From positions 1 through 63,394 of the forward strand of contig JAHINB010000017.1 of the NCBI GenBank assembly GCA_018896215.1: a DNA stretch of 63,394 nt. The letters are read 5' to 3'. This document shows positions 1-63,394 of this stretch, one piece after another. Under the pieces are notes generated by a model, which saw nothing but the letters and a program-made list of their open reading frames with translations, was not told where the DNA came from and searched no databases. This DNA comes from Patescibacteria group bacterium (GTDB taxonomy: Bacteria > Patescibacteriota > WWE3 > 0-14-0-20-40-13). How positions within the stretch are numbered: position 1 is the first letter of the stretch; each line of letters starts with the position of its first letter. A program made the translations under genes and the position numbers.

Positions 1-500
1 GGTCTTATATCCAACCCTGGATCTGTCCCAATTTCGTAATAACTTACGCTGCTTCCACCATCTGTGGCATATTTAGTCTGATATTTCGCCGACTCAAACA
101 TGCTATCAAGCTCATAACCGTCGAGACCCGACGCGTAGTAGTAATGCATTGCTCCTGCAGACTCTTGGGGATCAACCGGCAGTGTTGCCAAATACTTCCC
201 CAATCCCGGCGCATTAACTACAGTATATTGAAGCCATCCCGTACCATCAACCGCTCTAGAGCCAACATCAGAACTTCCAGTTGTGGTGGTTAAAGTTATA
301 TCACCCGATGCCAACGCCAAATCTATCGCCTTGCGCAGGTTGTCCAGATCGCTCATTCTTGTAGCGTCTCGCGACTCCGCCATCATCTGCGCTGGGTTTA
401 TAGCAACCAAAACAACACCAGTTAAAATGGCAATTATCGCAATCACAACAAGAAGTTCTACTAATGTAAAACCCTTGCGGGCAGTGTTTAACAATTTCAT
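1..500 (-). CDS. type IV pilin-like protein (prepilin N-terminal cleavage/methylation domain); 3' end runs off the window
   Basis: Absent from the ORF track because there is no stop in the window. Manual reverse translation from ATG (498-500) gives MKLLNTARKGFTLVELLVVIAIIAILTGVVLVAINP..., i.e. the G/FTLxE motif plus a hydrophobic helix. SD ggaggt lies at 511-516. The frame is open to base 1. Confidence 0.8.
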   Translation of the reverse strand, partial: MKLLNTARKGFTLVELLVVIAIIAILTGVVLVAINPAQMMAESRDATRMSDLDNLRKAIDLALASGDITLTTTTGSSDVGSRAVDGTGWLQYTVVNAPGLGKYLATLPVDPQESAGAMHYYYASGLDGYELDSMFESAKYQTKYATDGGSSVSYYEIGTDPGLDIR

Positions 501-543
501 AATAATTCTCACCTCCAAAAAATTTAACTAAATTAACTACTTT

Positions 544-1032
544 CTATTCCGGAATGCAAACATGCGTGGTTCCAACTGCAGCAACTGCATTCTTTGTTGC
601 TAGCGATTTAAAAGATGTTGACTCGGGAGCAAAACAAACATATACCAAATTGGTCGTGGCATTCTCACTTACTGTAAGACCATTTAACGCATCTGTCGCC
701 GCCGTTAAATTCTTTCTAGTCTTAAATTCTGGTTTAACCTCATTCTTGGTAACCAGTTCAGTTAACCATGATGCTGCTGGAGGCAATTGACCGCCTGTTC
801 CGGGACTATCGGCTTCGGTTGTTGTTGCCCAAGGATATTTTTGGAATGTGGTGTAATACCTTTCTACAGCATTCAAAAGCTCCGCGGCATCGGACTTGCG
901 ACCCGAATCATTGGCCTTTCTGATCTGCTCCAACGGGTTTATGGCAGAAAGAATCGCCACCGCCAAAATTCCCAAGATAACAATCACGATTAAAAGCTCT
1001 ATCAGCGTAAAACCTTTTGTTGTCCTATTCAT
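544..1032 (-). CDS. type IV pilin / pseudopilin (N-terminal methylation motif)
   Basis: N-terminus is MNRTTKGFTLIELLIVIVILGILAVAILSAINP, a class III signal peptide. GGAGGTG SD lies upstream. Confidence 0.85.
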   Translation of the reverse strand: MNRTTKGFTLIELLIVIVILGILAVAILSAINPLEQIRKANDSGRKSDAAELLNAVERYYTTFQKYPWATTTEADSPGTGGQLPPAASWLTELVTKNEVKPEFKTRKNLTAATDALNGLTVSENATTNLVYVCFAPESTSFKSLATKNAVAAVGTTHVCIPE

Positions 1033-1048
1033 TTTCTTTCACCTCCAA

Positions 1049-1075
1049 CAAAAAAACCACTCACACCGTGGTTTA
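1049..1075 (-). terminator. rho-independent terminator after pilC
   Basis: Minus strand reads AACCAC-ggtgtga-GTGGTT followed by T7. Confidence 0.5.
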
Positions 1076-1147
1076 GAATAACTTAATAACCATTAATTTT
1101 TGAACAAAAGTCGCAGGGCAGAAGACCATACAAAAACTATACCCCCT

Positions 1148-2362
1148 TTAGAACGATGATGTCAACTTATAAATTGGCGTGATAATCGAAATAATTAAAA
1201 GCCCTACCATTCCGCCTAAGGCTATCATGATTATTGGTTCCAACGCAGTTGAGAGATTTTTAATCACCCGATCAACCTCCATCTCGTAAAATGAGGAAAC
1301 TTTTCCCAAGACCTCGTCCATTTTTCCCGTTTCTTCGCCAACCGAAACCATTTGAAAAATCAATGGGGGAAATATTGGGTCGCGAGATAAGGCTTGAGAT
1401 AAAGGCAACCCCTTTTCTACAAGAATAGAGACTCTTTTCATACTGTTGCGATAAATTAAATTAGAAAGCGATATCCCAACAATGTCTAACCCCTCTACTA
1501 TTGGCACGCCCGAAGAAATTAAAAGCGACAGGGTTCTAGAAAAATCCGCCATTTCGCTTTGTTTGGTTAAATTGCCAAAAATGGGCGCGCGAAGCGCAAT
1601 TTTTGCAAAAAAATATTCTCCTTGGGTAGTTTTTTTAAAGCTTCTAATTCCAAACACGCTTGCTCCTAAAACCAAAAGCGCCGCCCACCATCTTTTAATA
1701 GCAAAATCGGATATTCCAATCATAATTTTGGTCGGCAAGGGAAGCTCAACATTTAGCGAGGCGTACATTTGTGTTAGCTTAGGAATAACAAACACAATAA
1801 TTATCGTAAAAACCAAAACCATAGCAAGAGAGATAATGGCAGGATATACCATAGCTCCTTTAATTCTTCCCTTTACTTCCCTTTCTTTTTCCAAATTGGC
1901 ACCCAACCGCAACATTATTTTATCTAAAGAGCCACTAGCTTCTCCTGCCCGCAAAAGCGCTACATAAGTTCTTCCAAAAGCTAGAGGATGTTTTGCCATA
2001 GCATTAGAAAGACTGCTCCCACCTTGCACATCTCGCAAAATTGTCTCGAGAATTGTTTTAAATGTTTTATTTCGGGCTTGAGACGACAATATTTCGAGTG
2101 ACTGCGTAAGTGCCAAACCAGAAGAAAGCATTACCGAAAGCTGGGAAGTAAAATTTACCTGATCGCTAAGAGAAACCCGGTTAAAAACAGTGGTTAATCC
2201 CTCCAAAAACAAAAGGTTTGACTTGTTTTGCTTCTCTAAAGAAATAATCGAGTAGCCTTTTTTAACAAGCAATGAGGCAGCATAGGATTTAGAGGAGCCT
2301 TCCACTTCTCCCTCTACCCGGGTATCTTGAGGAGTTTTGGCTTTGTATTTAAATATCGGCAT
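1148..2362 (-). CDS. pilC: type IV pilus assembly platform protein PilC (GspF family)
   Basis: Two T2SS-F-type repeats with three TM segments. Likely start is MPIFKYKAK (ORF track starts 15 nt further upstream at 2377). Confidence 0.9.
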   Translation of the reverse strand: MPIFKYKAKTPQDTRVEGEVEGSSKSYAASLLVKKGYSIISLEKQNKSNLLFLEGLTTVFNRVSLSDQVNFTSQLSVMLSSGLALTQSLEILSSQARNKTFKTILETILRDVQGGSSLSNAMAKHPLAFGRTYVALLRAGEASGSLDKIMLRLGANLEKEREVKGRIKGAMVYPAIISLAMVLVFTIIIVFVIPKLTQMYASLNVELPLPTKIMIGISDFAIKRWWAALLVLGASVFGIRSFKKTTQGEYFFAKIALRAPIFGNLTKQSEMADFSRTLSLLISSGVPIVEGLDIVGISLSNLIYRNSMKRVSILVEKGLPLSQALSRDPIFPPLIFQMVSVGEETGKMDEVLGKVSSFYEMEVDRVIKNLSTALEPIIMIALGGMVGLLIISIITPIYKLTSSF

Positions 2363-3434
2363 ATTTTTTAGAAACAAGTCTTGCTAAATCAGCCGGCTTC
2401 ATGCTGTGCTTTTTGGCTTCTTCGACTGTTATTTTTCCCGCAAACACCAAATCGGCAAGCGACATTTCCAGTGTCTTCATTCCAATATCCTGGCTGGTAA
2501 CAATAATATTATCAATCTGGTGGGTTTTTCCTTCGCGAATTAAATTTTGCAAGGCTGGCGTAGTCAGCAGTATTTCACAGGCGGGAAAGCGCCCCTTATG
2601 AATTCCTGGAACCAATCTTTGCGAAATTACCCCCTCTAAGATTAGAGATAGTTGCACCCTAACTTGATTTTGCTGACTTTCGGGAAAAACATCAATAATT
2701 CTATCCACCGTTTGCGAAGCGCTGTTAGTATGCAAAGTTGCCAAAACTAAATGACCAGTTTCGGCAATGGTAATGGCGCTGGAAATTGTCTCTAAATCGC
2801 GCATTTCTCCAATTAAAACTACATTGGGGTCTTGGCGCAAAGCAGAACGCAGTGCCACTTCCCAAGAGAAGGTGTCGGTGTGAAGCTCTCTTTGGTGGAT
2901 AGTAGATTTGTTATCTGTAAAAATATATTCTATCGGATCTTCTATAGTAATAATATGAGAAGAGCGACTGTTATTAATATAATTTATCATCGCCGCCAGC
3001 GTAGTCGACTTCCCTTGACCCGATGGTCCTGTAATTAAAACTAAACCTTGAGGTAGATTACAAAGCTCCTTTATAATATTGGCGGGCAAATTTAAACTTG
3101 CTAAATCAGGAACTTCAAAAGGAATTTTTCTAAACGAGGCCGCCGGCGTGCTTTTTTGCCAATACGCATTAACCCTAAATCGAGCTTTTTCGGATAAGGT
3201 ATACGAAAAGTCCAAATCACGATTAATATTAAAAAGGTCTTTTTGGGCTGGAGTTGCGCAGGAAAAAATAATGTTGGAAACTTGCATTTCGGTTAATTTT
3301 CCCATCGCGTCAAGTATTTTTAATTCGCCTTCAATTCTTACGCTTGGGGGAACGCCAACCGCAAGATGCAAATCAGAGGCGCCCATATTAACCATGTCAG
3401 TCAGAAGCGATGAAACCGTAAGACTTTGATTCAT
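2349..3434 (-). CDS. pilT: twitching-motility retraction ATPase PilT
   Basis: Walker A GPSGQGKST, GEMRD, HLVLATLHT; about 360 aa, PilT-sized. Confidence 0.9.
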   Translation of the reverse strand: MNQSLTVSSLLTDMVNMGASDLHLAVGVPPSVRIEGELKILDAMGKLTEMQVSNIIFSCATPAQKDLFNINRDLDFSYTLSEKARFRVNAYWQKSTPAASFRKIPFEVPDLASLNLPANIIKELCNLPQGLVLITGPSGQGKSTTLAAMINYINNSRSSHIITIEDPIEYIFTDNKSTIHQRELHTDTFSWEVALRSALRQDPNVVLIGEMRDLETISSAITIAETGHLVLATLHTNSASQTVDRIIDVFPESQQNQVRVQLSLILEGVISQRLVPGIHKGRFPACEILLTTPALQNLIREGKTHQIDNIIVTSQDIGMKTLEMSLADLVFAGKITVEEAKKHSMKPADLARLVSKKYADI

Positions 3435-3523
3435 ACTATAACAAGATAATGCGTATCTCCAATAAATTCCTTTTTCCGAAGGAAAAGGGCGTTACAAAGT
3501 CACATGCGTTCTCGCATGGGACT

Positions 3524-5314
3524 TTATTCGCGGGCAACCATGAGAACCTCCTCTATGGTTGTTGTCCCTTCTAACACTTTTAAAAATCCGTCTTGAATTA
3601 AGGTTAGCATTCCTTCATCTCGCGCCACTTTTTCGATATCCTCTGCCGATTTGCGCTCCAGAATCATTTTGGTAATCTTGTCCGTTTCGGGCATAACTTC
3701 AAAAATCCCCGTCCTTCCAATATACCCAATATTCATACATTTGTCACAGCCTTTTGGTTTAAAAAGTTCGACTGTTTTTTTATTTTTGGAAACTTTTTCC
3801 GAAAAGAAGCTATTCCCCGACTTGTCGGGGAGAGATTCATCCTTGCTAAAATATTTAAGCTGTGACTCCAAATCCGACCCTAAAGTTTCTTTAATTGTTT
3901 TTTCCATTTCGGGCGGAGCCTTGTAGGCTTCCTTGCAATGCGGACAAAGCCTTCTAACCAACCGTTGAGCCAAAACCACTCGCAAGGTTGATGCCAATAA
4001 AAAGTTTTCCACCCCCATGTCTAAAAGACGAGGGATGGCACCCGCCGCCGAATTTGTGTGCAAAGTTGACAAAACCAACCTTCCAACCAAAGAGGCGTGA
4101 ATAGCAAGTTCCGCCGTTTCGCCATCTCTAATTTCTCCAACCATAATTACATTGGGATCTTGACGCAAAAATGCCCGCAACGCCGAGGCAAAGGTGAATC
4201 CCGCCGCGGGATTAATCTGAACTTGATTAACTCCTTGAATTCTAATTTCCACCGGGTCTTCCACAGTGACAATATTGACCCTCACGGTATTTATCTTAGA
4301 AAGCGCAGTAGCAAGGGTAACCGTTTTTCCCGAACCAGTAGGTCCCGTAACCAAAATGATGCCGTGGGGTTTTAAAAGCGCCTCCTCAAATTTTTTTAAA
4401 GCCATGCCTCTAAGACCTAAGTCTTTTAACATTAACGATTTAGATTCATCCTTTAATAGCCTAATCACAACTTTTTCTCCCGTAACGGTAGGAAGGGTAG
4501 AAACCCGCAAGTCGGTTTCGGCTTCACCAACTTTTATTCTAAAGCGACCATCTTGAGGCTTTCTTTTTTCGTCAATTTTAAGCCCCGAGAGGATTTTAAT
4601 CCTAGCAACTAAGCTTCCGTGAACAGTTTTAGGCAAGGGGGTTAGTTTTTCTTGTAAAATTCCATCAATACGATACCTGATTCTTGTTTTATCCTCCGTT
4701 GGTTCTATATGCACATCAGAGGCGCGGGATTTAACAGCAAGTTCCAAAATTGCGCTCACAATTCTAGCAACTGGGGCATCGCGGATTACTTCTTGAACTT
4801 TATTAATATCTTTGATCTGCTCTTCAATTTTAGTGGGACCAACCTCTTCCAAAGCTCGAGAAACATCTTCTCCAATACTTCGGCTGTATTGAGTTGCAAT
4901 TACCTTAACAATTTCGCTTTTTAGAGCAATCTGTGGCTTGACCGTGAGACCGGTCTTTTTTTCGAGATACTCAATAATTTCCAAATCCAGCGGATCGCTC
5001 ATGGCCACCTCTAAAAACCCGCCCTCGGATAAAAGGGGAATTACGGTATACTTTTTAGCAACCGATTCTGGAACCAGCTCTAAAATTTGCGGGCTTAAAT
5101 TTAAGTCAGATAAATTGGCAACGGGAATTGAATAAAGAATACTTTTGGCAAAAATTATGTCCGATGGGGTGGCGTATTTTCGCGAGATAATAATGTCTTC
5201 TATTTCACGACCGGTGTTTACTCGTTCCAAACGAATTGCCGAAAGTTGGTCGGCATTTATTTTTTTATTTTCAAAGAGGATGTCTTCTACCCCCTTGCGT
5301 TTTAGATTGGTCAT
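3524..5314 (-). CDS. pilB: type IV pilus assembly ATPase PilB (GspE family)
   Basis: N-terminal GSPII_E domain, Walker A GPTGSGKT, and a tetracysteine motif CPHC...CDKC. Confidence 0.9.
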   Translation of the reverse strand: MTNLKRKGVEDILFENKKINADQLSAIRLERVNTGREIEDIIISRKYATPSDIIFAKSILYSIPVANLSDLNLSPQILELVPESVAKKYTVIPLLSEGGFLEVAMSDPLDLEIIEYLEKKTGLTVKPQIALKSEIVKVIATQYSRSIGEDVSRALEEVGPTKIEEQIKDINKVQEVIRDAPVARIVSAILELAVKSRASDVHIEPTEDKTRIRYRIDGILQEKLTPLPKTVHGSLVARIKILSGLKIDEKRKPQDGRFRIKVGEAETDLRVSTLPTVTGEKVVIRLLKDESKSLMLKDLGLRGMALKKFEEALLKPHGIILVTGPTGSGKTVTLATALSKINTVRVNIVTVEDPVEIRIQGVNQVQINPAAGFTFASALRAFLRQDPNVIMVGEIRDGETAELAIHASLVGRLVLSTLHTNSAAGAIPRLLDMGVENFLLASTLRVVLAQRLVRRLCPHCKEAYKAPPEMEKTIKETLGSDLESQLKYFSKDESLPDKSGNSFFSEKVSKNKKTVELFKPKGCDKCMNIGYIGRTGIFEVMPETDKITKMILERKSAEDIEKVARDEGMLTLIQDGFLKVLEGTTTIEEVLMVARE

Positions 5315-5394
5315 TTTGGGCAGTGTTAATTAGTTAATTTCGTTAGAAACAAACTCGTTTATATTTTAACACACAGTAGTATAGTACAATAGAA

Positions 5395-5545
5395 GATAGA
5401 TGTTTATATTAAAAAATTCTAAATTAGAAATCCTAAACTCTAAACAATATCAAAATACAAATGTTCCAAATTTTTTGAACATTTGAATTTATAAAATTGT
5501 GATTTGTTTAGGATTTAGAGTTTAGATATTAGAGTTTGTTGTTTC
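5395..5545. repeat. AT-rich MITE-like inverted-repeat element (family D: ..ATCCTAAACTCTAAACAA.. / ..TTGTTTAGGATTTAGAG..)
   Basis: Long imperfect palindrome in the pilB/holB divergent intergenic region. Related copies at 27012-27110, 44017-44105, 49495-49570 and 59301-59433. Confidence 0.7.
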
Positions 5546-5546
5546 T

Positions 5547-6179
5547 ATGGCATCCTATCTCATCACCCAATCCACTTTTGAAAAACGCCAGGGGCGTGCC
5601 CACGAGATCTTATCCCAATTTTCTATCACAAGAGATGAGAATATCTATCTTGTAAGCGATGACACCAAAAAGGGAATTGGAATAGAGTCGATTCGCCATC
5701 TAAAAAAGTTTTTGTCTAAAAAATCCCGCGCCGGCGAGAGTAGGGGAGTATTAATTTTGGACACTCAAAGGCTTACTGTACCGGCACAAAACGCTCTTTT
5801 AAAAACCTTGGAGGAGCCTCCGCAAAATACCCAGATAATTCTTGCCAGTCCTTCGGAAAAACTGCTTTTGGAAACAATTATTTCCCGTTGCATTCTAATC
5901 TCTCTTCAAAACAACCCCCGCCCAAAGGACGACCTACCGAAGGTGGACAACTTGTTCCTTCTCCCCCCCAATGGTGTTTTGGATTTTTTTGCCACTAACC
6001 CCAAAGTCTATGCCAGCCAAAATAACGCTTTGGAGTTTTTAGAAACGCAGGAAAGTTATTTGTTATCCGATATGGACAAAATTGACCCCAAGCGACTGAC
6101 AACTTTGTATAAGTATAAACCTCTAATATTTAACACCAACGCTTCGTTGAGGTTGGTGTTGGAAAATATCTTTATTTAA
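5547..6179 (+). CDS. holB: DNA polymerase III delta-prime-like clamp-loader subunit
   Basis: NALLKTLEEPP motif followed by SRC, at clamp-loader spacing. Short form. Confidence 0.7.
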   Translation: MASYLITQSTFEKRQGRAHEILSQFSITRDENIYLVSDDTKKGIGIESIRHLKKFLSKKSRAGESRGVLILDTQRLTVPAQNALLKTLEEPPQNTQIILASPSEKLLLETIISRCILISLQNNPRPKDDLPKVDNLFLLPPNGVLDFFATNPKVYASQNNALEFLETQESYLLSDMDKIDPKRLTTLYKYKPLIFNTNASLRLVLENIFI

Positions 6180-6184
6180 TGTAG

Positions 6185-8155
<1,971 letters not shown>

Positions 8156-8180
8156 GTTTATAGATTATGGAGGATATCCT

Positions 8181-10256
8181 ATGATTCTACTCTACATTGT
8201 TCTAGCAACTGCCCTTTTAGCCATTGTTTACACCGTCTATCTGGCAAAACTGGTACTTGCCAAACCAACAGGAACACCGGAGATGAACGAGATTGCGGGG
8301 TTTATTAGAGAGGGCGCCAATACCTACTTAAAACGCCAGTTTAAGACCATAGCTCCTTTAATTGCTGTGATTTTTGTACTCTTGCTCATAACAGCGCCTG
8401 AAAAAGACCTAGCTTTTGCCCGAGCCTTTGCCTTTTTGATGGGGTCGGCATTTAGCGCCACGATTGGAGCTTTTGGCATGAATATTGCCACCCGCGCCAA
8501 TGTAAGAGTGGCACAAGCTTCTAAGTCATCCTTTAGCGAATCTCTTTCGATTGCTTTTAAAGCCGGGGCAACAACCGGAATGCTTACAGTAGGACTGGGA
8601 CTTTTAGGAGCGACGATTATTTATTTATTGTTTCGTGAGAAGGCAACGCAAGTTTTAGTTGGCTTTGGATTTGGCGGATCCCTTTTGGCTTTCTTTATGA
8701 GGGTGGGAGGGGGAATTTACACTAAAGCCGCCGATGTTGGTGCCGACCTAGTTGGAAAAGTTGAGAAGGGAATACCAGAAGATGACCCCCGAAACGCCGC
8801 CGTAATCGCGGATTTAGTCGGTGATAATGTTGGAGATTGCGCCGGAATGGCAGCCGATATTTTTGAAAGTTACGAAGTGACTTTAGTCGCGGCAATGATT
8901 TTGGGTAGCGCTACCTTTGGTCTCCCAGGAGTAATTTTTCCGCTTCTGGTTCGCGCTTTGGGAATTGTCACTTCGGCAATTGGAATTCTTTCCGTTCGGG
9001 GAGACAATAAAACCCAAGATGGAATGGGAGCAATTAGAAAAGGCTTTTTGGTTGCCGCCGTTCTTTCGATTGTGGGCTTCTACTTTTTAGCAACGGGATA
9101 CGCTTCGGAAATTAAATTCTTTTACGCCACTACAAGCGGACTTATTTTGGCCGTTGTAGTCTATTACATCACCGAATACTTTACTTCGGCAAAACATAAA
9201 CCTGTTTTAGAAATTGCCCAATCCACTCAAACCGGACCCGCCACGACCATTTTAACCGGCTTGGTTGTGGGCTACGAATCCAGCGTTTACTCGGTTTTGG
9301 CAATAGCCGTGGCAATTATTACCGCAGTTCTGGTTTTTCCAGGAGATACTCAAGCTATTGCCTACGGTATCGCCTTAACTGGCATGGGGATGCTTACAAC
9401 TACAGGAATAATCGTCAGTATGGATTCTTTTGGACCGATTGCCGACAACGCTCAAGGAATTGCCGAAATGAGCAAAATGGAAAAGGGTCTGGATATTTTA
9501 GACAAGCTGGACTCTGTTGGCAACACCACAAAGGCTGCCACCAAGGGTTTTGCCATCGGAAGCGCTGTTGTTGCCGCAACAAGCCTTTTTGAATCCTTTG
9601 TTAGCGACACACATTTGATCGGCATAGAAATAACCAAACCGATTGTTTTTGTGGGGTTGTTACTTGGAGCAACAATTCCTTTTTTGGTTTCGTCAATGAC
9701 TATTCAAGCGGTATCGCGAGCAGCCTACGCCATTGTTAACGAGGTTAGAAGACAGTTTAAAGAAATTAAAGGCATTATGGAAGGAAAAGCTAAACCAGAG
9801 TACGATAAGATAGTAACCATTTGCACGGCCTCGGCTATTAAAGAGTTGGTAAATCCCGGACTAATTGCCATTGCTGTTCCAGTTGCTGTGGTATATCTGC
9901 TTGGGGTAGAGGCATTGGGTGGACTTTTAGTTGGAATGATTGCCACAGGGCAATTATTAGCCATATTTATGAGCAACGCTGGGGGCGCTTGGGACAATGC
10001 CAAAAAAGCCATAGAGGCGGGTCTCTACGGTGGAAAAGGGTCAGATGCCCACAAGGCGGCTGTTGTGGGTGACACGGTTGGAGATCCCCTAAAAGATACC
10101 GCGGGACCGGCGCTTAATCCTTTAATTAAGGTTATTAATCTTGTAGCCTTACTTGTAGCGCCAACTGTTGCCTTGTCGCACAGTCCAATTATTGGAATCG
10201 TGGCGCTGGGAATTATTATAGGAGTTTTGTATTACCAAAGACAATCTCGTCTTTGA
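8181..10256 (+). CDS. hppA: membrane H+-translocating pyrophosphatase, K+-insensitive type
   Basis: [18 protein letters not shown] and [16 protein letters not shown] motifs, many TM helices. GNTTKA (Lys rather than Ala) marks the K+-independent class. Confidence 0.93.
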
Positions 10257-10265
10257 CAATAGTTT

Positions 10266-12779
10266 TTGCTGATGGATATTGAGCGCATGGACATTTCGGA
10301 AGAAATGAAAAAGGCCTATTTAGACTACGCTATGTCGGTTATTGTCAACCGCGCCCTTCCCGATGTTAAAGACGGGCTAAAACCAGTCCAACGACGGATT
10401 GTCTACGCCATGTCCGAGGAAGGGCACTCGTTCTCATCCAAATTTGTTAAGTGCGCCGCTGTTGTGGGAGAAGTGCTAAAAAAATACCACCCCCACGGTG
10501 ATATTTCGGTGTATGATGCTTTGGTTCGCATGGGTCAAGATTTTAGTTTGCGTTATTTGCTTATTGATCCACAGGGAAACTTTGGTTCGGTTGATGGCGA
10601 CCCGCCCGCCGCTATGAGGTATACCGAATGTCGCCTAGGAAAAATTGCCCAGGAACTAACTGGTGATATTGACAAAGACACAGTGGATTTTATCCCGAAC
10701 TATTCCGGGGAGTATCAAGAGCCTAAGGTATTACCGGCTGTAATTCCAAATGTTTTGTTGAACGGCGCGCTCGGGATTGCGGTTGGCATGGCAACCAGCA
10801 TCCCCACCCACAATTTAGGAGAGTTAATCGATGGGCTGGTATTTATGCTCGACCACCCCGATCTCCCCCCTCCTACGCACGGTCTTCTCACCCAATATAC
10901 CCCCTTTGAGTCCACTGCTACAGTTGAGAACCTGATAAAGATAATTCCCGGTCCTGACTTTCCAACCGGGTGTTTGATTTATGATACCGAGGGAATAATG
11001 CAGTATTTCGCCACCGGCAAGGGAAAAGTAGTCCAAAGAGCCAAGGTAGAAATAGAAGAGGGTAAAAACGGCAAATTTACCATTGCTATTTACGAAATTC
11101 CCTTTATGGTAAACAAGGCAAATTTGGTGGAACAAATTGCCAATTTGGTCAAAAGCAAAAAAGTGGACGGTATTTCGGATATTCGCGATGAGTCTGACAG
11201 AACAGGAATGCGTGTTGCCGTGGAAATAAAAAAAGACGCCCGACCACAGCAAATTTTAAATAACCTCTTTAAACACACCGAACTGCAAAAAGCCTTTAAT
11301 GTCAATATGGTGGTTTTGGTTGATGGCGAGCCCAAGCTTTTGACACTCAAGATGGTTTTGGAGGAATTTATTAGACATAGACAACAAATAGTTTTCCGAA
11401 GAACCTTGTTTTTACTCGCCAAGGCGCGCGAAAGGGAGCACATTCTCCAGGGATTAAAAATTGCGCTAGATCATATAGAAGAAGTCATCAAAATTATTAG
11501 AGCAAGCGAAACGCCAGATATCGCAAAGAGTAAGTTGATGGAAAAATTTAAGTTCTCCGAGATTCAAGCCACAGCAATCTTGGATATGCAGTTGAGGAGG
11601 CTGGCTCATTTAGAAAGACAAAAAATCGAGGAAGAGCTGTCAGCTATTTTAAAAATGATTGATGGATACAACTTGCTTTTATCATCTACGCAAAAAGGGT
11701 TGGAGCTAATTAAAGAAGAGTTTCTTAAAATAAAGACCAAGTACGCCGATCCCCGAAGAACGAAAATAATCAGATCAGAAATTACAGACTTTAGTGACGA
11801 GGAGCTAATTAAAAATGAAAAAGTTATTGTAACAATTTCAGAGGGTGGTTACATTAAACGACTTTCGCAGGACTCTTACAAAAAGCAGGGGCGGGGGGGC
11901 AAAGGCGTTAAAGGGGCAGAGCTTAAAAAAGAAGATTTTGTCTATGACATTAGAAGCTGCTCCACCCACGATGTGATGTATTTTTTTACCGATAAAGGCA
12001 AAGTTTATCAACAGCGAGTCTGGGAAATTCCCGACGCCTCAAGACAAGCTAAGGGGACACCTATTGTGAATCTGCTTAACATTGCTCAAGATGAGCGCAT
12101 TACCGAGTTTGTTAACATTCCCAAGGACGCCAGCTTTAAGTTTCTTACATTTGTTACCGAAAAAGGCAATGTCAAAAAGACCGCTTTAGAGGATTTTTCT
12201 AATATTAGAACTTCGGGAATAGTTGCCATTACGCTAGCGGCCGATGATACTTTAGGATGGGTCAAGCCTACAAACGAGGGAGATTCTTTGATTTTAATTA
12301 CCGCCAAGGGTAAGTCAATTAAATTTAATCAAAAAGCGCAAATCAGACAAATGGGGCGTACCGCAGCAGGCGTAAGGGGAATTAAGCTGGGGGCGGGGGA
12401 TAAGGTTGTGGGATGCGAAATAGCCAATAACAGCAAAGCGGAGCTTTTAGTTGTAACCGAAAAAGGCTATGGCAAAAGAACCCCGCTTTTCGAATACCCA
12501 CTGCAAAAAAGAGGTGGCAAGGGTGTAAAAACAGCCAAAGTCAGCACAAGAAATGGGAATGTTACTTGCACCAAAGTCCTTGCCGAAATTGACGCGGGTA
12601 TTGAGACCGATCTTTTAATTACCTCCAAAGAAGGACAAGTAATAAGACTCCCAATAAAAACGGTGGCAAAACAAAGCCGTAGTACCCAAGGGGTAATACT
12701 TATGCGATTAAGCAAAACAGATAGTGTCTCAGCAGTTACATTGTTAGAACAATCTAAAACAGGGATTATCCCGAATTAG
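10266..12779 (+). CDS. gyrA: DNA gyrase subunit A
   Basis: DGLKPVQRR and HPHGD motifs, active-site region AAMRYTE, and a C-terminal beta-pinwheel. Confidence 0.97.
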
Positions 12780-12796
12780 GGATAATCCCTAATCGA
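12760..12796. repeat. palindromic element, family C (GGGATTATCCC-gaatta-GGGATAATCCC)
   Basis: Perfect 11-nt arms. Contains the stop codons of both convergent genes gyrA and truB. Confidence 0.8.
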
Positions 12797-13543
12797 GGAC
12801 CAATCTCCGACTTTAGTCCTGGTAATACTTAAGCACATAGCAGATGTTCCCAGCTTTTTCCCAATATCCTCCGCTAAACTTCTAATATATGTACCTCGCG
12901 AAACAGTAGCTCGTATTGTTGCTATTTTTGCATCTCTATCACCCCTATCTCCCTTATACCCCTTAAAGTAATCCTGCCAAGCTGTAATAACTTGTTCTCC
13001 TCTAAACTGTTTAACATTTGTACCAAGCTTTTTTAACCGCTCAAAAATTTCTTTTTCCAATTCGGAGTAGGGGAGTGTCTTAAATTTTAGAAGCTCTATC
13101 TTATATATTGCAACCTCTTTGACAGGCAAATCGGCTGGAGCTAAATTTCTATGGGCAAGTTTGTAAAGCTCTTTGCCTTTGTACTTAACCGACGAAAAAG
13201 CCGGTACTGTTTGAGTATATTTACCTACAAATTTTGCTATAGTTGCCTCTAAACTTTTCTCTGTTATCTCAATCGTTGATGGAATTTCGGGCTTTACCAA
13301 TCCCAAAATATCACCACTATCTGTAGCAATTCCAAAAACCACGGTAAATTCATACTCCTTAGGAAGATCGACCAATTCCTGACATTTTTTGGTATCGTCA
13401 CCAGTTAAAACAAGTAACACCCCGTCTGCCATAGGATCCAGTGTTCCCACATAACCAACCTTTTGACCAGGATAGCGCTTTTTTACCTGTCTAATTATTT
13501 CAAATGATGTTACCCCCACGGGTTTATAAGTATTTATAATCAT
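12776..13543 (-). CDS. truB: tRNA pseudouridine(55) synthase TruB
   Basis: [14 protein letters not shown] catalytic Asp motif. Confidence 0.9.
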
Positions 13544-13598
13544 AATTACATAGTCTTAGAGCCTGCAAGTTCTAGATTGGGGATTAACGACATACCAC

Positions 13599-14546
13599 TC
13601 AACTTTTACCATGAAACTTCTGATACACATCTTTTAACTGTTTATTAGTGATGTGGGTATAGATTTGGGTAGTTGAGACATTAGCATGACCCAACAACTC
13701 CTGCACCGACCGTAAGTCGGCGCCAGCAATCAGAAGGTCTGTAGCGTAGGAATGGCGCAAGGTGTGAGGCGAGACATCTTGGCGAATCCCAGCTTTTAGC
13801 GCGTACCTCTTAATCAGCCTTTCTACTGACCGCACAGTTAAGCGCAAAGATTCACCCAACACATCATCTTTATCCATGGCTCGTCCTGAATATCTTAAAA
13901 ACAACGGTTCAAAATCTTCGGTGCGAACTGTAAGGTAAGCTTTTAATGCCTGTTTTGCCGAATTGCTGATATAAACTGTTCTAACCTTGCGACCTTTTCC
14001 AATGACGCTAAATTCTCCACGCGAAAGTACCGCCGTAGTGAAATCATTTTTATTTAACCCTACAAGTTCCGAAACCCGCATTCCGGTGGAAAACAGAATC
14101 TCCAGCATGGCTTTGTCTCGCAAACCAGATTTTTTGTTGGGATTTTGCAAAGACAAGAGCTCTAAAACCTCGCTACGAGAAAGAAATTTAGGAACCTGCG
14201 CTTCAGATCGTCCTAGTTCAATTTTTGTCGGCGAGATGATATTGTACCCCTTGCTCAATATAAGCCATTTTACAAAACTGCGAAGTGCCACAAGATAAAC
14301 TTTTTGGGTTGATCTTTTATATTCCAACTTAGACTTATTGCTCACGCGACGATTGAGATTCAACCGATATTTTTTAACCAAGTCTTCGCTGATGTCTTTT
14401 TCGCTTGCCTCATGACCTAATGCTTTAGAAGCAAACACCAAAAAGTCCTGCAGGTAAAAATGATACATTCTAATTGTGCCTTGTGACATGTTCTTTTCTA
14501 GCTCCAGATGTTCTAGGTATTCTACGAGTAGCTCTTTTAATAACAT
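13599..14546 (-). CDS. xerC: tyrosine recombinase, XerC/XerD family
   Basis: SAM-like N-terminal domain. C-terminus has R...HTLRHSYAT...LGH...T..Y catalytic residues. Confidence 0.85.
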   Translation of the reverse strand: MLLKELLVEYLEHLELEKNMSQGTIRMYHFYLQDFLVFASKALGHEASEKDISEDLVKKYRLNLNRRVSNKSKLEYKRSTQKVYLVALRSFVKWLILSKGYNIISPTKIELGRSEAQVPKFLSRSEVLELLSLQNPNKKSGLRDKAMLEILFSTGMRVSELVGLNKNDFTTAVLSRGEFSVIGKGRKVRTVYISNSAKQALKAYLTVRTEDFEPLFLRYSGRAMDKDDVLGESLRLTVRSVERLIKRYALKAGIRQDVSPHTLRHSYATDLLIAGADLRSVQELLGHANVSTTQIYTHITNKQLKDVYQKFHGKS

Positions 14547-14558
14547 GTATTCATATTA

Positions 14559-14607
14559 GCAAATTTGACCAATTAGTCCAATTAGGCTAATTAGACAAAT
14601 TGAACCC
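14559..14607. repeat. low-complexity repeat family E (AATTAGACCAATTAGTC-type)
   Basis: gaccaattagtccaattaggctaattagacaaatt. Related copies at 14943-14987, 51349-51397, 57240-57296 and 57459-57503. Confidence 0.7.
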
Positions 14608-14942
14608 AACAAAACCCTTGGGGAACATAACAAACCTTACTTAAGTAATTTATTTTACTTAAGTTAACTTAAGATCCTTAAAATATTTAAGTTTTGCTCC
14701 CACAAACCCCAAGAGTAGAGCAAAACCCCTACACCCGCATTGTCGTTAAATGTATGTTTAACGACTACAGGGATGTGAAGTAGCTGTAAATAGGGATTTT
14801 GCGGGAATTTAGATGAATCCAAATTAATACAACTAAATACCGGGGGAAATAGCAATAATTGGTATTTCAGAAAATACTAGCAATATACTAAAACAATTAA
14901 CAATTAAAATAATTGTTCTTTGCACTTCTCCTGTATCTCAAC

Positions 14943-14987
14943 GAATTAGTCCAATTGAACTAATTGGTCTAATTAGACAAATTCCAA
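14943..14987. repeat. repeat family E copy
   Basis: gaattagtccaattgaactaattggtctaattagacaaatt. Confidence 0.7.
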
Positions 14988-15064
14988 TCCCCCCCACAAC
15001 TTATCCACAACTATGACAAAAGCGACAGCTAAAGGCTTATAACTATGACAAACACCCATCTACA

Positions 15065-15105
15065 CCCTATAGTATGTCAAACTAGGATAGCAGTATACTA
15101 TAGGG
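15065..15105. repeat. 11-bp-arm palindrome CCCTATAGTAT-N19-ATACTATAGGG
   Basis: Perfect inverted repeat just downstream of the 3' end of the membrane-protein gene (15130-15894, minus strand). Carries the ACTATAGG octamer twice. Confidence 0.6.
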
Positions 15106-15129
15106 TTTGCTAAGGCTAGTTAATGTTTT

Positions 15130-15894
15130 TTAGACTAAGGAGATAAAAAGAAGTATTCCCGCAAAAATTGTCAGGTACTCCAGCACCTGCTTGGTTCTAA
15201 AAGTATTTTTTTCTAGAGAATACAACGAGCTCACCAGTGTGTAAAAACCAGCGTTCACTACAAGCGATCTAAACAAGTCCTCCAAAGGAAAAAAAGCCAA
15301 AGCGTAAAAGAGCTGGGAGCAAAATAGGGCAACCACAATTGCCAGTCCCCTCCCCAACCCCAATTCCCCCTGGCTCCAAAAATAAGCCCGCCCCATAAAA
15401 TAACAAACAAAAAATGTAATTGGCGTGGCGACTAACAGCAAGATAGGAATCTTGTAGATTAAAGCGACAATTAAAAACAAGGTGAATTGCACAATTAAAA
15501 AGGCAAAGGTCGATGCCGGTCGCAAAAGCGGGATTTCTATTTCTTTTTCTTCGGAAACCAAAAAAACATTTAGCGACAAAAGCGTAAAGTAGTAGATAAT
15601 TGTGGCAATAACGCAAAATAAAGCGTTAAATAGCAAACTTAAGCTTTGAAAGAAATAGGAGACAAAAAACAGTGCTAGACTTAAAAAGAAAGGGATGATT
15701 AAAGAAATTAAAAAAGACTTATTTTTTCGGGCAAACCCCAACGCCAAAACTGTCACCAAAAAAGATCCCGTAAAGCCGATTAAGGCGGCTTGAAGCCTAA
15801 AACCCGCGGGAAGCAAAAAACAATAGGCCAAAAAAGCCAAGGTGATGGCAGAGGCAAGAATAAACCGCGGTCTTTTTTGAGATAATTTAAGCAT
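15130..15894 (-). CDS. polytopic membrane protein, unknown function
   Basis: 254 aa made almost entirely of hydrophobic helices. Overlaps the ruvC stop by 8 nt. Confidence 0.6.
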   Translation of the reverse strand: MLKLSQKRPRFILASAITLAFLAYCFLLPAGFRLQAALIGFTGSFLVTVLALGFARKNKSFLISLIIPFFLSLALFFVSYFFQSLSLLFNALFCVIATIIYYFTLLSLNVFLVSEEKEIEIPLLRPASTFAFLIVQFTLFLIVALIYKIPILLLVATPITFFVCYFMGRAYFWSQGELGLGRGLAIVVALFCSQLFYALAFFPLEDLFRSLVVNAGFYTLVSSLYSLEKNTFRTKQVLEYLTIFAGILLFISLV

Positions 15895-16378
15895 AGCTTG
15901 TATAGCGATGAATTTTAACTAAATGAGTTATTGCCATGGCAAGACCATCAGCTGCGTCGTCTTGTTTAATTTTTTCTGTGAGATTAAGATATTTCGGAAC
16001 CGCGAGTTGCATCTCCTTTTTTTTGGCGCGCCCGTAACCGGTCAAGACCAATTTTGCCTGCAAGGCGGTGTACTCAAAAAGTGGAATATTGCGTGTCTCG
16101 GCGGCAAGCATGATGACTCCCCTAGCCTGCCCCACGCTTAACGCCGTCTTGACATTGGTGTTAAAAAAAATCCGCTCAATGACAATTTCCTTAGGTTTAT
16201 GCTTATCCAACAGCTTGCCAATTTCCTGATATAAAGTCAAAAGACGACCCGACATTACCGTATTTGCCGGCGTCGAGATACAACCATAGGAAACAACCTT
16301 GAGAGGTTTGTTTTTTACAAAGCCGATTATGCCGTAACCAGTGATGGCGGTTCCGGGGTCAATACCAATTATAATCAT
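15887..16378 (-). CDS. ruvC: Holliday junction resolvase RuvC
   Basis: MIIIGIDPGTAITGYGII N-terminus, RNase H-like fold residues, about 160 aa. Confidence 0.92.
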   Translation of the reverse strand: MIIIGIDPGTAITGYGIIGFVKNKPLKVVSYGCISTPANTVMSGRLLTLYQEIGKLLDKHKPKEIVIERIFFNTNVKTALSVGQARGVIMLAAETRNIPLFEYTALQAKLVLTGYGRAKKKEMQLAVPKYLNLTEKIKQDDAADGLAMAITHLVKIHRYTSYA

Positions 16379-16911
16379 TCTTCTAAATTGTAAAACACAT
16401 CCTGCACATCGTCGTTATCTTCCAACTCTTCCACCAATTCCAAAATTTTGGCTTTGACATTGTCCGCAACGGGAATTCTGAATCGAGGATTTTGCGGATC
16501 GTTGCCAAAAATATAAGAGGCGCACCCGGGCTCGCCCAAGGATCCCCCAAACTTATTCAGTGTTTGCCGTACTTCAGCAAGAGTTCTGTTTTTATTGTCG
16601 GTGACCACATCAATCATCAAAGCCACCCCTTCGGGTCCGTAGCCTTCATAACGCAACTCGTACATTTCTCCACCATCTCCTGCTACCCCTAAAGCGCGGT
16701 TGATAGCGCGGTCAATGTTTTCTTTGGGCATATTAGCCCCACGAGCTTTTTCTATTGCCAACCGTAAATTGGGGTTGGAATTGGGATCGCCCCCACCCTT
16801 TTTTACCGCGACAATAACCAACCGCGAGATTTTAGTAAACTCTTTGGCTCGTTTGGCATCGGTAGAGTCTTTGGCTCTTTTAATGTTGTGAGAATGTGAA
16901 TGTCCTGACAT
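16375..16911 (-). CDS. yebC: YebC/PmpR family DNA-binding regulator (short form)
   Basis: MSGHSHSHNIKRAKD...KKGGGDPNSNPNLRLAIEKA. The ORF-track extension to 17001 is encoded by repeat A and is probably 5' UTR. Confidence 0.85.
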   Translation of the reverse strand: MSGHSHSHNIKRAKDSTDAKRAKEFTKISRLVIVAVKKGGGDPNSNPNLRLAIEKARGANMPKENIDRAINRALGVAGDGGEMYELRYEGYGPEGVALMIDVVTDNKNRTLAEVRQTLNKFGGSLGEPGCASYIFGNDPQNPRFRIPVADNVKAKILELVEELEDNDDVQDVFYNLEE

Positions 16912-16912
16912 A

Positions 16913-16970
16913 TTTTTTGGGGGAGACACCCCAAAACAATTCCTTGCCTTTAGGGGTGTCTCCCCGAAAT
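16913..16970. repeat. palindromic element family A (GGGGAGACACCCC ... GGGGTGTCTCCCC)
   Basis: 13-nt arms plus flanking TTT/AAA. One of eight copies. Confidence 0.85.
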
Positions 16971-16972
16971 CC

Positions 16973-17233
16973 CTATGTAGCTTTTTTCTCCAGTACCCCA
17001 ATTCTTACTTCGTGATTCTCTAATTGCTCTTCGTGACCATAAATTCTGGAGGAATGAAAAGTATGCTCCTCGTCAAATTTTTTAAACGCACCAACTAACC
17101 AATCTAGAGTATCGTATATTTTTCTTATATCCTCCCTAAACGGAGACAGTTTCTGCTCTAGTTTACTATCTAACTTAGTTTCTAAAGTTGCATCAAAATA
17201 TTCTTTTGTGAGAATTTCTGTTTTCTTAGGCAT
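16973..17233 (-). CDS. small coiled-coil hypothetical protein
   Basis: 86-aa ORF with host-like AT-rich codons and no recognisable domain. No clear SD. Confidence 0.35.
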   Translation of the reverse strand: MPKKTEILTKEYFDATLETKLDSKLEQKLSPFREDIRKIYDTLDWLVGAFKKFDEEHTFHSSRIYGHEEQLENHEVRIGVLEKKAT

Positions 17234-17291
17234 GGATTTATTGTAGGAGTTAAATTGGATAAATTCAACAAGTAAAAATGTAAGTCTGACA

Positions 17292-17321
17292 TTGACCTAT
17301 AGTGACGAAAAGTGTTATAAT
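17292..17321 (+). promoter_or_regulatory. sigma70-like promoter of GC-rich cassette 1
   Basis: TTGACC (17292-17297), 18-nt spacer, TGtTATAAT (17316-17321, extended -10). Confidence 0.55.
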
Positions 17322-17426
17322 ACAGTAACTCGTGCGCGACCGTCGCGCAACCCCGCCCACGCAGGCGGGTCAAACCCCCTACCTCACAATTCTTCCCTGC
17401 CTGTGGCAGGGAGAAAGGAAAACCTC

Positions 17427-18063
17427 ATGAAGAAGGTTAAGGTTTTTGTTGTGCTAGCGGTCGTCCTGGCCGCCCTTCCGTTGTTCGTCGTCGTCCCCCA
17501 CCCTGCCGAGGCGCAGGTGACCTGCCCTGCAGGAACCTATTATCAGGTAGACCCTGGATCGCCCCAGGGGTTCTACTGTGTGGTGGGGGAACCCCCCGCC
17601 ATCAACCTCTGCGCAAGAATGGGAATGGGTTCCGTCGTACGGCAACGGGTACGACCCCAAAAAGCTCCCCCTCCTGGGTCTTTTCGACAAGATGGTCGGA
17701 GATCCAATTGGGGCACTCTCCCGGATCCAACCGGGTCAACCAATCGAAGAGTGGCCTCAATACCAAAAAGATGCTATCGGCGGTGCAATCGCCGACACAG
17801 TGACCATCGGAATTTTCAGTTGGGTGGACTGGCTCTCGGGTCTTCTCGCAGAAGACTCAGACTCACCGCCCACCTCAGCTCCAGCTCCTCCGGATCCGGA
17901 ACCGACTGTCGCTCCTTCCGTCTCTTCCACGACCGCAGGAAGCCCCTGCGGGTATCAGTGGAAGAGGAGAGGGGACCTAGTCTGCTCCGCCTGGTGCTTA
18001 GCACTAGACGGACAACGAACATGGGCGTTGGACGAAGGGGGATTCGCGAAGTGCGCTAACTAG
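17427..18063 (+). pseudogene. GC-rich secreted ORFan, split by a +1 frameshift at a G5/C6 tract (or phase-variable, or a sequencing error)
   Basis: The signal peptide MKKVKVFVVLAVVLAALPLFVVVPHPAEA-Q is in frame 17427. After 17585-17597 that frame turns into Arg-rich nonsense. Frame 17578-18063 reads as a plausible protein (WEWVPSYGNGYDPKKLPLLGLFDKMVGDPIG...). Confidence 0.6.
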
Positions 18064-18087
18064 CTTTTCGTCCCATCCCCCTCTCAC

Positions 18088-18145
18088 CCGCGCGGATTTA
18101 GAGAACTCTTTCGAGAGAACCCTAGATCCGCGCGCTGTACTTTTG
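18088..18145 (+). terminator. long GC hairpin terminator of cassette 1
   Basis: CCGCGCGGAT...ATCCGCGCG followed by ctgtactttt. Confidence 0.5.
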
Positions 18146-18261
18146 ATTGGTTGCTTAATGAGTGTAGCGAATTTAGCAACCATCAATCCTCCGAAGCCTT
18201 GGCGTAGGAGGATAAATTACCCCCTTGACAATCTCGTTCAAGAATTTAAACTCGTAGACTA

Positions 18262-18699
18262 ATGGAAAACCTAACCCTCCTGCAACTTACCCAAAGCGCC
18301 ATAAAATGCGCCATTAACCAAAAATGGCCCGAGGCAAAACAATTCAACGAGCAAATTTTAAAAGCCTTTCCCAAAAATGTTGACGCCTTAAATCGCCTTG
18401 GAACCACCTACATTAACCTTGCGGATTCTGCCAAAGCCAAAAGTTGTTTTTCTAAAGCTCTAAAAATTGATCCTCTTAACACCATTGCCACCAAAAACCT
18501 TAAAATCTTAAAGTCAAAAAAAGCTACTCATTCAGTTGTTGTTCCAGAAAAATATAACTTAAAGGGCGCAATAAAGGAGCCGGATAAAAATAACCGACAA
18601 AAAACCAAGCCTTACATCAGGCACGCTACCTTAGAAGAATACGAGCTCTCCATTCCCGACACGGACTTTGACGACTCTGACACCGAAGGATTATCTTAA
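18262..18699 (+). CDS. tetratricopeptide-repeat protein
   Basis: TPR-like AxxxFxxALxxxPxN periodicity (WPEAKQFNEQILKAFPKNVDALNRLG..., AKSCFSKALKIDPLN). Confidence 0.6.
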   Translation: MENLTLLQLTQSAIKCAINQKWPEAKQFNEQILKAFPKNVDALNRLGTTYINLADSAKAKSCFSKALKIDPLNTIATKNLKILKSKKATHSVVVPEKYNLKGAIKEPDKNNRQKTKPYIRHATLEEYELSIPDTDFDDSDTEGLS

Positions 18700-19404
18700 G
18701 TCGTCGTCCTGCACCACACGAGCAGATTTTTCTTTCTCCTCTTTTTCAGCAGTTTCCTTTTTGGCAGTCGCTTTCTTTTTTTCTTCTTTCTCCTCTTTTA
18801 CTTTCTCTTCTGCCTCTACTTTAACCTCTTTAGCTGGTTCTTCTTTTACCACAACCTTTTGTGGAACCGCTTCTTCTCTTCTTTCGTCATGAACCTCGCG
18901 ACCTGCGACTGTTTCCATGCTAGCGTAAGGAGATTGGGGGTTTTCCTCGGGCAACAAGACTGTGGCTTCGTCTCCTTCTTGAGCCTGCCATCTCTCCACC
19001 GCCTCTGGGTACAATTTGTAGGAACCGCTGGAAGTAACAATGACCCATTTGCCTTCTTTCTTGGCAATGACTCCAGTTTCTTTTTTTCTTTTAACCCTTT
19101 TGTATTGCAAAAAGTAGGCCTTGCCTCGCGGATCTAATCTATCTAGCTTTAAGGTATCTCCCACAACAAGACCTGCTTTTACAATATAAATAGGAGCTAC
19201 ATCGTAGACCTTACCGTCAGTGCAGGTCGCTTTTAGACCATCAAAAATACCCGTCATTAAAGGTCTATCCGAAACTCGCGACTCCTCCCTTTTGCCATGA
19301 GAAAACTCCCGAGAAGAACCTCCCATAATTTCCATTGCCAAATTAAGTGAGGACACAGCCGCAGAAAGAGAACTTTTTACCAGTTGAGTTTGTCTGTCAT
19401 CCAT
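18691..19404 (-). CDS. hypothetical protein with Lys/Glu-rich C-terminal tail
   Basis: 237 aa. GGAGGTGAG SD upstream. Lies immediately downstream of the VirD4-like ATPase gene on the same strand. Confidence 0.55.
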   Translation of the reverse strand: MDDRQTQLVKSSLSAAVSSLNLAMEIMGGSSREFSHGKREESRVSDRPLMTGIFDGLKATCTDGKVYDVAPIYIVKAGLVVGDTLKLDRLDPRGKAYFLQYKRVKRKKETGVIAKKEGKWVIVTSSGSYKLYPEAVERWQAQEGDEATVLLPEENPQSPYASMETVAGREVHDERREEAVPQKVVVKEEPAKEVKVEAEEKVKEEKEEKKKATAKKETAEKEEKEKSARVVQDDDLR

Positions 19405-19431
19405 AATTACTCACCTCCTTAAATTTAGAAA

Positions 19432-19471
19432 ATTGGGGTACTACCCCGTAGGGGTAGTACCCCCTCGAATT
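19432..19471. repeat. palindromic element family B (GGGGTACTACCCC-gta-GGGGTAGTACCCC)
   Basis: Encodes the last residues (..RGGTTPTG) and the stop of the ATPase gene. Confidence 0.8.
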
Positions 19472-22038
19472 TTGTATTCTCCTTCTATCTTGTTATCTAT
19501 TGATTCCGTATCTTGTTCTATTTTGGTTTCTGTTTTCCCTCTCTGTTCCTCCGCGATTGCCATGCCTAAATCAAACGGTCGCTCCACCCACTTGCGAATT
19601 CTATCTTCTACATCAGCCAACGGTCGAGAATACTTTTGACGGCTTAAATTAAGAATTTTTTCGGTGTTGTTGGTCCATTCTTCTTTTGTGGGAGGAGGAA
19701 TAGAAACACCCGAAAACGGCGCGCTGGTCATACCATCAATAATTAATTTAATGTAAAAATGGTGCGCCTCCAAATTTATTAAATCGTTTTCGGTAAAAAC
19801 CGGGGCGAACTCGGGTTCCAATATTTTGGCGTCCTGTGCGCCTAAGGTTAAAGCGATGATTGATCCCACATTGCCAAAAATTGCCATTTGCATTTCTTCG
19901 GGAATTTGCGCCGTGTATTGGTGGGTCAGATGGAGAGCCAATCGGTATTTTCGCGCTTCGGACAAAATACCCGCAAACGATTCGGAGGCAAAATTTTGAA
20001 ATTCGTCAACATACAAATAAAACGGCGTTCTGTTTTCCCAGGGCACATCCACCCTCTGCATCACGGTAAAAAAGAGCCGAGCTACGAGTAACGATCCTAG
20101 CAAGTTGCTGTTATCCTCCCCGATTCTTCCTTTTGCCAAATTAACGAGTAAGATTTTTTTGTTATCCATAATATCCGTCAAGTCAATGGTTGATGTTCTC
20201 TGCCCCAATAAATTTCTAATAGTTGAAGATGATAAAAACCTCCCCACTTTATTTTGAATTGGAGACAAAGCTTCGGATGATAACGATTGGTTGCCCTTCA
20301 TAGCCTTAAATTCCTTTTCCCAAAAGTCAATGATTACTGGGTCGTTGATGCGATGTGTAATGTACTTGCGGTAGTTATCATCCGCCAAAACACGAGTAAG
20401 CCCCAGCATTGTTGTTCCTGGAACTTCAAGCAATGTCAAAATAGCATTATTGAGCAGGTATTCCAATCGAGGACCCCACGATATTTGCCCAAAGTGTTTC
20501 TTAAAAACTGAGAGTAACCCCGACGCCATGAGATTTTTTTGTGCGGGATTAGAGCACTCCAACAAATTTAAACCCACAGGATATTGGGCATCGGAAGGAT
20601 CTAAAACAATCACATCGTTAATCCTGTTATCGGGAACATTGCGCAAAATGTGTTCCACCAGCTCACCATGCGGATCCATAACACCCACCCCATTGCCATT
20701 TTTCATATCCTGAATAATCATATTTTCAAAAATCGTGGACTTGCCCGTTCCCGTTTTTCCGACTAAATAAGTGTGGCGACAACGATCTTCGCTTTTAACA
20801 TCGTCATTTTTAATCCCAAATTTTACCTGCCGATCTCTAAAAGTGGTGCGACCGATATAGGTGCAGTTCTCGGTAGGCAGATTGATCGGCGGCTCTCCCC
20901 TTTTGGCAAGGCTCCAACTAATGCTCGGAGTTTCTACGGAAGCTGATGGTAGATGAAAAATAGATGCCAGCTCGTCGGTGGATAAAATAAAACTATCCGA
21001 AGTGGAAAATTTACGAGATGATAAATCGTCAAAGCTGGAAATCCCACTGGCTGTAAAACTGTTGAGATTGGAGGTTCCATATTGCTTAAATGAGGCAGTG
21101 AGACTTTTAAGGTGGGTGTTTGCTGTAGCCTCGTCGGGGCTGGCGACCGCAATTCTGATAATGGTTTCGAACCCCATTTTGGACAATTTTAACTCAATTG
21201 ACTCTAATTCCCCTTTTTGACCCTCGGACAAAACTGCCGCCCTTTCAGGCTCTGGTCTAGCGGGTAACTGGCGTTGTGGAATGTAAGCTTCACCGGTATA
21301 AAAAACTCTTTTGGGGATGTTTCCAAGTACCGCCATAATTTCCTCACCAAAAGATTTAAAAATATCTTTTAAACCCCAACCCGCGGATTGTGTACCCATT
21401 TTAACCATCTCCACATACTGATACCCTGTGGACTGCCAACCATCAGCGATTGGGCGAACCAAAACTTGAACAAATGCTTTACTCTTTTGACTAACCTCCT
21501 CGATTGATGAGGTTAACGCAGATAGCGGATCGACCTCAAAATCGCGAAAAGTGCGAATGGGAAAGTAATTTTCCTTAACATGCTTAAGATAGATGGATGC
21601 AAAGCAAGGAAATTTGTCATCGGTTTTTATGTAATCTGCGGTTACCGTAATCTGCGCGTTGGGATATTGGGCATAGATTTGGCTTTCTACATACGATTGG
21701 AGTTGGTGCGGTAAAGTGCAATAAAAAACCACGCCTTCGCTGTCGGCGGCAATTTCAAATGTGATGTGTTCTTGGATTCCGGGAGTAAATTTTAAAAGCC
21801 CATGTAGCGCCGAAAACATTTGCTCGGCGGCAACAGGAGCTGCCAAAAGCTCAAAATGTTCGCCTTCGATAACTTTGGGAACCTTAATAACCAAGACAGT
21901 GTCCGGGGAAACAACCAAAGCCAAGTCCGCATTCTGAAAAGATTTCTTTTTGTGACTTGTCAGCTCGCGATAGGCAAGGTATATAGAGACTGCCAGCACA
22001 CCAATTGCGATGGTAATCAATTTAAGTATTTCGTTCAT
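19441..22038 (-). CDS. membrane-anchored VirD4/TraD-like (type IV coupling protein / DUF87-type) P-loop ATPase
   Basis: N-terminal TM helix, Walker A GKTGTGKST, Walker B LYVDEFQNF, and the arrangement typical of TraD/VirD4-like hexameric ATPases. Confidence 0.75.
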   Translation of the reverse strand: MNEILKLITIAIGVLAVSIYLAYRELTSHKKKSFQNADLALVVSPDTVLVIKVPKVIEGEHFELLAAPVAAEQMFSALHGLLKFTPGIQEHITFEIAADSEGVVFYCTLPHQLQSYVESQIYAQYPNAQITVTADYIKTDDKFPCFASIYLKHVKENYFPIRTFRDFEVDPLSALTSSIEEVSQKSKAFVQVLVRPIADGWQSTGYQYVEMVKMGTQSAGWGLKDIFKSFGEEIMAVLGNIPKRVFYTGEAYIPQRQLPARPEPERAAVLSEGQKGELESIELKLSKMGFETIIRIAVASPDEATANTHLKSLTASFKQYGTSNLNSFTASGISSFDDLSSRKFSTSDSFILSTDELASIFHLPSASVETPSISWSLAKRGEPPINLPTENCTYIGRTTFRDRQVKFGIKNDDVKSEDRCRHTYLVGKTGTGKSTIFENMIIQDMKNGNGVGVMDPHGELVEHILRNVPDNRINDVIVLDPSDAQYPVGLNLLECSNPAQKNLMASGLLSVFKKHFGQISWGPRLEYLLNNAILTLLEVPGTTMLGLTRVLADDNYRKYITHRINDPVIIDFWEKEFKAMKGNQSLSSEALSPIQNKVGRFLSSSTIRNLLGQRTSTIDLTDIMDNKKILLVNLAKGRIGEDNSNLLGSLLVARLFFTVMQRVDVPWENRTPFYLYVDEFQNFASESFAGILSEARKYRLALHLTHQYTAQIPEEMQMAIFGNVGSIIALTLGAQDAKILEPEFAPVFTENDLINLEAHHFYIKLIIDGMTSAPFSGVSIPPPTKEEWTNNTEKILNLSRQKYSRPLADVEDRIRKWVERPFDLGMAIAEEQRGKTETKIEQDTESIDNKIEGEYKIRGGTTPTG

Positions 22039-22097
22039 GGTTGTCGTTCTCTCTCCTCACATTATGATGCGCATAAAATAACCCCCTCGTCAACAGT

Positions 22098-22140
22098 TTC
22101 TCCCTTCTATTCCCTCTGCTCCCTCTAATCCCTCTAATTT
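22098..22140. repeat. CT-rich repeat family F (CCCTCTAATCCCTC-type)
   Basis: Related copies at 34205-34260, 43265-43318, 23470-23565 and 54985-55020. Confidence 0.6.
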
Positions 22141-22142
22141 AT

Positions 22143-22218
22143 TGGTGCCACCGGTGGGAGTTGAACCCACAACCTCCTCCTTAGGACGGAGTTGCTCTAT
22201 CCATTGAGCTACGGTGAC
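22143..22218 (-). tRNA. tRNA-Arg (anticodon CCU), CCA encoded
   Basis: Manual cloverleaf: acceptor GTCACCG/CGGTGGC, D arm GCTC/GAGC, anticodon loop gTCCTAa, T arm GTGGG-TTCAACT-CCCAC, 3' ACCA. Confidence 0.85.
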
Positions 22219-22300
22219 TAGTGTTACGGAATTGCTTCCCGCCCGCATCGCCTAACGGCTCAGCGTTTGGCGGGCGCGGTATCCATTAAGCTACGACGAC
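22219..22300 (-). other. tRNA 5'-fragment-like sequence fused to a GC-rich hairpin (not a foldable tRNA)
   Basis: GTCGTCGTAGCTTAATGGATA matches the first 21 nt of the adjacent tRNA-Arg at 18 positions. No D-stem return, T arm or acceptor 3' strand is present. It is followed by a CGCCCGC...GCGGGCG hairpin. Confidence 0.4.
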
Positions 22301-22329
22301 ATGTTATCCCCCATTGTACTACACCTAAA

Positions 22330-22366
22330 CCAAACGACAATCAGGGCGCAATTAGCGCCCTGATTT
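22330..22366 (-). terminator. hairpin terminator after the LytR_C-domain gene
   Basis: ATCAGGGCGC-aatta-GCGCCCTGAT, then a U-rich tail on the minus strand. Confidence 0.5.
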
Positions 22367-22395
22367 AGAAAGGAGAGAGACCTGTAAAAATTTTA

Positions 22396-23376
22396 TCAAA
22401 GGCTACCTATCTTGTCAACTCCAACAACCACAATAATATCCGCCCGGTAGGCGTTTGAAGTATAGACCGACAAATCATCTTGCCAAAGAATTGTTTTTAA
22501 ATTTAAGTTTTGCGAGATGGTTTTTAGAGTTTGGGGGTAGGAGTTGCCATTGTAGGCGACGACGCTTTGATCAAAAATTTGTTCGCTGTTCTGCGCGTCC
22601 AGCACATACAAACCGGAATTCTTTAGAATGCGACCCATTTGCGTTGCCAGCCCTGGCTCTTGGGTAGCGTTTAAAACCAATACTTTTGCACCCTCCTCAC
22701 CTAAGATTCGTTCGTTGAGGGTTTGCTGCCACAGAAAATCAAATTTTGCGCCGTCGCCTCCCGCATCAATCGCTACAGTTGAGACCTCCGACTTTTTAGC
22801 GGTTTTCATAAAATTAGCCAGCAAAAAGACTTCAGGCAGAGAAAGATTGGTTTTGACACCATCTCGAGCAAACTTGGCGTTTTCCTTTAGGCTCAACAAA
22901 AACTTGGCATAATTTCCCTCACCAATTTCACCTTTTTCAAAATCTCCTAAAATCGTTTTGACAACTTTTTCTCCATTGGTATCGCAACTAATATAGCGAT
23001 TTACCGCCAAAGCGTATTTTGTTCCTATTTCCCTAATTTCTCCTTCGGGAAAAAGTAAATACTGATAACTACCCAAATCAGGCACTACCCGTAGTAAACC
23101 GTAAGATCCCCCATCGTTTTTACCAAACAATACATTAAGGCTAGACCTGCCGTCCCAAGCGGTTGTAACCCCAGCATAGTTGTCGGACGCTGAAACAAAA
23201 GGGGCTTTAAAAAGATTAAAAACCGAAAGCGCGTACAAAACAGCGCCAGAAAATAGCACGCAACAGATACCAAAAAGCACCAAACGGACTTTTTTAAAGA
23301 ATTTTTTTACCGCATGGGCTTGTTTCCAAGAGCGGGTATGGCGGGTTCTTTTGGGGCGCAGGGTTTTTCGTGGCAT
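22396..23376 (-). CDS. membrane-anchored protein with C-terminal LytR_C-like domain
   Basis: Basic N-terminus plus one TM helix. The C-terminal KVLVLNATQEPGLATQMGRILKNSGLYV...VVAYNG pattern matches the LytR C-terminal domain. Confidence 0.55.
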   Translation of the reverse strand: MPRKTLRPKRTRHTRSWKQAHAVKKFFKKVRLVLFGICCVLFSGAVLYALSVFNLFKAPFVSASDNYAGVTTAWDGRSSLNVLFGKNDGGSYGLLRVVPDLGSYQYLLFPEGEIREIGTKYALAVNRYISCDTNGEKVVKTILGDFEKGEIGEGNYAKFLLSLKENAKFARDGVKTNLSLPEVFLLANFMKTAKKSEVSTVAIDAGGDGAKFDFLWQQTLNERILGEEGAKVLVLNATQEPGLATQMGRILKNSGLYVLDAQNSEQIFDQSVVAYNGNSYPQTLKTISQNLNLKTILWQDDLSVYTSNAYRADIIVVVGVDKIGSL

Positions 23377-23469
23377 TGGGGTTATCTTACAAACACCTGA
23401 ATAGGCTTGCCACAAGCGGTTTACTATCTACGATAACTTATAGTCTTGTTATTCCTAGCTATGGGATAA

Positions 23470-23565
23470 GTTAGAGGGTATGTGGAAGTATTTATATTCC
23501 TCCAAATTCCCCTAGAATCCCCTAGAATCCTTTAAGGGACTTTAAGGGAATCTATGGGATTTTAC
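23470..23565. repeat. short tandem/low-complexity repeats (cccctagaatcc x2, ctttaaggga x2), family F-like
   Basis: Direct duplications visible in the intergenic region. Confidence 0.5.
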
Positions 23566-25280
23566 TAATATCTATAACCCTTGCGGGCTTTTGCCAACAG
23601 TGATTCCACTTTCTCCAACTCAAAATCCAAAAAATACAGCGCGTGGCGCGCTAAAGAAATGGACGCTTCAAACTCTGGCTCTACAACACGCGACACGCCC
23701 CTTATTTTAAGTCGGGCGGCATCCTTATCCTTGTGAGCGCGAGCAATAAATTTTGCCGTGGAGTTTAGTCGCAAGCAGTGTCCTAAAATTGCCTCGCTAT
23801 CGTTTACATCGGGCACGGCAACCAAAACCGCCGTACAACTTTTTATGCCCGATGCAATAAGTATCTCCTCATTTGTGGCATCTCCGTAAACAAACGGTTT
23901 CCCTTTACTCTTCAAATCTTTTAAGTGGGGAAGGTGGTAATCTATAACTACGAAAGGCATTTGCGCCAAATCAAGAATGAACGCCACCTGCCTCCCTACT
24001 CTCCCATACCCCACGATGATAATGTGATCCCGCAGATTCTCTTGATCCTTTTTAGGAAAACTTACTTCCGAATCGTGTCCCGCAACTACTTTTTGATATA
24101 TTTTAGGAGAATATCTTTTCAAAAATTTAAGCAGATAGAGGTACATTTTGTACGCAACGGACATCATAATTGGCGTTAGCGCCATAGACAAAACCACCAC
24201 CATAGTCAAAATATTAAAGATTCTATTATCAAAAATTTGTTCGTCTAGGGCAATTCGTCCCAAGATAAAAGAAAACTCCCCGACCCCAAACATGGCGCAG
24301 GCCGTTAAAAACGCCACTTTAGTATGAAGCTTAAAATTTAAACACAGCAAAAACACCGTCAAGACTTTTATGACCAATACAAAAATTAAAAGGATGATGA
24401 TGGCTCCCACAGACGACGGGTTAAAATTTGAGGAGGCGAAGTACCCAATGGAGACAAAAAATAAACAGGCGAACAAATCTCTAACTGGTCTAATTTGGGC
24501 AAAAACTTCGTGATTAACCGTGGCGGTGCTTAAAATTACCCCTGCCAAAAACGCTCCTACGGCAAAGGGCAACCCCAGCTCATAGGCAAAGGAAGCAAAC
24601 AGTAGCGCAAATGCAAAGCTGACGAGCAATAGCAACTCGTTGGACGATGCGATTGCCAGTTTTTTGAATAGGTACGGAATCGTTTTCCTACCAAATATTA
24701 GTGTTAAATAAAACAAAAATCCCGCCTTTGCAATTGGTATTAGTATTTCCCACACTCCTATTTTTCCGCTAAAAAGCGTTAGCAACACCATTATTGGTAA
24801 TACCGCTAAATCCTGCACCACCAGCCACCCCAAACTTAACTCCCCATAAATCGAATTGGTTTCTCCCCGATCATAAAGAGCCTTTGCTACAACAGCGGTA
24901 GAGGTTAAGGAGATAGCCAGTGATAAAAATAACGCCTGCAGATAACTGATACCCAACACCACGGGAAAAAGAAAGAACCCCACCGTTGCCACAATTGCAA
25001 TCTGCGCCAAAGCCCCCAAAACTGCCGGTTTTCCCACAACCTTTAAATGATCCAGGTTAAATTCTATGCCCAAAGTAAAAAGCAAAAGGGCAATCCCAAT
25101 TTCCGAAAAAAAGTTTACGAACTCGGGATTTTCTATTCTTGCGGAGAACAAAGCTCCAAAGACCGCCCCAGCAAACAAGTAACCAACTATTACCGGAAGC
25201 CGTAGTTTGTGGGCAATCATTCCACCGACAAAAGCAACCGAAATGATAATAGCAATTTGTAGTATTAACGGCGGAAGCAT
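23565..25280 (-). CDS. CPA2-family cation:proton antiporter with C-terminal TrkA-N (RCK) domain
   Basis: Kef-type N-terminus with about 12 TM helices, followed by the Rossmann motif IIIVGYGRVGRQVA. Confidence 0.88.
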   Translation of the reverse strand: MLPPLILQIAIIISVAFVGGMIAHKLRLPVIVGYLFAGAVFGALFSARIENPEFVNFFSEIGIALLLFTLGIEFNLDHLKVVGKPAVLGALAQIAIVATVGFFLFPVVLGISYLQALFLSLAISLTSTAVVAKALYDRGETNSIYGELSLGWLVVQDLAVLPIMVLLTLFSGKIGVWEILIPIAKAGFLFYLTLIFGRKTIPYLFKKLAIASSNELLLLVSFAFALLFASFAYELGLPFAVGAFLAGVILSTATVNHEVFAQIRPVRDLFACLFFVSIGYFASSNFNPSSVGAIIILLIFVLVIKVLTVFLLCLNFKLHTKVAFLTACAMFGVGEFSFILGRIALDEQIFDNRIFNILTMVVVLSMALTPIMMSVAYKMYLYLLKFLKRYSPKIYQKVVAGHDSEVSFPKKDQENLRDHIIIVGYGRVGRQVAFILDLAQMPFVVIDYHLPHLKDLKSKGKPFVYGDATNEEILIASGIKSCTAVLVAVPDVNDSEAILGHCLRLNSTAKFIARAHKDKDAARLKIRGVSRVVEPEFEASISLARHALYFLDFELEKVESLLAKARKGYRY

Positions 25281-25285
25281 TGTAT

Positions 25286-25327
25286 TTATGGGGTAGTACC
25301 CCTACGGGGTACTACCCCCTTGAATTT
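25286..25327. repeat. palindromic element family B copy
   Basis: GGGGTAGTACCCC-tac-GGGGTACTACCCCC. Encodes the C-terminal ..IQGGSTP plus the stop of the rluA-like gene. Confidence 0.8.
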
Positions 25328-26006
25328 CTAGCAATTCTTTAGGTAATTTACTCGCAAAAGTTACTCTTTTACCCGTCGTTGGATGCGTTAACGAAAGCCT
25401 TGTAGCGTGCAAAAACATTCTGGGACACCACTTGCCATCTATTTTATGCCTCTTTCTTCCAGCATACAATACATCTGCCACAATCGGCATTCTCATGCTT
25501 GCCAAATGAACCCTAATTTGATGCGTTCTTCCAGTTGTGGGTACACATTTGATTAAGGAAAAATCGCCGTATTCGTTGCTAAATTGGGAGATGAGAGAAA
25601 AAGCAGTCGTGGATTCTCGCCCGCCTTGAACAATCGCCCATTTAATTCTATTTCGAGGATTGCGACCTAGCGGAGCATTGACAACTATTTCCTCTTGTAA
25701 CATTTTTCCATGAACCAGCGCAATGTATTCTTTTTCGACTTCGCGGGATTTAAACTGCCGTTGCAGTTCCCCAAACGCTTCTAGATTCTTAGCAATGATG
25801 AGTATGCCACTGGTATCCTTATCTAATCGATGCACAATACCACTGCGCTCATAAAAATCCCCCACCCCCTCTACTTCCCCCCACCTCGCCCTCACCCAAT
25901 CCTGAACCGTCTCTCCCCGTTGGGTTTCCGACCGATTGACCACAACCCCCCACGGTTTGTCCACAACTAATAAGCTTTTATCTTGATAAATGATTGGGAT
26001 GTCCAT
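25302..26006 (-). CDS. RluA-family pseudouridine synthase
   Basis: HRLDKDTSGILIIAK catalytic motif. No S4 domain. Confidence 0.88.
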   Translation of the reverse strand: MDIPIIYQDKSLLVVDKPWGVVVNRSETQRGETVQDWVRARWGEVEGVGDFYERSGIVHRLDKDTSGILIIAKNLEAFGELQRQFKSREVEKEYIALVHGKMLQEEIVVNAPLGRNPRNRIKWAIVQGGRESTTAFSLISQFSNEYGDFSLIKCVPTTGRTHQIRVHLASMRMPIVADVLYAGRKRHKIDGKWCPRMFLHATRLSLTHPTTGKRVTFASKLPKELLEIQGGSTP

Positions 26007-26009
26007 TGC

Positions 26010-27011
26010 CTATTTGTTGGCGCAGGAAACACAGGTGGTAGCGTAAGGATTGGCTTTAAGCCTAGCTTCTTCTATTTTTCCTCCGCACTTTTCGCACTTG
26101 CCATACTTTCCAAGGTTGATCAGAGCAAGAGTTTTTTCTATGGTACCTTTTAATTTAGCGTACATTCCTTTTTGCATTACCAGCGACTCCTTTTCTAAAT
26201 CAAAAGCCACCGCGTCTCCTTCTTCTACAGCTGTTTCTCCATCTTGATAATCCTGCTGTGACGGATCTTGCGCCTTAAGCTCGGCCTCTTCCTTTTCGAT
26301 TTTTTTCTTTTTTAAAAGCAAACTTTTTCTGATGCTTTCGACAAAGCCCTTGTTTTCGACTTCTTTTGCCATATAGATAATTGTAATCAAAAACAAGACA
26401 AAGTACAAGACCACCTTTGCTATAAGCAATTTAACATCCGTAAGAACACTGTACGAGGTTAAAAAAAGAATTAGAGTAATTGTAAAAAGATAAAAATTAA
26501 GACCCGCAAAAACAAACGGTTTGAGCCTCCTCACCTTATAGACTTTAGAGCTCCTACCAACCATTAAACCTTTATCTAAAAAGTTAAAGACTAAAAACAT
26601 CAAAAACCAGAAACCTCCCGAGAACAGGTCTAGAAGATTCCCATACTGCTCGAATGACCCGAAATACACAACTGCCAAAAAAATGCTTAGACCTTTAACC
26701 AAAACATCGCAGACCTTATACAAAGACCATTGACGAAAAAGCCTAATATAAATATAAGAGAAAAAAATGGCAAACACCGTTCCAAAGCAGACATCGTACC
26801 CCGCCTGCATTATGGAGTTTAAATTATAATAGCCATAAATTCTCGGGTTTAAAATTAAATAGGCTATTTTGCCAAAGAGCAAAAACGCGCCAGCCATAAC
26901 AAAAAGCAAATCCACAACCTGCTCTTCCAAAAACCCCTCTCTTTTGGAAAGAAAGTAGGTAAAGTATAAAAGCAAAATCGAGCCAATTGTTAAGGCGATG
27001 TAGAAGTGCAT
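26010..27011 (-). CDS. polytopic membrane domain fused to a C-terminal TraR/DksA C4 zinc finger
   Basis: About 210 aa of TM helices, then a charged linker, then CEKCGGKIEEARLKANPYATTCVSC (CxxC-N17-CxxC). Confidence 0.6.
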   Translation of the reverse strand: MHFYIALTIGSILLLYFTYFLSKREGFLEEQVVDLLFVMAGAFLLFGKIAYLILNPRIYGYYNLNSIMQAGYDVCFGTVFAIFFSYIYIRLFRQWSLYKVCDVLVKGLSIFLAVVYFGSFEQYGNLLDLFSGGFWFLMFLVFNFLDKGLMVGRSSKVYKVRRLKPFVFAGLNFYLFTITLILFLTSYSVLTDVKLLIAKVVLYFVLFLITIIYMAKEVENKGFVESIRKSLLLKKKKIEKEEAELKAQDPSQQDYQDGETAVEEGDAVAFDLEKESLVMQKGMYAKLKGTIEKTLALINLGKYGKCEKCGGKIEEARLKANPYATTCVSCANK

Positions 27012-27110
27012 ATTGTTAAATTCTAATATCTAAACTCTAAATTCTAAACAAATTCAAAATTTAAAATTCAAACATCAAAACAGTTTTTGGATTTTGAAAA
27101 TTGAAAATTA
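27012..27110. repeat. AT-rich MITE-like element family D copy
   Basis: ttctaatatctaaactctaaattctaaacaaattcaaaat... Overlaps the 3' end of the DHH gene. Confidence 0.6.
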
Positions 27111-28138
27111 TCAACCACCCCCAACACCTTTCTCTCCGCCTCTTCTAAATCTATGCCAAGCAATAGTGCTGCAGAAGCCGCCTTGTGTCCCCCACCCCCG
27201 AGCGCCTTAGCGTAAATTGATGTATCCACGCCTTTTTGCGACCTAAAACTCACATGAATTCTTTTGGGTTCTTCCTCATTTAGAGTAAAGCAAAAGTCGT
27301 ATCCTCTAATATCCTTGATGGAGTCCACCGCCCCACCAACTTTATCTGGTTCAATATTGCTATCAAGGTACTCTTGATGGCTAATCTTACTATAACAAAA
27401 TCTTTTCTCATCATTAAACTTAAGATTATTATAAATGATTGAGAGATATTTTTTGTTCTCTTTGGGATAATTGTAAAGCATAATGCTAGACAGTTCTTGA
27501 TAATCCACGGTTGAGATAAGTTCTGCGACAATGCCAAGGAGCTTTGGAGAAATTTTCCATTTCAAATGCCCCGTGTCGGACAAAATACCCAGCAAAATCA
27601 TTTTTAGAATTTTCGGGTGACACCCCAAAACAGTGCCTTTAGGGGTGTCACCCGAAAATTTCCTCCCTTCCCTAAAGATTTGGTAAATTATCTCACTCGT
27701 GGAACTAGCTGTAGTATCCACATAATTTACCCCACCAAAATAAACAAGTTTGTTTCTGACGAAATAACTATTACCGGGGTGGTGATCAAGATTAATAATC
27801 TTGAGATTTGGTGGCAAGGTAAAATTGATTTTGTTATCTTTAGTGTATCTTGCCAAATCGGTAGAATCCAAAGCCAGCAGGGTATCGTATTTGGACATAT
27901 CCATTTTGTCTAACCCAGTCTCCCAATTGACAATTTTGTACTCGGGTAGCAAATCATAAAAACTCCCCATAGTATCGGCGCAAACGACTGTGGGGTTCTT
28001 GCCCATGCTTTGCAAAATGTAGTACGAGGCAAGAGCGCTTCCAAACGAATCCCCATCGGGACGGAAGTGGAGAGGGATAAGCACATGATTACTGTTTGCA
28101 AGAGCCGTTTTAACTTCAGAGAAGGTATTATTTTCCAT
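27068..28138 (-). CDS. DHH/DHHA1 phosphoesterase (NrnA-like)
   Basis: PDGDSFGS, DHH and GGGH motifs in canonical order. Confidence 0.8.
   Translation of the reverse strand: MENNTFSEVKTALANSNHVLIPLHFRPDGDSFGSALASYYILQSMGKNPTVVCADTMGSFYDLLPEYKIVNWETGLDKMDMSKYDTLLALDSTDLARYTKDNKINFTLPPNLKIINLDHHPGNSYFVRNKLVYFGGVNYVDTTASSTSEIIYQIFREGRKFSGDTPKGTVLGCHPKILKMILLGILSDTGHLKWKISPKLLGIVAELISTVDYQELSSIMLYNYPKENKKYLSIIYNNLKFNDEKRFCYSKISHQEYLDSNIEPDKVGGAVDSIKDIRGYDFCFTLNEEEPKRIHVSFRSQKGVDTSIYAKALGGGGHKAASAALLLGIDLEEAERKVLGVVDNFQFSKSKNCFDV
27611..27658. repeat. family A palindrome inside the DHH gene (in frame)
   Basis: TTCGGGTGACACCCC...GGGGTGTCACCCGAAAA is translated as FSGDTPKGTVLGCHPK. Confidence 0.85.
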
Positions 28139-29387
28139 AAACTATTTCTTCCAACCTCTCTTTATTCTTATAATTCCCTACTACTGCCAAGCTTAAGTTT
28201 TGAGGTACAAATTTTTCTTTTAAAAATTTGCTGATGTCTTCACTCGTTACCTCATCTATTTTACGAGCGTATTCTTGAGGTTCTTGCAATTTTCCTTTGA
28301 GTAGTAGATCAAAGGCGTAGTATTCGTTTAATCCCTCGGTGGTTTCTAGCCCCATATACAACCCACCTTTGATATATTCTTTGGCTCTTTCCAATTGTTT
28401 TGGTTTTATTCCCTGTTCTATAATTTCCCTAATTTCCCCTATCATCCCAACTAATGCTTCTTCCAACTTTGCCGTTGCCACCCCGGCCGACATTTTAAGT
28501 ACACCGGTGTCTTGATAATAAACAGCGCTGGAACTGCAATAATACGCCAAACCCATTTTTTCCCGCAGAACCTCAAACATTAAGCTCCCCAACCCGCTTC
28601 CAATATGAGCGTTAAGAACATCAACAACTGGTGTTAGTGATGAGAGCATCCTGCAGGTTTTTATCCCCAATCTTAAATGTGCCTGCTCGCTTTGCCGAGT
28701 CTCCAACAAAATAGTTGACTGCGGATTTTCCTTTTTTTCCTCTACGGACAAACCCTGGGATTTCCACGAACCTAAATCCTTTAAATTTTTTAAAACTTGG
28801 GACAATTCCGCGTTTCCGGCAACGGCAAGGAGCGTATTTTTGGGGGCGTAATTCTTTTTAAAGTTGATAAAATTATCTCTAGTCATGCCCTTGATTGTTT
28901 CTTCGGTCCCCAAAAGCGAGCGACCCAAAACCCCCTTGCCAAAAGTTGCCTCAAAAAATAAATCTCCAGCGCGGTAAATTGGCTCGTCTTTGTGAAGTTT
29001 AATCTCCTCTAATATAACTCCTTTCTCTTTTTCCATCTCGTTGACAGGAAAAGTTGAGTTTAGGTAAATATCGCTTAAAATGTCCAGATATTTTGCCAAA
29101 TGACTCTTGTTTCCCATAATAAAATAACCGGTAAATTCCTGCCAAGTAAAAGCGTTGGTTCGGGCGCCTAAAAGCTCAATTTCTCGATTGATTTCTATGG
29201 GATTGGGTCTTTTTGGCGTTCCTTTAAAAGCCATGTGTTCTAAAAAGTGAGCAATTCCCGAAACCTCCGGGGATTCTACACGACCGCCGATTGAGGTTAA
29301 AATCATTACATTGACCGTCTCGACATTGGGATTTGGGATTGTGAGAATACGGAGTCCTGTTGGCAGAGTTGTAACTTGCGGTTTCAT
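28128..29387 (-). CDS. M16 family (pitrilysin/insulinase-like) zinc peptidase
   Basis: HFLEHMAFKG (HxxEH) motif, two-domain size. Confidence 0.88.
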   Translation of the reverse strand: MKPQVTTLPTGLRILTIPNPNVETVNVMILTSIGGRVESPEVSGIAHFLEHMAFKGTPKRPNPIEINREIELLGARTNAFTWQEFTGYFIMGNKSHLAKYLDILSDIYLNSTFPVNEMEKEKGVILEEIKLHKDEPIYRAGDLFFEATFGKGVLGRSLLGTEETIKGMTRDNFINFKKNYAPKNTLLAVAGNAELSQVLKNLKDLGSWKSQGLSVEEKKENPQSTILLETRQSEQAHLRLGIKTCRMLSSLTPVVDVLNAHIGSGLGSLMFEVLREKMGLAYYCSSSAVYYQDTGVLKMSAGVATAKLEEALVGMIGEIREIIEQGIKPKQLERAKEYIKGGLYMGLETTEGLNEYYAFDLLLKGKLQEPQEYARKIDEVTSEDISKFLKEKFVPQNLSLAVVGNYKNKERLEEIVYGK

Positions 29388-29408
29388 GCGAGTATAATAC
29401 CAGACTAT

Positions 29409-29966
29409 ATGCTTTCCGCAACAGAGTTAAGAAAAGGCATCGTTTTTACTCATGAGAACTCTCCCCAGCTGGTGCTGGACTATAAACATGTTAAAAGCGC
29501 TCGAGGAGGGGCAATTATCAGAGTTAAATGCAAAAATTTAAAAAATGGCGTGGTGCGCGAAATTACACTTAACAATGGAAACAAGGTCGAGGAAGCGGAT
29601 ATTGAACGCAAGACATTTGATTATTTATACAAGGATGCTAGCGCTGTTCACCTAACGGATGTAAAATCCCACGAACAAATTGATCTTCCGCTAGATTTGT
29701 TTGAGGGACAAGAGAAATTTCTTAAAGATGGGGTGACTGTTACAATTTTATTTTTTGAGGATACTCCCCTCTCCCCCCAATTACCCTTAAAATTAGAATT
29801 TAAAGTGGTTTACACCGAACCCGGCTATGCCGGAAACACCTCGACAACAGTTTACAAAGACGCCGAGATTGAAACCGGAGCAGTGATAAAGGTTCCTTTG
29901 TTTATTAAAATCGGTGAGACAATTTTGGTAAATACCAGCACAGGCGGGTATGTCTCTCGAGCCTAA
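29409..29966 (+). CDS. efp: elongation factor P
   Basis: LRKGIVFTHENSPQLVLDYKHVKSARGGAIIRVKCKNLKNG. Three-domain length from Met at 29409. Confidence 0.92.
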   Translation: MLSATELRKGIVFTHENSPQLVLDYKHVKSARGGAIIRVKCKNLKNGVVREITLNNGNKVEEADIERKTFDYLYKDASAVHLTDVKSHEQIDLPLDLFEGQEKFLKDGVTVTILFFEDTPLSPQLPLKLEFKVVYTEPGYAGNTSTTVYKDAEIETGAVIKVPLFIKIGETILVNTSTGGYVSRA

Positions 29967-29984
29967 CTAAATTCCTTCCCCCGC

Positions 29985-30043
29985 TTTTCGGGGAGACACC
30001 CCTAAAGGCATTTGAATTCTGTTTGGGGGTGTCTCCCCAAAAA
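29985..30043. repeat. family A palindrome, intergenic
   Basis: TTTTCGGGGAGACACCCCTAAAGGCA...GGGGGTGTCTCCCCAAAA. Confidence 0.85.
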
Positions 30044-30079
30044 ATCTTCCACTCATTTTTCCCCCAATGTCACTATAGG

Positions 30080-30108
30080 TTGCATTTTGGCAAATTTTGT
30101 TCTATAAT
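30080..30108 (+). promoter_or_regulatory. sigma70-like promoter of GC-rich cassette 2
   Basis: TTGCAT, 17 nt, TATAAT. The -10 plus initial transcribed sequence (TATAATCTCCCTAGTTTG) is nearly repeated at 48491-48510, upstream of cassette 6. Confidence 0.55.
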
Positions 30109-30177
30109 CTCCCTAGTTTGATTCGAATGCCCGCGGGTGTCGTGTGGCAAAAAACCAACAACAAAAGGAGCTCAACA

Positions 30178-30654
30178 ATGGGACGCCAAATTCTAATCGG
30201 AATACTCACCGTCTTGATTTTCATCAATGTGATGCTGACCGGAGCGTTGGTGGATGCAAAGTTCCTTCACCTCTACCACGCATGCTTACCAGAAGACTGC
30301 GACTGCAGTGCACACCCGCCCATGTCCCCGACCGAGCTTGCATCGAGACCGACCCCGCAGCCGCCGCGGGTGATTGTATCTGCAGACCAAATGTACGCCA
30401 TCACAGAATACACGACGAGCAGGTTCGAGGGCGGCTACTTCTACCTGTCGGGAATCCGCGAGACGGTCCCAACGGAGTGGAGGTTTGGGCAGGACTGGTG
30501 TGACTGGTCCCAGATCAGCCCGCACCTCCACAAGGCAAAAGGTTTGACCGTGGAGGTTGAGGTGAAGAGTACCAGTCTGGTTTTCCGTGTCCCAGACACA
30601 GATAAACCAAACTGGGAACCCTACATCTGGACCTGCTACCCACCCGCCCGCTGA
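30178..30654 (+). CDS. GC-rich secreted/membrane-anchored ORFan
   Basis: AAGGAG-N7-ATG. N-terminal hydrophobic segment MGRQILIGILTVLIFINVMLTGALVDA. GC3-rich codons unlike neighbouring genes. Confidence 0.6.
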   Translation: MGRQILIGILTVLIFINVMLTGALVDAKFLHLYHACLPEDCDCSAHPPMSPTELASRPTPQPPRVIVSADQMYAITEYTTSRFEGGYFYLSGIRETVPTEWRFGQDWCDWSQISPHLHKAKGLTVEVEVKSTSLVFRVPDTDKPNWEPYIWTCYPPAR

Positions 30655-30670
30655 ACCCCCGCCTAACCCG

Positions 30671-30747
30671 AAACCGCCGAGCGGTGTGTTAAAGAAAGTG
30701 ATCTAAAAAATCACGATCCCAAACACATCTCCCGGCGGTTTAGTTTT
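30671..30747 (+). terminator. long hairpin terminator of cassette 2
   Basis: AAACCGCCG...CGGCGGTTT with nested GTGTGTT/AACACAT arms, then agtttt. Confidence 0.45.
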
Positions 30748-30802
30748 GCAAAAAACTCACTTTTTTGTAAATTGTACTTGACAAAAACTGCAAAAGACTT
30801 TT

Positions 30803-31975
30803 TTAGACAAAGGCGGTAAGGAATTTGTCCGCGCTTATGACTCTAACATTACCAACCATTATGTCAATTTTGGGCTGAAACACTACTTGATACAAAAAAG
30901 GAATTCGCAGTCTCGCGCCGAAATAATTCAAATGAGAAGAGGGTATTGTGTCAGAAAGCTTTGCCTCCACCGCAAACCACGGCTTATTGTCCACCGCAAC
31001 CAGAAAATCCACTTCCCGACCCTCCGCATCCCGCAGATAGTAAAGATCAGAGCGAAACCCAAAAACATCGCGCAGATAATGGACGAATTTTAATAGATGC
31101 CCCGCTACCAAGTTCTCAAACCTTGCGGACTCGTCCGAAAGAACCGACCAATCCCACAAATACAGCTTCGTCATTTTCTTCAAAGAGCGCAGCATTTTTT
31201 GCCGGAACGGGGAAAGGCGAAAATGGTAGTAAAAAAGCTCCAAAATGGCAAGATAGTTGGCAACCGTTTTGTAGGCAACTTGCAAATCCTCGCAAAGCGC
31301 GTTTACCGAAAGCAAAGACCCAACTTTCTCCGGAAGGAGGTCCGCCAAAATCTGCAAGGTGGAAACATCCCCAATATAACGCAGATCCCGAATCTCCTCC
31401 TTGATCAACCGATCCACCCGATCGCTTTGCCAGCGACGCCAAAATGTGATGTTTCTTTTCGAAAACGGTTCGGGAAACGGACCAAAGCGCGACAATCTTT
31501 GCAAAATCTTCTCCCCATCTACGAGATCAACAAAATGTAATTCCTCAAAAGGCTTTGCTCGCCCCTTAGAACCGGTAAGCTCCACCAGGCTAAAAGGGTG
31601 CAAAACATAATACCGGCATCGACCAGAAAGCGAATCTCCGCCTCGGCGATACAAATCCATTTTGGCGCTTCCCGTAACCAAAAAACTGTGTCGTTCCCCC
31701 AGTCTGTCAAACAGACCTTTAATATAGGTTTTCCAGTGCCGAAACTTGTGAAGTTCGTCAAAAATCAGCAGTTCCGCCTTGGCAGGAAACCTGTAGCCTA
31801 CAATATCTTTGCGATCCGGCTGGTAATCCCAGTTAAAATAGGAAAAATTTGGATATGCAAATTTCCCAACCTGCTTTGACAAAGTAGTCTTTCCAACCTG
31901 CCTTGGTCCTCCAAGAAGCACGATTTTTTCCTTAACATCTTGGATTATTTCCTGCAAAAGATAGCGATTCTTCAT
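30803..31975 (-). CDS. AAA+ ATPase with DUF4143-type C-terminal domain (COG1373-like)
   Basis: Walker A GPRQVGKTTL, Walker B LLIFDELH. Same 390-aa size as the ATPase at 61049-62221. Confidence 0.75.
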   Translation of the reverse strand: MKNRYLLQEIIQDVKEKIVLLGGPRQVGKTTLSKQVGKFAYPNFSYFNWDYQPDRKDIVGYRFPAKAELLIFDELHKFRHWKTYIKGLFDRLGERHSFLVTGSAKMDLYRRGGDSLSGRCRYYVLHPFSLVELTGSKGRAKPFEELHFVDLVDGEKILQRLSRFGPFPEPFSKRNITFWRRWQSDRVDRLIKEEIRDLRYIGDVSTLQILADLLPEKVGSLLSVNALCEDLQVAYKTVANYLAILELFYYHFRLSPFRQKMLRSLKKMTKLYLWDWSVLSDESARFENLVAGHLLKFVHYLRDVFGFRSDLYYLRDAEGREVDFLVAVDNKPWFAVEAKLSDTIPSSHLNYFGARLRIPFLYQVVFQPKIDIMVGNVRVISADKFLTAFV

Positions 31976-32041
31976 ACTAACTTTTTATACCAGAAGCAAA
32001 AAAGTTTGTCAACTTTTTGGAAAGCGGTAAAAATTATCTGG

Positions 32042-32127
32042 TGGTGCCGAAAGAGGGAGTCGAACCCTCACCCCATCACTGGGACACGATTTTGAGTCGT
32101 GCGCGTCTGCCATTTCGCCACTTCGGC
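32042..32127 (-). tRNA. tRNA-Leu (anticodon CAA), CCA encoded
   Basis: Acceptor GCCGAAG/TTTCGGC, anticodon loop CTCAAAA, long variable arm, T arm GAGGG-TTCGACT-CCCTC. Confidence 0.88.
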
Positions 32128-32231
32128 TTGTATTTATAATGTATTGGTCGAAGTCATACTGAATACAATTTTGCGGATTTTGAGCCCCTGCGAAAACGGG
32201 ACCGCAAAATTTAGACGGTGTGACGAGACCT

Positions 32232-33542
32232 TCACTCCCCCTCTCTTCTTTCTGCCTCGAAGAACTTGGTAATTGAACCCTTAAAGAACAAATCCAGTTC
32301 TCCCGTGGGACCGTTACGGTGCTTGGCAATTAATAGCTTAACATTATTTCGCGCGTCGTCGTCAGGTCGGTACAAAAACGCCACTACATCGCTGTCTTGT
32401 TCAATGGATCCGCTCTCGCGAAGATCCGAAAGTTGCGGGACTTTGCCACCGCGTTGCTCCACCGCCCGCGAAAGTTGAGCGCAGGCTAAAACTGGAACTT
32501 TTAATTCCCGCGCCAAATTTTTTAGAGCCTGGGAGATTTCGGATACTTCTTGTACTCTATTTTCTAAATTCCTCCCCCGAACCAATTGCAAGTAATCAAC
32601 TATGATAAGTTTTACACCCTTATCCATATGCAACCTTCGAGCTTTAGTCCGCATTTCCATAACCGAAATTCCCGGAGTATCATCAATATATATTGGCGCC
32701 TCCGCCAAAACTCCCATGGCATCCCCCAAATCTTTAAAGTCGTCGTCAGTTAAGTTTCCAGTGGATATTTTCCAGTTGTCCACATTGCTTTGCTTGCTGA
32801 GCATCCGATCAACCAACTGATCCCGACTCATTTCCAGCGAAAAAATCCCTACAGGAAGGTTGTGTTTTACCGCCGCAAACTGGGCAATGTTAAGCGCCAA
32901 TGCCGATTTACCAACCGAAGGACGACCCGCCATAATCACCAAATTAGATTCTTGCAAACCGTTTAAGAGTTTATCTAACCCCTTAAGACCCGTTGGCACT
33001 CCCCGCAAGCTTCCCTTGGTTTTATGTAGTTCTTCTATACGATCAAACGATGTTTCCAAAGTAGATCTAATGGGCACAAAATCCTGCTTTAAATACTCCT
33101 GCGAAATGCCAAACAATTGCATTTCTGCCTTGTCCAGCAACTCGTTGACATTATCGGTATTGTCAAACCCCAGCTCGCCGATAGAACCAGCAACCGAAAT
33201 TAACGATCTTCTGACATAAGCATCTTTGATCAGATGGGCGTAAGCTTCGATATTTGCCGAGGTCGGAGTGGCGTTAACCAAATCCGTCAGGTAGCTTACT
33301 CCCCCCGCTTTAGTCAATTCGTCTTTGCGTTTAAGCCTTGCTGGAACTGTGACTAAGTCTATCGGCCTGCGCTTTTCGTATAATTCCAAAATAGCGCTAA
33401 AAATTATAGCGTGTTTATTTTCGTAAAAATGCTCCGGGTGTAAAAAATCGGCAACTTTAATTACCGCTTCGGGGTCAATCAGCATAGCGCCCAAAACGCT
33501 TTGTTCGCTTTCTAAATTTTGGGGAGGAAGTCTTAATGCCAT
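32232..33542 (-). CDS. dnaB: replicative DNA helicase DnaB
   Basis: PPQNLESEQSVLGAMLID N-terminus, Walker A GRPSVGKSA, RecA-like C-terminal domain. No intein-sized insertion. Confidence 0.95.
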   Translation of the reverse strand: MALRLPPQNLESEQSVLGAMLIDPEAVIKVADFLHPEHFYENKHAIIFSAILELYEKRRPIDLVTVPARLKRKDELTKAGGVSYLTDLVNATPTSANIEAYAHLIKDAYVRRSLISVAGSIGELGFDNTDNVNELLDKAEMQLFGISQEYLKQDFVPIRSTLETSFDRIEELHKTKGSLRGVPTGLKGLDKLLNGLQESNLVIMAGRPSVGKSALALNIAQFAAVKHNLPVGIFSLEMSRDQLVDRMLSKQSNVDNWKISTGNLTDDDFKDLGDAMGVLAEAPIYIDDTPGISVMEMRTKARRLHMDKGVKLIIVDYLQLVRGRNLENRVQEVSEISQALKNLARELKVPVLACAQLSRAVEQRGGKVPQLSDLRESGSIEQDSDVVAFLYRPDDDARNNVKLLIAKHRNGPTGELDLFFKGSITKFFEAERREGE

Positions 33543-33608
33543 AGCTCCCAGAATTTACCACAAAATCTTACTCTTGATAAGGCTTTGAGTTTGGACCATA
33601 ATATAAAA

Positions 33609-34196
33609 ATGCAAATTTATAATTTGGGCTATTCCTGCTTTAAAATAAAAGGGGCAAAGTGCGATATTTTGTGCAACCCCTACAACCCCAAAGAAATTGG
33701 GCTTTCTTACCCCAGCAAACAAACAGCCGATATTGTGGCAGTCAGCAGCAGCAAGGAAAATTTTTTAGAGCGCATTGACCCGGGGTATTTTTTAATTAAC
33801 ATGCCCGGAGAATACGAAATAAAAGGCGCCTATGTTTGGGGATACAAGCTTACCGCCAGCTCGCGGGCGTTTATGTTTTTAATTGACGGGTTTAAAATTG
33901 CTTACCTGGGAAAAACCAACCAAGTCTTAAGTGACGATTTAGCAGGCGAATTTTCCGAGGCCGATATTGCCATTCTTCCTATTGAATGCGAGGGTTGTTT
34001 GGACGCCGAAGGAGCCACCGAGGTGGTCAGCCAAATTGAACCTAAAATTGTTATTCCCTCCTATTATAAAACTTCCGAGGCGCCAAAAAAGTTTGTTGAT
34101 GCCATGGGAAAAATTAAAACTTTGGAACTGGACAAACTGTCTCTAAAATCGCCCAGCGATTTGCCCAAGGAAACAGAGCTTGTAATTATTAAGTGA
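33609..34196 (+). CDS. MBL-fold (Lactamase_B_3-like) protein, degenerate metal motif
   Basis: Size and pattern (LGYSCFKIKG..DILCNPY...ADIVAVS) resemble UPF0173-type hydrolases, but no HxHxDH motif is seen. Confidence 0.45.
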   Translation: MQIYNLGYSCFKIKGAKCDILCNPYNPKEIGLSYPSKQTADIVAVSSSKENFLERIDPGYFLINMPGEYEIKGAYVWGYKLTASSRAFMFLIDGFKIAYLGKTNQVLSDDLAGEFSEADIAILPIECEGCLDAEGATEVVSQIEPKIVIPSYYKTSEAPKKFVDAMGKIKTLELDKLSLKSPSDLPKETELVIIK

Positions 34197-34204
34197 GATT
34201 ATAA

Positions 34205-34260
34205 ATTAGAGGGTTTCATTCTGTTCCTTCTGCTCCATCTCAACCCTCTAATCCCTCATT
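34205..34260. repeat. repeat family F copy (ATTAGAGGG ... CCCTCTAAT inverted arms)
   Basis: Shares ..CTTCTGCTCC.TCT...CCCTCTAATCCCTC with 22098-22140. Confidence 0.6.
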
Positions 34261-34261
34261 T

Positions 34262-35632
34262 ATGCAAAAGCCCTTACCAATTATAAAAGACGCTTACGAC
34301 TATGCCAAATCTACCCGGGGCAACATTACTCACGCCAAAGAAACCGTAAAAGTTTTAACCCAAAACGAAATAACTGACCCGCCAACCATTGTGACTGCCA
34401 TTTTGCACGACTGCCTGTATTACGGCAAAGGAAAACTTTCCGAGATTAAAAGTTTTTTTGGAAACGATGTGGCAAACATGGTTGTGGCTCTATCTAGGAT
34501 TGAAAGAATTCACCTAACTCCAAACGACCCTAAAAATCACGAAAAAATTCGTCGTGTTATTATGTCGCTATCTTCTAATTATAGAGTCTTTTTGATCAAA
34601 ATCTCTTGCCGGTTAGCAAGACTTCGAGCGTGTGGAAAATCCAAAACCCCCGAGTGTTTGTTGGTAGCAAAACAAGCCTTGTCGATTGATGCCCCACTTG
34701 CCAAGGCATCATCGTTAAAAAACATTGCGGGAGAGTTAAACGATTTGGGATTTAAAATCTCCGAACCCTTAAAGTATAAACAATTGAAAAATCTTATTCT
34801 TGATAAGGAAGTTTTTTTAAAAGAACGACTTTTGGGCGTGAAGAACAAATTAGAGTTGCTAATGGAACAAGCAAGCGTTTCGGCAGCCATTTCTTTTCGT
34901 AAAAAATCCCCCTACTCCACCCATCTTAAAATTTTAAAATACCTAGAAAAACGCAAGATTAAAGAGTACGGCGTTGAGAAAATCCATGATCTTATAGGTT
35001 TAAGAATAATTGTCAGAACCGAAAAAGATTGCTACAAAGCGCTGGATGCAGTACAAAAAAATTGGGGGGTGGAAATTAGCGAATTTGATGACTACATTGC
35101 CCGCCCCAAACCCAACGGCTACAAATCTATTCATACAATTATAAAAGTGGGACAGGCGATGTATTGCGAAATTCAAATTGTAACCACAAAAATGGAAGAA
35201 TTTAATAATTTTGGAGGGGCATCTCACTTAGGTTACAAAAATCCCAATTGGGTTAAGACATATATAAACAAGTTTGTTTCTGACGAAATTAAAAGCGGTG
35301 ATAAAACCTCCAATTTTAATCCCTTTTCCAAAACTATTTTCACCTTTACCCCAACAGGAGACATTATAGAATTGCCAGCAGGCGCAACTTGTGTTGATTT
35401 TGCCTACAAAATTCACACCGATTTAGGTAACAGGTGCGAGGGGGCATTGGTTAATGGAATAATCAAAAAACTAGAATACGAGTTGCAAAATGGTGACGAG
35501 GTAAAAATAATCCCCTCAAAAAGAAGGCCTTCTCCAATTGCCAAATGGATTGACTTTGTCAAAACCCCCGAAGCCAAAAAGCAAATTCGCCACTACAGCA
35601 ACATATTATCGGGTACTACCCGATTCGGGTAG
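34262..35632 (+). CDS. RelA/SpoT homologue (HD-like, synthetase and TGS domains), short form
   Basis: ILHD HD-like region; synthetase DLIGLRIIV...GYKSIHT; TGS IFTFTPTGDIIELPAGATCVDFAYKIHTDLG. Confidence 0.8.
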   Translation: MQKPLPIIKDAYDYAKSTRGNITHAKETVKVLTQNEITDPPTIVTAILHDCLYYGKGKLSEIKSFFGNDVANMVVALSRIERIHLTPNDPKNHEKIRRVIMSLSSNYRVFLIKISCRLARLRACGKSKTPECLLVAKQALSIDAPLAKASSLKNIAGELNDLGFKISEPLKYKQLKNLILDKEVFLKERLLGVKNKLELLMEQASVSAAISFRKKSPYSTHLKILKYLEKRKIKEYGVEKIHDLIGLRIIVRTEKDCYKALDAVQKNWGVEISEFDDYIARPKPNGYKSIHTIIKVGQAMYCEIQIVTTKMEEFNNFGGASHLGYKNPNWVKTYINKFVSDEIKSGDKTSNFNPFSKTIFTFTPTGDIIELPAGATCVDFAYKIHTDLGNRCEGALVNGIIKKLEYELQNGDEVKIIPSKRRPSPIAKWIDFVKTPEAKKQIRHYSNILSGTTRFG

Positions 35633-36391
35633 TACCCGAATTTTTCCTATTCTAACAACAAATTATCGATGTAGGGTTTTTTGATGTCACTGTCGCCATC
35701 CAAGGGATCTATGTAAGACTCCACAAAGTCTTTATATCTTGCAACAGTCATATCGCCCAACACCTCGTCCCAACAAAGCCAACCTTCTTTTATATTTTTA
35801 TTTATGTAGTAGTAGCTAGAAAATCTATAATCTTTAAGGGAATCTTTGCTCACCATTTCCAAAGGATTTAAATGGATATAGCGAGCAAGATGTAAAAACT
35901 GCTCCCCTGTTGTAATCGGGACTGCTTTATAAATCGCTTGGTAAAGTTTACCTACACGATCATTTTTTTCATTAAAATAATTAGTGTAGTTAGTACAAAT
36001 CTTTTTTGTAAGATCTGTTAATCCCTCCTTTTTCTTTAATTTGACGAGCAGGTGGTAATGGTTAGGCATAAGACAAAACGCTAAAAGTGAGATTTTATCG
36101 TAAGAATAATTCGGGGTTACAAATATTGACTGTTTCGTCTTAGGATCTTTGCGTTCTAAAACAAAACCAGGCTCTAAATAACGCCTTAAATTATTAATAA
36201 AAACATGGTAATCCTCCGAATCTTGAAATATTACTCTTCGTTCTACCCCTCGGTTATAAACATGGTAATACGCACCTTCCGCAAAAACTTTATAGATGTT
36301 CCTTGATGGCATAGTTACAACATTAATATCCTATTTAGCAGAAGTCAATACCTAAAGCAAATATTCGGGTAGTACCCGAATCGGGTACTAC
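35608..36391. mobile_element. REPtron-like unit: RAYT gene bracketed by inverted family-B double palindromes
   Basis: Left flank 35608-35645 is CGGGTACTACCCG-attc-GGGTAGTACCCG. Right flank 36364-36391 is CGGGTAGTACCCG-aat-CGGGTACTACC, the same sequence flipped. Confidence 0.7.
35647..36312 (-). CDS. REP-associated tyrosine transposase (RAYT; IS200/IS605 Y1 HUH family)
   Basis: YHVYNRG, LMPNHYHLLV (HUH) and the YIHLNP region; about 220 aa. Confidence 0.8.
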   Translation of the reverse strand: MPSRNIYKVFAEGAYYHVYNRGVERRVIFQDSEDYHVFINNLRRYLEPGFVLERKDPKTKQSIFVTPNYSYDKISLLAFCLMPNHYHLLVKLKKKEGLTDLTKKICTNYTNYFNEKNDRVGKLYQAIYKAVPITTGEQFLHLARYIHLNPLEMVSKDSLKDYRFSSYYYINKNIKEGWLCWDEVLGDMTVARYKDFVESYIDPLDGDSDIKKPYIDNLLLE

Positions 36392-36452
36392 CTTATAGCT
36401 AAAGCGCTAAATAGCCCTTTTATGCAAAACATTGTTGTAGTAAACTTACATT

Positions 36453-37760
36453 ATGGATCAAAGTACAACCCAAACCTTAAAAGGCTTTAGGGATTTTTTA
36501 CCCGAAAAAATGCGGGTGCGCAACTGCGTCCAAAAAATTCTGCAGGAGTCGTTTGAGGAATTTGGTTTTGAGCCTTTGCAAACGCCCTCTTTAGAATATG
36601 CCGAAACCTTGTTAAAAAAATACTCCGCTGAAAACGACAAGGAGACTTATATTTTTGAAGATTTGGGGAAAAGAAAGGTCGGTTTAATCTACGACTTGAC
36701 TGTCCCCGTCGCAAGAGTGTTATCACAAGTTGACAATAATATTGTGATGCCGTTTAAACGCTATCAAATTCAACGCTGTTACCGCGCCGAAAAACCCCAA
36801 AGGGGTAGATTTCGCGAATTTGTCCAGTGTGATATTGATATTTTTGGAGTGACTTCGGAACTTGCCGATGCCGAAGTCTTGGCTTGCGGTTATAAAGCCA
36901 CCCAAAAACTAGGATTTACTAATTTTTCTTTTTTGATTAATGATCGTAATACACTTTTTGAGATTTTGCAAAAAGCCGGTGTTTCCGAACCCAATAAACA
37001 ACTTTCGGTTCTGCGCTCGCTAGATAAGTTAGAAAAGATCGGGCAAAAGGCGGTCTCCCGAGAGTTGGCATCAAAAAGATTCCCCACAGCCCAAACAGCC
37101 CTAATTTTTTCCCTTATCTCCCAGAGCAAACCCTCGGAAAACTTGATTAACATTACAAACTATGCGGTAGCTTTAGGCGTACCTAAAGAAAAACTGATCT
37201 TCTCCCCTACTCTTTCGCGCGGAGCGGATTATTATACTGGCATGGTGGTCGAAGGAGTGGTTACTGAACCCAAAATTGGTTCAATTTTGGGAGGCGGCAG
37301 ATACGATAAATTAATTGAATCTTTTGGTGGCAAACCAACCCCGGCAACGGGAATTAGTTTTGGTTTTGAACGCGTTTGCGAGGTGGTGGAAGAACTCGAT
37401 CTTTTAAAAAATGTCATTAATGCTTATCCCGCCAAGGTCTTGATTTGCCCCATTCTTAACAATCCTCAAGATCTCTTACCCGCCACAATGCGCGAAGCGC
37501 TTTGGGTGGGCCAAACTCTTAGACAAAATAACATCCCAACAGATATATTTTTAAAACCCCAAGACTCGTTGGCTAAACAAATAAAATACGCCAATGCTAA
37601 AAATATTCCTTATATTATGGTAATTGGATCAGATGAGGTGGAAAAAAATGTGGTATCGTTAAAAAATTTAGCCACTCGCGAGCAACAGTCGTTACCTTTA
37701 AAACAAGCTATTAAATTCATAAATCTCCCCGCCTGCCACACCAAAAGTTGTCATTGCTGA
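36453..37760 (+). CDS. hisS: histidyl-tRNA synthetase
   Basis: LKGFRDFLP, QRCYRAEKPQRGRFREF (motif 2), GGGRYD and a C-terminal anticodon-binding domain. Confidence 0.93.
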   Translation: MDQSTTQTLKGFRDFLPEKMRVRNCVQKILQESFEEFGFEPLQTPSLEYAETLLKKYSAENDKETYIFEDLGKRKVGLIYDLTVPVARVLSQVDNNIVMPFKRYQIQRCYRAEKPQRGRFREFVQCDIDIFGVTSELADAEVLACGYKATQKLGFTNFSFLINDRNTLFEILQKAGVSEPNKQLSVLRSLDKLEKIGQKAVSRELASKRFPTAQTALIFSLISQSKPSENLINITNYAVALGVPKEKLIFSPTLSRGADYYTGMVVEGVVTEPKIGSILGGGRYDKLIESFGGKPTPATGISFGFERVCEVVEELDLLKNVINAYPAKVLICPILNNPQDLLPATMREALWVGQTLRQNNIPTDIFLKPQDSLAKQIKYANAKNIPYIMVIGSDEVEKNVVSLKNLATREQQSLPLKQAIKFINLPACHTKSCHC

Positions 37761-37817
37761 CTTCTCGTGATGCAACAAGCGGGGCGAAACGGTCAACTAC
37801 CCACGAGTCACGAAGAA

Positions 37818-38036
37818 TCAGCGTCTGTCAAGAAGAAAGATGTTGACCCTACATTTGTCATCAAACTTCCCCATCTTTCCCAGGACATCGGCTCTGATTT
37901 GGTGAATGAGACCCCTCTGATCCGTGTCAGAGGAGCTGTTTGAATAGCGGACGCCAGTGACCGCCCGCCACCATCCTACACGAATGCTTCCAACGCGCCG
38001 TTCAGCAAACCCCGCCCAAACCATTTTAGATGTCAT
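37818..38036 (-). CDS. GC-rich small ORFan (72 aa), second gene of cassette 3
   Basis: GGAGG-N6-ATG. The ATG lies 1 nt after the stop of the upstream gene (taa g atg). Confidence 0.4.
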   Translation of the reverse strand: MTSKMVWAGFAERRVGSIRVGWWRAVTGVRYSNSSSDTDQRGLIHQIRADVLGKMGKFDDKCRVNIFLLDRR

Positions 38037-38037
38037 C

Positions 38038-38322
38038 TTACCCCTCCTGTCCACGATGTGGAAACAGTTCCACCTTAGCCTCTGCGGAAAATCCAAGAGG
38101 CTCCGTCTCGGTTCCCGTGAGAACAACTCGCTGAACCCAACCGCCTCCGAAAACGAATCTTGCTAAGCCCCTCCTTGCGAGGTCGTACACAGCAGACATG
38201 ACCTCGCTTTTCCGGAGACCAGTCCTTACGCAGAGGCTTCCCAAATCTACCGCTGATCCTCCCTTAGGGAGTTTCCTCCAAACAATCTCCGATCGCATTT
38301 TGTGAACCCTCTTTTTTGCCAC
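38038..38322 (-). CDS. GC-rich small protein with winged-helix-like segment, first gene of cassette 3
   Basis: AAGGAGGG-N6-GTG. The segment DLGSLCVRTGLRKSEVMSAVYDLARRGLARFV resembles a wHTH recognition unit. Confidence 0.45.
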   Translation of the reverse strand: MAKKRVHKMRSEIVWRKLPKGGSAVDLGSLCVRTGLRKSEVMSAVYDLARRGLARFVFGGGWVQRVVLTGTETEPLGFSAEAKVELFPHRGQEG

Positions 38323-38428
38323 GGTACACCCTCCTTTTTCGCGATGGTTGGTTGGATTGACAACAACTTACTATAGGGATTTTGCTATAAAAGAAGAGAA
38401 AATGCAAGAGGAAGAACGGCAAATGCAC

Positions 38429-38466
38429 GATTAGGGATAATCCCAAATTTGGGATTATCCCTATTC
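38429..38466. repeat. family C palindrome (TAGGGATAATCCC-aaattt-GGGATTATCCCTA)
   Basis: Same arms as 12760-12796. Confidence 0.8.
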
Positions 38467-38529
38467 TAATGGGGTGAGACCCTAAAACAGCATTGACACC
38501 ACAAAGATACCATGATATTAATCATATCA

Positions 38530-38814
38530 ATGAATAATACAAACCAAAGAGACAAAATAATTACCACCAATGTTAGATTCCCAGAGTCACAATGGTTACA
38601 AGTAAAAGTAGAGGCCGCCGAAATGGGCTTTAGCATCAACCAATACATTAACCGTATTATCGAACAAAGCTCTATGCAAAAACGATTGGCTTTAACCATT
38701 AAAGATAACAAATCCCCCGCTGTTTCATTCTGGAACTTACCAAAAATTGCCAAAAAATGGTCTAAACGAAAAGTATTAGAGATGTCAGAAGAAGATAAGA
38801 TAATTTATGCCTAA
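38530..38814 (+). CDS. ribbon-helix-helix-type antitoxin (VapB-like)
   Basis: TNVRFPESQWLQVKVEAAEMGFSINQYINRIIEQ. Overlaps the start of the PIN gene by 8 nt. Confidence 0.65.
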   Translation: MNNTNQRDKIITTNVRFPESQWLQVKVEAAEMGFSINQYINRIIEQSSMQKRLALTIKDNKSPAVSFWNLPKIAKKWSKRKVLEMSEEDKIIYA

Positions 38815-39229
38815 CAAATCAAAGGAAACCCTCTTTATAGATACAAGCTTTTTTAAAGCAATGTTAGATTCGTCCGACGACTTTCACAACAAAGCAGTAA
38901 AAACATTGAGTACAATCGAAAAAAACGGCAACCCACTTGTTACAACAAATTACATTTTAGATGAGGCATTTACATTAATTAGACAAAGGATGGGAGTTGG
39001 GGCATTAAAAATATTTAGAGAGGCGCTATTACAAAACGAATGGAGATTAAAAGTAGCCCGAACAACAATTCAAGATGAAGAAAATGCTTGGGATTATATG
39101 CTTAAAGACTGGAGTAATTTATCTTTTACCGATTGTGTATCTTTTGCAGTAATGAAAAGGCTAAGTATACAACACGCCTGCACATTTGATTCTCACTTTT
39201 CCAGCGCGGGCTTTTCCACGGTTCCCTAA
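38807..39229 (+). CDS. vapC: PIN-domain toxin VapC
   Basis: LFIDTS (Asp1), ILDEA, SFTDC and FDSHF acidic residues at canonical PIN spacing. Confidence 0.85.
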   Translation: MPNKSKETLFIDTSFFKAMLDSSDDFHNKAVKTLSTIEKNGNPLVTTNYILDEAFTLIRQRMGVGALKIFREALLQNEWRLKVARTTIQDEENAWDYMLKDWSNLSFTDCVSFAVMKRLSIQHACTFDSHFSSAGFSTVP

Positions 39230-39237
39230 AAAATAAA

Positions 39238-39306
39238 ACCACCTTGCAGGTCTTTAAACGCCAGTGTTTAAACGCCAGTGTTTAAAGATTATTCCTGCAA
39301 GGTGGT
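39238..39306. repeat. 13-bp-stem hairpin (ACCACCTTGCAGG / CCTGCAAGGTGGT) whose loop holds a 14-nt tandem repeat (TTTAAACGCCAGTG x2.5)
   Basis: Read directly. Lies between vapC and tRNA-Thr. Confidence 0.7.
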
Positions 39307-39309
39307 CAA

Positions 39310-39379
39310 AGCGGATGGCGGGACTCGAACCCACAACCCAGCGATACCATCGCTGTGCTCTACATTGAGCTACATCCAC
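39310..39379 (-). tRNA. tRNA-Thr (anticodon GGU)
   Basis: Acceptor GTGGATG/CATCCGC (one G-U pair), anticodon arm CAGCG-ATGGTAT-CGCTG, T arm GTGGG-TTCGAGT-CCCGC. No CCA encoded. Confidence 0.85.
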
Positions 39380-39394
39380 AACGAAAAAAACGAT

Positions 39395-39830
39395 TTCTGG
39401 TTCCCCGGGTGGTCTCGTAAGTGCCCCTGTGGCACTCCTTACACACCATCTCCCTGTCTAGCACTAAACATGACAGGGCGTTTTCCGTTAAACTACGGGG
39501 GTGATGTGATTACCTAGCTAGCCGCGCTCGCAGACGCCTCCCCTAGAGGCCGAGAGCGGACACTTTCCGCAGTTTCCGTTTCTCCCTTCGGGACAACCCT
39601 GCCCCAGAGGGAGTGCGCAGTGAAGCTCGAGGTAGCGCACCTCGCTACCACGCCGTTGCTTTTTGGCCCTCGCCCGAGGGCGGCGCGGCGGCGTCGTCTG
39701 CCGACGCACCGGCGGTCTACGGGTCGGTTGATCTAACTCCTGCAGGGCACGCTCGTGACGGACGAGGTTCTTACACATTTGGGGCTCCTTCCCTACGAGG
39801 AAACAAATTACGGGAAAAGCTCCCGCAAGC
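39395..39830 (-). other. GC-rich, hairpin-dense segment (cassette 4): either a structured ncRNA with RNase-P-catalytic-domain-like motifs or a small Arg-rich ORF (39518-39778)
   Basis: Many perfect 5-7 bp GC hairpins. On the minus strand: GGAAAGUGUCC (39568-39558) pairs with GGGCACUU (39426-39419); GCACUCC (39616-39610) pairs with GGAGUGC (39438-39432); a hairpin followed by AGAUG lies at 39478-39447. Alternatively, AAGGAG-N6-ATG precedes the 86-aa ORF. Confidence 0.3.
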
Positions 39831-39885
39831 TCCGTAAAAAACCGGAAAAAATGAACCTACTAAGCAGATTCACTCTTTCCGATTC

Positions 39886-39945
39886 ATTAGGGACGATCCC
39901 TAATACAATTCCGATCAAATGCCTCTTAAGGGATCGTCCCTAAAA
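39886..39945. repeat. family C palindrome (TTAGGGACGATCCCTAA ... TTAAGGGATCGTCCCTAA)
   Basis: Arms separated by about 25 nt. Solo arm pair at 42303-42323. Confidence 0.75.
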
Positions 39946-40142
39946 AGGCAAAACACGCCAGGGGGCGCATTCATCGTTATAGCCATAGTCTCTTGTAAGT
40001 CTCTTCCATCTCGTAAATGGCTATTGAGGGGTATTCTACCCCACCTTTTAACACTATGTCAACCTTTTTTAAAGAAAAAACTTAAAGCGCCTTGTTGGTC
40101 GGAAATGCATCCCGTAACCAAAAAGGCGCTTCTTCTAAAAAA

Positions 40143-40829
40143 CTAGAACGGCTCGCCCGAGATTGGTCTCTTCGGGGTAGAGACCAGCGAGATGAATGTC
40201 TTCGACATTGGCACTTGGCAGGTAAAGGTTACCTTCCAGACATAAAAAACTGATTGAGCGCTCTCCCGATAAGAGTAAGCGAACACGCCTACTCTCCTAC
40301 CCTGAACCCAACCCACCACCACTGGGGGAATCTCTGCCTCCCCATACCCCCAGGCAGTACCCACATAGTCCCCATTGACCACCCGCACCCGACCGATTTC
40401 AGCCCACCCGGAGGATGGGACTTCCACGGTCAGAACGAAGTCGACAAAATCTCCTGCGAAATCGGGACTGGAAGGCTTGGGAAGAGCCAGCCCCACCAAC
40501 TTGCAGGAAATAGCGTCCTTGGGAACCCATCCGTAGGATCCCACATAGCCACTCTTCTTCCCTGGATCAGACCTGTCCAAAGTTCCGAACAGATCTGGGT
40601 AGTTGGGGTCCATGGCCTTCCAGGGCGCCTGCATCACCGCCGCGGGGTCGCGCAGCTCCACTACTCGGACCGCCACCGAATCCGCTCCCGCGGGAGCGAC
40701 AACCCCCAGCTCCTCTACCCCCAAAACTTCCGGGAGTGGGGAGATTGAAATTTCCTGCGCCCGAGCGGGTGCAGGAACGAGAAACGACGACACTACCAGT
40801 ACCAGCAAAACTACGATTTTCGCTTTCAC
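40143..40829 (-). CDS. GC-rich secreted ORFan (cassette 5)
   Basis: AAGGAG-N7-GTG at 40829. Signal peptide VKAKIVVLLVLVVSSFLVPAPARA-QE. GC3-rich codons. Confidence 0.6.
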   Translation of the reverse strand: MKAKIVVLLVLVVSSFLVPAPARAQEISISPLPEVLGVEELGVVAPAGADSVAVRVVELRDPAAVMQAPWKAMDPNYPDLFGTLDRSDPGKKSGYVGSYGWVPKDAISCKLVGLALPKPSSPDFAGDFVDFVLTVEVPSSGWAEIGRVRVVNGDYVGTAWGYGEAEIPPVVVGWVQGRRVGVFAYSYRESAQSVFYVWKVTFTCQVPMSKTFISLVSTPKRPISGEPF

Positions 40830-40902
40830 TGTTTTCTCTCCTTTGCGAGAATTGTGAAATGGGATTAAATTGCACACCCCGTTGGGTGGCAAACGAACCC
40901 TC

Positions 40903-40931
40903 ATTTTACAACAAAAACACCCCCCAGTCAA
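40903..40931 (-). promoter_or_regulatory. sigma70-like promoter of cassette 5
   Basis: Minus strand: TTGACT (40931-40926), 17 nt, TAAAAT (40908-40903). Preceded by AACTATAGGA. Confidence 0.5.
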
Positions 40932-40998
40932 TCCTATAGTTAGAAACTCCCTAAATTTTGCTCTTGTTTAAGACCTCCTTTCCTCTTAAACTAATCTC

Positions 40999-42030
40999 AT
41001 GACCAACCGCAAAAAATCCCTCATCGCCCTCGCCTTGGTAACCCTGATCTGGGGAGGCGCCACCCCAGTGATCAAACTGGGTTTAAACAGCCTTCCCACC
41101 TTTACTTTTTTATTCATCAGACTTGCGATCTCCTCAATTGCGGTGCTTCCAATTCTGCTTGTTAAACTCAAGAAAACCCCTCTCAAACTCCCGCAAATTC
41201 CGGCGCTTTTTTTTATCCCGTTTTTTGGTCAAACAATATCTTTGGGACTGGTTTTTTTGGCGCTTGATCGCACTTCGGCGCTCGACGGAGCGATTCTGGG
41301 ATCAATGAGTCCTATTATGATATCGATTGCGGGAGTAATTTTGTTAAATGAGGTTATTACGAAAAGAGAAAGAGTGGGAACAGCAATTGCCCTTGTGGGA
41401 TCGTTGATAATTATTTTTCAGCCTTGGGCAGAATCAGGATTTTCTTTGCATGACGGCTTTAGAGAAAAACTTTTGGGAAATGTTTTAATGGTAGGCTATC
41501 TTCTTGCCAACACCGCCTATACTATCGCCACTAAAAGATATTTTAAAAAATACCCTAAAACCGATCCGTTTATTAAAATTTCGCTGGGATTTATTGTTGG
41601 AGCCATCACCTTCTTTCCCCTTTCGATGCTCGAGTTGTCTTCTTTGACCACAGTCTCCGGGATCGCGGCGCTGACTTTTCCCCCGTTGACCGCTATACTT
41701 TCCCTGCTTTACATGGCAATTTTTTCTGGTGTTATCGCCTATTTCTTATACGAGATGGCATTAAAATATATTGAGGCTTCAGAAGCCAGCGTCTTTACCT
41801 ACCTGCAACCGGTTATTGCCATCCCCGCTTCTTTTATCTTGCTGGGTGAAGTTCCGACAGGAGTGTTTATGATGGGCGGGGCGGTCATAGCAATGGGAGT
41901 ATATTTAGCAGAAACCAAAAAATTCCCCTACTTCCCCGCTTCTTTTAAAAGGTCTTTCAAAGACTTAACTCCACTCATCACTTGCTTTTTTTCTATTTTT
42001 TTAACCATTTTAGCTTTTCGCTCTTCTTGA
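40999..42030 (+). CDS. DMT-superfamily transporter (two EamA domains)
   Basis: [11 protein letters not shown] plus 10 TM helices. The last ~100 nt overlap rpmE on the opposite strand. Confidence 0.8.
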
Positions 42031-42239
42031 ACTTTTTTGGCAACATCTACTTTGCGCTTAAACCTCTCCACCCGCCCCTCAGTGTCAATAAACTTTTCTT
42101 TGCCAGTATAAAACGGATGGCAGGCGCTACAAACATCTACCCTGATTTCGGGCAAAATTGATCCCGTGATGTAAGAGTTGCCACAAGCGCAAACCACTTT
42201 GCAGTCATTATAATATTTGGGATGGATGTCAGGTTTCAT
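41928..42239 (-). CDS. rpmE: 50S ribosomal protein L31 with Lys-rich C-terminal extension
   Basis: [10 protein letters not shown]...CACGN...[27 protein letters not shown]. Confidence 0.93.
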
Positions 42240-42302
42240 ATATCAAATATTGTCGCGGGAGATTGTACCAATTTTATCCTTCTAAAACAAGTTCTTTTTT
42301 TC

Positions 42303-42323
42303 ATAAGGGACGATCCCTAATGG
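42303..42323. repeat. family C solo palindrome (AAGGGACGATCCCTAA)
   Basis: Identical arm to 39886-39945. Confidence 0.6.
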
Positions 42324-42423
42324 AAATTAGACATTAGAAATTAGGAATTAGAAATTTTTAAAATTCCCTCTTGACACTTCGTGATTGTTTCGGATAGATT
42401 GGGTATATTAGTAGAATTTAGAT

Positions 42424-42445
42424 TTTCGGGTGACACCCGAAAAAT
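42424..42445. repeat. family A minimal palindrome (TTTTCGGGTGACACCCGAAAAA) in the lexA leader
   Basis: Arms as in 27611-27658 and 56430-56484, without a loop. Confidence 0.7.
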
Positions 42446-42451
42446 GAACAT

Positions 42452-43072
42452 ATGCCTGTTACCTTATATAAACGCCAACGCCAAATTATGGATTATATTA
42501 AACAATATATCCAAAAACAAGGTTTCTCCCCCACATTACAAGAAATTGCCAACGCCATGGGGGTCTCCTCCCTTGCCACCGTTCACGAGCATTTGCAAGC
42601 GCTCGAAAAAAAAGGCATTATTAAAAAATTCCAAGGCGCAGTTAGGGGTCTGCAAGTTCTAGACCAAAAAATTAACGCCGCGCTAGATGGAATCGAGATA
42701 CCACTAGTCGGCATGATTGCCGCAGGATCGCCGATTGAGGCTATCGAAGATCCCGCAACTACCATTACCATTGCTCCAGCCATGGTCTCGGAAAAAGCTC
42801 GCACCTTTGCCCTGTTGGTTCGCGGTCAAAGCATGAAAGATATGGGAATATTAGATGGCGACTTCGTTATCTGCGAGCAAAAAAGTTACGCCAATGCTGG
42901 AGATGTGGTGGTAGCGCTTTTAGAAAACGAGATGGCAACGCTAAAAAGGTTTTACCGCGAAGGAAAAATGGTAAAACTGGTTCCCGCCAATTCCGAAATG
43001 CTACCAATTTTGGTACCAGAGGATAAAATAAAAATCCAAGGGGTTGTTAAAGGTGTCATAAGAAGGTATTAA
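42452..43072 (+). CDS. lexA: LexA repressor (S24 peptidase)
   Basis: wHTH FSPTLQEIANAMGVSSLATVHEHLQALEKKG, cleavage-site region AAG, catalytic Ser in RGQSM and Lys in LKRF. Confidence 0.92.
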   Translation: MPVTLYKRQRQIMDYIKQYIQKQGFSPTLQEIANAMGVSSLATVHEHLQALEKKGIIKKFQGAVRGLQVLDQKINAALDGIEIPLVGMIAAGSPIEAIEDPATTITIAPAMVSEKARTFALLVRGQSMKDMGILDGDFVICEQKSYANAGDVVVALLENEMATLKRFYREGKMVKLVPANSEMLPILVPEDKIKIQGVVKGVIRRY

Positions 43073-43080
43073 TTTTCTTC

Positions 43081-44016
43081 ATGGATTACCTTGAGATTGA
43101 AAAAAATAGAATAGACTTAAAAATACTCGAAGCGAAAAAACTTTTGCTTGATCCTGCTTTGGCAGAACTTGCCAAGGAGGAGATTGCAAGGTTAGAACAA
43201 GAGAAAACGGAATTAGAAAAAGGGGGTAGTCCGCCTTTGGCGGACTACCCCAACGATTCTGCACCTTCTTCCCTCTCCAATCCCTCTAATTCCCCTTATC
43301 CCTCTACTCCCTCTAGTTCGTGTATTTTGGAAATAAGGGCAGGAACCGGGGGCGACGAGGCCAGCATTTTTGCCAGCGAGCTTTTTAGAATGTATCAAAG
43401 GTACGCCATAAACCAAGGTTGGAAGATAAATTTGCTAGGAGAAACCAGCGCTAAGATAACAGGCGAGGGGTGTTTTGACAAATTACAGTTTGAGTCGGGG
43501 GTCCATCGTGTCCAACGGGTACCACAGACAGAATCCAGTGGCAGAATCCATACTTCCACGATAACTGTGGCAGTTTTGCCCGTAGTCACTCCAAAGGAAG
43601 TGGAAATTAAGGATGCTGACTTGATATTTGACTCGTTTCATTCCGGCGGTCACGGCGGGCAGAATGTTAACAAGGTCGAAACCGCCGTTCGGATTACTCA
43701 CAAACCCACGGGAATTGTGGTTTCCTGCCAAGAGGAACGCTTTCAACTCAAAAATCGCGAAAAGGCTCTGGAAATGCTTCGCTCTAAACTTTATCAAATG
43801 ATGCAGGAACAACACCAAACCTCTGTCAACAACCTACGAGCAACGCAAGTGGGAACTGGTGACAGAACCGAAAAAATAAGAACCTACAACTTTCCGCAAA
43901 ATAGAATCACCGATCATCGAGCCGGCTTAAGCTGGCACAATATTAAGGGGGTAATGGAGGGGGAGATTGAGAGGGTGTTGAGTGATCTTGAGGAGAAATT
44001 GTTAACCAAAGAATAA
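43081..44016 (+). CDS. prfA: peptide chain release factor 1 (short N-domain carrying repeat insertions)
   Basis: PQT tripeptide in RVQRVPQTESSGRIHTS (RF1 PxT), and GGQ in SGGHGGQNVNKVETAV. Confidence 0.9.
   Translation: MDYLEIEKNRIDLKILEAKKLLLDPALAELAKEEIARLEQEKTELEKGGSPPLADYPNDSAPSSLSNPSNSPYPSTPSSSCILEIRAGTGGDEASIFASELFRMYQRYAINQGWKINLLGETSAKITGEGCFDKLQFESGVHRVQRVPQTESSGRIHTSTITVAVLPVVTPKEVEIKDADLIFDSFHSGGHGGQNVNKVETAVRITHKPTGIVVSCQEERFQLKNREKALEMLRSKLYQMMQEQHQTSVNNLRATQVGTGDRTEKIRTYNFPQNRITDHRAGLSWHNIKGVMEGEIERVLSDLEEKLLTKE
43220..43318. repeat. family B variant (GGGGTAGTCCGCC-tttg-GCGGACTACCCC) followed by family F tract, both in frame in prfA
   Basis: Translated as KGGSPPLADYPNDSAPSSLSNPSNSPYPSTPSSS. 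Confidence 0.75.
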
Positions 44017-44105
44017 ACTCTAAATTCTAAGCGCTAAATCCTAAACAATATCAAAACTCAAAAATCAAAATACAAAATTTGTTCTGAACATTAGAATTTC
44101 GGATT
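44017..44105. repeat. AT-rich family D element copy
   Basis: ..ctaaatcctaaacaatatcaaaa...gaacattagaattt.. shares blocks with 5395-5545. Confidence 0.65.
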
Positions 44106-45343
44106 TAGAATTTACTCTCCGCAATCTCGATCGCCTTCTCCAATTGCGCGTCCTTTGTTATATCATTCTCATCATTTTTAATCTCGTAATCTGGAGTTAA
44201 ACCCACCTTGTGAACCCAAGTTTTATTAGGAGTCAGCCATTTGGCAATCGTCACATGAACACTTGCCCCGTCCTCAAAATCTTCGGAGTCTTGAATTGTC
44301 CCCTTGCCAAAACTTGTCTCGCCAACCAGTTTTGCCCCCTGGCGATCCCGCAAAGCTCCAGCTAATATTTCGGACGCCGAAGCGCTTCCACCGTTGATGA
44401 GAACTACCACAGGATATTTTGTCAGCAACCCCTTGCGCATGACATCAAGCGAAATTTGCGCTCCATTGGCATCCTCTTGATAAACCACCGGCCCCTTGTC
44501 TAAAAATTCGCTGGCTAGGTAAACTGAACCATTTAAGTACCCACCGGGATTATTGCGCACATCCAGAATTAGCGATTTTAAATTTGGCATTACCCGGACT
44601 ATCTCGGCAACCACTTTGTCCCAATCGCCATTGGTATTTTCGCCAAATGTCGAAACTTTTATGTAAGCAATCCCCTGCCCTTTATCCTGCCATTCCACTG
44701 ACTTAATTACAATTTGACGACGAACAATCGCGACATCAAAAGGCTGGTTGCTAGCTGACGGCTCTCCTCTTAGAATATTGAGCGTAACCGTGGTATTTTT
44801 AGGTCCCCTAATTTTAGCCACCGCTTCGGAAAGCGACAGCCCTAGGGCGTTTTCCCCGTCAATTTTTAGGATTTTATCCTTGGGACGAATTCCCACCAAT
44901 TGCGCTGGCGATCCTTCTAGTGGCGAGACCACAATAATCACATCGTTATCGTCTTTTCCCAGTTCCGCGCCAATTCCCTCGTACTGCCCATTTAAAGCCG
45001 AAGCAAAAGAAGCGTTTTCCACAGGCTCTAAAAATGAAGTGTAGGGATCTCCTAAAGAATTGGTCAGTCCTTTGATAGCACCGTAAACCATTTTTTGACC
45101 GTCTAGCGGTCTTAGCAAGTACTTAGTGTTTAAAATGTCCCAAACTTTCCAAAACTCGTCAAAAGCAACCGTTGTTTCCCCAACTGGAGCCACCATTTGC
45201 CTTCGGGTTACAGTAATGGGAATGGATTTTTTGCGGTCGTACTCTACCTCAAATCCCCTACGACCGAAGTAATATCCGCAACTCGTTGCGGATATTAGAA
45301 GAAGCAGAGCAAGCAGTATTTTTTGAAAGAGTTTATAAGACAT
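44105..45343 (-). CDS. ctp: S41 carboxy-terminal processing peptidase with PDZ domain
   Basis: PDZ region GSPAQLVGIRPKDKILKIDG, catalytic region NGGSASASEI with downstream Lys. Signal anchor from Met at 45343. Confidence 0.88.
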   Translation of the reverse strand: MSYKLFQKILLALLLLISATSCGYYFGRRGFEVEYDRKKSIPITVTRRQMVAPVGETTVAFDEFWKVWDILNTKYLLRPLDGQKMVYGAIKGLTNSLGDPYTSFLEPVENASFASALNGQYEGIGAELGKDDNDVIIVVSPLEGSPAQLVGIRPKDKILKIDGENALGLSLSEAVAKIRGPKNTTVTLNILRGEPSASNQPFDVAIVRRQIVIKSVEWQDKGQGIAYIKVSTFGENTNGDWDKVVAEIVRVMPNLKSLILDVRNNPGGYLNGSVYLASEFLDKGPVVYQEDANGAQISLDVMRKGLLTKYPVVVLINGGSASASEILAGALRDRQGAKLVGETSFGKGTIQDSEDFEDGASVHVTIAKWLTPNKTWVHKVGLTPDYEIKNDENDITKDAQLEKAIEIAESKF

Positions 45344-45353
45344 TTTTAAATTT

Positions 45354-46346
45354 CTAACCTCCCACCACCCCCAGATTCTCCACCGGCAATTCAATTTTTT
45401 CTTTCTTCTCCCACATTTCCACTTTTACCAGCCCTTTTTCCTCATCACAAGAAATCACTGTACCAAAAAAACCATAATAGGGAAAGGAGAATATTTGCAC
45501 CGCTTGCCCTCTTTTTACATCCACAAACGGTACGCTTTTTGTAGAACACCACCCCTGCTTACCCGACTCGGGGATAATCAGTTCCCGTTCGCAAGCGCGC
45601 AAGACCACAAACCGCGACTGCACCGACTTTAAGTAATCAAAAACCAAAGGACTTAAAGGAATTTTTCCAAACCCCTCCAAGACCAAAACTGGTGGGCAGT
45701 CCCCTTTGAGATTATTAAAAAGCGCCAAATTGCAACTTCCGCAAACAAAACCTTCCACCCCCACAGCTCGTCCTTTGGCATAAGCCTCGCGAGTCAAGTG
45801 CCCGCAAACCACTATTTTTTCGGCAAGTTCGTTTTCAAAATTCTCCTGTTTTAAGTTATCGTTATGCTCACCAAAAACAAGAAGCTCCGCCCCCACCTCG
45901 GCTCCGTAAGATGCCACCCCGCGAACCCTTAAAGCGCGAGTGGTAATTAAAACCCCCCGACCCTCAATGACTGCGGTTACAAACCCTGGAACCCCCGAAA
46001 TTAGCTCAAATGGACGACTAGGCTTGCGGATAAAGATTTCTTTATTTACCGCATCGGTTTTAATTATGTATCCGGTAAAAGGACTTTTTGTTGACACCTC
46101 CAACCCAAATGCCCGCTTGGAGCTTGCCACGACCTCGCCTTGGCTAATATAATTTCCGCGTTTTTTAACCAAATCGCCATCGTAGGTAAAAGACTTTTCT
46201 TCCAGCATGACTTTGCAATCACCAATCCGATCAAAAGATTGCACCACGGCTCCTTTTTTTATAAAAACATTGCCCTCACAAGGCATGGATCGTTCAATCA
46301 GCGCCTCGGGATCGATAAAATATTTATTAAGAAATAAAGCTTTCAC
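45354..46346 (-). CDS. hypothetical protein with C-terminal KOW-like motif
   Basis: The C-terminal GQAVQIFSFPYYGFFGTVISCDEEKGLVKVEM resembles a KOW motif. The N-terminal part is not recognised. Confidence 0.5.
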   Translation of the reverse strand: MKALFLNKYFIDPEALIERSMPCEGNVFIKKGAVVQSFDRIGDCKVMLEEKSFTYDGDLVKKRGNYISQGEVVASSKRAFGLEVSTKSPFTGYIIKTDAVNKEIFIRKPSRPFELISGVPGFVTAVIEGRGVLITTRALRVRGVASYGAEVGAELLVFGEHNDNLKQENFENELAEKIVVCGHLTREAYAKGRAVGVEGFVCGSCNLALFNNLKGDCPPVLVLEGFGKIPLSPLVFDYLKSVQSRFVVLRACERELIIPESGKQGWCSTKSVPFVDVKRGQAVQIFSFPYYGFFGTVISCDEEKGLVKVEMWEKKEKIELPVENLGVVGG

Positions 46347-46358
46347 TTTATAGAGCTT

Positions 46359-47357
46359 TCATATAACTTTGGTTTCCAAAACTCTCTTCAGCTGTTCTGT
46401 CTCTTTTAGGGTATAGGATTTGGACATAAAACCCGTCAAAGGACGCGGGCGGGCGTCAATTACCAAGCCATAGGATCCCCCACCTACTTCAAATGTTAAG
46501 CGTTTTTTGCCTTTTATTTTTAAAATAACTTTTACCAGATCTTTTTCGGCAATGGGAACAAAAAACACCCCAGCATTTTTAAAATCAAAAGACTGGTTTT
46601 TTCCCAACCCGAAGTCAATCTCCCCCTCTGTGGCGTTTGGAACAACCAGAGCTGTTACTGTTGTATTAAAAGGATTCTTAAGCAAAAAAGCCTCCGCCAG
46701 CGACTTGTCGTAAAAAGAAAGGGTGGCAAGGCAAGATAAGGAATCTTTTTCGTCAAAAGCAATCCTCCAAACTCCCGGCAGATTAAAGGAGTTTAAAACA
46801 GCCAGCATCAGTCGCGAAACCCCCCCGTAAAAAAACGGATAGCTCCCCGAAATAATAATTTTATCAGCGCCAGAGATTACTTTTAAATAAGCGTTATTTA
46901 TAGCAAACTTTATTTTAGAAAAGCTTACCGCATTTTCTAAAGATATATCATAGGGATTGCAAGGGGTTTTTGGTCCGTACAAAAGCCTGTTTTGCCAAGC
47001 GTTTTCCGCCTGTTGCGAGTTGGGTTCCAAAAAAAAGTAATTAAAATAGTCGGTTTCTACTATTTTAAGCTCCTGGGTTCCTTCTGGCGTATAAATTCTT
47101 TTATCGCCAATCCAGATAAAAGGATTAGGAATCGCGGTTTTGTTTAACGCTTGTTCAAATGTTGCTGGAGCGGATATTTCGGGATTAGAAGACACCACAT
47201 ACTTTTGAGTAGCCTTACCAACCAAATCGTCAACTAAAATTTTTTGCGAGAAGATTGGCTGGGGAATTGGCGTATAGCTTGTAGTAAACGAAAGAGTTTT
47301 CTCGTCAACAAAAAAATTGGCGGACCAAAAAAGTCCCATGTGGCAGGCAAGAATCAT
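46359..47357 (-). CDS. hypothetical protein
   Basis: 332-aa ORF with host-like codon usage, tightly linked to the downstream KOW protein. No motif recognised. Confidence 0.5.
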   Translation of the reverse strand: MILACHMGLFWSANFFVDEKTLSFTTSYTPIPQPIFSQKILVDDLVGKATQKYVVSSNPEISAPATFEQALNKTAIPNPFIWIGDKRIYTPEGTQELKIVETDYFNYFFLEPNSQQAENAWQNRLLYGPKTPCNPYDISLENAVSFSKIKFAINNAYLKVISGADKIIISGSYPFFYGGVSRLMLAVLNSFNLPGVWRIAFDEKDSLSCLATLSFYDKSLAEAFLLKNPFNTTVTALVVPNATEGEIDFGLGKNQSFDFKNAGVFFVPIAEKDLVKVILKIKGKKRLTFEVGGGSYGLVIDARPRPLTGFMSKSYTLKETEQLKRVLETKVI

Positions 47358-47366
47358 AGAATGATA

Positions 47367-47618
47367 TTAGCGCACTTCGTGGCGTTCTGTAAATGGCAGA
47401 AGTCCCATAATCCGAGCCTTCCTAATCTCACGAGAGACTGCCCGTTGCAAAGATGCCGAAACTCGAGTTAATTTGCGAGGCAAAATTTTGTGGCGATCGC
47501 TTAGGAATTTCTTAAGTTGCGCGGTGTCTTTAAAAGAGACATCGCCAACTTTGGGAAGCGGTCCTACATCTACAAACTTTTTCTTAAGAATGAGTTTTTT
47601 CTTTTTTTTCTTTTGCAT
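47367..47618 (-). CDS. rpsR: 30S ribosomal protein S18
   Basis: LKKFLSDRHKILPRKLTRVSASLQRAVSREIRKARIMGLLPF. Confidence 0.93.
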   Translation of the reverse strand: MQKKKKKKLILKKKFVDVGPLPKVGDVSFKDTAQLKKFLSDRHKILPRKLTRVSASLQRAVSREIRKARIMGLLPFTERHEVR

Positions 47619-47621
47619 TTC

Positions 47622-48098
47622 CTAAAAAGGAATTTCCTCTCCCGCCACATCTTCTTTAACTTCTTTTGATTCGGTCTTTTCCTCTTTTGACGCTTCTTCG
47701 GGTTCTACAACTGGCGCTTCCACCGGCTCTTTGGCAACTGTTTCCGTTACCATACCCCCTGTTCTTCCCCGCTCTAAAACCACCATATCGTCGGCAACTA
47801 TCTCGGTTTTGTAGTGTTTTGCCCCACTGGTGTCATCCCAATTCCTAGTTTGCAATCTCCCCTGCACAAAAACTCGGGTCCCTTTTTGTAATAATTGTGA
47901 GCAAAGTTCGGCTAATTTGTTCCAGGATACAATATTGTGAAATTCGCTCTCTTCGCGCACTTCGCCTCTTTCGGTTTTCCAGCTTCTATTTGTAGCAACC
48001 GCAAAACTTGTGACCGCGCTTCCTGACGGCGTATATCTCATTTCGGGATCGCGGGTTAAATTTCCCAAAACCATCGCCTGATTTATAGATCGTGACAT
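47622..48098 (-). CDS. ssb: single-stranded DNA-binding protein
   Basis: OB fold with N-terminus INQAMVLGNLTRDPEMRYTPSG, and an acidic tail ending EEIPF. Confidence 0.93.
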   Translation of the reverse strand: MSRSINQAMVLGNLTRDPEMRYTPSGSAVTSFAVATNRSWKTERGEVREESEFHNIVSWNKLAELCSQLLQKGTRVFVQGRLQTRNWDDTSGAKHYKTEIVADDMVVLERGRTGGMVTETVAKEPVEAPVVEPEEASKEEKTESKEVKEDVAGEEIPF

Positions 48099-48134
48099 TT
48101 ATATAAAGTTTGCGCCAAAAGATAAAAGCTGTCT

Positions 48135-48434
48135 TTATCTTTTAACCTTGGGCTTTGACTTTTTAGCAACAGTGATTAAACTTCTAATAATATTTTCTTG
48201 CAACTTAAGCTTTTTGACAAAGTTGGCGTATTCTTTTTTGGGAAGGTTAAACAGTACCGTAGCGTAAATACCCTCCACATCTTTGTTTATCTTGTAGGCA
48301 AATTTTTTCTTTTCGGCTGGTTCTTCTTTAACAACCTTACCGCCAAGGGAAGAAATGAGAGCAACCAGTTTAGCTTGCTCTTCTTTAACAGTCGCTGTTG
48401 ATTTTAAGATATATGTCAGTTCGTACAATTGCAT
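48135..48434 (-). CDS. rpsF: 30S ribosomal protein S6
   Basis: MQLYELTYILKS from Met at 48434. Part of the rpsF-ssb-rpsR order. Confidence 0.88.
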   Translation of the reverse strand: MQLYELTYILKSTATVKEEQAKLVALISSLGGKVVKEEPAEKKKFAYKINKDVEGIYATVLFNLPKKEYANFVKKLKLQENIIRSLITVAKKSKPKVKR

Positions 48435-48558
48435 ACTGGGTGGGATATTAGCAAATGAAAGGTGGACTAGCAAGCTTTTGTTTGTTGTGGTATAATTCTC
48501 CTAGTTTTGGGACTGTCCCAAAGCATAATCCCCCTACCACACAAAAAGGAGTGTTCCC

Positions 48559-49434
48559 ATGTTTCACAAATCGTTGTTCGTTCTGCTCGTCGTAGTTTTT
48601 CTGATGTTCCCCTACCCCATCAGCACCGTAGCCTCACCCAACAGCCCGCTTGGGCTCTATGTCGAAACGCCAAAGCGCATCGAAATCCCCATCGGAATCT
48701 CAAAAACGGCGGGGATCGTAGATTGGGTCGCCGAGGTAACGAATCGCTCGGACGAGGTCCAAAACCTCGCCACTCTTGAGATCGGCATCCTGTACAACAA
48801 CACAGGTGCCGATGGCATTGCAATAATGAATGCCAATGTCACCTGCTACGATGACATGGGACTTACGAGATGCGAATTGCCCGCCCTTGCTCCGGGCGAA
48901 ACTTTCGCACTTCGGGCCTATGCCAAGCCCACTCGGGCCGGACACCTTGTCGTCCAGTTTGCTCTCTCCGGTCATCACACCCTTGTCACCTCACAAGAGG
49001 ACACGCAGATTGACTACGGGCCCGATAAGTACGAGCCCAACGACACCTGCAAACAGGCGACTGCGGTTGAACCGGATCGCGGGACGATGCACTACTTGTC
49101 CATCAGCCCCGCCGACTTGGGGGATTGGTTCACGAGGACCGTCCCGCCCGGGCGGAAACGGACATATGGGCTAGAGTTGAGCTACGACAGCCTCGAGGGA
49201 CCCATCGAGGGGTCCATCCAGAACTTCTGCGATGCAGAGGCGTCCGCGACAGTCAACTGGAATTCCAGCATTGACGCTGGATCCGAACCCATCATAGGTG
49301 GCGGGATCGTCATCCGCCGCTATACTCTAACCCTCGACCCCGGGCAGTACTGGGTACGGCTGACATCACAACACCAAACCCGCTACAACGCCCGCTTCTG
49401 GGAGAAGCAATACTTCCTCCCACTCGTCAGATAG
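48559..49434 (+). CDS. GC-rich secreted protein with pre-peptidase C-terminal (PPC)-like domain (cassette 6)
   Basis: AAGGAG-N7-ATG. Signal peptide MFHKSLFVLLVVVFLMFPYPISTVAS. The YEPNDTCKQAT motif opens a PPC-type beta-sandwich. GC3-rich codons. Confidence 0.65.
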   Translation: MFHKSLFVLLVVVFLMFPYPISTVASPNSPLGLYVETPKRIEIPIGISKTAGIVDWVAEVTNRSDEVQNLATLEIGILYNNTGADGIAIMNANVTCYDDMGLTRCELPALAPGETFALRAYAKPTRAGHLVVQFALSGHHTLVTSQEDTQIDYGPDKYEPNDTCKQATAVEPDRGTMHYLSISPADLGDWFTRTVPPGRKRTYGLELSYDSLEGPIEGSIQNFCDAEASATVNWNSSIDAGSEPIIGGGIVIRRYTLTLDPGQYWVRLTSQHQTRYNARFWEKQYFLPLVR

Positions 49435-49494
49435 CCCAAAGACCCTTCCAGAAAGTCCGCCACTTGGGACATTTTGGGAGGGTTCGTTTTTTTG

Positions 49495-49570
49495 TTTTAT
49501 TTGTAATTTGGAATTTGAGAATTGGGATTTGTTTAGATATTAGAAATTAGTAATTAGAAATTTAAAATTT
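49495..49570. repeat. AT-rich family D element copy
   Basis: ..gggatttgtttagatattagaaattag.. at the 3' end of ychF. Confidence 0.55.
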
Positions 49571-50653
49571 TTATCCCCTCCCCACCCTAAACTCCACCAC
49601 ATCTCCATCTTTGACTAAGTATTCCTTCCCCTCCAACCTTGCCATTCCTTTCTCTTTAGCTTTACCCCAACTGCCGGCTTCGATGTATTTTTGATAGGAA
49701 ATGACATCTACTGCAATAAATAATCTTTCAAAGTCGCTATGGATAACACCAGCGCATTTTTGGGCGTTCCAGCCTTGTTTAAATTTCCAGGCTCGGCTTT
49801 CTTTTTCCCCTGTGGTTAGAAATGTGGAAAGCCCCAACATTTTATAAGCTTGACGAATGACTCCGTCAAGGGGCGCTTCGGTGAGTCCTAAGTCGGTAAG
49901 ATAAGCATTTCGATCTACAGTTGACAATGACGAGAGTTCAAATTCAATCTTGGCGGATACTTTCATACGGGACGATCTCATTTCATCCGGGTTCGTCCCA
50001 TTTGGGACGAACCCGATTGAATCCTCAGAAACATTTAGCACAGGTAAAATAGGTTTTAAGGTTAGCAAATTAAACCCTTGTAATTCCTCCAATTCTTCTT
50101 TGGTCCACTTCCCGTTCGCCAATAATTTCCCTGCATCGAGAACCCCCACAGCTTTTTTCAAAACATTGGGGTAGTACCCCGCAGGGGTACTACCCCCTTT
50201 CTTCCTAATCTCCTTTGAGTCCACGACCTTTGATAAAATCTCCAAATCCTTTAGCTTTAATTCCGTGAGTAGCACCTCCCTATCGCTTTCTGGATTGATA
50301 GAGCCCTCTCGAATAATTTCCGCGTCCTCAAAATCTCTTAGAAGTAGAAGGATTAGGTCGACTTCCCTGATATGGGCTAAAAACTTGTTTCCCAATCCCG
50401 CGCCAGTGGATGCACCTTTGACCAGACCAGCGATGTCTATAAATGTGATAGTTGAGTACACTTTTTTGGCAGAGTGCGAAAGTTCTGCCAATTTGTCAAC
50501 CCGACTATCTAAAACTTCGACGACTCCCGTGTTCGGCTCAATAGTAGCAAAAGGGTAATTAGCAACACAGGCTATTTGACGCTTTAAAATAGCGTTAAAT
50601 AAAGTGCTTTTTCCCACATTGGGCAACCCCACAATCCCCACGGACAAACTCAT
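49571..50653 (-). CDS. ychF: ribosome-binding ATPase YchF
   Basis: GIVGLPNVGKSTLFNA, DIAGLVKGAS and a C-terminal TGS-like domain ending DGDVVEFRV. Confidence 0.93.
   Translation of the reverse strand: MSLSVGIVGLPNVGKSTLFNAILKRQIACVANYPFATIEPNTGVVEVLDSRVDKLAELSHSAKKVYSTITFIDIAGLVKGASTGAGLGNKFLAHIREVDLILLLLRDFEDAEIIREGSINPESDREVLLTELKLKDLEILSKVVDSKEIRKKGGSTPAGYYPNVLKKAVGVLDAGKLLANGKWTKEELEELQGFNLLTLKPILPVLNVSEDSIGFVPNGTNPDEMRSSRMKVSAKIEFELSSLSTVDRNAYLTDLGLTEAPLDGVIRQAYKMLGLSTFLTTGEKESRAWKFKQGWNAQKCAGVIHSDFERLFIAVDVISYQKYIEAGSWGKAKEKGMARLEGKEYLVKDGDVVEFRVGRG
49964..50019. repeat. family C composite (GGGACGATC.. / GGGTTCGTCCC-attt-GGGACGAACCC) in frame in ychF
   Basis: Translated as ..SIGFVPNGTNPDEMRSSRMK.. 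Confidence 0.7.
50165..50200. repeat. family B palindrome in frame in ychF
   Basis: GGGGTAGTACCCC-gca-GGGGTACTACCCCC is translated as KKGGSTPAGYYPN. Confidence 0.8.
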
Positions 50654-51035
50654 ATGTTAGGTAAATTAAATAACGAGCTTGTCGAATCCATTCCAATTGA
50701 CAGATTTGTAGACATAACAAAGCAGTTGACAAACTAAAACTAATTTGCAAAAATAACACCAATCATGAGGGGGAAACGCTGATATACTCAAGTGGTATAT
50801 TGAAACGCCCCCCACTTTCATTTCCACTCAACATTATTCCTATAAAGCTCTAAAAAAACCTTAAGTTCTGGCTGTCTATAAAAGCATATATTTTTAACCG
50901 CTTATTCTTCTTTTTTATCACGAGAGAATTTTAGCACAGTATTGAGAAATAGGAATATAGTGAGTTGAAGTGTGGGGTAAATTCCTGCTAGAAACAAACT
51001 TGTTTATACAGTACCATGCGCTTGTGCCTGGTAAT

Positions 51036-52418
51036 CTACTTGTCCTGTACTTTGACACCTAACGCCTCTAACTGTTTTCTTAAACTATCCGCTAGAGCAT
51101 AGTTTTTGCTGGCTCTTGCGCGATCCCGCTGGGCAATTAGTTTTTTTGCTTCTTGCGGAATCTCTTTGACAAAGTCATCCTGATCCAGATTTAATCCCAA
51201 AACTTTGTCCCATTCTAAAAGCTTTTGTACAGCCTGCGACTGGTAACCGTTCTTTTTGGACTCGTTGACGAGCTCCCAAACTACCGCCATAACTTTAGGC
51301 ATGTTTAGATCGTCAGCTAAAGCATTAGCAAATTTTTTCTCGAAAAAATTTGCCAAATTAGACCAATTAGACAAATTAGTCAAATTCGGCCAATTCCCAG
51401 AAACAAAACCATACAATTTTTCTAACGCTTTACTACTCGCATCAAGTGCCTCCCAGGAAAAAGCGATAGTTTGCCTCCAATGGGAGCTGTAAGTATATAA
51501 TTTGTAAGCCAAGGGGTCATAACCTTTATCAATTAGAGTTTGCAAAGTCAAAAAATTCCCCGCGGATTTTGCCATTTTTTCTTCTTTTTCGGCATTTAAA
51601 AAACCCGCGTGGAGCCAATAATTTGCCATTTTGCGACCAGTTGCCACTTCGGTTTGGGCAATTTCGTTAGGATGGTGAATTTCCTTATGATCAATTGCGC
51701 CAGTGTGAATATCAAATGGGGCACCCAAATGCTTAAGCGAAATCGCCGAACACTCAATGTGCCACCCCGGAAAACCAATTCCCCACGGCGAATCCCATTC
51801 CATAGCGCGCTTTTTTCCAGAGATATTAAACTTCCACAAAGCAAAGTCGCGAGGATTCTTTCTTTCGGGATTGACATCTACACGAGCCCCTTCGATGATT
51901 CCAGAGTCTCGCAAAGACGACATCTGACCATACTCGGGAAATTTTTTAGTATCGAAGTAAATTCCATCACTTGTTTTGTAGGTTAGACCTTTTTCTTCTA
52001 ATTGAGAGATGAGACTAATTTGTTCAGGAACGGTATCGGTGGCTTTTTCCCACACAGTTGGGGGAAGCAAGTTGAGCCGTGCCATATCGCTCTTAAACGC
52101 CTTGAGGTAGAATTCAGATAATTCCCATGCGGTCATATTTTTTTCGGCAGAGGCTTTCTCTACTTTGTCCATCCCCATGTCACCATCGCCAGTAAGATGT
52201 CCCACATCGGTTACATTCATTACTCGTTTTACTTGGTAGCCAAAATAGGTTAATGCTCGAACCAGTAGGTCGTTAAAAATATAGGTACGGAGATTTCCAA
52301 TATGGGCATAGTTATAAACCGTCGGACCACAGGTATACAACCCTACATGGTTGGGTACAATTGAAACGAATTCCTCTTTTTTTCCCGTAAGCGAGTTGTA
52401 AAGTTGCAATTTATTCAT
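51036..52418 (-). CDS. cysS: cysteinyl-tRNA synthetase
   Basis: YTCGPTVYNYAHIGNLR (HIGH region) and KMAKSAGN (KMSKS). Confidence 0.95.
   Translation of the reverse strand: MNKLQLYNSLTGKKEEFVSIVPNHVGLYTCGPTVYNYAHIGNLRTYIFNDLLVRALTYFGYQVKRVMNVTDVGHLTGDGDMGMDKVEKASAEKNMTAWELSEFYLKAFKSDMARLNLLPPTVWEKATDTVPEQISLISQLEEKGLTYKTSDGIYFDTKKFPEYGQMSSLRDSGIIEGARVDVNPERKNPRDFALWKFNISGKKRAMEWDSPWGIGFPGWHIECSAISLKHLGAPFDIHTGAIDHKEIHHPNEIAQTEVATGRKMANYWLHAGFLNAEKEEKMAKSAGNFLTLQTLIDKGYDPLAYKLYTYSSHWRQTIAFSWEALDASSKALEKLYGFVSGNWPNLTNLSNWSNLANFFEKKFANALADDLNMPKVMAVVWELVNESKKNGYQSQAVQKLLEWDKVLGLNLDQDDFVKEIPQEAKKLIAQRDRARASKNYALADSLRKQLEALGVKVQDK
51349..51397. repeat. family E repeat in frame in cysS
   Basis: ccaaattagaccaattagacaaattagtcaaattcggccaatt is translated as NWPNLTNLSNWSNLAN. 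Confidence 0.75.
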
Positions 52419-52434
52419 AAATTCCTCTAAACCA

Positions 52435-53022
52435 CTAGCTGACGGTTCGACCTTCGAGGGCTCTCTTTAAAGTTGTCTCATCGGCATATTCAATATCCGC
52501 CCCCGTCGGCAACCCCCTCCCAATTCGGGTGATTTTGACGCCCTCTATGTTACTAAGCTTTTCTTTGATGTAAAGAGCGGTGGCTTCTCCTTCCAAATCG
52601 GGATTAGTGGCAATAATAATTTCTTCTCCCCAAAAAACTCTCTCAACCAGGTCGTCAATAAACAGCTCCTCGGGTCCTATGCCCGCTATTGGATTGATGG
52701 ATCCATGCAAGACATGATAAACGCCACGATAACCCGATTTTTCAAAAGCCAGTACATCTAACGGGGATTGTACCACCAAAATGGTGTTTTTATCGCGAGT
52801 AAGATCGGAGCAAACGGCGCAAATATCGTTTTCCCCAACATTTTTGCAAATGGAGCAGATTTTGGTTTGTTTTAAATTACTAACAGAACTGGAAAACAAA
52901 TCCAAATCAGCTTGCGGGACGCGCAATAAGTGAAAAGTGAGTCGCTCGGCAGTTTTAGGACCAATTCCAGGCAATTTCTCAAAAGAGTCTTTTAGATTTT
53001 GTAAGGGTTTTGGTAACTTCAT
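52435..53022 (-). CDS. recR: recombination protein RecR
   Basis: LPGIGPKTAERLTFHLL HhH, C4 zinc finger CSICKN...CAVC, and Toprim. Confidence 0.93.
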   Translation of the reverse strand: MKLPKPLQNLKDSFEKLPGIGPKTAERLTFHLLRVPQADLDLFSSSVSNLKQTKICSICKNVGENDICAVCSDLTRDKNTILVVQSPLDVLAFEKSGYRGVYHVLHGSINPIAGIGPEELFIDDLVERVFWGEEIIIATNPDLEGEATALYIKEKLSNIEGVKITRIGRGLPTGADIEYADETTLKRALEGRTVS

Positions 53023-54584
53023 ACAGGAACCTCTCCATCAAACACCTCCCAGGCTTCTTTTGCTTTTGTTGACTCCGACTGCTCGGGTTCTATATTTTTG
53101 TCGCTTAAATCCTTTTCTACCGGCAATTTTTTGCCCAACACCACGGCAAGCAAAACCGGTCTACCCAAAATTTCCGATGCGGCATCCTCGACAATTCTAC
53201 GGCTGGATGGAACCGACAGCCTTTCTTTGTGAAAAGAGTAAAAAGCCTCGACAATTAAACGGTCTTTATCAATCCCCACAATCTTGCAAGAGCGCAGTAG
53301 CGCCTCAACCGAGTGGTTTCTAGGTCTTACCGCTTCGTAAAGCGCCTCTTTGGTAAACGGGGCTTTTCCAATTCGATCGGGTACTACCCCTATTGTCTCT
53401 TTTTTCGGGGAGACACCCCTAAAGGCATTGGGATCCTGTTTTTGGGGTGTCTCCCCAAAGTACCCGCCCGCCTCCTCTGTTTCTTCTTTCTTAAAATCAA
53501 CAGTGGCTACTAACAACGGCAAATGTCCCACCGAGGCGTAACGAATCTGCCCTTTTGCCTCCAGAAATTTCTTGATAACAGTTGAAATAAATTCTATTGA
53601 GACCTTCTCCAGCCCCTCTTTGGCAAATTCCGTCTCCCCCACCCCCAACTTTTCCATCAGCAATGCTTTCAAAAACTCCAAAAAATTATCCACCCAGTTT
53701 TCGGCGGTAATTCCACCTTCAAAAATTTTCTCTAGGTATAAAACCCCCGCTTTAGCATTTCCAGTTGATAAATTTAGAAGAAAATCAATAAATTGATCCG
53801 AATCTGATGTAACAACCAAATCGTCCACCGTCACCTTGCCAAAAACCACCTGCTCCAGCATGGTTTCGGAGTCTCTAAAGCCCCCTTGCGAGGCTTGAGC
53901 AATTTTTTTAAGGTCGCCATCTGTTAAATCGGGAATTGGCGTTCCCTCTTTTTTTTCGGCAGTGATAATGCGTTCCAGCTTTTTCGTGATATCTATGATG
54001 GAAGCCCGCTTAAATTCAAACTTTTGGCATCGGCTTCTGATAGTATCGGGGACTTTTCTACTTTCGGTAGTACACAAAACAAAGACAGCGTGCTTTGGCG
54101 GCTCTTCTAGGGTTTTTAAAAGAGCGTTAAAGGCCTCGGCAGTTAACATGTGCACCTCGTCAATAATGTAGACCTTGTATTTTGCTTGAGCGGGCGACAA
54201 AATTATGCGATCCCGCAGAGTTCTAATGTCATCTATTCCGCGGTTGCTGGCGGCGTCAATTTCTATCACATCAATAAAACTGCCGTTTTCGATAGCTTTA
54301 CAGGTTGGACATTCTCCGCAGGGATCGTGTTTATCGGGGTCGAACCCCAATGAAAGATCGGGTGCCTTCTTAGGGGTTCGACCCCTATGTTCCCCAATGT
54401 TTTCGCAATTCAATGCCTTCGCCAAAAGCCTTGCCATTGTCGTCTTTCCCGACCCCCGAGGTCCATAAAAAAAGTAGGCGTGGGCAAAGTTTTTTGTCGC
54501 GATCGCCGAAAGAATTGCTGTTGACAGCGATGCAGAACCTAAAAACTCGCTAAAATTTTTGGGGCGGTATTTGGTATAGAACAC
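53019..54584 (-). CDS. dnaX: DNA polymerase III subunit gamma/tau
   Basis: GPRGSGKTT, Zn module CGECPTC, DEVHML, LLKTLEEPP and SRC. Confidence 0.93.
   Translation of the reverse strand: MFYTKYRPKNFSEFLGSASLSTAILSAIATKNFAHAYFFYGPRGSGKTTMARLLAKALNCENIGEHRGRTPKKAPDLSLGFDPDKHDPCGECPTCKAIENGSFIDVIEIDAASNRGIDDIRTLRDRIILSPAQAKYKVYIIDEVHMLTAEAFNALLKTLEEPPKHAVFVLCTTESRKVPDTIRSRCQKFEFKRASIIDITKKLERIITAEKKEGTPIPDLTDGDLKKIAQASQGGFRDSETMLEQVVFGKVTVDDLVVTSDSDQFIDFLLNLSTGNAKAGVLYLEKIFEGGITAENWVDNFLEFLKALLMEKLGVGETEFAKEGLEKVSIEFISTVIKKFLEAKGQIRYASVGHLPLLVATVDFKKEETEEAGGYFGETPQKQDPNAFRGVSPKKETIGVVPDRIGKAPFTKEALYEAVRPRNHSVEALLRSCKIVGIDKDRLIVEAFYSFHKERLSVPSSRRIVEDAASEILGRPVLLAVVLGKKLPVEKDLSDKNIEPEQSESTKAKEAWEVFDGEVPV
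53376..53459. repeat. family B half-copy plus full family A palindrome, in frame in dnaX
   Basis: Translated as YFGETPQKQDPNAFRGVSPKKETIGVVPD. Confidence 0.8.
54334..54388. repeat. family C variant (GGGGTCGAACCCC ... GGGGTTCGACCCC) in frame in dnaX
   Basis: Translated as HRGRTPKKAPDLSLGFDPD, immediately before the Zn module. Same arms as 55288-55381 in pth. Confidence 0.8.
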
Positions 54585-54699
54585 CCTATAATTATTAACA
54601 CGCCTTGGATTTTTAGCAACCTCTTGTTTAAAATCGTAATTTGTTATAATCTTTAACCAACTAAATTTAACATCAAAGGAGGTCGTATTTTAAAAAACC

Positions 54700-54894
54700 A
54701 TGGTAAAAATAAATATTGAATCGGGTGAGACGATTGAGCAAGCGCTAAGGCGTTTTAATCGCATTATCCAAGAAGAGGGAATTATTGACGAAGTCAAAGA
54801 AAGGCAGTTTTACATCAAGCCTTCTGTGACAAGACGACTCAAAGACAAAGAAAAATTAGCTAAAATTAAAAGGGACAAGAGATACAATAGGTAA
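54700..54894 (+). CDS. rpsU: 30S ribosomal protein S21
   Basis: ETIEQALRRFNRIIQEEGIIDEVKERQFYIKPS..RR; AAAGGAGG SD. Confidence 0.9.
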   Translation: MVKINIESGETIEQALRRFNRIIQEEGIIDEVKERQFYIKPSVTRRLKDKEKLAKIKRDKRYNR

Positions 54895-54930
54895 ATGCTT
54901 CTAGAAACACTTAAAACCAACCTGCTCGAA

Positions 54931-54986
54931 TCTTTCGGGGAGACACCCCTAAAGGCAAGGAATTGTTTTGGGGTGTCTCCCCTAAA
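54931..54986. repeat. family A palindrome, intergenic
   Basis: TTTCGGGGAGACACCCCTAAAGGCA...GGGGTGTCTCCCCTAAA. Confidence 0.85.
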
Positions 54987-55001
54987 TCCCCATAAATTCC
55001 T

Positions 55002-55640
55002 CTAAATTCCTTTAAAGATTGGGTTCTTTACAATTCTTTCGAACACTCTTTGCAATTCCTCTAACTCCTCGGGGTTAAAATCGTTTAGCACAAAATCCTC
55101 GGCTTTTTGTTCGTGATGATTGTAGTGATGTGGCGCCACCCCAATTCTTATTCTCCAAAAGTCCCTTGTGCCTAATTCTTCGATGATTGATAAAACTCCT
55201 TTGTGACCGCTAGCGCTAACTCCAAAGGAAATTTTGAACTTACCCAAGGGAATATCCATATCGTCATGGACAATGACAAAGTCATCATTGGGGTCGAACC
55301 CCAATACACCTGCCCGCAACGCTTCGCGTAGCGAGGCGGGCGGGGGATCGAATGCATTTTTCATAGGGGTTCGACCCCTTAGATCATCCAGTCCCTGACG
55401 GGACGATCCCGAAGTAAAGCGGAGGGTTCGTCCCGAATGAGAATGTCTCCCCAAAATTCTTAAAACTTCTCCTCCCGACTGGTTCATAAAACAGTTGGTT
55501 TTAATGCCTTTTTCACCCGAAAAACAGTTTAAAAAATCCGCAAACAGATGACCCGCATTATGGCGAGTCTTTTCATATTTTCTCTCTTTATTCCCCAAAC
55601 CAATTATAAGCATAGCTTCTGAGCTAACTATCTCCTTCAT
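55002..55640 (-). CDS. pth: peptidyl-tRNA hydrolase carrying a ~50-aa repeat-derived insertion
   Basis: LIIGLGNKERKYEKTRHNAG, MNQSGG, VHDDMDIPLGKFK and GHKGVLSI. Confidence 0.88.
   Translation of the reverse strand: MKEIVSSEAMLIIGLGNKERKYEKTRHNAGHLFADFLNCFSGEKGIKTNCFMNQSGGEVLRILGRHSHSGRTLRFTSGSSRQGLDDLRGRTPMKNAFDPPPASLREALRAGVLGFDPNDDFVIVHDDMDIPLGKFKISFGVSASGHKGVLSIIEELGTRDFWRIRIGVAPHHYNHHEQKAEDFVLNDFNPEELEELQRVFERIVKNPIFKGI
55288..55439. repeat. two adjacent family C elements (GGGGTCGAACCCC..GGGGTTCGACCCC; GGGACGATCCC..GGGTTCGTCCC) in frame in pth
   Basis: Translated as SGRTLRFTSGSSRQGLDDLRGRTPMKNAFDPPPASLREALRAGVLGFDPN. Confidence 0.8.
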
Positions 55641-55908
55641 GATGCACCCCCAACAAATGCTTCACCCCATGCTCCACCAACCGCGCTACTTCTTGTTCCA
55701 ACGACTGATGATTTTCCAACGCTTGGGTAGAGGCTTTGTCTAAGTTGACAATTACATCCCCCAAATAATATCTTCCATCGGGCAGTTCTTCGTTCATGTT
55801 AAAAGACAAAACATCTGTCGCATAGTCACGCTTGAGGTGTTTTTTATTGAGCTGGTGAATTTCCTTATCCCCCACAAGGGATATATTTATGAATGTATTT
55901 TTACGCAT
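55624..55908 (-). CDS. ybeY: endoribonuclease YbeY, N-terminally short
   Basis: TDVLSF and the H-x3-H-x5-H region HGVKHLLGVHH. Only 94 aa. Confidence 0.75.
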   Translation of the reverse strand: MRKNTFINISLVGDKEIHQLNKKHLKRDYATDVLSFNMNEELPDGRYYLGDVIVNLDKASTQALENHQSLEQEVARLVEHGVKHLLGVHHEGDS

Positions 55909-57209
55909 ATTGGCTTTTTTCGGGGAGACACCCCAAAACCATCCCTTGCCTTTAGGGGTGTCTCCCCAAAAGATTCTTCTCTTTTCTTTACTTCCGCCCC
56001 CCCCTGCCTAAGCGACTTTTCTGACACAATTATCCTCGTGGGACAACCAATGAGGTCGGCGTCCTTTATCTTTACCGCTAAAGATTCTTCGCGGTCATCT
56101 AGCAACGCATCGTTTCCTTCGCTAATCAACTTAGCATACAAAACATTAGACTGCTTGACAGCTTCGGGGTGATTGTTATCACAAAGAATATGGTATTTAA
56201 ATGGGGCAATATTTTCGGGCCAGATAATTCCGTTTTCGTCGTGACATAACTCCACAATGGTTCCCATTAACCTACCTACTCCAATACCATAAGCCCCAGC
56301 AATTACTGGCTTCTTTGAGCCGTCTTCGTCTGTAAAGAACAACCTCATGGGTTCGGTAAATCTAGTTCCCTGTTTAAAAATGTTCCCAACCTCAATGGAA
56401 TTAACAAATTCTGCTGTTTTGTCTTTTTCTTTCCGGGTGACACCCCTAAAGGCATTTGTCTGTTTTGGGGTGTCACCCGAAAAACCTTCCTCTCCATAGA
56501 TCTCTTTATTAATTGCAGTACCCTTTTCTTTGTCAATGTATATCCTATCTTCTCCCGCCTCACAAACAGTTTGATATTCGTGGGAATATTTACTAAAAGA
56601 TCCCCCACTTGCCAAAGTAAAATATGTTTTCTCCCCAATTCCCAGTCGGTCAAAAATTTTAGTATAGGCTTGCTTTGCTAATTCGTAAAATTCATCTAGT
56701 TGAGAATCATCCGCAGTAAAGGAATACAGATCTTTCATCATAAATTCGCGAGTGCGAAGCAATCCACCTTGAGCCCTTTTTTCGTTGCGGTATTTTGTCT
56801 GAAATTGATACACAAAACATGGCAAGTCTTTATAAGAATTAATATGACTTGTCATAAGTCTTGCCAAGGGCTCTTCGTGGGTAAATGAAAGCCCCACCTC
56901 TGAACCGTTGACAAGTTTTGTTTTAAACCATGAGTCCACTACTTTGTCATCCCAACGCCCGCTAGCCTTCCACACTGCTGGATCCTGCAAACTACTCATT
57001 AAAATCTCTTGGCCCCCAATGGCATTCATTTCTTCTCGAATGATCTGGATGATTTTATTGAGAACAATCAGACCTAAAGGCAAAAAGCTATACACCCCCG
57101 CCATTTCTTTATGGATAAAACCCCCGCGGATGAGCAATTTGGCGTTAATGCTAGTTTCGTCTTTAGGCGTCTCTCTTTTGGTTTTGGTAAATAACTTTGT
57201 TTGGTGCAT
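55887..57209 (-). CDS. proS: prolyl-tRNA synthetase (no editing insertion domain) with two family A insertions
   Basis: Class II motifs (FRDE-like TREFMMKD, GAYGIGVGR) and a C-terminal anticodon-binding domain. Start is MHQTKLF at 57209. Confidence 0.9.
   Translation of the reverse strand: MHQTKLFTKTKRETPKDETSINAKLLIRGGFIHKEMAGVYSFLPLGLIVLNKIIQIIREEMNAIGGQEILMSSLQDPAVWKASGRWDDKVVDSWFKTKLVNGSEVGLSFTHEEPLARLMTSHINSYKDLPCFVYQFQTKYRNEKRAQGGLLRTREFMMKDLYSFTADDSQLDEFYELAKQAYTKIFDRLGIGEKTYFTLASGGSFSKYSHEYQTVCEAGEDRIYIDKEKGTAINKEIYGEEGFSGDTPKQTNAFRGVTRKEKDKTAEFVNSIEVGNIFKQGTRFTEPMRLFFTDEDGSKKPVIAGAYGIGVGRLMGTIVELCHDENGIIWPENIAPFKYHILCDNNHPEAVKQSNVLYAKLISEGNDALLDDREESLAVKIKDADLIGCPTRIIVSEKSLRQGGAEVKKREESFGETPLKARDGFGVSPRKKPICVKIHS
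55915..55972. repeat. family A palindrome forming the 3' end of proS, just upstream of the ybeY start
   Basis: Translated as SFGETPLKARDGFGVSPRKK. Confidence 0.85.
56430..56484. repeat. family A palindrome (opposite orientation) in frame in proS
   Basis: Translated as FSGDTPKQTNAFRGVTRKE. Confidence 0.85.
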
Positions 57210-57239
57210 TTTCTTATATTTTCCTAAACTTCTTCTTAT

Positions 57240-57296
57240 CAAATTAGACTAATTAGTCAAATTAGTCAAATTAGACCAATTCTTTAATTAGACCGA
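57240..57296. repeat. family E repeat, intergenic, at the boundary of the accessory array
   Basis: aaattagactaattagtcaaattagtcaaattagaccaattc. Confidence 0.7.
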
Positions 57297-57833
57297 TTTG
57301 TTTTTGTAATCTAAACGCTTTTTAAACAGGTTTTCTCTAAATCCCCCATTTTTTACAAATTCCTCTTCTAACGACCTATAAAAATTATCTAGTAAATAGG
57401 TTTCTTTGTAGATCAAACAAACCATTATGTTTGCAGAGTCTTCTGGTTTTTCCAAAGACAAATTGCACCAATTGGTCAAATTGGACAAATTAGTCGAATT
57501 TGCAACTTCTTCTTTAAAAGAACGAATTTTTAAAACACGGGGGTCGTTTTTATCCCAAAGGGTAAGTTTGTTAATACGCAAAAAATCTTTGTAATCTTCT
57601 AGCAATTCACCAAAACTGGCGCGAGCAACGCTAACAAGTTTTAATTTGCTTTCACAACTTTTCTCTAAAACACCTTCCACAATGTTCTGTTTGCAACTCC
57701 TTGCTGCTTGAACCATTTGTTCTACAGTTCTTTTAAATGCAAAGGTTTTTAAATATTTTTGGCAAAACGCATCGTTGGCATCGTAAATTGTTGTTGCTAG
57801 CCTGTAAACTAACAAATTTTCGTATTTTTGCAT
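57288..57833 (-). CDS. four-helix-bundle protein (23S-IVS/S23p-like family) with C-terminal suffix domain
   Basis: YENLLVYRLA..., QMVQAARSCKQNIVEG and VARASFGELLEDYKDFL follow the four-helix-bundle family pattern. Confidence 0.65.
   Translation of the reverse strand: MQKYENLLVYRLATTIYDANDAFCQKYLKTFAFKRTVEQMVQAARSCKQNIVEGVLEKSCESKLKLVSVARASFGELLEDYKDFLRINKLTLWDKNDPRVLKIRSFKEEVANSTNLSNLTNWCNLSLEKPEDSANIMVCLIYKETYLLDNFYRSLEEEFVKNGGFRENLFKKRLDYKNKSV
57459..57503. repeat. family E repeat in frame in the four-helix-bundle gene
   Basis: Translated as NSTNLSNLTNWCNL. Confidence 0.7.
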
Positions 57834-57835
57834 TT

Positions 57836-58267
57836 TTAAACCCCCTCCTTAAACTTCTGCCAGGTTTTTTGCAGGTGCAGGATTTTGTACCTTACTGTTA
57901 GATAGGATTTTATAATTTCGGAATGTGACTGGCTGTCCAAGACAGGGGCAACTCCGGCACCGGGACGGACAAGATCTCTAAACAACTCCAAATGCACCAC
58001 CGCTAAATTACAATTTAGCATCGCAAGCTCCAAAGTTTCTTGAGACCCTTTAAAATCGTCAAAACGGATTGAGTGAGCTTTAGCTATGAGACGAGGTAAA
58101 TCCACTACATATTTTATCAGGGGGTTTTTAATCAATTCCTCAAGTAGTGGCGTGGTCTGACAATCATTGACAGCCTTTACCACCATAACCCCATTTGCCA
58201 GAAGTTTTTGGTAAATTTCTAAATCCTGAAAACTTTTAACCGGTCTTCTTGGGTAGTATTTAATCAT
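57836..58267 (-). CDS. divergent four-helix-bundle-like protein
   Basis: The N-terminal SFQDLEIYQKL matches the family start. The rest is helical but diverged. Confidence 0.45.
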   Translation of the reverse strand: MIKYYPRRPVKSFQDLEIYQKLLANGVMVVKAVNDCQTTPLLEELIKNPLIKYVVDLPRLIAKAHSIRFDDFKGSQETLELAMLNCNLAVVHLELFRDLVRPGAGVAPVLDSQSHSEIIKSYLTVRYKILHLQKTWQKFKEGV

Positions 58268-58271
58268 AGTT

Positions 58272-59708
58272 TTACAATTTACCTGGTCTTACCTCAATAA
58301 CCTTCTTCTCCTCCTCATTGATATGGTATTTACCTTCTATCGTAGTTACCGTCTTCCTTCTTCTTGTTTTAGACGGTTTATACAAAACATGCAAGGGATA
58401 AAATTCAAAATAGTCTTTTTCATCAAACCAGGCGCATTTAAATTCAAACAGTCGTAATCCCGTCAACCGTGAGAGCGCCATCGCGTATATGGTAAGTTGG
58501 TCAATTGGCTGTTCTTTGGCGGCGTTGGGCTTGTAATCTAGGATATGAATTTGCCCATTACGAATTTGAACGAGGTCTATGTGTCCGGTAATAAGCTTTG
58601 GGAGCCCAGTGCCGACATTGCTTATATCTTCTGATCCTTGTCCCATTGCCGGTGTTGCACCTTGCTTCTGCAAATCGTCCCTATCGGGACTTTGTGACTG
58701 GCTGACCGTCCCGGTGCCGACATTGCCCCTATCTTCTGATCCCTGTCCCTCCCTTACCGAAATTTTGTTAAAAATCTCGAAGCCAAGTTGTGTCTGCATA
58801 TGCAACAAATCCTCGCGAGTGATGTAAACTGGCACTTCGGTTGCCACGGTCACGGAGTCGTTGAATAAAAAGAATTTTTGCACCGCCTCGTGTCGCATAG
58901 TACGAGCTTTGACACTTTGTAAGATGAATTGGCATAATTTAACAGCATAGTTGACTTTACTGCGAACAATCATCTGCTTTTTGGAAAATGTGATGGGCGC
59001 CTCCGATGCCCTACATCCGCCCTCGCTGGCAAAGTATTGATGGGGGCATTCCGAAGGCACAAGTTCCAAAAATTCTTTTAAGGGGGCAAATTTGCGGTGA
59101 GCGTATTCCTCTTGAATCATCAGAGCGCATTTAGCGCGGTGAAAGCGGTAGCGATAAAGCTGGCGGTGAGCAAGCGTTGCTGTAACTACGGTGTTTTTCG
59201 GCTCGTACTTTTTTACCACAAACTCTCGCATCCGTTGATATTTGCAATATTCCCCAAATTCCATCAACCAGGCCGAGACCGTCGACGGCTGAAGGGAAAA
59301 TCTAATATCTAAATTCGAAATTCTAGATAAATCCAAATTTTCCAAATTAGAATGTTCCAAATCTTTTTGTTTTGTGTTTTGAGCATTCATATTTTGAGTT
59401 TGTTTAGGATTTAGGGTTTCGGGTTTAGAATTTATTATTGTACAAGTCCCTTCCAACGAATGCCCCAGATTATAGAGGCTCAACGCGTTAAAAACAGTCT
59501 CCAGCGGATAGTGTTTGCCTAAATTTTTTTGCGGGGTAAAAGTTCTTCCACAGCTTTGACAGAGGTAAAGCTGAATTTTTTCGTACTTTTTTTGCCTAAA
59601 ACCCCGCCTCACAAAGCTTTTGCTTTGGCAGTACGGGCAACAAAATGTGTCGTAGATTGGTTTTTTACTTTCCAAATGTTTGAAGGAATTATAGTCGTGC
59701 AATCTCAT
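58272..59708 (-). CDS. Zn-ribbon (IS1 InsA-like CxxC..CxxC) + RecB/Cas4-like PD-(D/E)XK nuclease-domain protein
   Basis: N-terminus CPYCQSKSFVRRG...LCQSCGRTF. C-terminus EVPVY...GHIDLV...ILDYKP...QLTIYA (E, D, D-x-K and Q-x3-Y motifs). Confidence 0.6.
   Translation of the reverse strand: MRLHDYNSFKHLESKKPIYDTFCCPYCQSKSFVRRGFRQKKYEKIQLYLCQSCGRTFTPQKNLGKHYPLETVFNALSLYNLGHSLEGTCTIINSKPETLNPKQTQNMNAQNTKQKDLEHSNLENLDLSRISNLDIRFSLQPSTVSAWLMEFGEYCKYQRMREFVVKKYEPKNTVVTATLAHRQLYRYRFHRAKCALMIQEEYAHRKFAPLKEFLELVPSECPHQYFASEGGCRASEAPITFSKKQMIVRSKVNYAVKLCQFILQSVKARTMRHEAVQKFFLFNDSVTVATEVPVYITREDLLHMQTQLGFEIFNKISVREGQGSEDRGNVGTGTVSQSQSPDRDDLQKQGATPAMGQGSEDISNVGTGLPKLITGHIDLVQIRNGQIHILDYKPNAAKEQPIDQLTIYAMALSRLTGLRLFEFKCAWFDEKDYFEFYPLHVLYKPSKTRRRKTVTTIEGKYHINEEEKKVIEVRPGKL
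58605..58749. repeat. two ~40-bp direct repeats 105 bp apart, around a GTCCC-tatc-GGGAC palindrome, in frame between nuclease motifs
   Basis: Unit 58605-58644 versus unit 58710-58749. Translated as GQGSEDISNVGTG and GQGSEDRGNVGTG. Confidence 0.75.
59301..59433. repeat. complete AT-rich family D element in frame in the nuclease gene
   Basis: Translated as NSKPETLNPKQTQNMNAQNTKQKDLEHSNLENLDLSRISNLDIR. Confidence 0.7.
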
Positions 59709-60420
59709 CTCTAAGCAAACTCAAAACCTCGCTTTTTAAAGCTTTTCTTATAGAAGAAAACCTTGCAAGAGGCATTAACATGTTTAGATCTTCATCAATT
59801 ACCGAAGAGGTAACCTTTGATTCAACGAATTCTTTAAGTTTTTTTAAATAATCCAAAGTGTTCAAAGAAGTCCTTTGCTCAATCACTTTTTTGTTGTAGG
59901 GATATCCGTTGACAAAAAAATAATATATATCGTATATATCTCTACCTGCCACGGTCCCGTGTTTAGTGTAGCGATCCAGAACCGCCACCAATTTGTGAGC
60001 AAACATAGTATCTATTGTTTGACAAGTAAGATATCTATCAATATCCGCTAAATAAGTGGGTTTAAAAACATCAGAATCTAAAGCGAATCCAACGGCGTCA
60101 AATTTTAAAGTGTTGCGCAACTCTTTTGGAGCTGAATATTTTAACACATACTGTACCGTGGACTTGTTTCTGTTTTTAATGTTAAAATCTAGTTTTTTAA
60201 AAATCTCTTCCAGCGCCGTCCTTACAAAGTCTTTTGGAGTTTCTTGCTTTAAGTCAAAATCCAAATCAACGGAAAACCTGTCCAAATAATCTTGCATAGC
60301 GGCGCATGTCCCCCCTTTAAATATAAGAGCTTTGGAAAGTTGAGGGCTGTCCGCAATTTCTATTAGTATTTTGTGTAACTGGCTCCTATGCAAAGCTTCT
60401 TTTGGACTTGGTAAAATCAT
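59689..60420 (-). CDS. AbiEii/AbiGii-family nucleotidyltransferase toxin (type IV TA)
   Basis: LIFKGGTCAAMQDYLDRFSVDLDFD matches the DUF1814 signature (KGGTA..R.S.DlDF). Confidence 0.8.
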   Translation of the reverse strand: MILPSPKEALHRSQLHKILIEIADSPQLSKALIFKGGTCAAMQDYLDRFSVDLDFDLKQETPKDFVRTALEEIFKKLDFNIKNRNKSTVQYVLKYSAPKELRNTLKFDAVGFALDSDVFKPTYLADIDRYLTCQTIDTMFAHKLVAVLDRYTKHGTVAGRDIYDIYYFFVNGYPYNKKVIEQRTSLNTLDYLKKLKEFVESKVTSSVIDEDLNMLMPLARFSSIRKALKSEVLSLLRDEIARL

Positions 60421-60959
60421 ATATACCCCACCTCCTTTTGGATGGTTTTGACTCTTTCCCAGTCAATGGCGTTTCTTAAGTCAAAATGATATTTGGAGTT
60501 AAAATAAAGCATATCCGCAACCGCTCTCTCGGGACTGGCTTCTTTGTAGTTTTGTTGTTCCAAGATACCTGCGCTTTGGAATAAAAAGGCAGGTTTTAAT
60601 TTCCGACTAATAAATGATGTTCCGTTAATATTAATTTTTTTATTCTTTGATGAACAAAAGGTGAAATGTGGGACACTTTGGAAGATGATGCCGTCTTTTG
60701 CTAACACTGATTCTGTGCTTAGGTAGCAGTAATCGTGGATTGCGGAAGTTCCTAATTCTGTGGCGTTAATAGTGTTTAATTCCACAGTGGAGTAGAATCC
60801 GCGATATATCTGAATTAAGTAACCCTTTTTTAAATACCTGTTGATTGTTGAATACAAGGTGTTTTTATTGTTTATGTTCCACAATAATTCAAGATCTTGG
60901 GTGTGGAACAGCTTTTTCGATTGTTTAAGCAGAACATCTAGTTTGTTTATACTTTGCAT
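60417..60959 (-). CDS. AbiEi-family antitoxin-like protein
   Basis: Lies upstream of AbiEii with a 4-nt overlap. wHTH-like LYSTINRYLKKGYLIQIYRGFY. Likely start is MQSINK at 60959. Confidence 0.65.
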   Translation of the reverse strand: MQSINKLDVLLKQSKKLFHTQDLELLWNINNKNTLYSTINRYLKKGYLIQIYRGFYSTVELNTINATELGTSAIHDYCYLSTESVLAKDGIIFQSVPHFTFCSSKNKKININGTSFISRKLKPAFLFQSAGILEQQNYKEASPERAVADMLYFNSKYHFDLRNAIDWERVKTIQKEVGYI

Positions 60960-60989
60960 ATATGAATAGTATACTACAACCAACAGAAC

Positions 60990-61041
60990 TTTACCACACT
61001 GCAATCCAATACAATTTTTGCTCCGCCGTTGGCGCAGTCCC
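60990..61041. repeat. 52-bp perfect direct repeat, copy 1
   Basis: tttaccacactgcaatccaatacaatttttgctccgccgttggcgcagtccc, identical to 62268-62319. Confidence 0.9.
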
Positions 61042-61048
61042 CTATTGA

Positions 61049-62221
61049 TCAATAGAAATTATCTATGGTAATCAATTTTACTTTAGCATTGGGATACCTG
61101 TTATTAAAAGCGGAGCAAGCCCTTCCTTTTGCGGTTTTTATTTCGCAGGCAATTACTTCTTCGCCTTGATGTAAAACAAGATCAACCTCGGCTCCTTGAA
61201 CAGTGCGCCAAAAAGCTAATTTATATCCCGCGTTGCTGTATACATTGTGTTTTAATATTTCGCCGATGACAAAATTTTCAAACATCGCTCCAAAATCCCT
61301 TCGTAAAAATGGATTGGAGAAATCTTCTATTACGGCATTTCTCAATCCAAGATCATAAAAATATATTTTTGGCGCCTTGCCTATTTCGTCCCGTCTTTTG
61401 CTTGTGAACGGGTATAAACGGAAGAGAATAAAGCTTTGCTCAAAAATGGATATGTATCGCTGGACTGTTCTCGCGTCAACCCCAAGTTTTGCGGCAAGTT
61501 CGGAATAGTTGATTAGATTGCCGATTTGATAGGCAAGTAGTTTTAGAAGATTAGAAGCTACCGCGCGGTTTTCAATTAGGTTAAGCTCAAAAATGTCTTT
61601 ATAAATTGACGAGGACGCCAGTTCGCTTAAATATAAAGAGTCGGACGGGTTTTGGACTAGATACGGGTTTAAACCGTAAGTAAGTATTCTGCCAACAGTT
61701 GCGGAAAGGTCGAATTGATGAATTGACGGGGATAATTTTCCGGAAACCAGCCTTTCTAAAAAGTTATCGTGGAGTTCCTCCTCTGTTCTGGTTTGATACA
61801 AATATTCGGAAAAAGTAAGAGGGAATAATTGGTAGTCTATTTTGCGCCCGGCAAGGCTTTCAGACGCGGTATTTTTGATATTTAGGGCGGAAGATCCCGT
61901 GATAATAAGTTGTACATTCGGCATTTGATCATAAATAATCTTCGCCGCGCGCCCGGGGTCTGGCAGTAACTGGATTTCATCAATAATTACGGTTTTACTG
62001 CTTTGCGACCCGATAAATTGGCGATATGAATGGATATCATAAGTTTCAAAGTTTTTTCGCGCGGGGTCGTTGTCCAGCAAAAAATATTGCGCCTCGGGAA
62101 AAAGTCTTTTCAGCAAAGTGGTTTTGCCTACTTGCCGCGCTCCTAAAAGCAGAAGTATCTGCCTTCGGTTTTTAAAGTGGGATTTGATTTGGGAATCAAT
62201 CTGCCTTGTTAAAAGATTCAT
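61049..62221 (-). CDS. AAA+ ATPase with DUF4143-type C-terminal domain
   Basis: Walker A GARQVGKTTL, Walker B VIIDEIQ. 390 aa, same size as the ATPase at 30803-31975. Confidence 0.75.
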   Translation of the reverse strand: MNLLTRQIDSQIKSHFKNRRQILLLLGARQVGKTTLLKRLFPEAQYFLLDNDPARKNFETYDIHSYRQFIGSQSSKTVIIDEIQLLPDPGRAAKIIYDQMPNVQLIITGSSALNIKNTASESLAGRKIDYQLFPLTFSEYLYQTRTEEELHDNFLERLVSGKLSPSIHQFDLSATVGRILTYGLNPYLVQNPSDSLYLSELASSSIYKDIFELNLIENRAVASNLLKLLAYQIGNLINYSELAAKLGVDARTVQRYISIFEQSFILFRLYPFTSKRRDEIGKAPKIYFYDLGLRNAVIEDFSNPFLRRDFGAMFENFVIGEILKHNVYSNAGYKLAFWRTVQGAEVDLVLHQGEEVIACEIKTAKGRACSAFNNRYPNAKVKLITIDNFY

Positions 62222-62267
62222 ATGTTGTTTTGATTATAATCATTGATACATATAAATGTCAATTAGT

Positions 62268-62319
62268 TTACCACACTGCAATCCAATACAATTTTTGCTC
62301 CGCCGTTGGCGCAGTCCCT
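62268..62319. repeat. 52-bp perfect direct repeat, copy 2 (last 16 codons plus stop of the tail-fibre-like gene)
   Basis: Identical to 60990-61041. Confidence 0.9.
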
Positions 62320-63394
62320 AGCTTGATAGTAAACCCGTCTTTGGTAATACCCTCTACCCAAACCGTGGTTTCGTAGGAAGGCGTAACAGTAATGGTGGTT
62401 GGTGGTGTATCCCAAGTTTTGCTAATAACAACTTCGGTGATTTCGGCAGAAACATTGACTACATCTCTAAAGCTCTCGTTCCCCGCAATGACCCCTTCGG
62501 CGATTTCCAGATTTCCGGTTTTGCTAATTTTGACAGAGTTTTGCAACACCAAGTCTCCCGAGAGAGTGTTGATGGATACCCCCTCTTCTGCCAAACCGTT
62601 GATGGTTAATAGTCCAATTGATAGGTCGCCAGTGAGTGACAAATCTCCCAAAGTGGTCTTACCAAGAACTGACAAATCTTTGTAGAGGACAAGGTTTTGA
62701 TCTAGCGATACAAAGTCGGTCTCAACTGTAAACAGCGAAAGATCCGACGGGGTTTCAGGTGGCGAGACGGATTCTGGATTAGTTGCTCCGATTCCCAAAT
62801 AACTTTCCATGGCAAGGATTCTATTTGTGAGAGCATCAACAGTAGTAGCTATATCACGACTCTGGGAGGCTAAAATCTCACTAGTTTCGGAAATATCGAG
62901 GGGTTGTTGCGCATCCGTGAGGTTTTTGACAGCATCTCCCAACTCGTTTATTTTAAGATTCTGTTCTTTGATTCCCTCCACCAATAATGCGGTTAATTTC
63001 TCATAATGGATTCCGTAAAACTCCTCCCCTGCCTCATTTGTAAAGGTATAAGTGGCTTCGGGAAGTCCTACGGCGATTAAGTCTTGCGCAATAAGGCCTA
63101 AGCGCTTTTTACTGCCATCAGAGTCTTCTACGGGGTTGTAGAGGTAGCCGCTAAGGCTTGTGATTTTGGCTAGCGCGCCTGTAAGGGGTTCTAGGTTCTT
63201 TTTAAGGCGCAGATCGGAGCTGGTAAGCCCAATATCGCCACTAGCGCTCTTGTAAACTACAGTATCTCCGTCGGCAGTCCAAGTGTCTATTCTGATTCTT
63301 CCGGCAACTTGGAGTTTTTGAAGGGGGTTTGTCGTCCCGATGCCGACGTTGCCCGATTTATCAATTCTGACTTGTTCCGTATTTGCTGTTCTAA
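62268..63394 (-). CDS. tail-fibre-domain protein with peptidase S74 intramolecular-chaperone domain; 5' end outside the window
   Basis: I checked the frame codon by codon and it stays open from 62984 to the window end. It reads ..GNVGIGTTNP..SSDLRLKKNLEPLTGALAKITSLSGYLYN..KRLGLIAQDLIAVGLPEA..IHYEKLTALLVEGIKEQ, the S74 chaperone consensus. Confidence 0.7.
   Translation of the reverse strand, partial: RTANTEQVRIDKSGNVGIGTTNPLQKLQVAGRIRIDTWTADGDTVVYKSASGDIGLTSSDLRLKKNLEPLTGALAKITSLSGYLYNPVEDSDGSKKRLGLIAQDLIAVGLPEATYTFTNEAGEEFYGIHYEKLTALLVEGIKEQNLKINELGDAVKNLTDAQQPLDISETSEILASQSRDIATTVDALTNRILAMESYLGIGATNPESVSPPETPSDLSLFTVETDFVSLDQNLVLYKDLSVLGKTTLGDLSLTGDLSIGLLTINGLAEEGVSINTLSGDLVLQNSVKISKTGNLEIAEGVIAGNESFRDVVNVSAEITEVVISKTWDTPPTTITVTPSYETTVWVEGITKDGFTIKLGTAPTAEQKLYWIAVW

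Follow-up and report, generated by a model that had tools for sequence, protein, structure and literature searches.

Do six closely packed genes of a Patescibacteria bacterium constitute one antiphage defense module, or did they come together independently? The window analyzed here is a 63,394-nt stretch of contig JAHINB010000017.1, and the initial annotation had read the genes as a candidate composite defense module. All six open reading frames (ORFs) lie on the minus strand, and their coordinates, their junctions, and every domain assignment, from the DUF4143 ATPase to the two four-helix-bundle (4HB) proteins, were reproduced (Table 1). AbiEi and AbiEii overlap by 4 nt (60417-60420) and AbiEii and the nuclease by 20 nt, while gaps of 4 nt and 2 nt separate the nuclease from 4HB1 and 4HB1 from 4HB2, respectively. 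The array is bounded by proS, 45 nt downstream of 4HB2, and by a giant tail-fibre-like Peptidase_S74 gene, which ends 46 nt upstream of the array, at 62268. Since the minus strand holds every ORF of at least 120 aa from 49571 to the end of the window, co-directionality alone constitutes weak evidence.

Table 1. Features of the array and its upstream neighbor (positions in the window)
Feature	Position	Strand	Basis or remark
DUF4143/AAA_14 ATPase	61049-62221	-	ORF call; Walker A GARQVGKT, Walker B VIIDEIQ; DUF4143 5e-41, AAA_14 1e-29
AbiEi antitoxin/regulator	60417-60959	-	likely start ATG 60959; PADLOC AbiEi 4.5e-30, NF047376 8.6e-13
AbiEii nucleotidyltransferase toxin	59689-60420	-	GGT...DLDF motif; Pfam PF08843 1.5e-16, PADLOC 5.5e-27
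Zn-ribbon + helical middle domain + RecB/Cas4-like PD-(D/E)XK nuclease	58272-59708	-	conserved core gene of the cassette
4HB1, divergent four-helix-bundle protein	57836-58267	-	motifs YPRRPVKSFQDLEVYQK and AHSxRF; obligate partner of the nuclease
4HB2, classic TIGR02436 four-helix bundle + TIGR04258 suffix domain	57288-57833	-	facultative satellite
Giant tail-fibre-like gene, 3' part	62268-63394, runs off window	-	translation; Pfam PF13884 1e-11 (Peptidase_S74)
Direct repeat, copy 1	62267-62318	.	52 nt, perfect; last 52 nt of tail-fibre-like gene including stop codon
Direct repeat, copy 2	60990-61041	.	52 nt, identical to copy 1; begins 7 nt past DUF4143 stop
Promoter-like site TTGACA-N18-TATAAT	62233-62262	-	12/12 consensus matches only; within inserted cassette, just upstream of DUF4143 start
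CxxC...CxxC zinc ribbon, aa 24-58, IS1/IS1595-type	59535-59639	-	NF050000 3.2e-7
Nuclease variable loop 1, aa ~95-140	59289-59426	-	filled with copies of a genome-wide TCTAAAT-type repeat
PD-(D/E)XK core, aa 287-428	58425-58850	-	E291, D378, D391, K393, Q404, Y408; interrupted by variable loop 2
Nuclease variable loop 2, aa ~318-368	58605-58757	-	2-3 copies of a 40-nt repeat (GQGSED..NVGTG)

We compared the array with 80 related Patescibacteria loci, which were chosen by nuclease homology. AbiEi was found next to the nuclease in 2 of the 80 loci, AbiEii in 1, DUF4143 in 3, and 4HB2 in 7, whereas 4HB1 lay directly downstream of the nuclease in 74 (tblastn). Downstream DNA was sufficient at 75 loci, and 4HB1 was present at 74 of these; five of the six loci without it stop at a contig edge. 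A reverse search by 4HB1 recovered the nuclease directly upstream in 28 of 28 loci with enough upstream DNA. These counts largely refute the reading of all six genes as one composite antiphage defense module: the linkage of the nuclease to 4HB1 stood, and the inclusion of AbiE and DUF4143 (1 to 3 of 80 loci) did not. The single strand, the tight spacing, and the presence of defense or candidate-defense families (AbiE and PDC-S01) speak for such a module, as do AbiE in the same slot of one relative (L004), an AbiEi-like and a DUF4143 gene adjoining the nuclease/4HB1 pair in a second (L110), and a 61% identical DUF4143 gene after 4HB1 in a third (L103). However, in other loci many unrelated small genes occupy the interval from the giant gene to the nuclease, and a strain 98 to 99% identical to the window (L081) has undergone a 975-bp deletion of most of AbiEi and AbiEii (window 59851-60825) and a 113-bp deletion that breaks 4HB2, while both the nuclease and 4HB1 were kept intact. 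Together with the separate insertion of DUF4143 described below, these observations render a single six-gene module extremely improbable.

The DUF4143 ATPase and one repeat copy form a 1277-bp insertion unit. The perfect 52-nt repeat on both sides of the gene reproduces the 3'-terminal sequence of the tail-fibre-like gene, and the same repeat-flanked pattern was found at another locus (L007). Judged from the sequence, the DUF4143 gene is a separate insertion, apart from the nuclease unit. The functional coupling to AbiE and DUF4143 that had been proposed from the tight spacing is not supported, given this repeat and the loss of AbiE in L081. A PADLOC check returned PDC-S01 (2e-106), AbiEi (4.5e-30), and AbiEii (5.5e-27), in line with the families named by the initial annotation. 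The match to PDC-S01, a candidate single-gene defense system consisting of an AAA_14 and DUF4143 ATPase, is full length (PDLC04789, 1.8e-106, aa 4-389) and includes the Walker A and B motifs; PF13173 (AAA_14 P-loop, 103.5 bits) is followed by PF13635 (DUF4143, 140.5 bits), both above their cut-offs. In contrast to PDC-S01 as described, the gene here is a discrete cassette with a direct repeat on either side, inserted where the giant gene ends (3' side), and this arrangement suggests that the cassette itself is mobile. To our knowledge, mobility is absent from the description of PDC-S01.

The AbiE genes match both components of the type IV toxin-antitoxin/abortive infection system of that name (59689-60959): an AbiEi-family regulator lies directly upstream of a DUF1814/AbiEii nucleotidyltransferase (PF08843, 61.5 bits against a cut-off of 22.5), with the usual 4-nt overlap and the nucleotidyltransferase motif. 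The longest AbiEi ORF (60417-61052) takes TTG 61052 as its start and spans repeat copy 2; the orthologue from L004 aligns from the ATG at window position 60959, which is likely the true start and would leave a gap of 89 nt after DUF4143. Gone from the near-identical strain, AbiE is a mere neighbor of the nuclease pair. The array thus comprises four units, namely, the DUF4143 cassette, the AbiEi/AbiEii pair, the nuclease with 4HB1, and the facultative 4HB2, and by sequence comparison only the nuclease with 4HB1 is a conserved functional unit.

The nuclease has 1945 homologues at 43 to 75% identity, which extends over the full length of the protein and includes about 100 invariant residues. Motifs E291, D378, D391-x-K393, and Q404xxxY408 were invariant in 56 homologues, and the zinc-ribbon cysteines C24, C27, C50, and C53 were invariant in homologue set A1 and nearly so in set A2. 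The initial annotation had raised inactivation by the two repeat insertions as a possible refutation; both insertions sit in variable loops, and the nuclease is therefore not inactivated. An inverted copy of the 40-nt repeat of loop 2 was also observed in 4HB1 (57939-57971). The structure model is poor overall (pLDDT of 58.6), while the core strands and helix (pLDDT of ~75 to 82) fit a PD-(D/E)XK fold; AddA, RecB, and Cas4 were the top fold matches at nonsignificant values (E > 0.01). PDDEXK_1 (PF12705) matched at aa 372-415 only (1.7e-5, 25.4 bits against a cut-off of 22), and no sequence match to solved structures was obtained apart from the Zn ribbon. The protein shares the E...D...(D/E)xK...QxxxY motif set with RecB, AddA, and Cas4 but differs in its large conserved middle domain and N-terminal Zn ribbon. 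Assignment to Cas4 was rejected: the Fe-S four-cysteine cluster flanking the nuclease core is absent, there is no C-terminal CxxCxxxxxC, the conserved cysteines are those of the Zn ribbon and the scattered C89, C194, C221, and C425, and no cas genes were found among the neighbors of related loci.

The Zn ribbon raises the possibility that the protein is the transposase of an unrecognized insertion sequence and 4HB1 its accessory gene. The N-terminal domain matches the Zn domains of IS1/IS1595/IS256-type transposases, some sources label relatives "transposase-like," and some genomes hold several copies. Nevertheless, the IS1 model scored 27 bits against a cut-off of 100, with only the Zn domain matching, and the catalytic domain is of the RecB/Cas4-like PD-(D/E)XK type and not DDE. 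The pair in the window lacks flanking terminal inverted repeats, and related copies are not scattered but occur almost always in one context, after a giant gene. We regard a transposase as a very remote prospect.

4HB1 of the window had no HMM match in family-model searches but was modeled as a four-helix bundle (pLDDT of 85). PF05635 was matched by 3 of 25 4HB1 relatives (best 4.5e-6), and hhalign gave no profile-profile match between 4HB1 and the classic 4HB neighbors. The best fold match was 2RLD (TM of 0.65/0.78, E = 0.017), and the fold also resembles Avd (TM of 0.68/0.83), with nonsignificant Foldseek E values. 4HB2 passes the cut-offs of TIGR02436 (2e-5, 24.8 bits, cut-off of 24) and TIGR04258 (4.8e-15, 55.2 bits, cut-off of 40), while its Pfam four-helix-bundle score of 26.1 bits is under the cut-off of 33.8. 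Both 4HB genes had been taken as coupled to the nuclease, which holds for 4HB1; 4HB2 is facultative, with classic 4HB genes enriched at up to 800 nt from the pair (17 of 80 loci, p=5e-5). Members of the 23S rRNA intervening sequence (IVS)/TIGR02436 family, including Avd of diversity-generating retroelements (DGRs), are encoded within intervening or mobile elements, but neither a reverse transcriptase (RT) nor an rRNA context is present here. A DGR (Avd, RT, and TR/VR) was rejected as a candidate: no recurring RT-like cluster was recognized among the neighbors of the 80 loci, as judged from example sequences of the top clusters and from the few that were scanned against Pfam, and no repeat of the TR/VR type was detected between 57200 and 62300.

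The tail-fibre-like gene anchors the whole array. In the window, it displays an uninterrupted GNVGIGTTNPLQKLQVAG module, a Peptidase_S74 chaperone domain, and a C terminus ending in ...EQKLYWIAVW and the stop codon. Of 71 related loci, 68 have a giant ORF of the same family upstream of the nuclease and on its strand, with Peptidase_S74, Peptidase_G2, LamG, or Ig-like domains, and these giant genes are highly repetitive (GNVGIGTT modules). In 27 of the 80 loci, iterated HMMs placed the nuclease/4HB1 pair exactly at the break in a class-1 intein that splits the giant gene, with the N half (IntN) on one side and the C half (IntC) on the other. Pfam Intein_splicing matched the N part at the C-terminal end of the upstream ORF and the C part at the N-terminal end of the ORF after 4HB1. 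The splicing residues are intact, with Cys1 in all 24 IntN, the TxxH block, and HN followed by +1 Thr in IntC. At two loci (L034 and L065), IntN and the nuclease form a single in-frame fusion, and contiguous inteins of the same family hold a different nuclease-type domain (NYN) in the position of the nuclease. Signs of mobility were also seen. Among close relatives, intein-nested and non-nested forms intermix; in L036 and L070, repeats of the giant-gene 3' end flank nuclease-containing segments; and one genome holds three cassette copies, which are 91% identical to each other compared to 85% identity to the next genome. Some related loci also carry further cargo genes inside the intein split.

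A position nested in an intein, the usual site of homing endonucleases in inteins, is a hallmark of selfish endonucleases (PMC2677866). The giant surface-protein context, together with the split intein in one-third of the loci, points to a homing-type selfish cassette. Intein halves were found neither in the window, where the upstream giant gene ends normally, nor in its closest relatives (L001 to L004), and the homing reading for the window therefore rests on the related loci. On balance, we favor the view that independent selfish or defense cassettes have accumulated next to the giant gene, at its 3' end, to give the array. The nuclease and 4HB1 would represent one of them, a selfish cassette of the homing type in which both the nuclease family and its partner are new.

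Alternatively, the pair, with or without 4HB2, could be a stand-alone defense or toxin-antitoxin-like system, in which a restriction-like nuclease is restrained or triggered by the helical protein within a local defense island by the giant genes. The strict two-gene linkage, often with 4-nt overlaps of the two ORFs in related loci, is consistent with this arrangement, as are the enrichment of classic 4HB genes and the small toxin-antitoxin and defense-like genes that cluster round the pair (PemK, AbiE, VapC-like, DUF4143, and other accessory genes); PADLOC also gave a weak match of the nuclease to an Argonaute-associated Cas4-like nuclease (2.5e-5). However, such a system leaves the intein-nested position and the IntN fusion unexplained. 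The pair is constant and its neighbors are variable, which is the reverse of typical defense islands, and no match of the pair to a known defense family reached a significant score. The defense role initially assigned to the array found no pointer in the nuclease pair, whose conserved context is the giant surface-protein gene, and we consider stand-alone defense unlikely. Relatives of the pair were not found in phage or viral collections, which is neutral with regard to a defense role.

The conservation of the nuclease is unusually high for a homing endonuclease gene, so a domesticated host function would fit too. The pair could introduce breaks that promote recombination and variation among the GNVGIGTT modules or paralogous giant genes, or it could control split-gene expression, with the 4HB protein in a role like that of Avd, the accessory protein of DGRs. 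Purifying selection, the constant same-strand position after highly repetitive giant genes, and the Avd-like fold of 4HB1 agree with such a factor. On the other hand, the fold matches are nonsignificant, neither an RT nor another recurring partner was seen among the neighbors, the distribution appears patchy (L084 has a giant-gene homologue without the pair), and nesting within an intein is typical of selfish endonucleases. Domestication is, in our estimate, improbable.

A homing-type cassette has precedents. I-Ssp6803I is a PD-(D/E)XK homing endonuclease, and T4-like phages carry the free-standing homing endonuclease genes Seg and Mob, for which collaborative homing is known. As in those systems (see also PMC10448857), the nuclease gene in the window lies beside its presumed target gene and not inside it, at a boundary where other genes come and go; the pair differs in its fold, its two-gene organization, and its cellular host, and cleavage here is presumptive. 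In "fractured genes," the two halves of a split intein enclose a homing endonuclease gene that stands on its own (Dassa et al. 2009, PMC2677866). This layout, absent in the window, is matched in the 27 intein-split loci, where IntN ends the first of two host ORFs, IntC starts the second, and a same-strand nuclease ORF lies between them. A further shared feature is that this nuclease is also found by itself, inserted with no intein around it, and the window is such a case. In contrast to fractured genes, the enzyme is of the Zn-ribbon RecB/Cas4-like PD-(D/E)XK type instead of GIY-YIG or Vsr-like; the insert consists of two genes with an obligate four-helix-bundle partner and may be joined by further cargo; the host gene encodes a giant surface/tail-fibre-like protein instead of an enzyme of DNA metabolism; and the hosts are cellular Patescibacteria, with none found in viral collections.

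We propose that the DUF4143 cassette, with its own promoter-like site, duplicated the final 52 nt of the giant gene when it inserted. At the nuclease unit, the Zn ribbon and helical region would bind DNA, and the PD-(D/E)XK domain would cut alleles of the giant gene that have no cassette. The cassette would then be copied in as the break is repaired from a copy that carries it, as for free-standing homing endonuclease genes and fractured genes; cleavage, target, and homing are all inferred. Translation of 4HB1 is often coupled to that of the nuclease, and the nuclease probably needs 4HB1 as a cofactor or restrainer, which is the least certain step of the scheme. We know of no homing endonuclease that requires a second protein such as 4HB1.

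Tentatively, then, the Zn-ribbon PD-(D/E)XK nuclease and 4HB1 might constitute a new two-component homing system of Patescibacteria that invades giant surface-protein genes and their inteins, a possibility that we rate as less likely than not. If it is true, a new homing endonuclease family exists, and many giant adhesin-like proteins of CPR bacteria would be made by protein trans-splicing. Four-helix-bundle proteins of the Avd/rRNA-IVS type would then be general accessories of mobile intervening elements, i.e., of rRNA intervening sequences, DGRs, and split inteins.

The six open reading frames (ORFs) of the array lie at the positions and on the minus strand where the initial annotation had placed them, and its description of the junctions, with overlaps of 4 and 20 nt followed by gaps of 4 and 2 nt, was confirmed. 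All of its domain calls were reproduced with Pfam, PADLOC and NCBIfam. The ATPase matched AAA_14 and DUF4143 (PADLOC PDC-S01 at 2e-106), AbiEi and AbiEii were matched at 4.5e-30 and 5.5e-27, respectively, the nuclease had a Zn domain of the IS1/IS1595 type plus a short match to PDDEXK_1, and the second four-helix-bundle protein (4HB2) matched TIGR02436 and the TIGR04258 suffix domain. The array is flanked by proS, 45 nt downstream, and by a tail-fibre-like surface-protein gene (giant gene), which ends 46 nt upstream, contains a Peptidase_S74 domain and runs off the window. Since all ORFs of at least 120 aa from position 49571 to the end of the window are on the minus strand, the co-directionality of the array carries little weight. 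The window encodes another DUF4143/AAA_14 paralogue on the minus strand at 30803-31975, which shares 28% identity with the array copy.

Genes of the array and repeat families of the window
Feature	Positions	Strand	Remark
DUF4143 ATPase	61049-62221	minus	
AbiEi	60417-61052	minus	from TTG; likelier start ATG 60959 (L004 orthologue comparison)
AbiEii	59689-60420	minus	
Zn-ribbon nuclease	58272-59708	minus	
4HB1	57836-58267	minus	
4HB2	57288-57833	minus	
Hairpin repeats	16913-16987, 27610-27676, 29985-60, 53402-53478, 54930-54986, 55915-55989, 56427-56501		GGGGAGACACCCC...GGGGTGTCTCCCC
9-nt unit arrays	14551-14611, 14942-14993, 51345-51405, 57231-57300, 57450-57510		CAAATTAGA-like

The tight spacing of these genes had been taken as the sign of one functional unit, a composite defence module. 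From species-representative genomes we collected 80 loci with nuclease relatives, a sample defined by nuclease homology, and searched these loci with the proteins of the window. The first four-helix-bundle gene (4HB1) was located directly 3′ of the nuclease in 74 of the 80, often with a 4-nt overlap between its start and the nuclease stop, and the contig edge was reached in five of the other six. A reverse search with 4HB1 motifs yielded 30 loci, and the nuclease was directly upstream in all 28 that had enough upstream DNA. The remaining array genes were found in few of the 80 loci (AbiEi, 2; AbiEii, 1; DUF4143, 3; 4HB2, 7; ProS, 3). Thus, the conserved unit consists of the nuclease and 4HB1 (hereafter, the pair) with a frequent 4HB satellite, and AbiE and DUF4143 fall outside it. 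The proposed coupling holds for the pair and fails for AbiE and DUF4143, which are separate units rather than parts of a composite defence system; a single six-gene defence module is very improbable.

Cargo accumulates between the giant gene and the nuclease: this slot is a hot spot, occupied by at least one small ORF in 37 of 64 loci. Pfam scans assigned some of these ORFs to classic 4HB, LPD3-like and PemK families, and homology to the genes of the window added DUF4143 and AbiEi. Loci L001 and L002 carry a classic 4HB or LPD3-like gene in this slot, and locus L004 has AbiE without DUF4143. Cargo has landed repeatedly at the giant gene 3′ end. In a further locus (L110:1-5856), nuclease, 4HB1, an AbiEi-like gene and a DUF4143 gene are all packed between the N and C halves of an intein (IntN and IntC). 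A WWE3 locus has a DUF4143 gene (L103:3584-4741; 61% identical) after 4HB1, and at L084 (2219-5469) a VapBC-like pair, DUF4143 and an IS200-like gene follow a giant-gene homologue.

A perfect 52-nt direct repeat (62267-62318 and 60990-61041) brackets DUF4143. The first copy constitutes the final 52 nt of the giant gene, stop codon included, and the second starts 7 nt past the DUF4143 stop; a promoter-like TTGACA-N18-TATAAT site matching the consensus at 12 of 12 positions lies inside the insert. In locus L007, a copy of the giant gene 3′ end follows each of two DUF4143 genes. The copies there (9458-9622, 10972-11125 and 12528-12582) correspond to the last 50 to 150 nt of the giant gene. These repeats suggest that the DUF4143 ATPase gene forms a site-specific mobile cassette in its own right, which perhaps integrates as a circle by single crossover. 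One contig of the groundwater metagenome run X3 spans the 52-nt repeat and links 62266 to 60990 ("goes back 1277"), a joint that could reflect a circular form, a tandem duplication or an artefact of the assembly graph. Because the repeat exceeds the assembler k-mer, which we take to be 31, the joint may be an artefact at low coverage. Within the window, no giant gene 3′-end repeats surround the pair, and the sole such repeat flanks DUF4143.

Metagenome contigs were used as evidence of presence, not of absence. Contig L081, from a strain 98 to 99% identical to the window, retains the giant gene, DUF4143, nuclease and 4HB1. Most of AbiEi and AbiEii was removed by a 975-bp deletion with 11-bp microhomology, and 4HB2 is broken by a 113-bp deletion. 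This pattern agrees with the modularity of the array read from the DUF4143 repeat. The same strain carries a non-orthologous proS (L081:5389-6810) at the position of the window gene (55887-57242), with flanks 98 to 100% identical. The two proteins share 23% identity, a ProRS-C_1 domain is present in the L081 gene, and contigs of runs X1 and X6 display the same replacement.

Relatives of the nuclease formed 1945 clusters at 90% identity (E <= 1e-3); the best 120 of these were 50 to 99% identical over the full length, and every named source among the clusters was Patescibacteria. E291, D378, D391-x-K393 and Q404xxxY408 were invariant in 56 of 56 sequences. The concern that two repeat insertions had inactivated the enzyme was not borne out: they sit in loops of variable length, and the catalytic residues are untouched. 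The repeat families filling both loops recur elsewhere in the window. The 33- to 40-nt repeat of loop 2 (58703-58735) is also present, inverted and in frame, in 4HB1 (57939-57971; VRPGAGVAP...), and homologues in other genomes carry similar G-rich inserts (NLGTGT, NIGSGT). Hairpin repeats are read in frame in dnaX, pth and proS as inserts like FGETPxK...F(R)GVSPxK, resembling Rickettsia palindromic elements. One 9-nt-unit array lies inside 4HB2, adjoining the 113-bp deletion of L081, and another between 4HB2 and proS.

The AF2 model of the nuclease was poor (pLDDT 58.6); a Foldseek search with it returned RecB/AddA/Cas4 matches only, none significant, and a PDB sequence-profile search matched the Zn ribbon alone. 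A phage origin of the pair was rejected, with no relative in 50,697 phage records or IMG/VR. That the nuclease, with its IS-type Zn domain, acts as an IS transposase is hardly credible, as no terminal inverted repeats flank the pair in the window.

4HB1 had no match in Pfam, PADLOC or NCBIfam; its model was a confident four-helix bundle (pLDDT 85), and the top folds were the S23/IVS-family protein 2RLD and DGR Avd, with E-values that were not significant. Profile-profile comparison (hhalign) with classic 4HB neighbours was negative, and PF05635 was matched by 3 of 25 relatives. We therefore rejected 4HB1 as a plain TIGR02436 member; it is at most a very divergent member of the classic family. 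Classic 4HB genes like 4HB2 are facultative, frequent satellites of the pair: of 32 such ORFs, 18 lay no more than 800 nt from it, a zone making up 23% of the sequence (17 loci, p = 5e-5). Over the 63-kb window, the classic-4HB profile matched 4HB2 and nothing else.

In 68 of the 71 loci with upstream sequence, the pair comes after a large ORF of a single family, encoded on the same strand. These giant ORFs combine a Peptidase_S74 or Peptidase_G2 chaperone, LamG or Ig-like domains and many GNVGIGTTxP modules. At locus L006, whose upstream ORF was the sole one scanned with Pfam, an intein splicing N-part was detected at the extreme end; at L006, L007 and L015, an intein C-part starts the large ORF after 4HB1. 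HMMs built from these halves placed IntN and IntC on either side of the pair in 27 of the 80 loci (22 with both halves, 5 with one half off the contig). Both junctions (slashes) are canonical, namely, ...KLHVEG/C[VLM]TGDTLLPIRRRR...TTANHPYL, followed by a stop codon, and ...VYDIEVEGTHNFVGNGIIAHN/TYIxGNLGIGTT; an intein-less junction would read ...KLHVEG/TYISGNLGIGTT. No intein halves were found in the window, L001-L004 or L081; in these, the giant gene upstream of the pair is complete.

Among the top 150 representatives, the nuclease never occurred as a true intein domain inside a giant protein, and this arrangement was rejected; the nearest cases are L034 and L065, where IntN and nuclease form a single ORF. 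Two contiguous inteins of the split-intein family (L069:1025-2308 and L038:5378-6655) carry an NYN (PIN-like) domain at the endonuclease position, for which we know of no precedent. The 27 nested loci share the "fractured gene" layout, a free-standing homing endonuclease in a split intein (PMC2677866). Within an incomplete coverage of the literature, we found no paper on the pair or on split inteins in CPR giant proteins. The layout is thus already known, and the nuclease family, its obligate 4HB partner, the giant surface-protein host gene and the cellular CPR setting are new relative to the literature found.

Several observations are signs of mobility. The three copies within one Moraniibacteriota MAG share 91% identity, against 85% with the nearest genome outside it. 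Intein-nested and non-nested forms are intermixed among close nuclease relatives, giant gene 3′-end copies flank the nuclease-containing segment at L036 and L070, and the giant-gene homologue of L084 lacks the pair. The data establish the linkage and context of the pair, the integrity of the catalytic and of the splicing residues, and a modular pattern of gain and loss. From these comparisons, we lean towards the pair being a homing cassette: the Zn ribbon and helical region would bind DNA, the PD-(D/E)XK domain would cut giant-gene alleles without the cassette, and repair would copy the pair in, with 4HB1 probably working with or on the nuclease. Against homing we counted the unusually high nuclease conservation and the intein-less window; moreover, no homing system is known to us to require a second protein. 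A stand-alone defence or TA-like function is unlikely, and a domesticated role in the recombination or expression of the giant gene is slightly less likely still.

The analysis removes a false composite "defence system" and reveals a widespread, undescribed nuclease and four-helix-bundle cassette, to which the split-intein position hands a testable function. If confirmed, homing would add to the known homing endonucleases a new family that has an obligate protein partner, supply many new natural split inteins useful for protein engineering and offer the first functional handle on a large orphan four-helix-bundle family. The giant surface-protein genes of CPR bacteria emerge as hot spots of selfish DNA.
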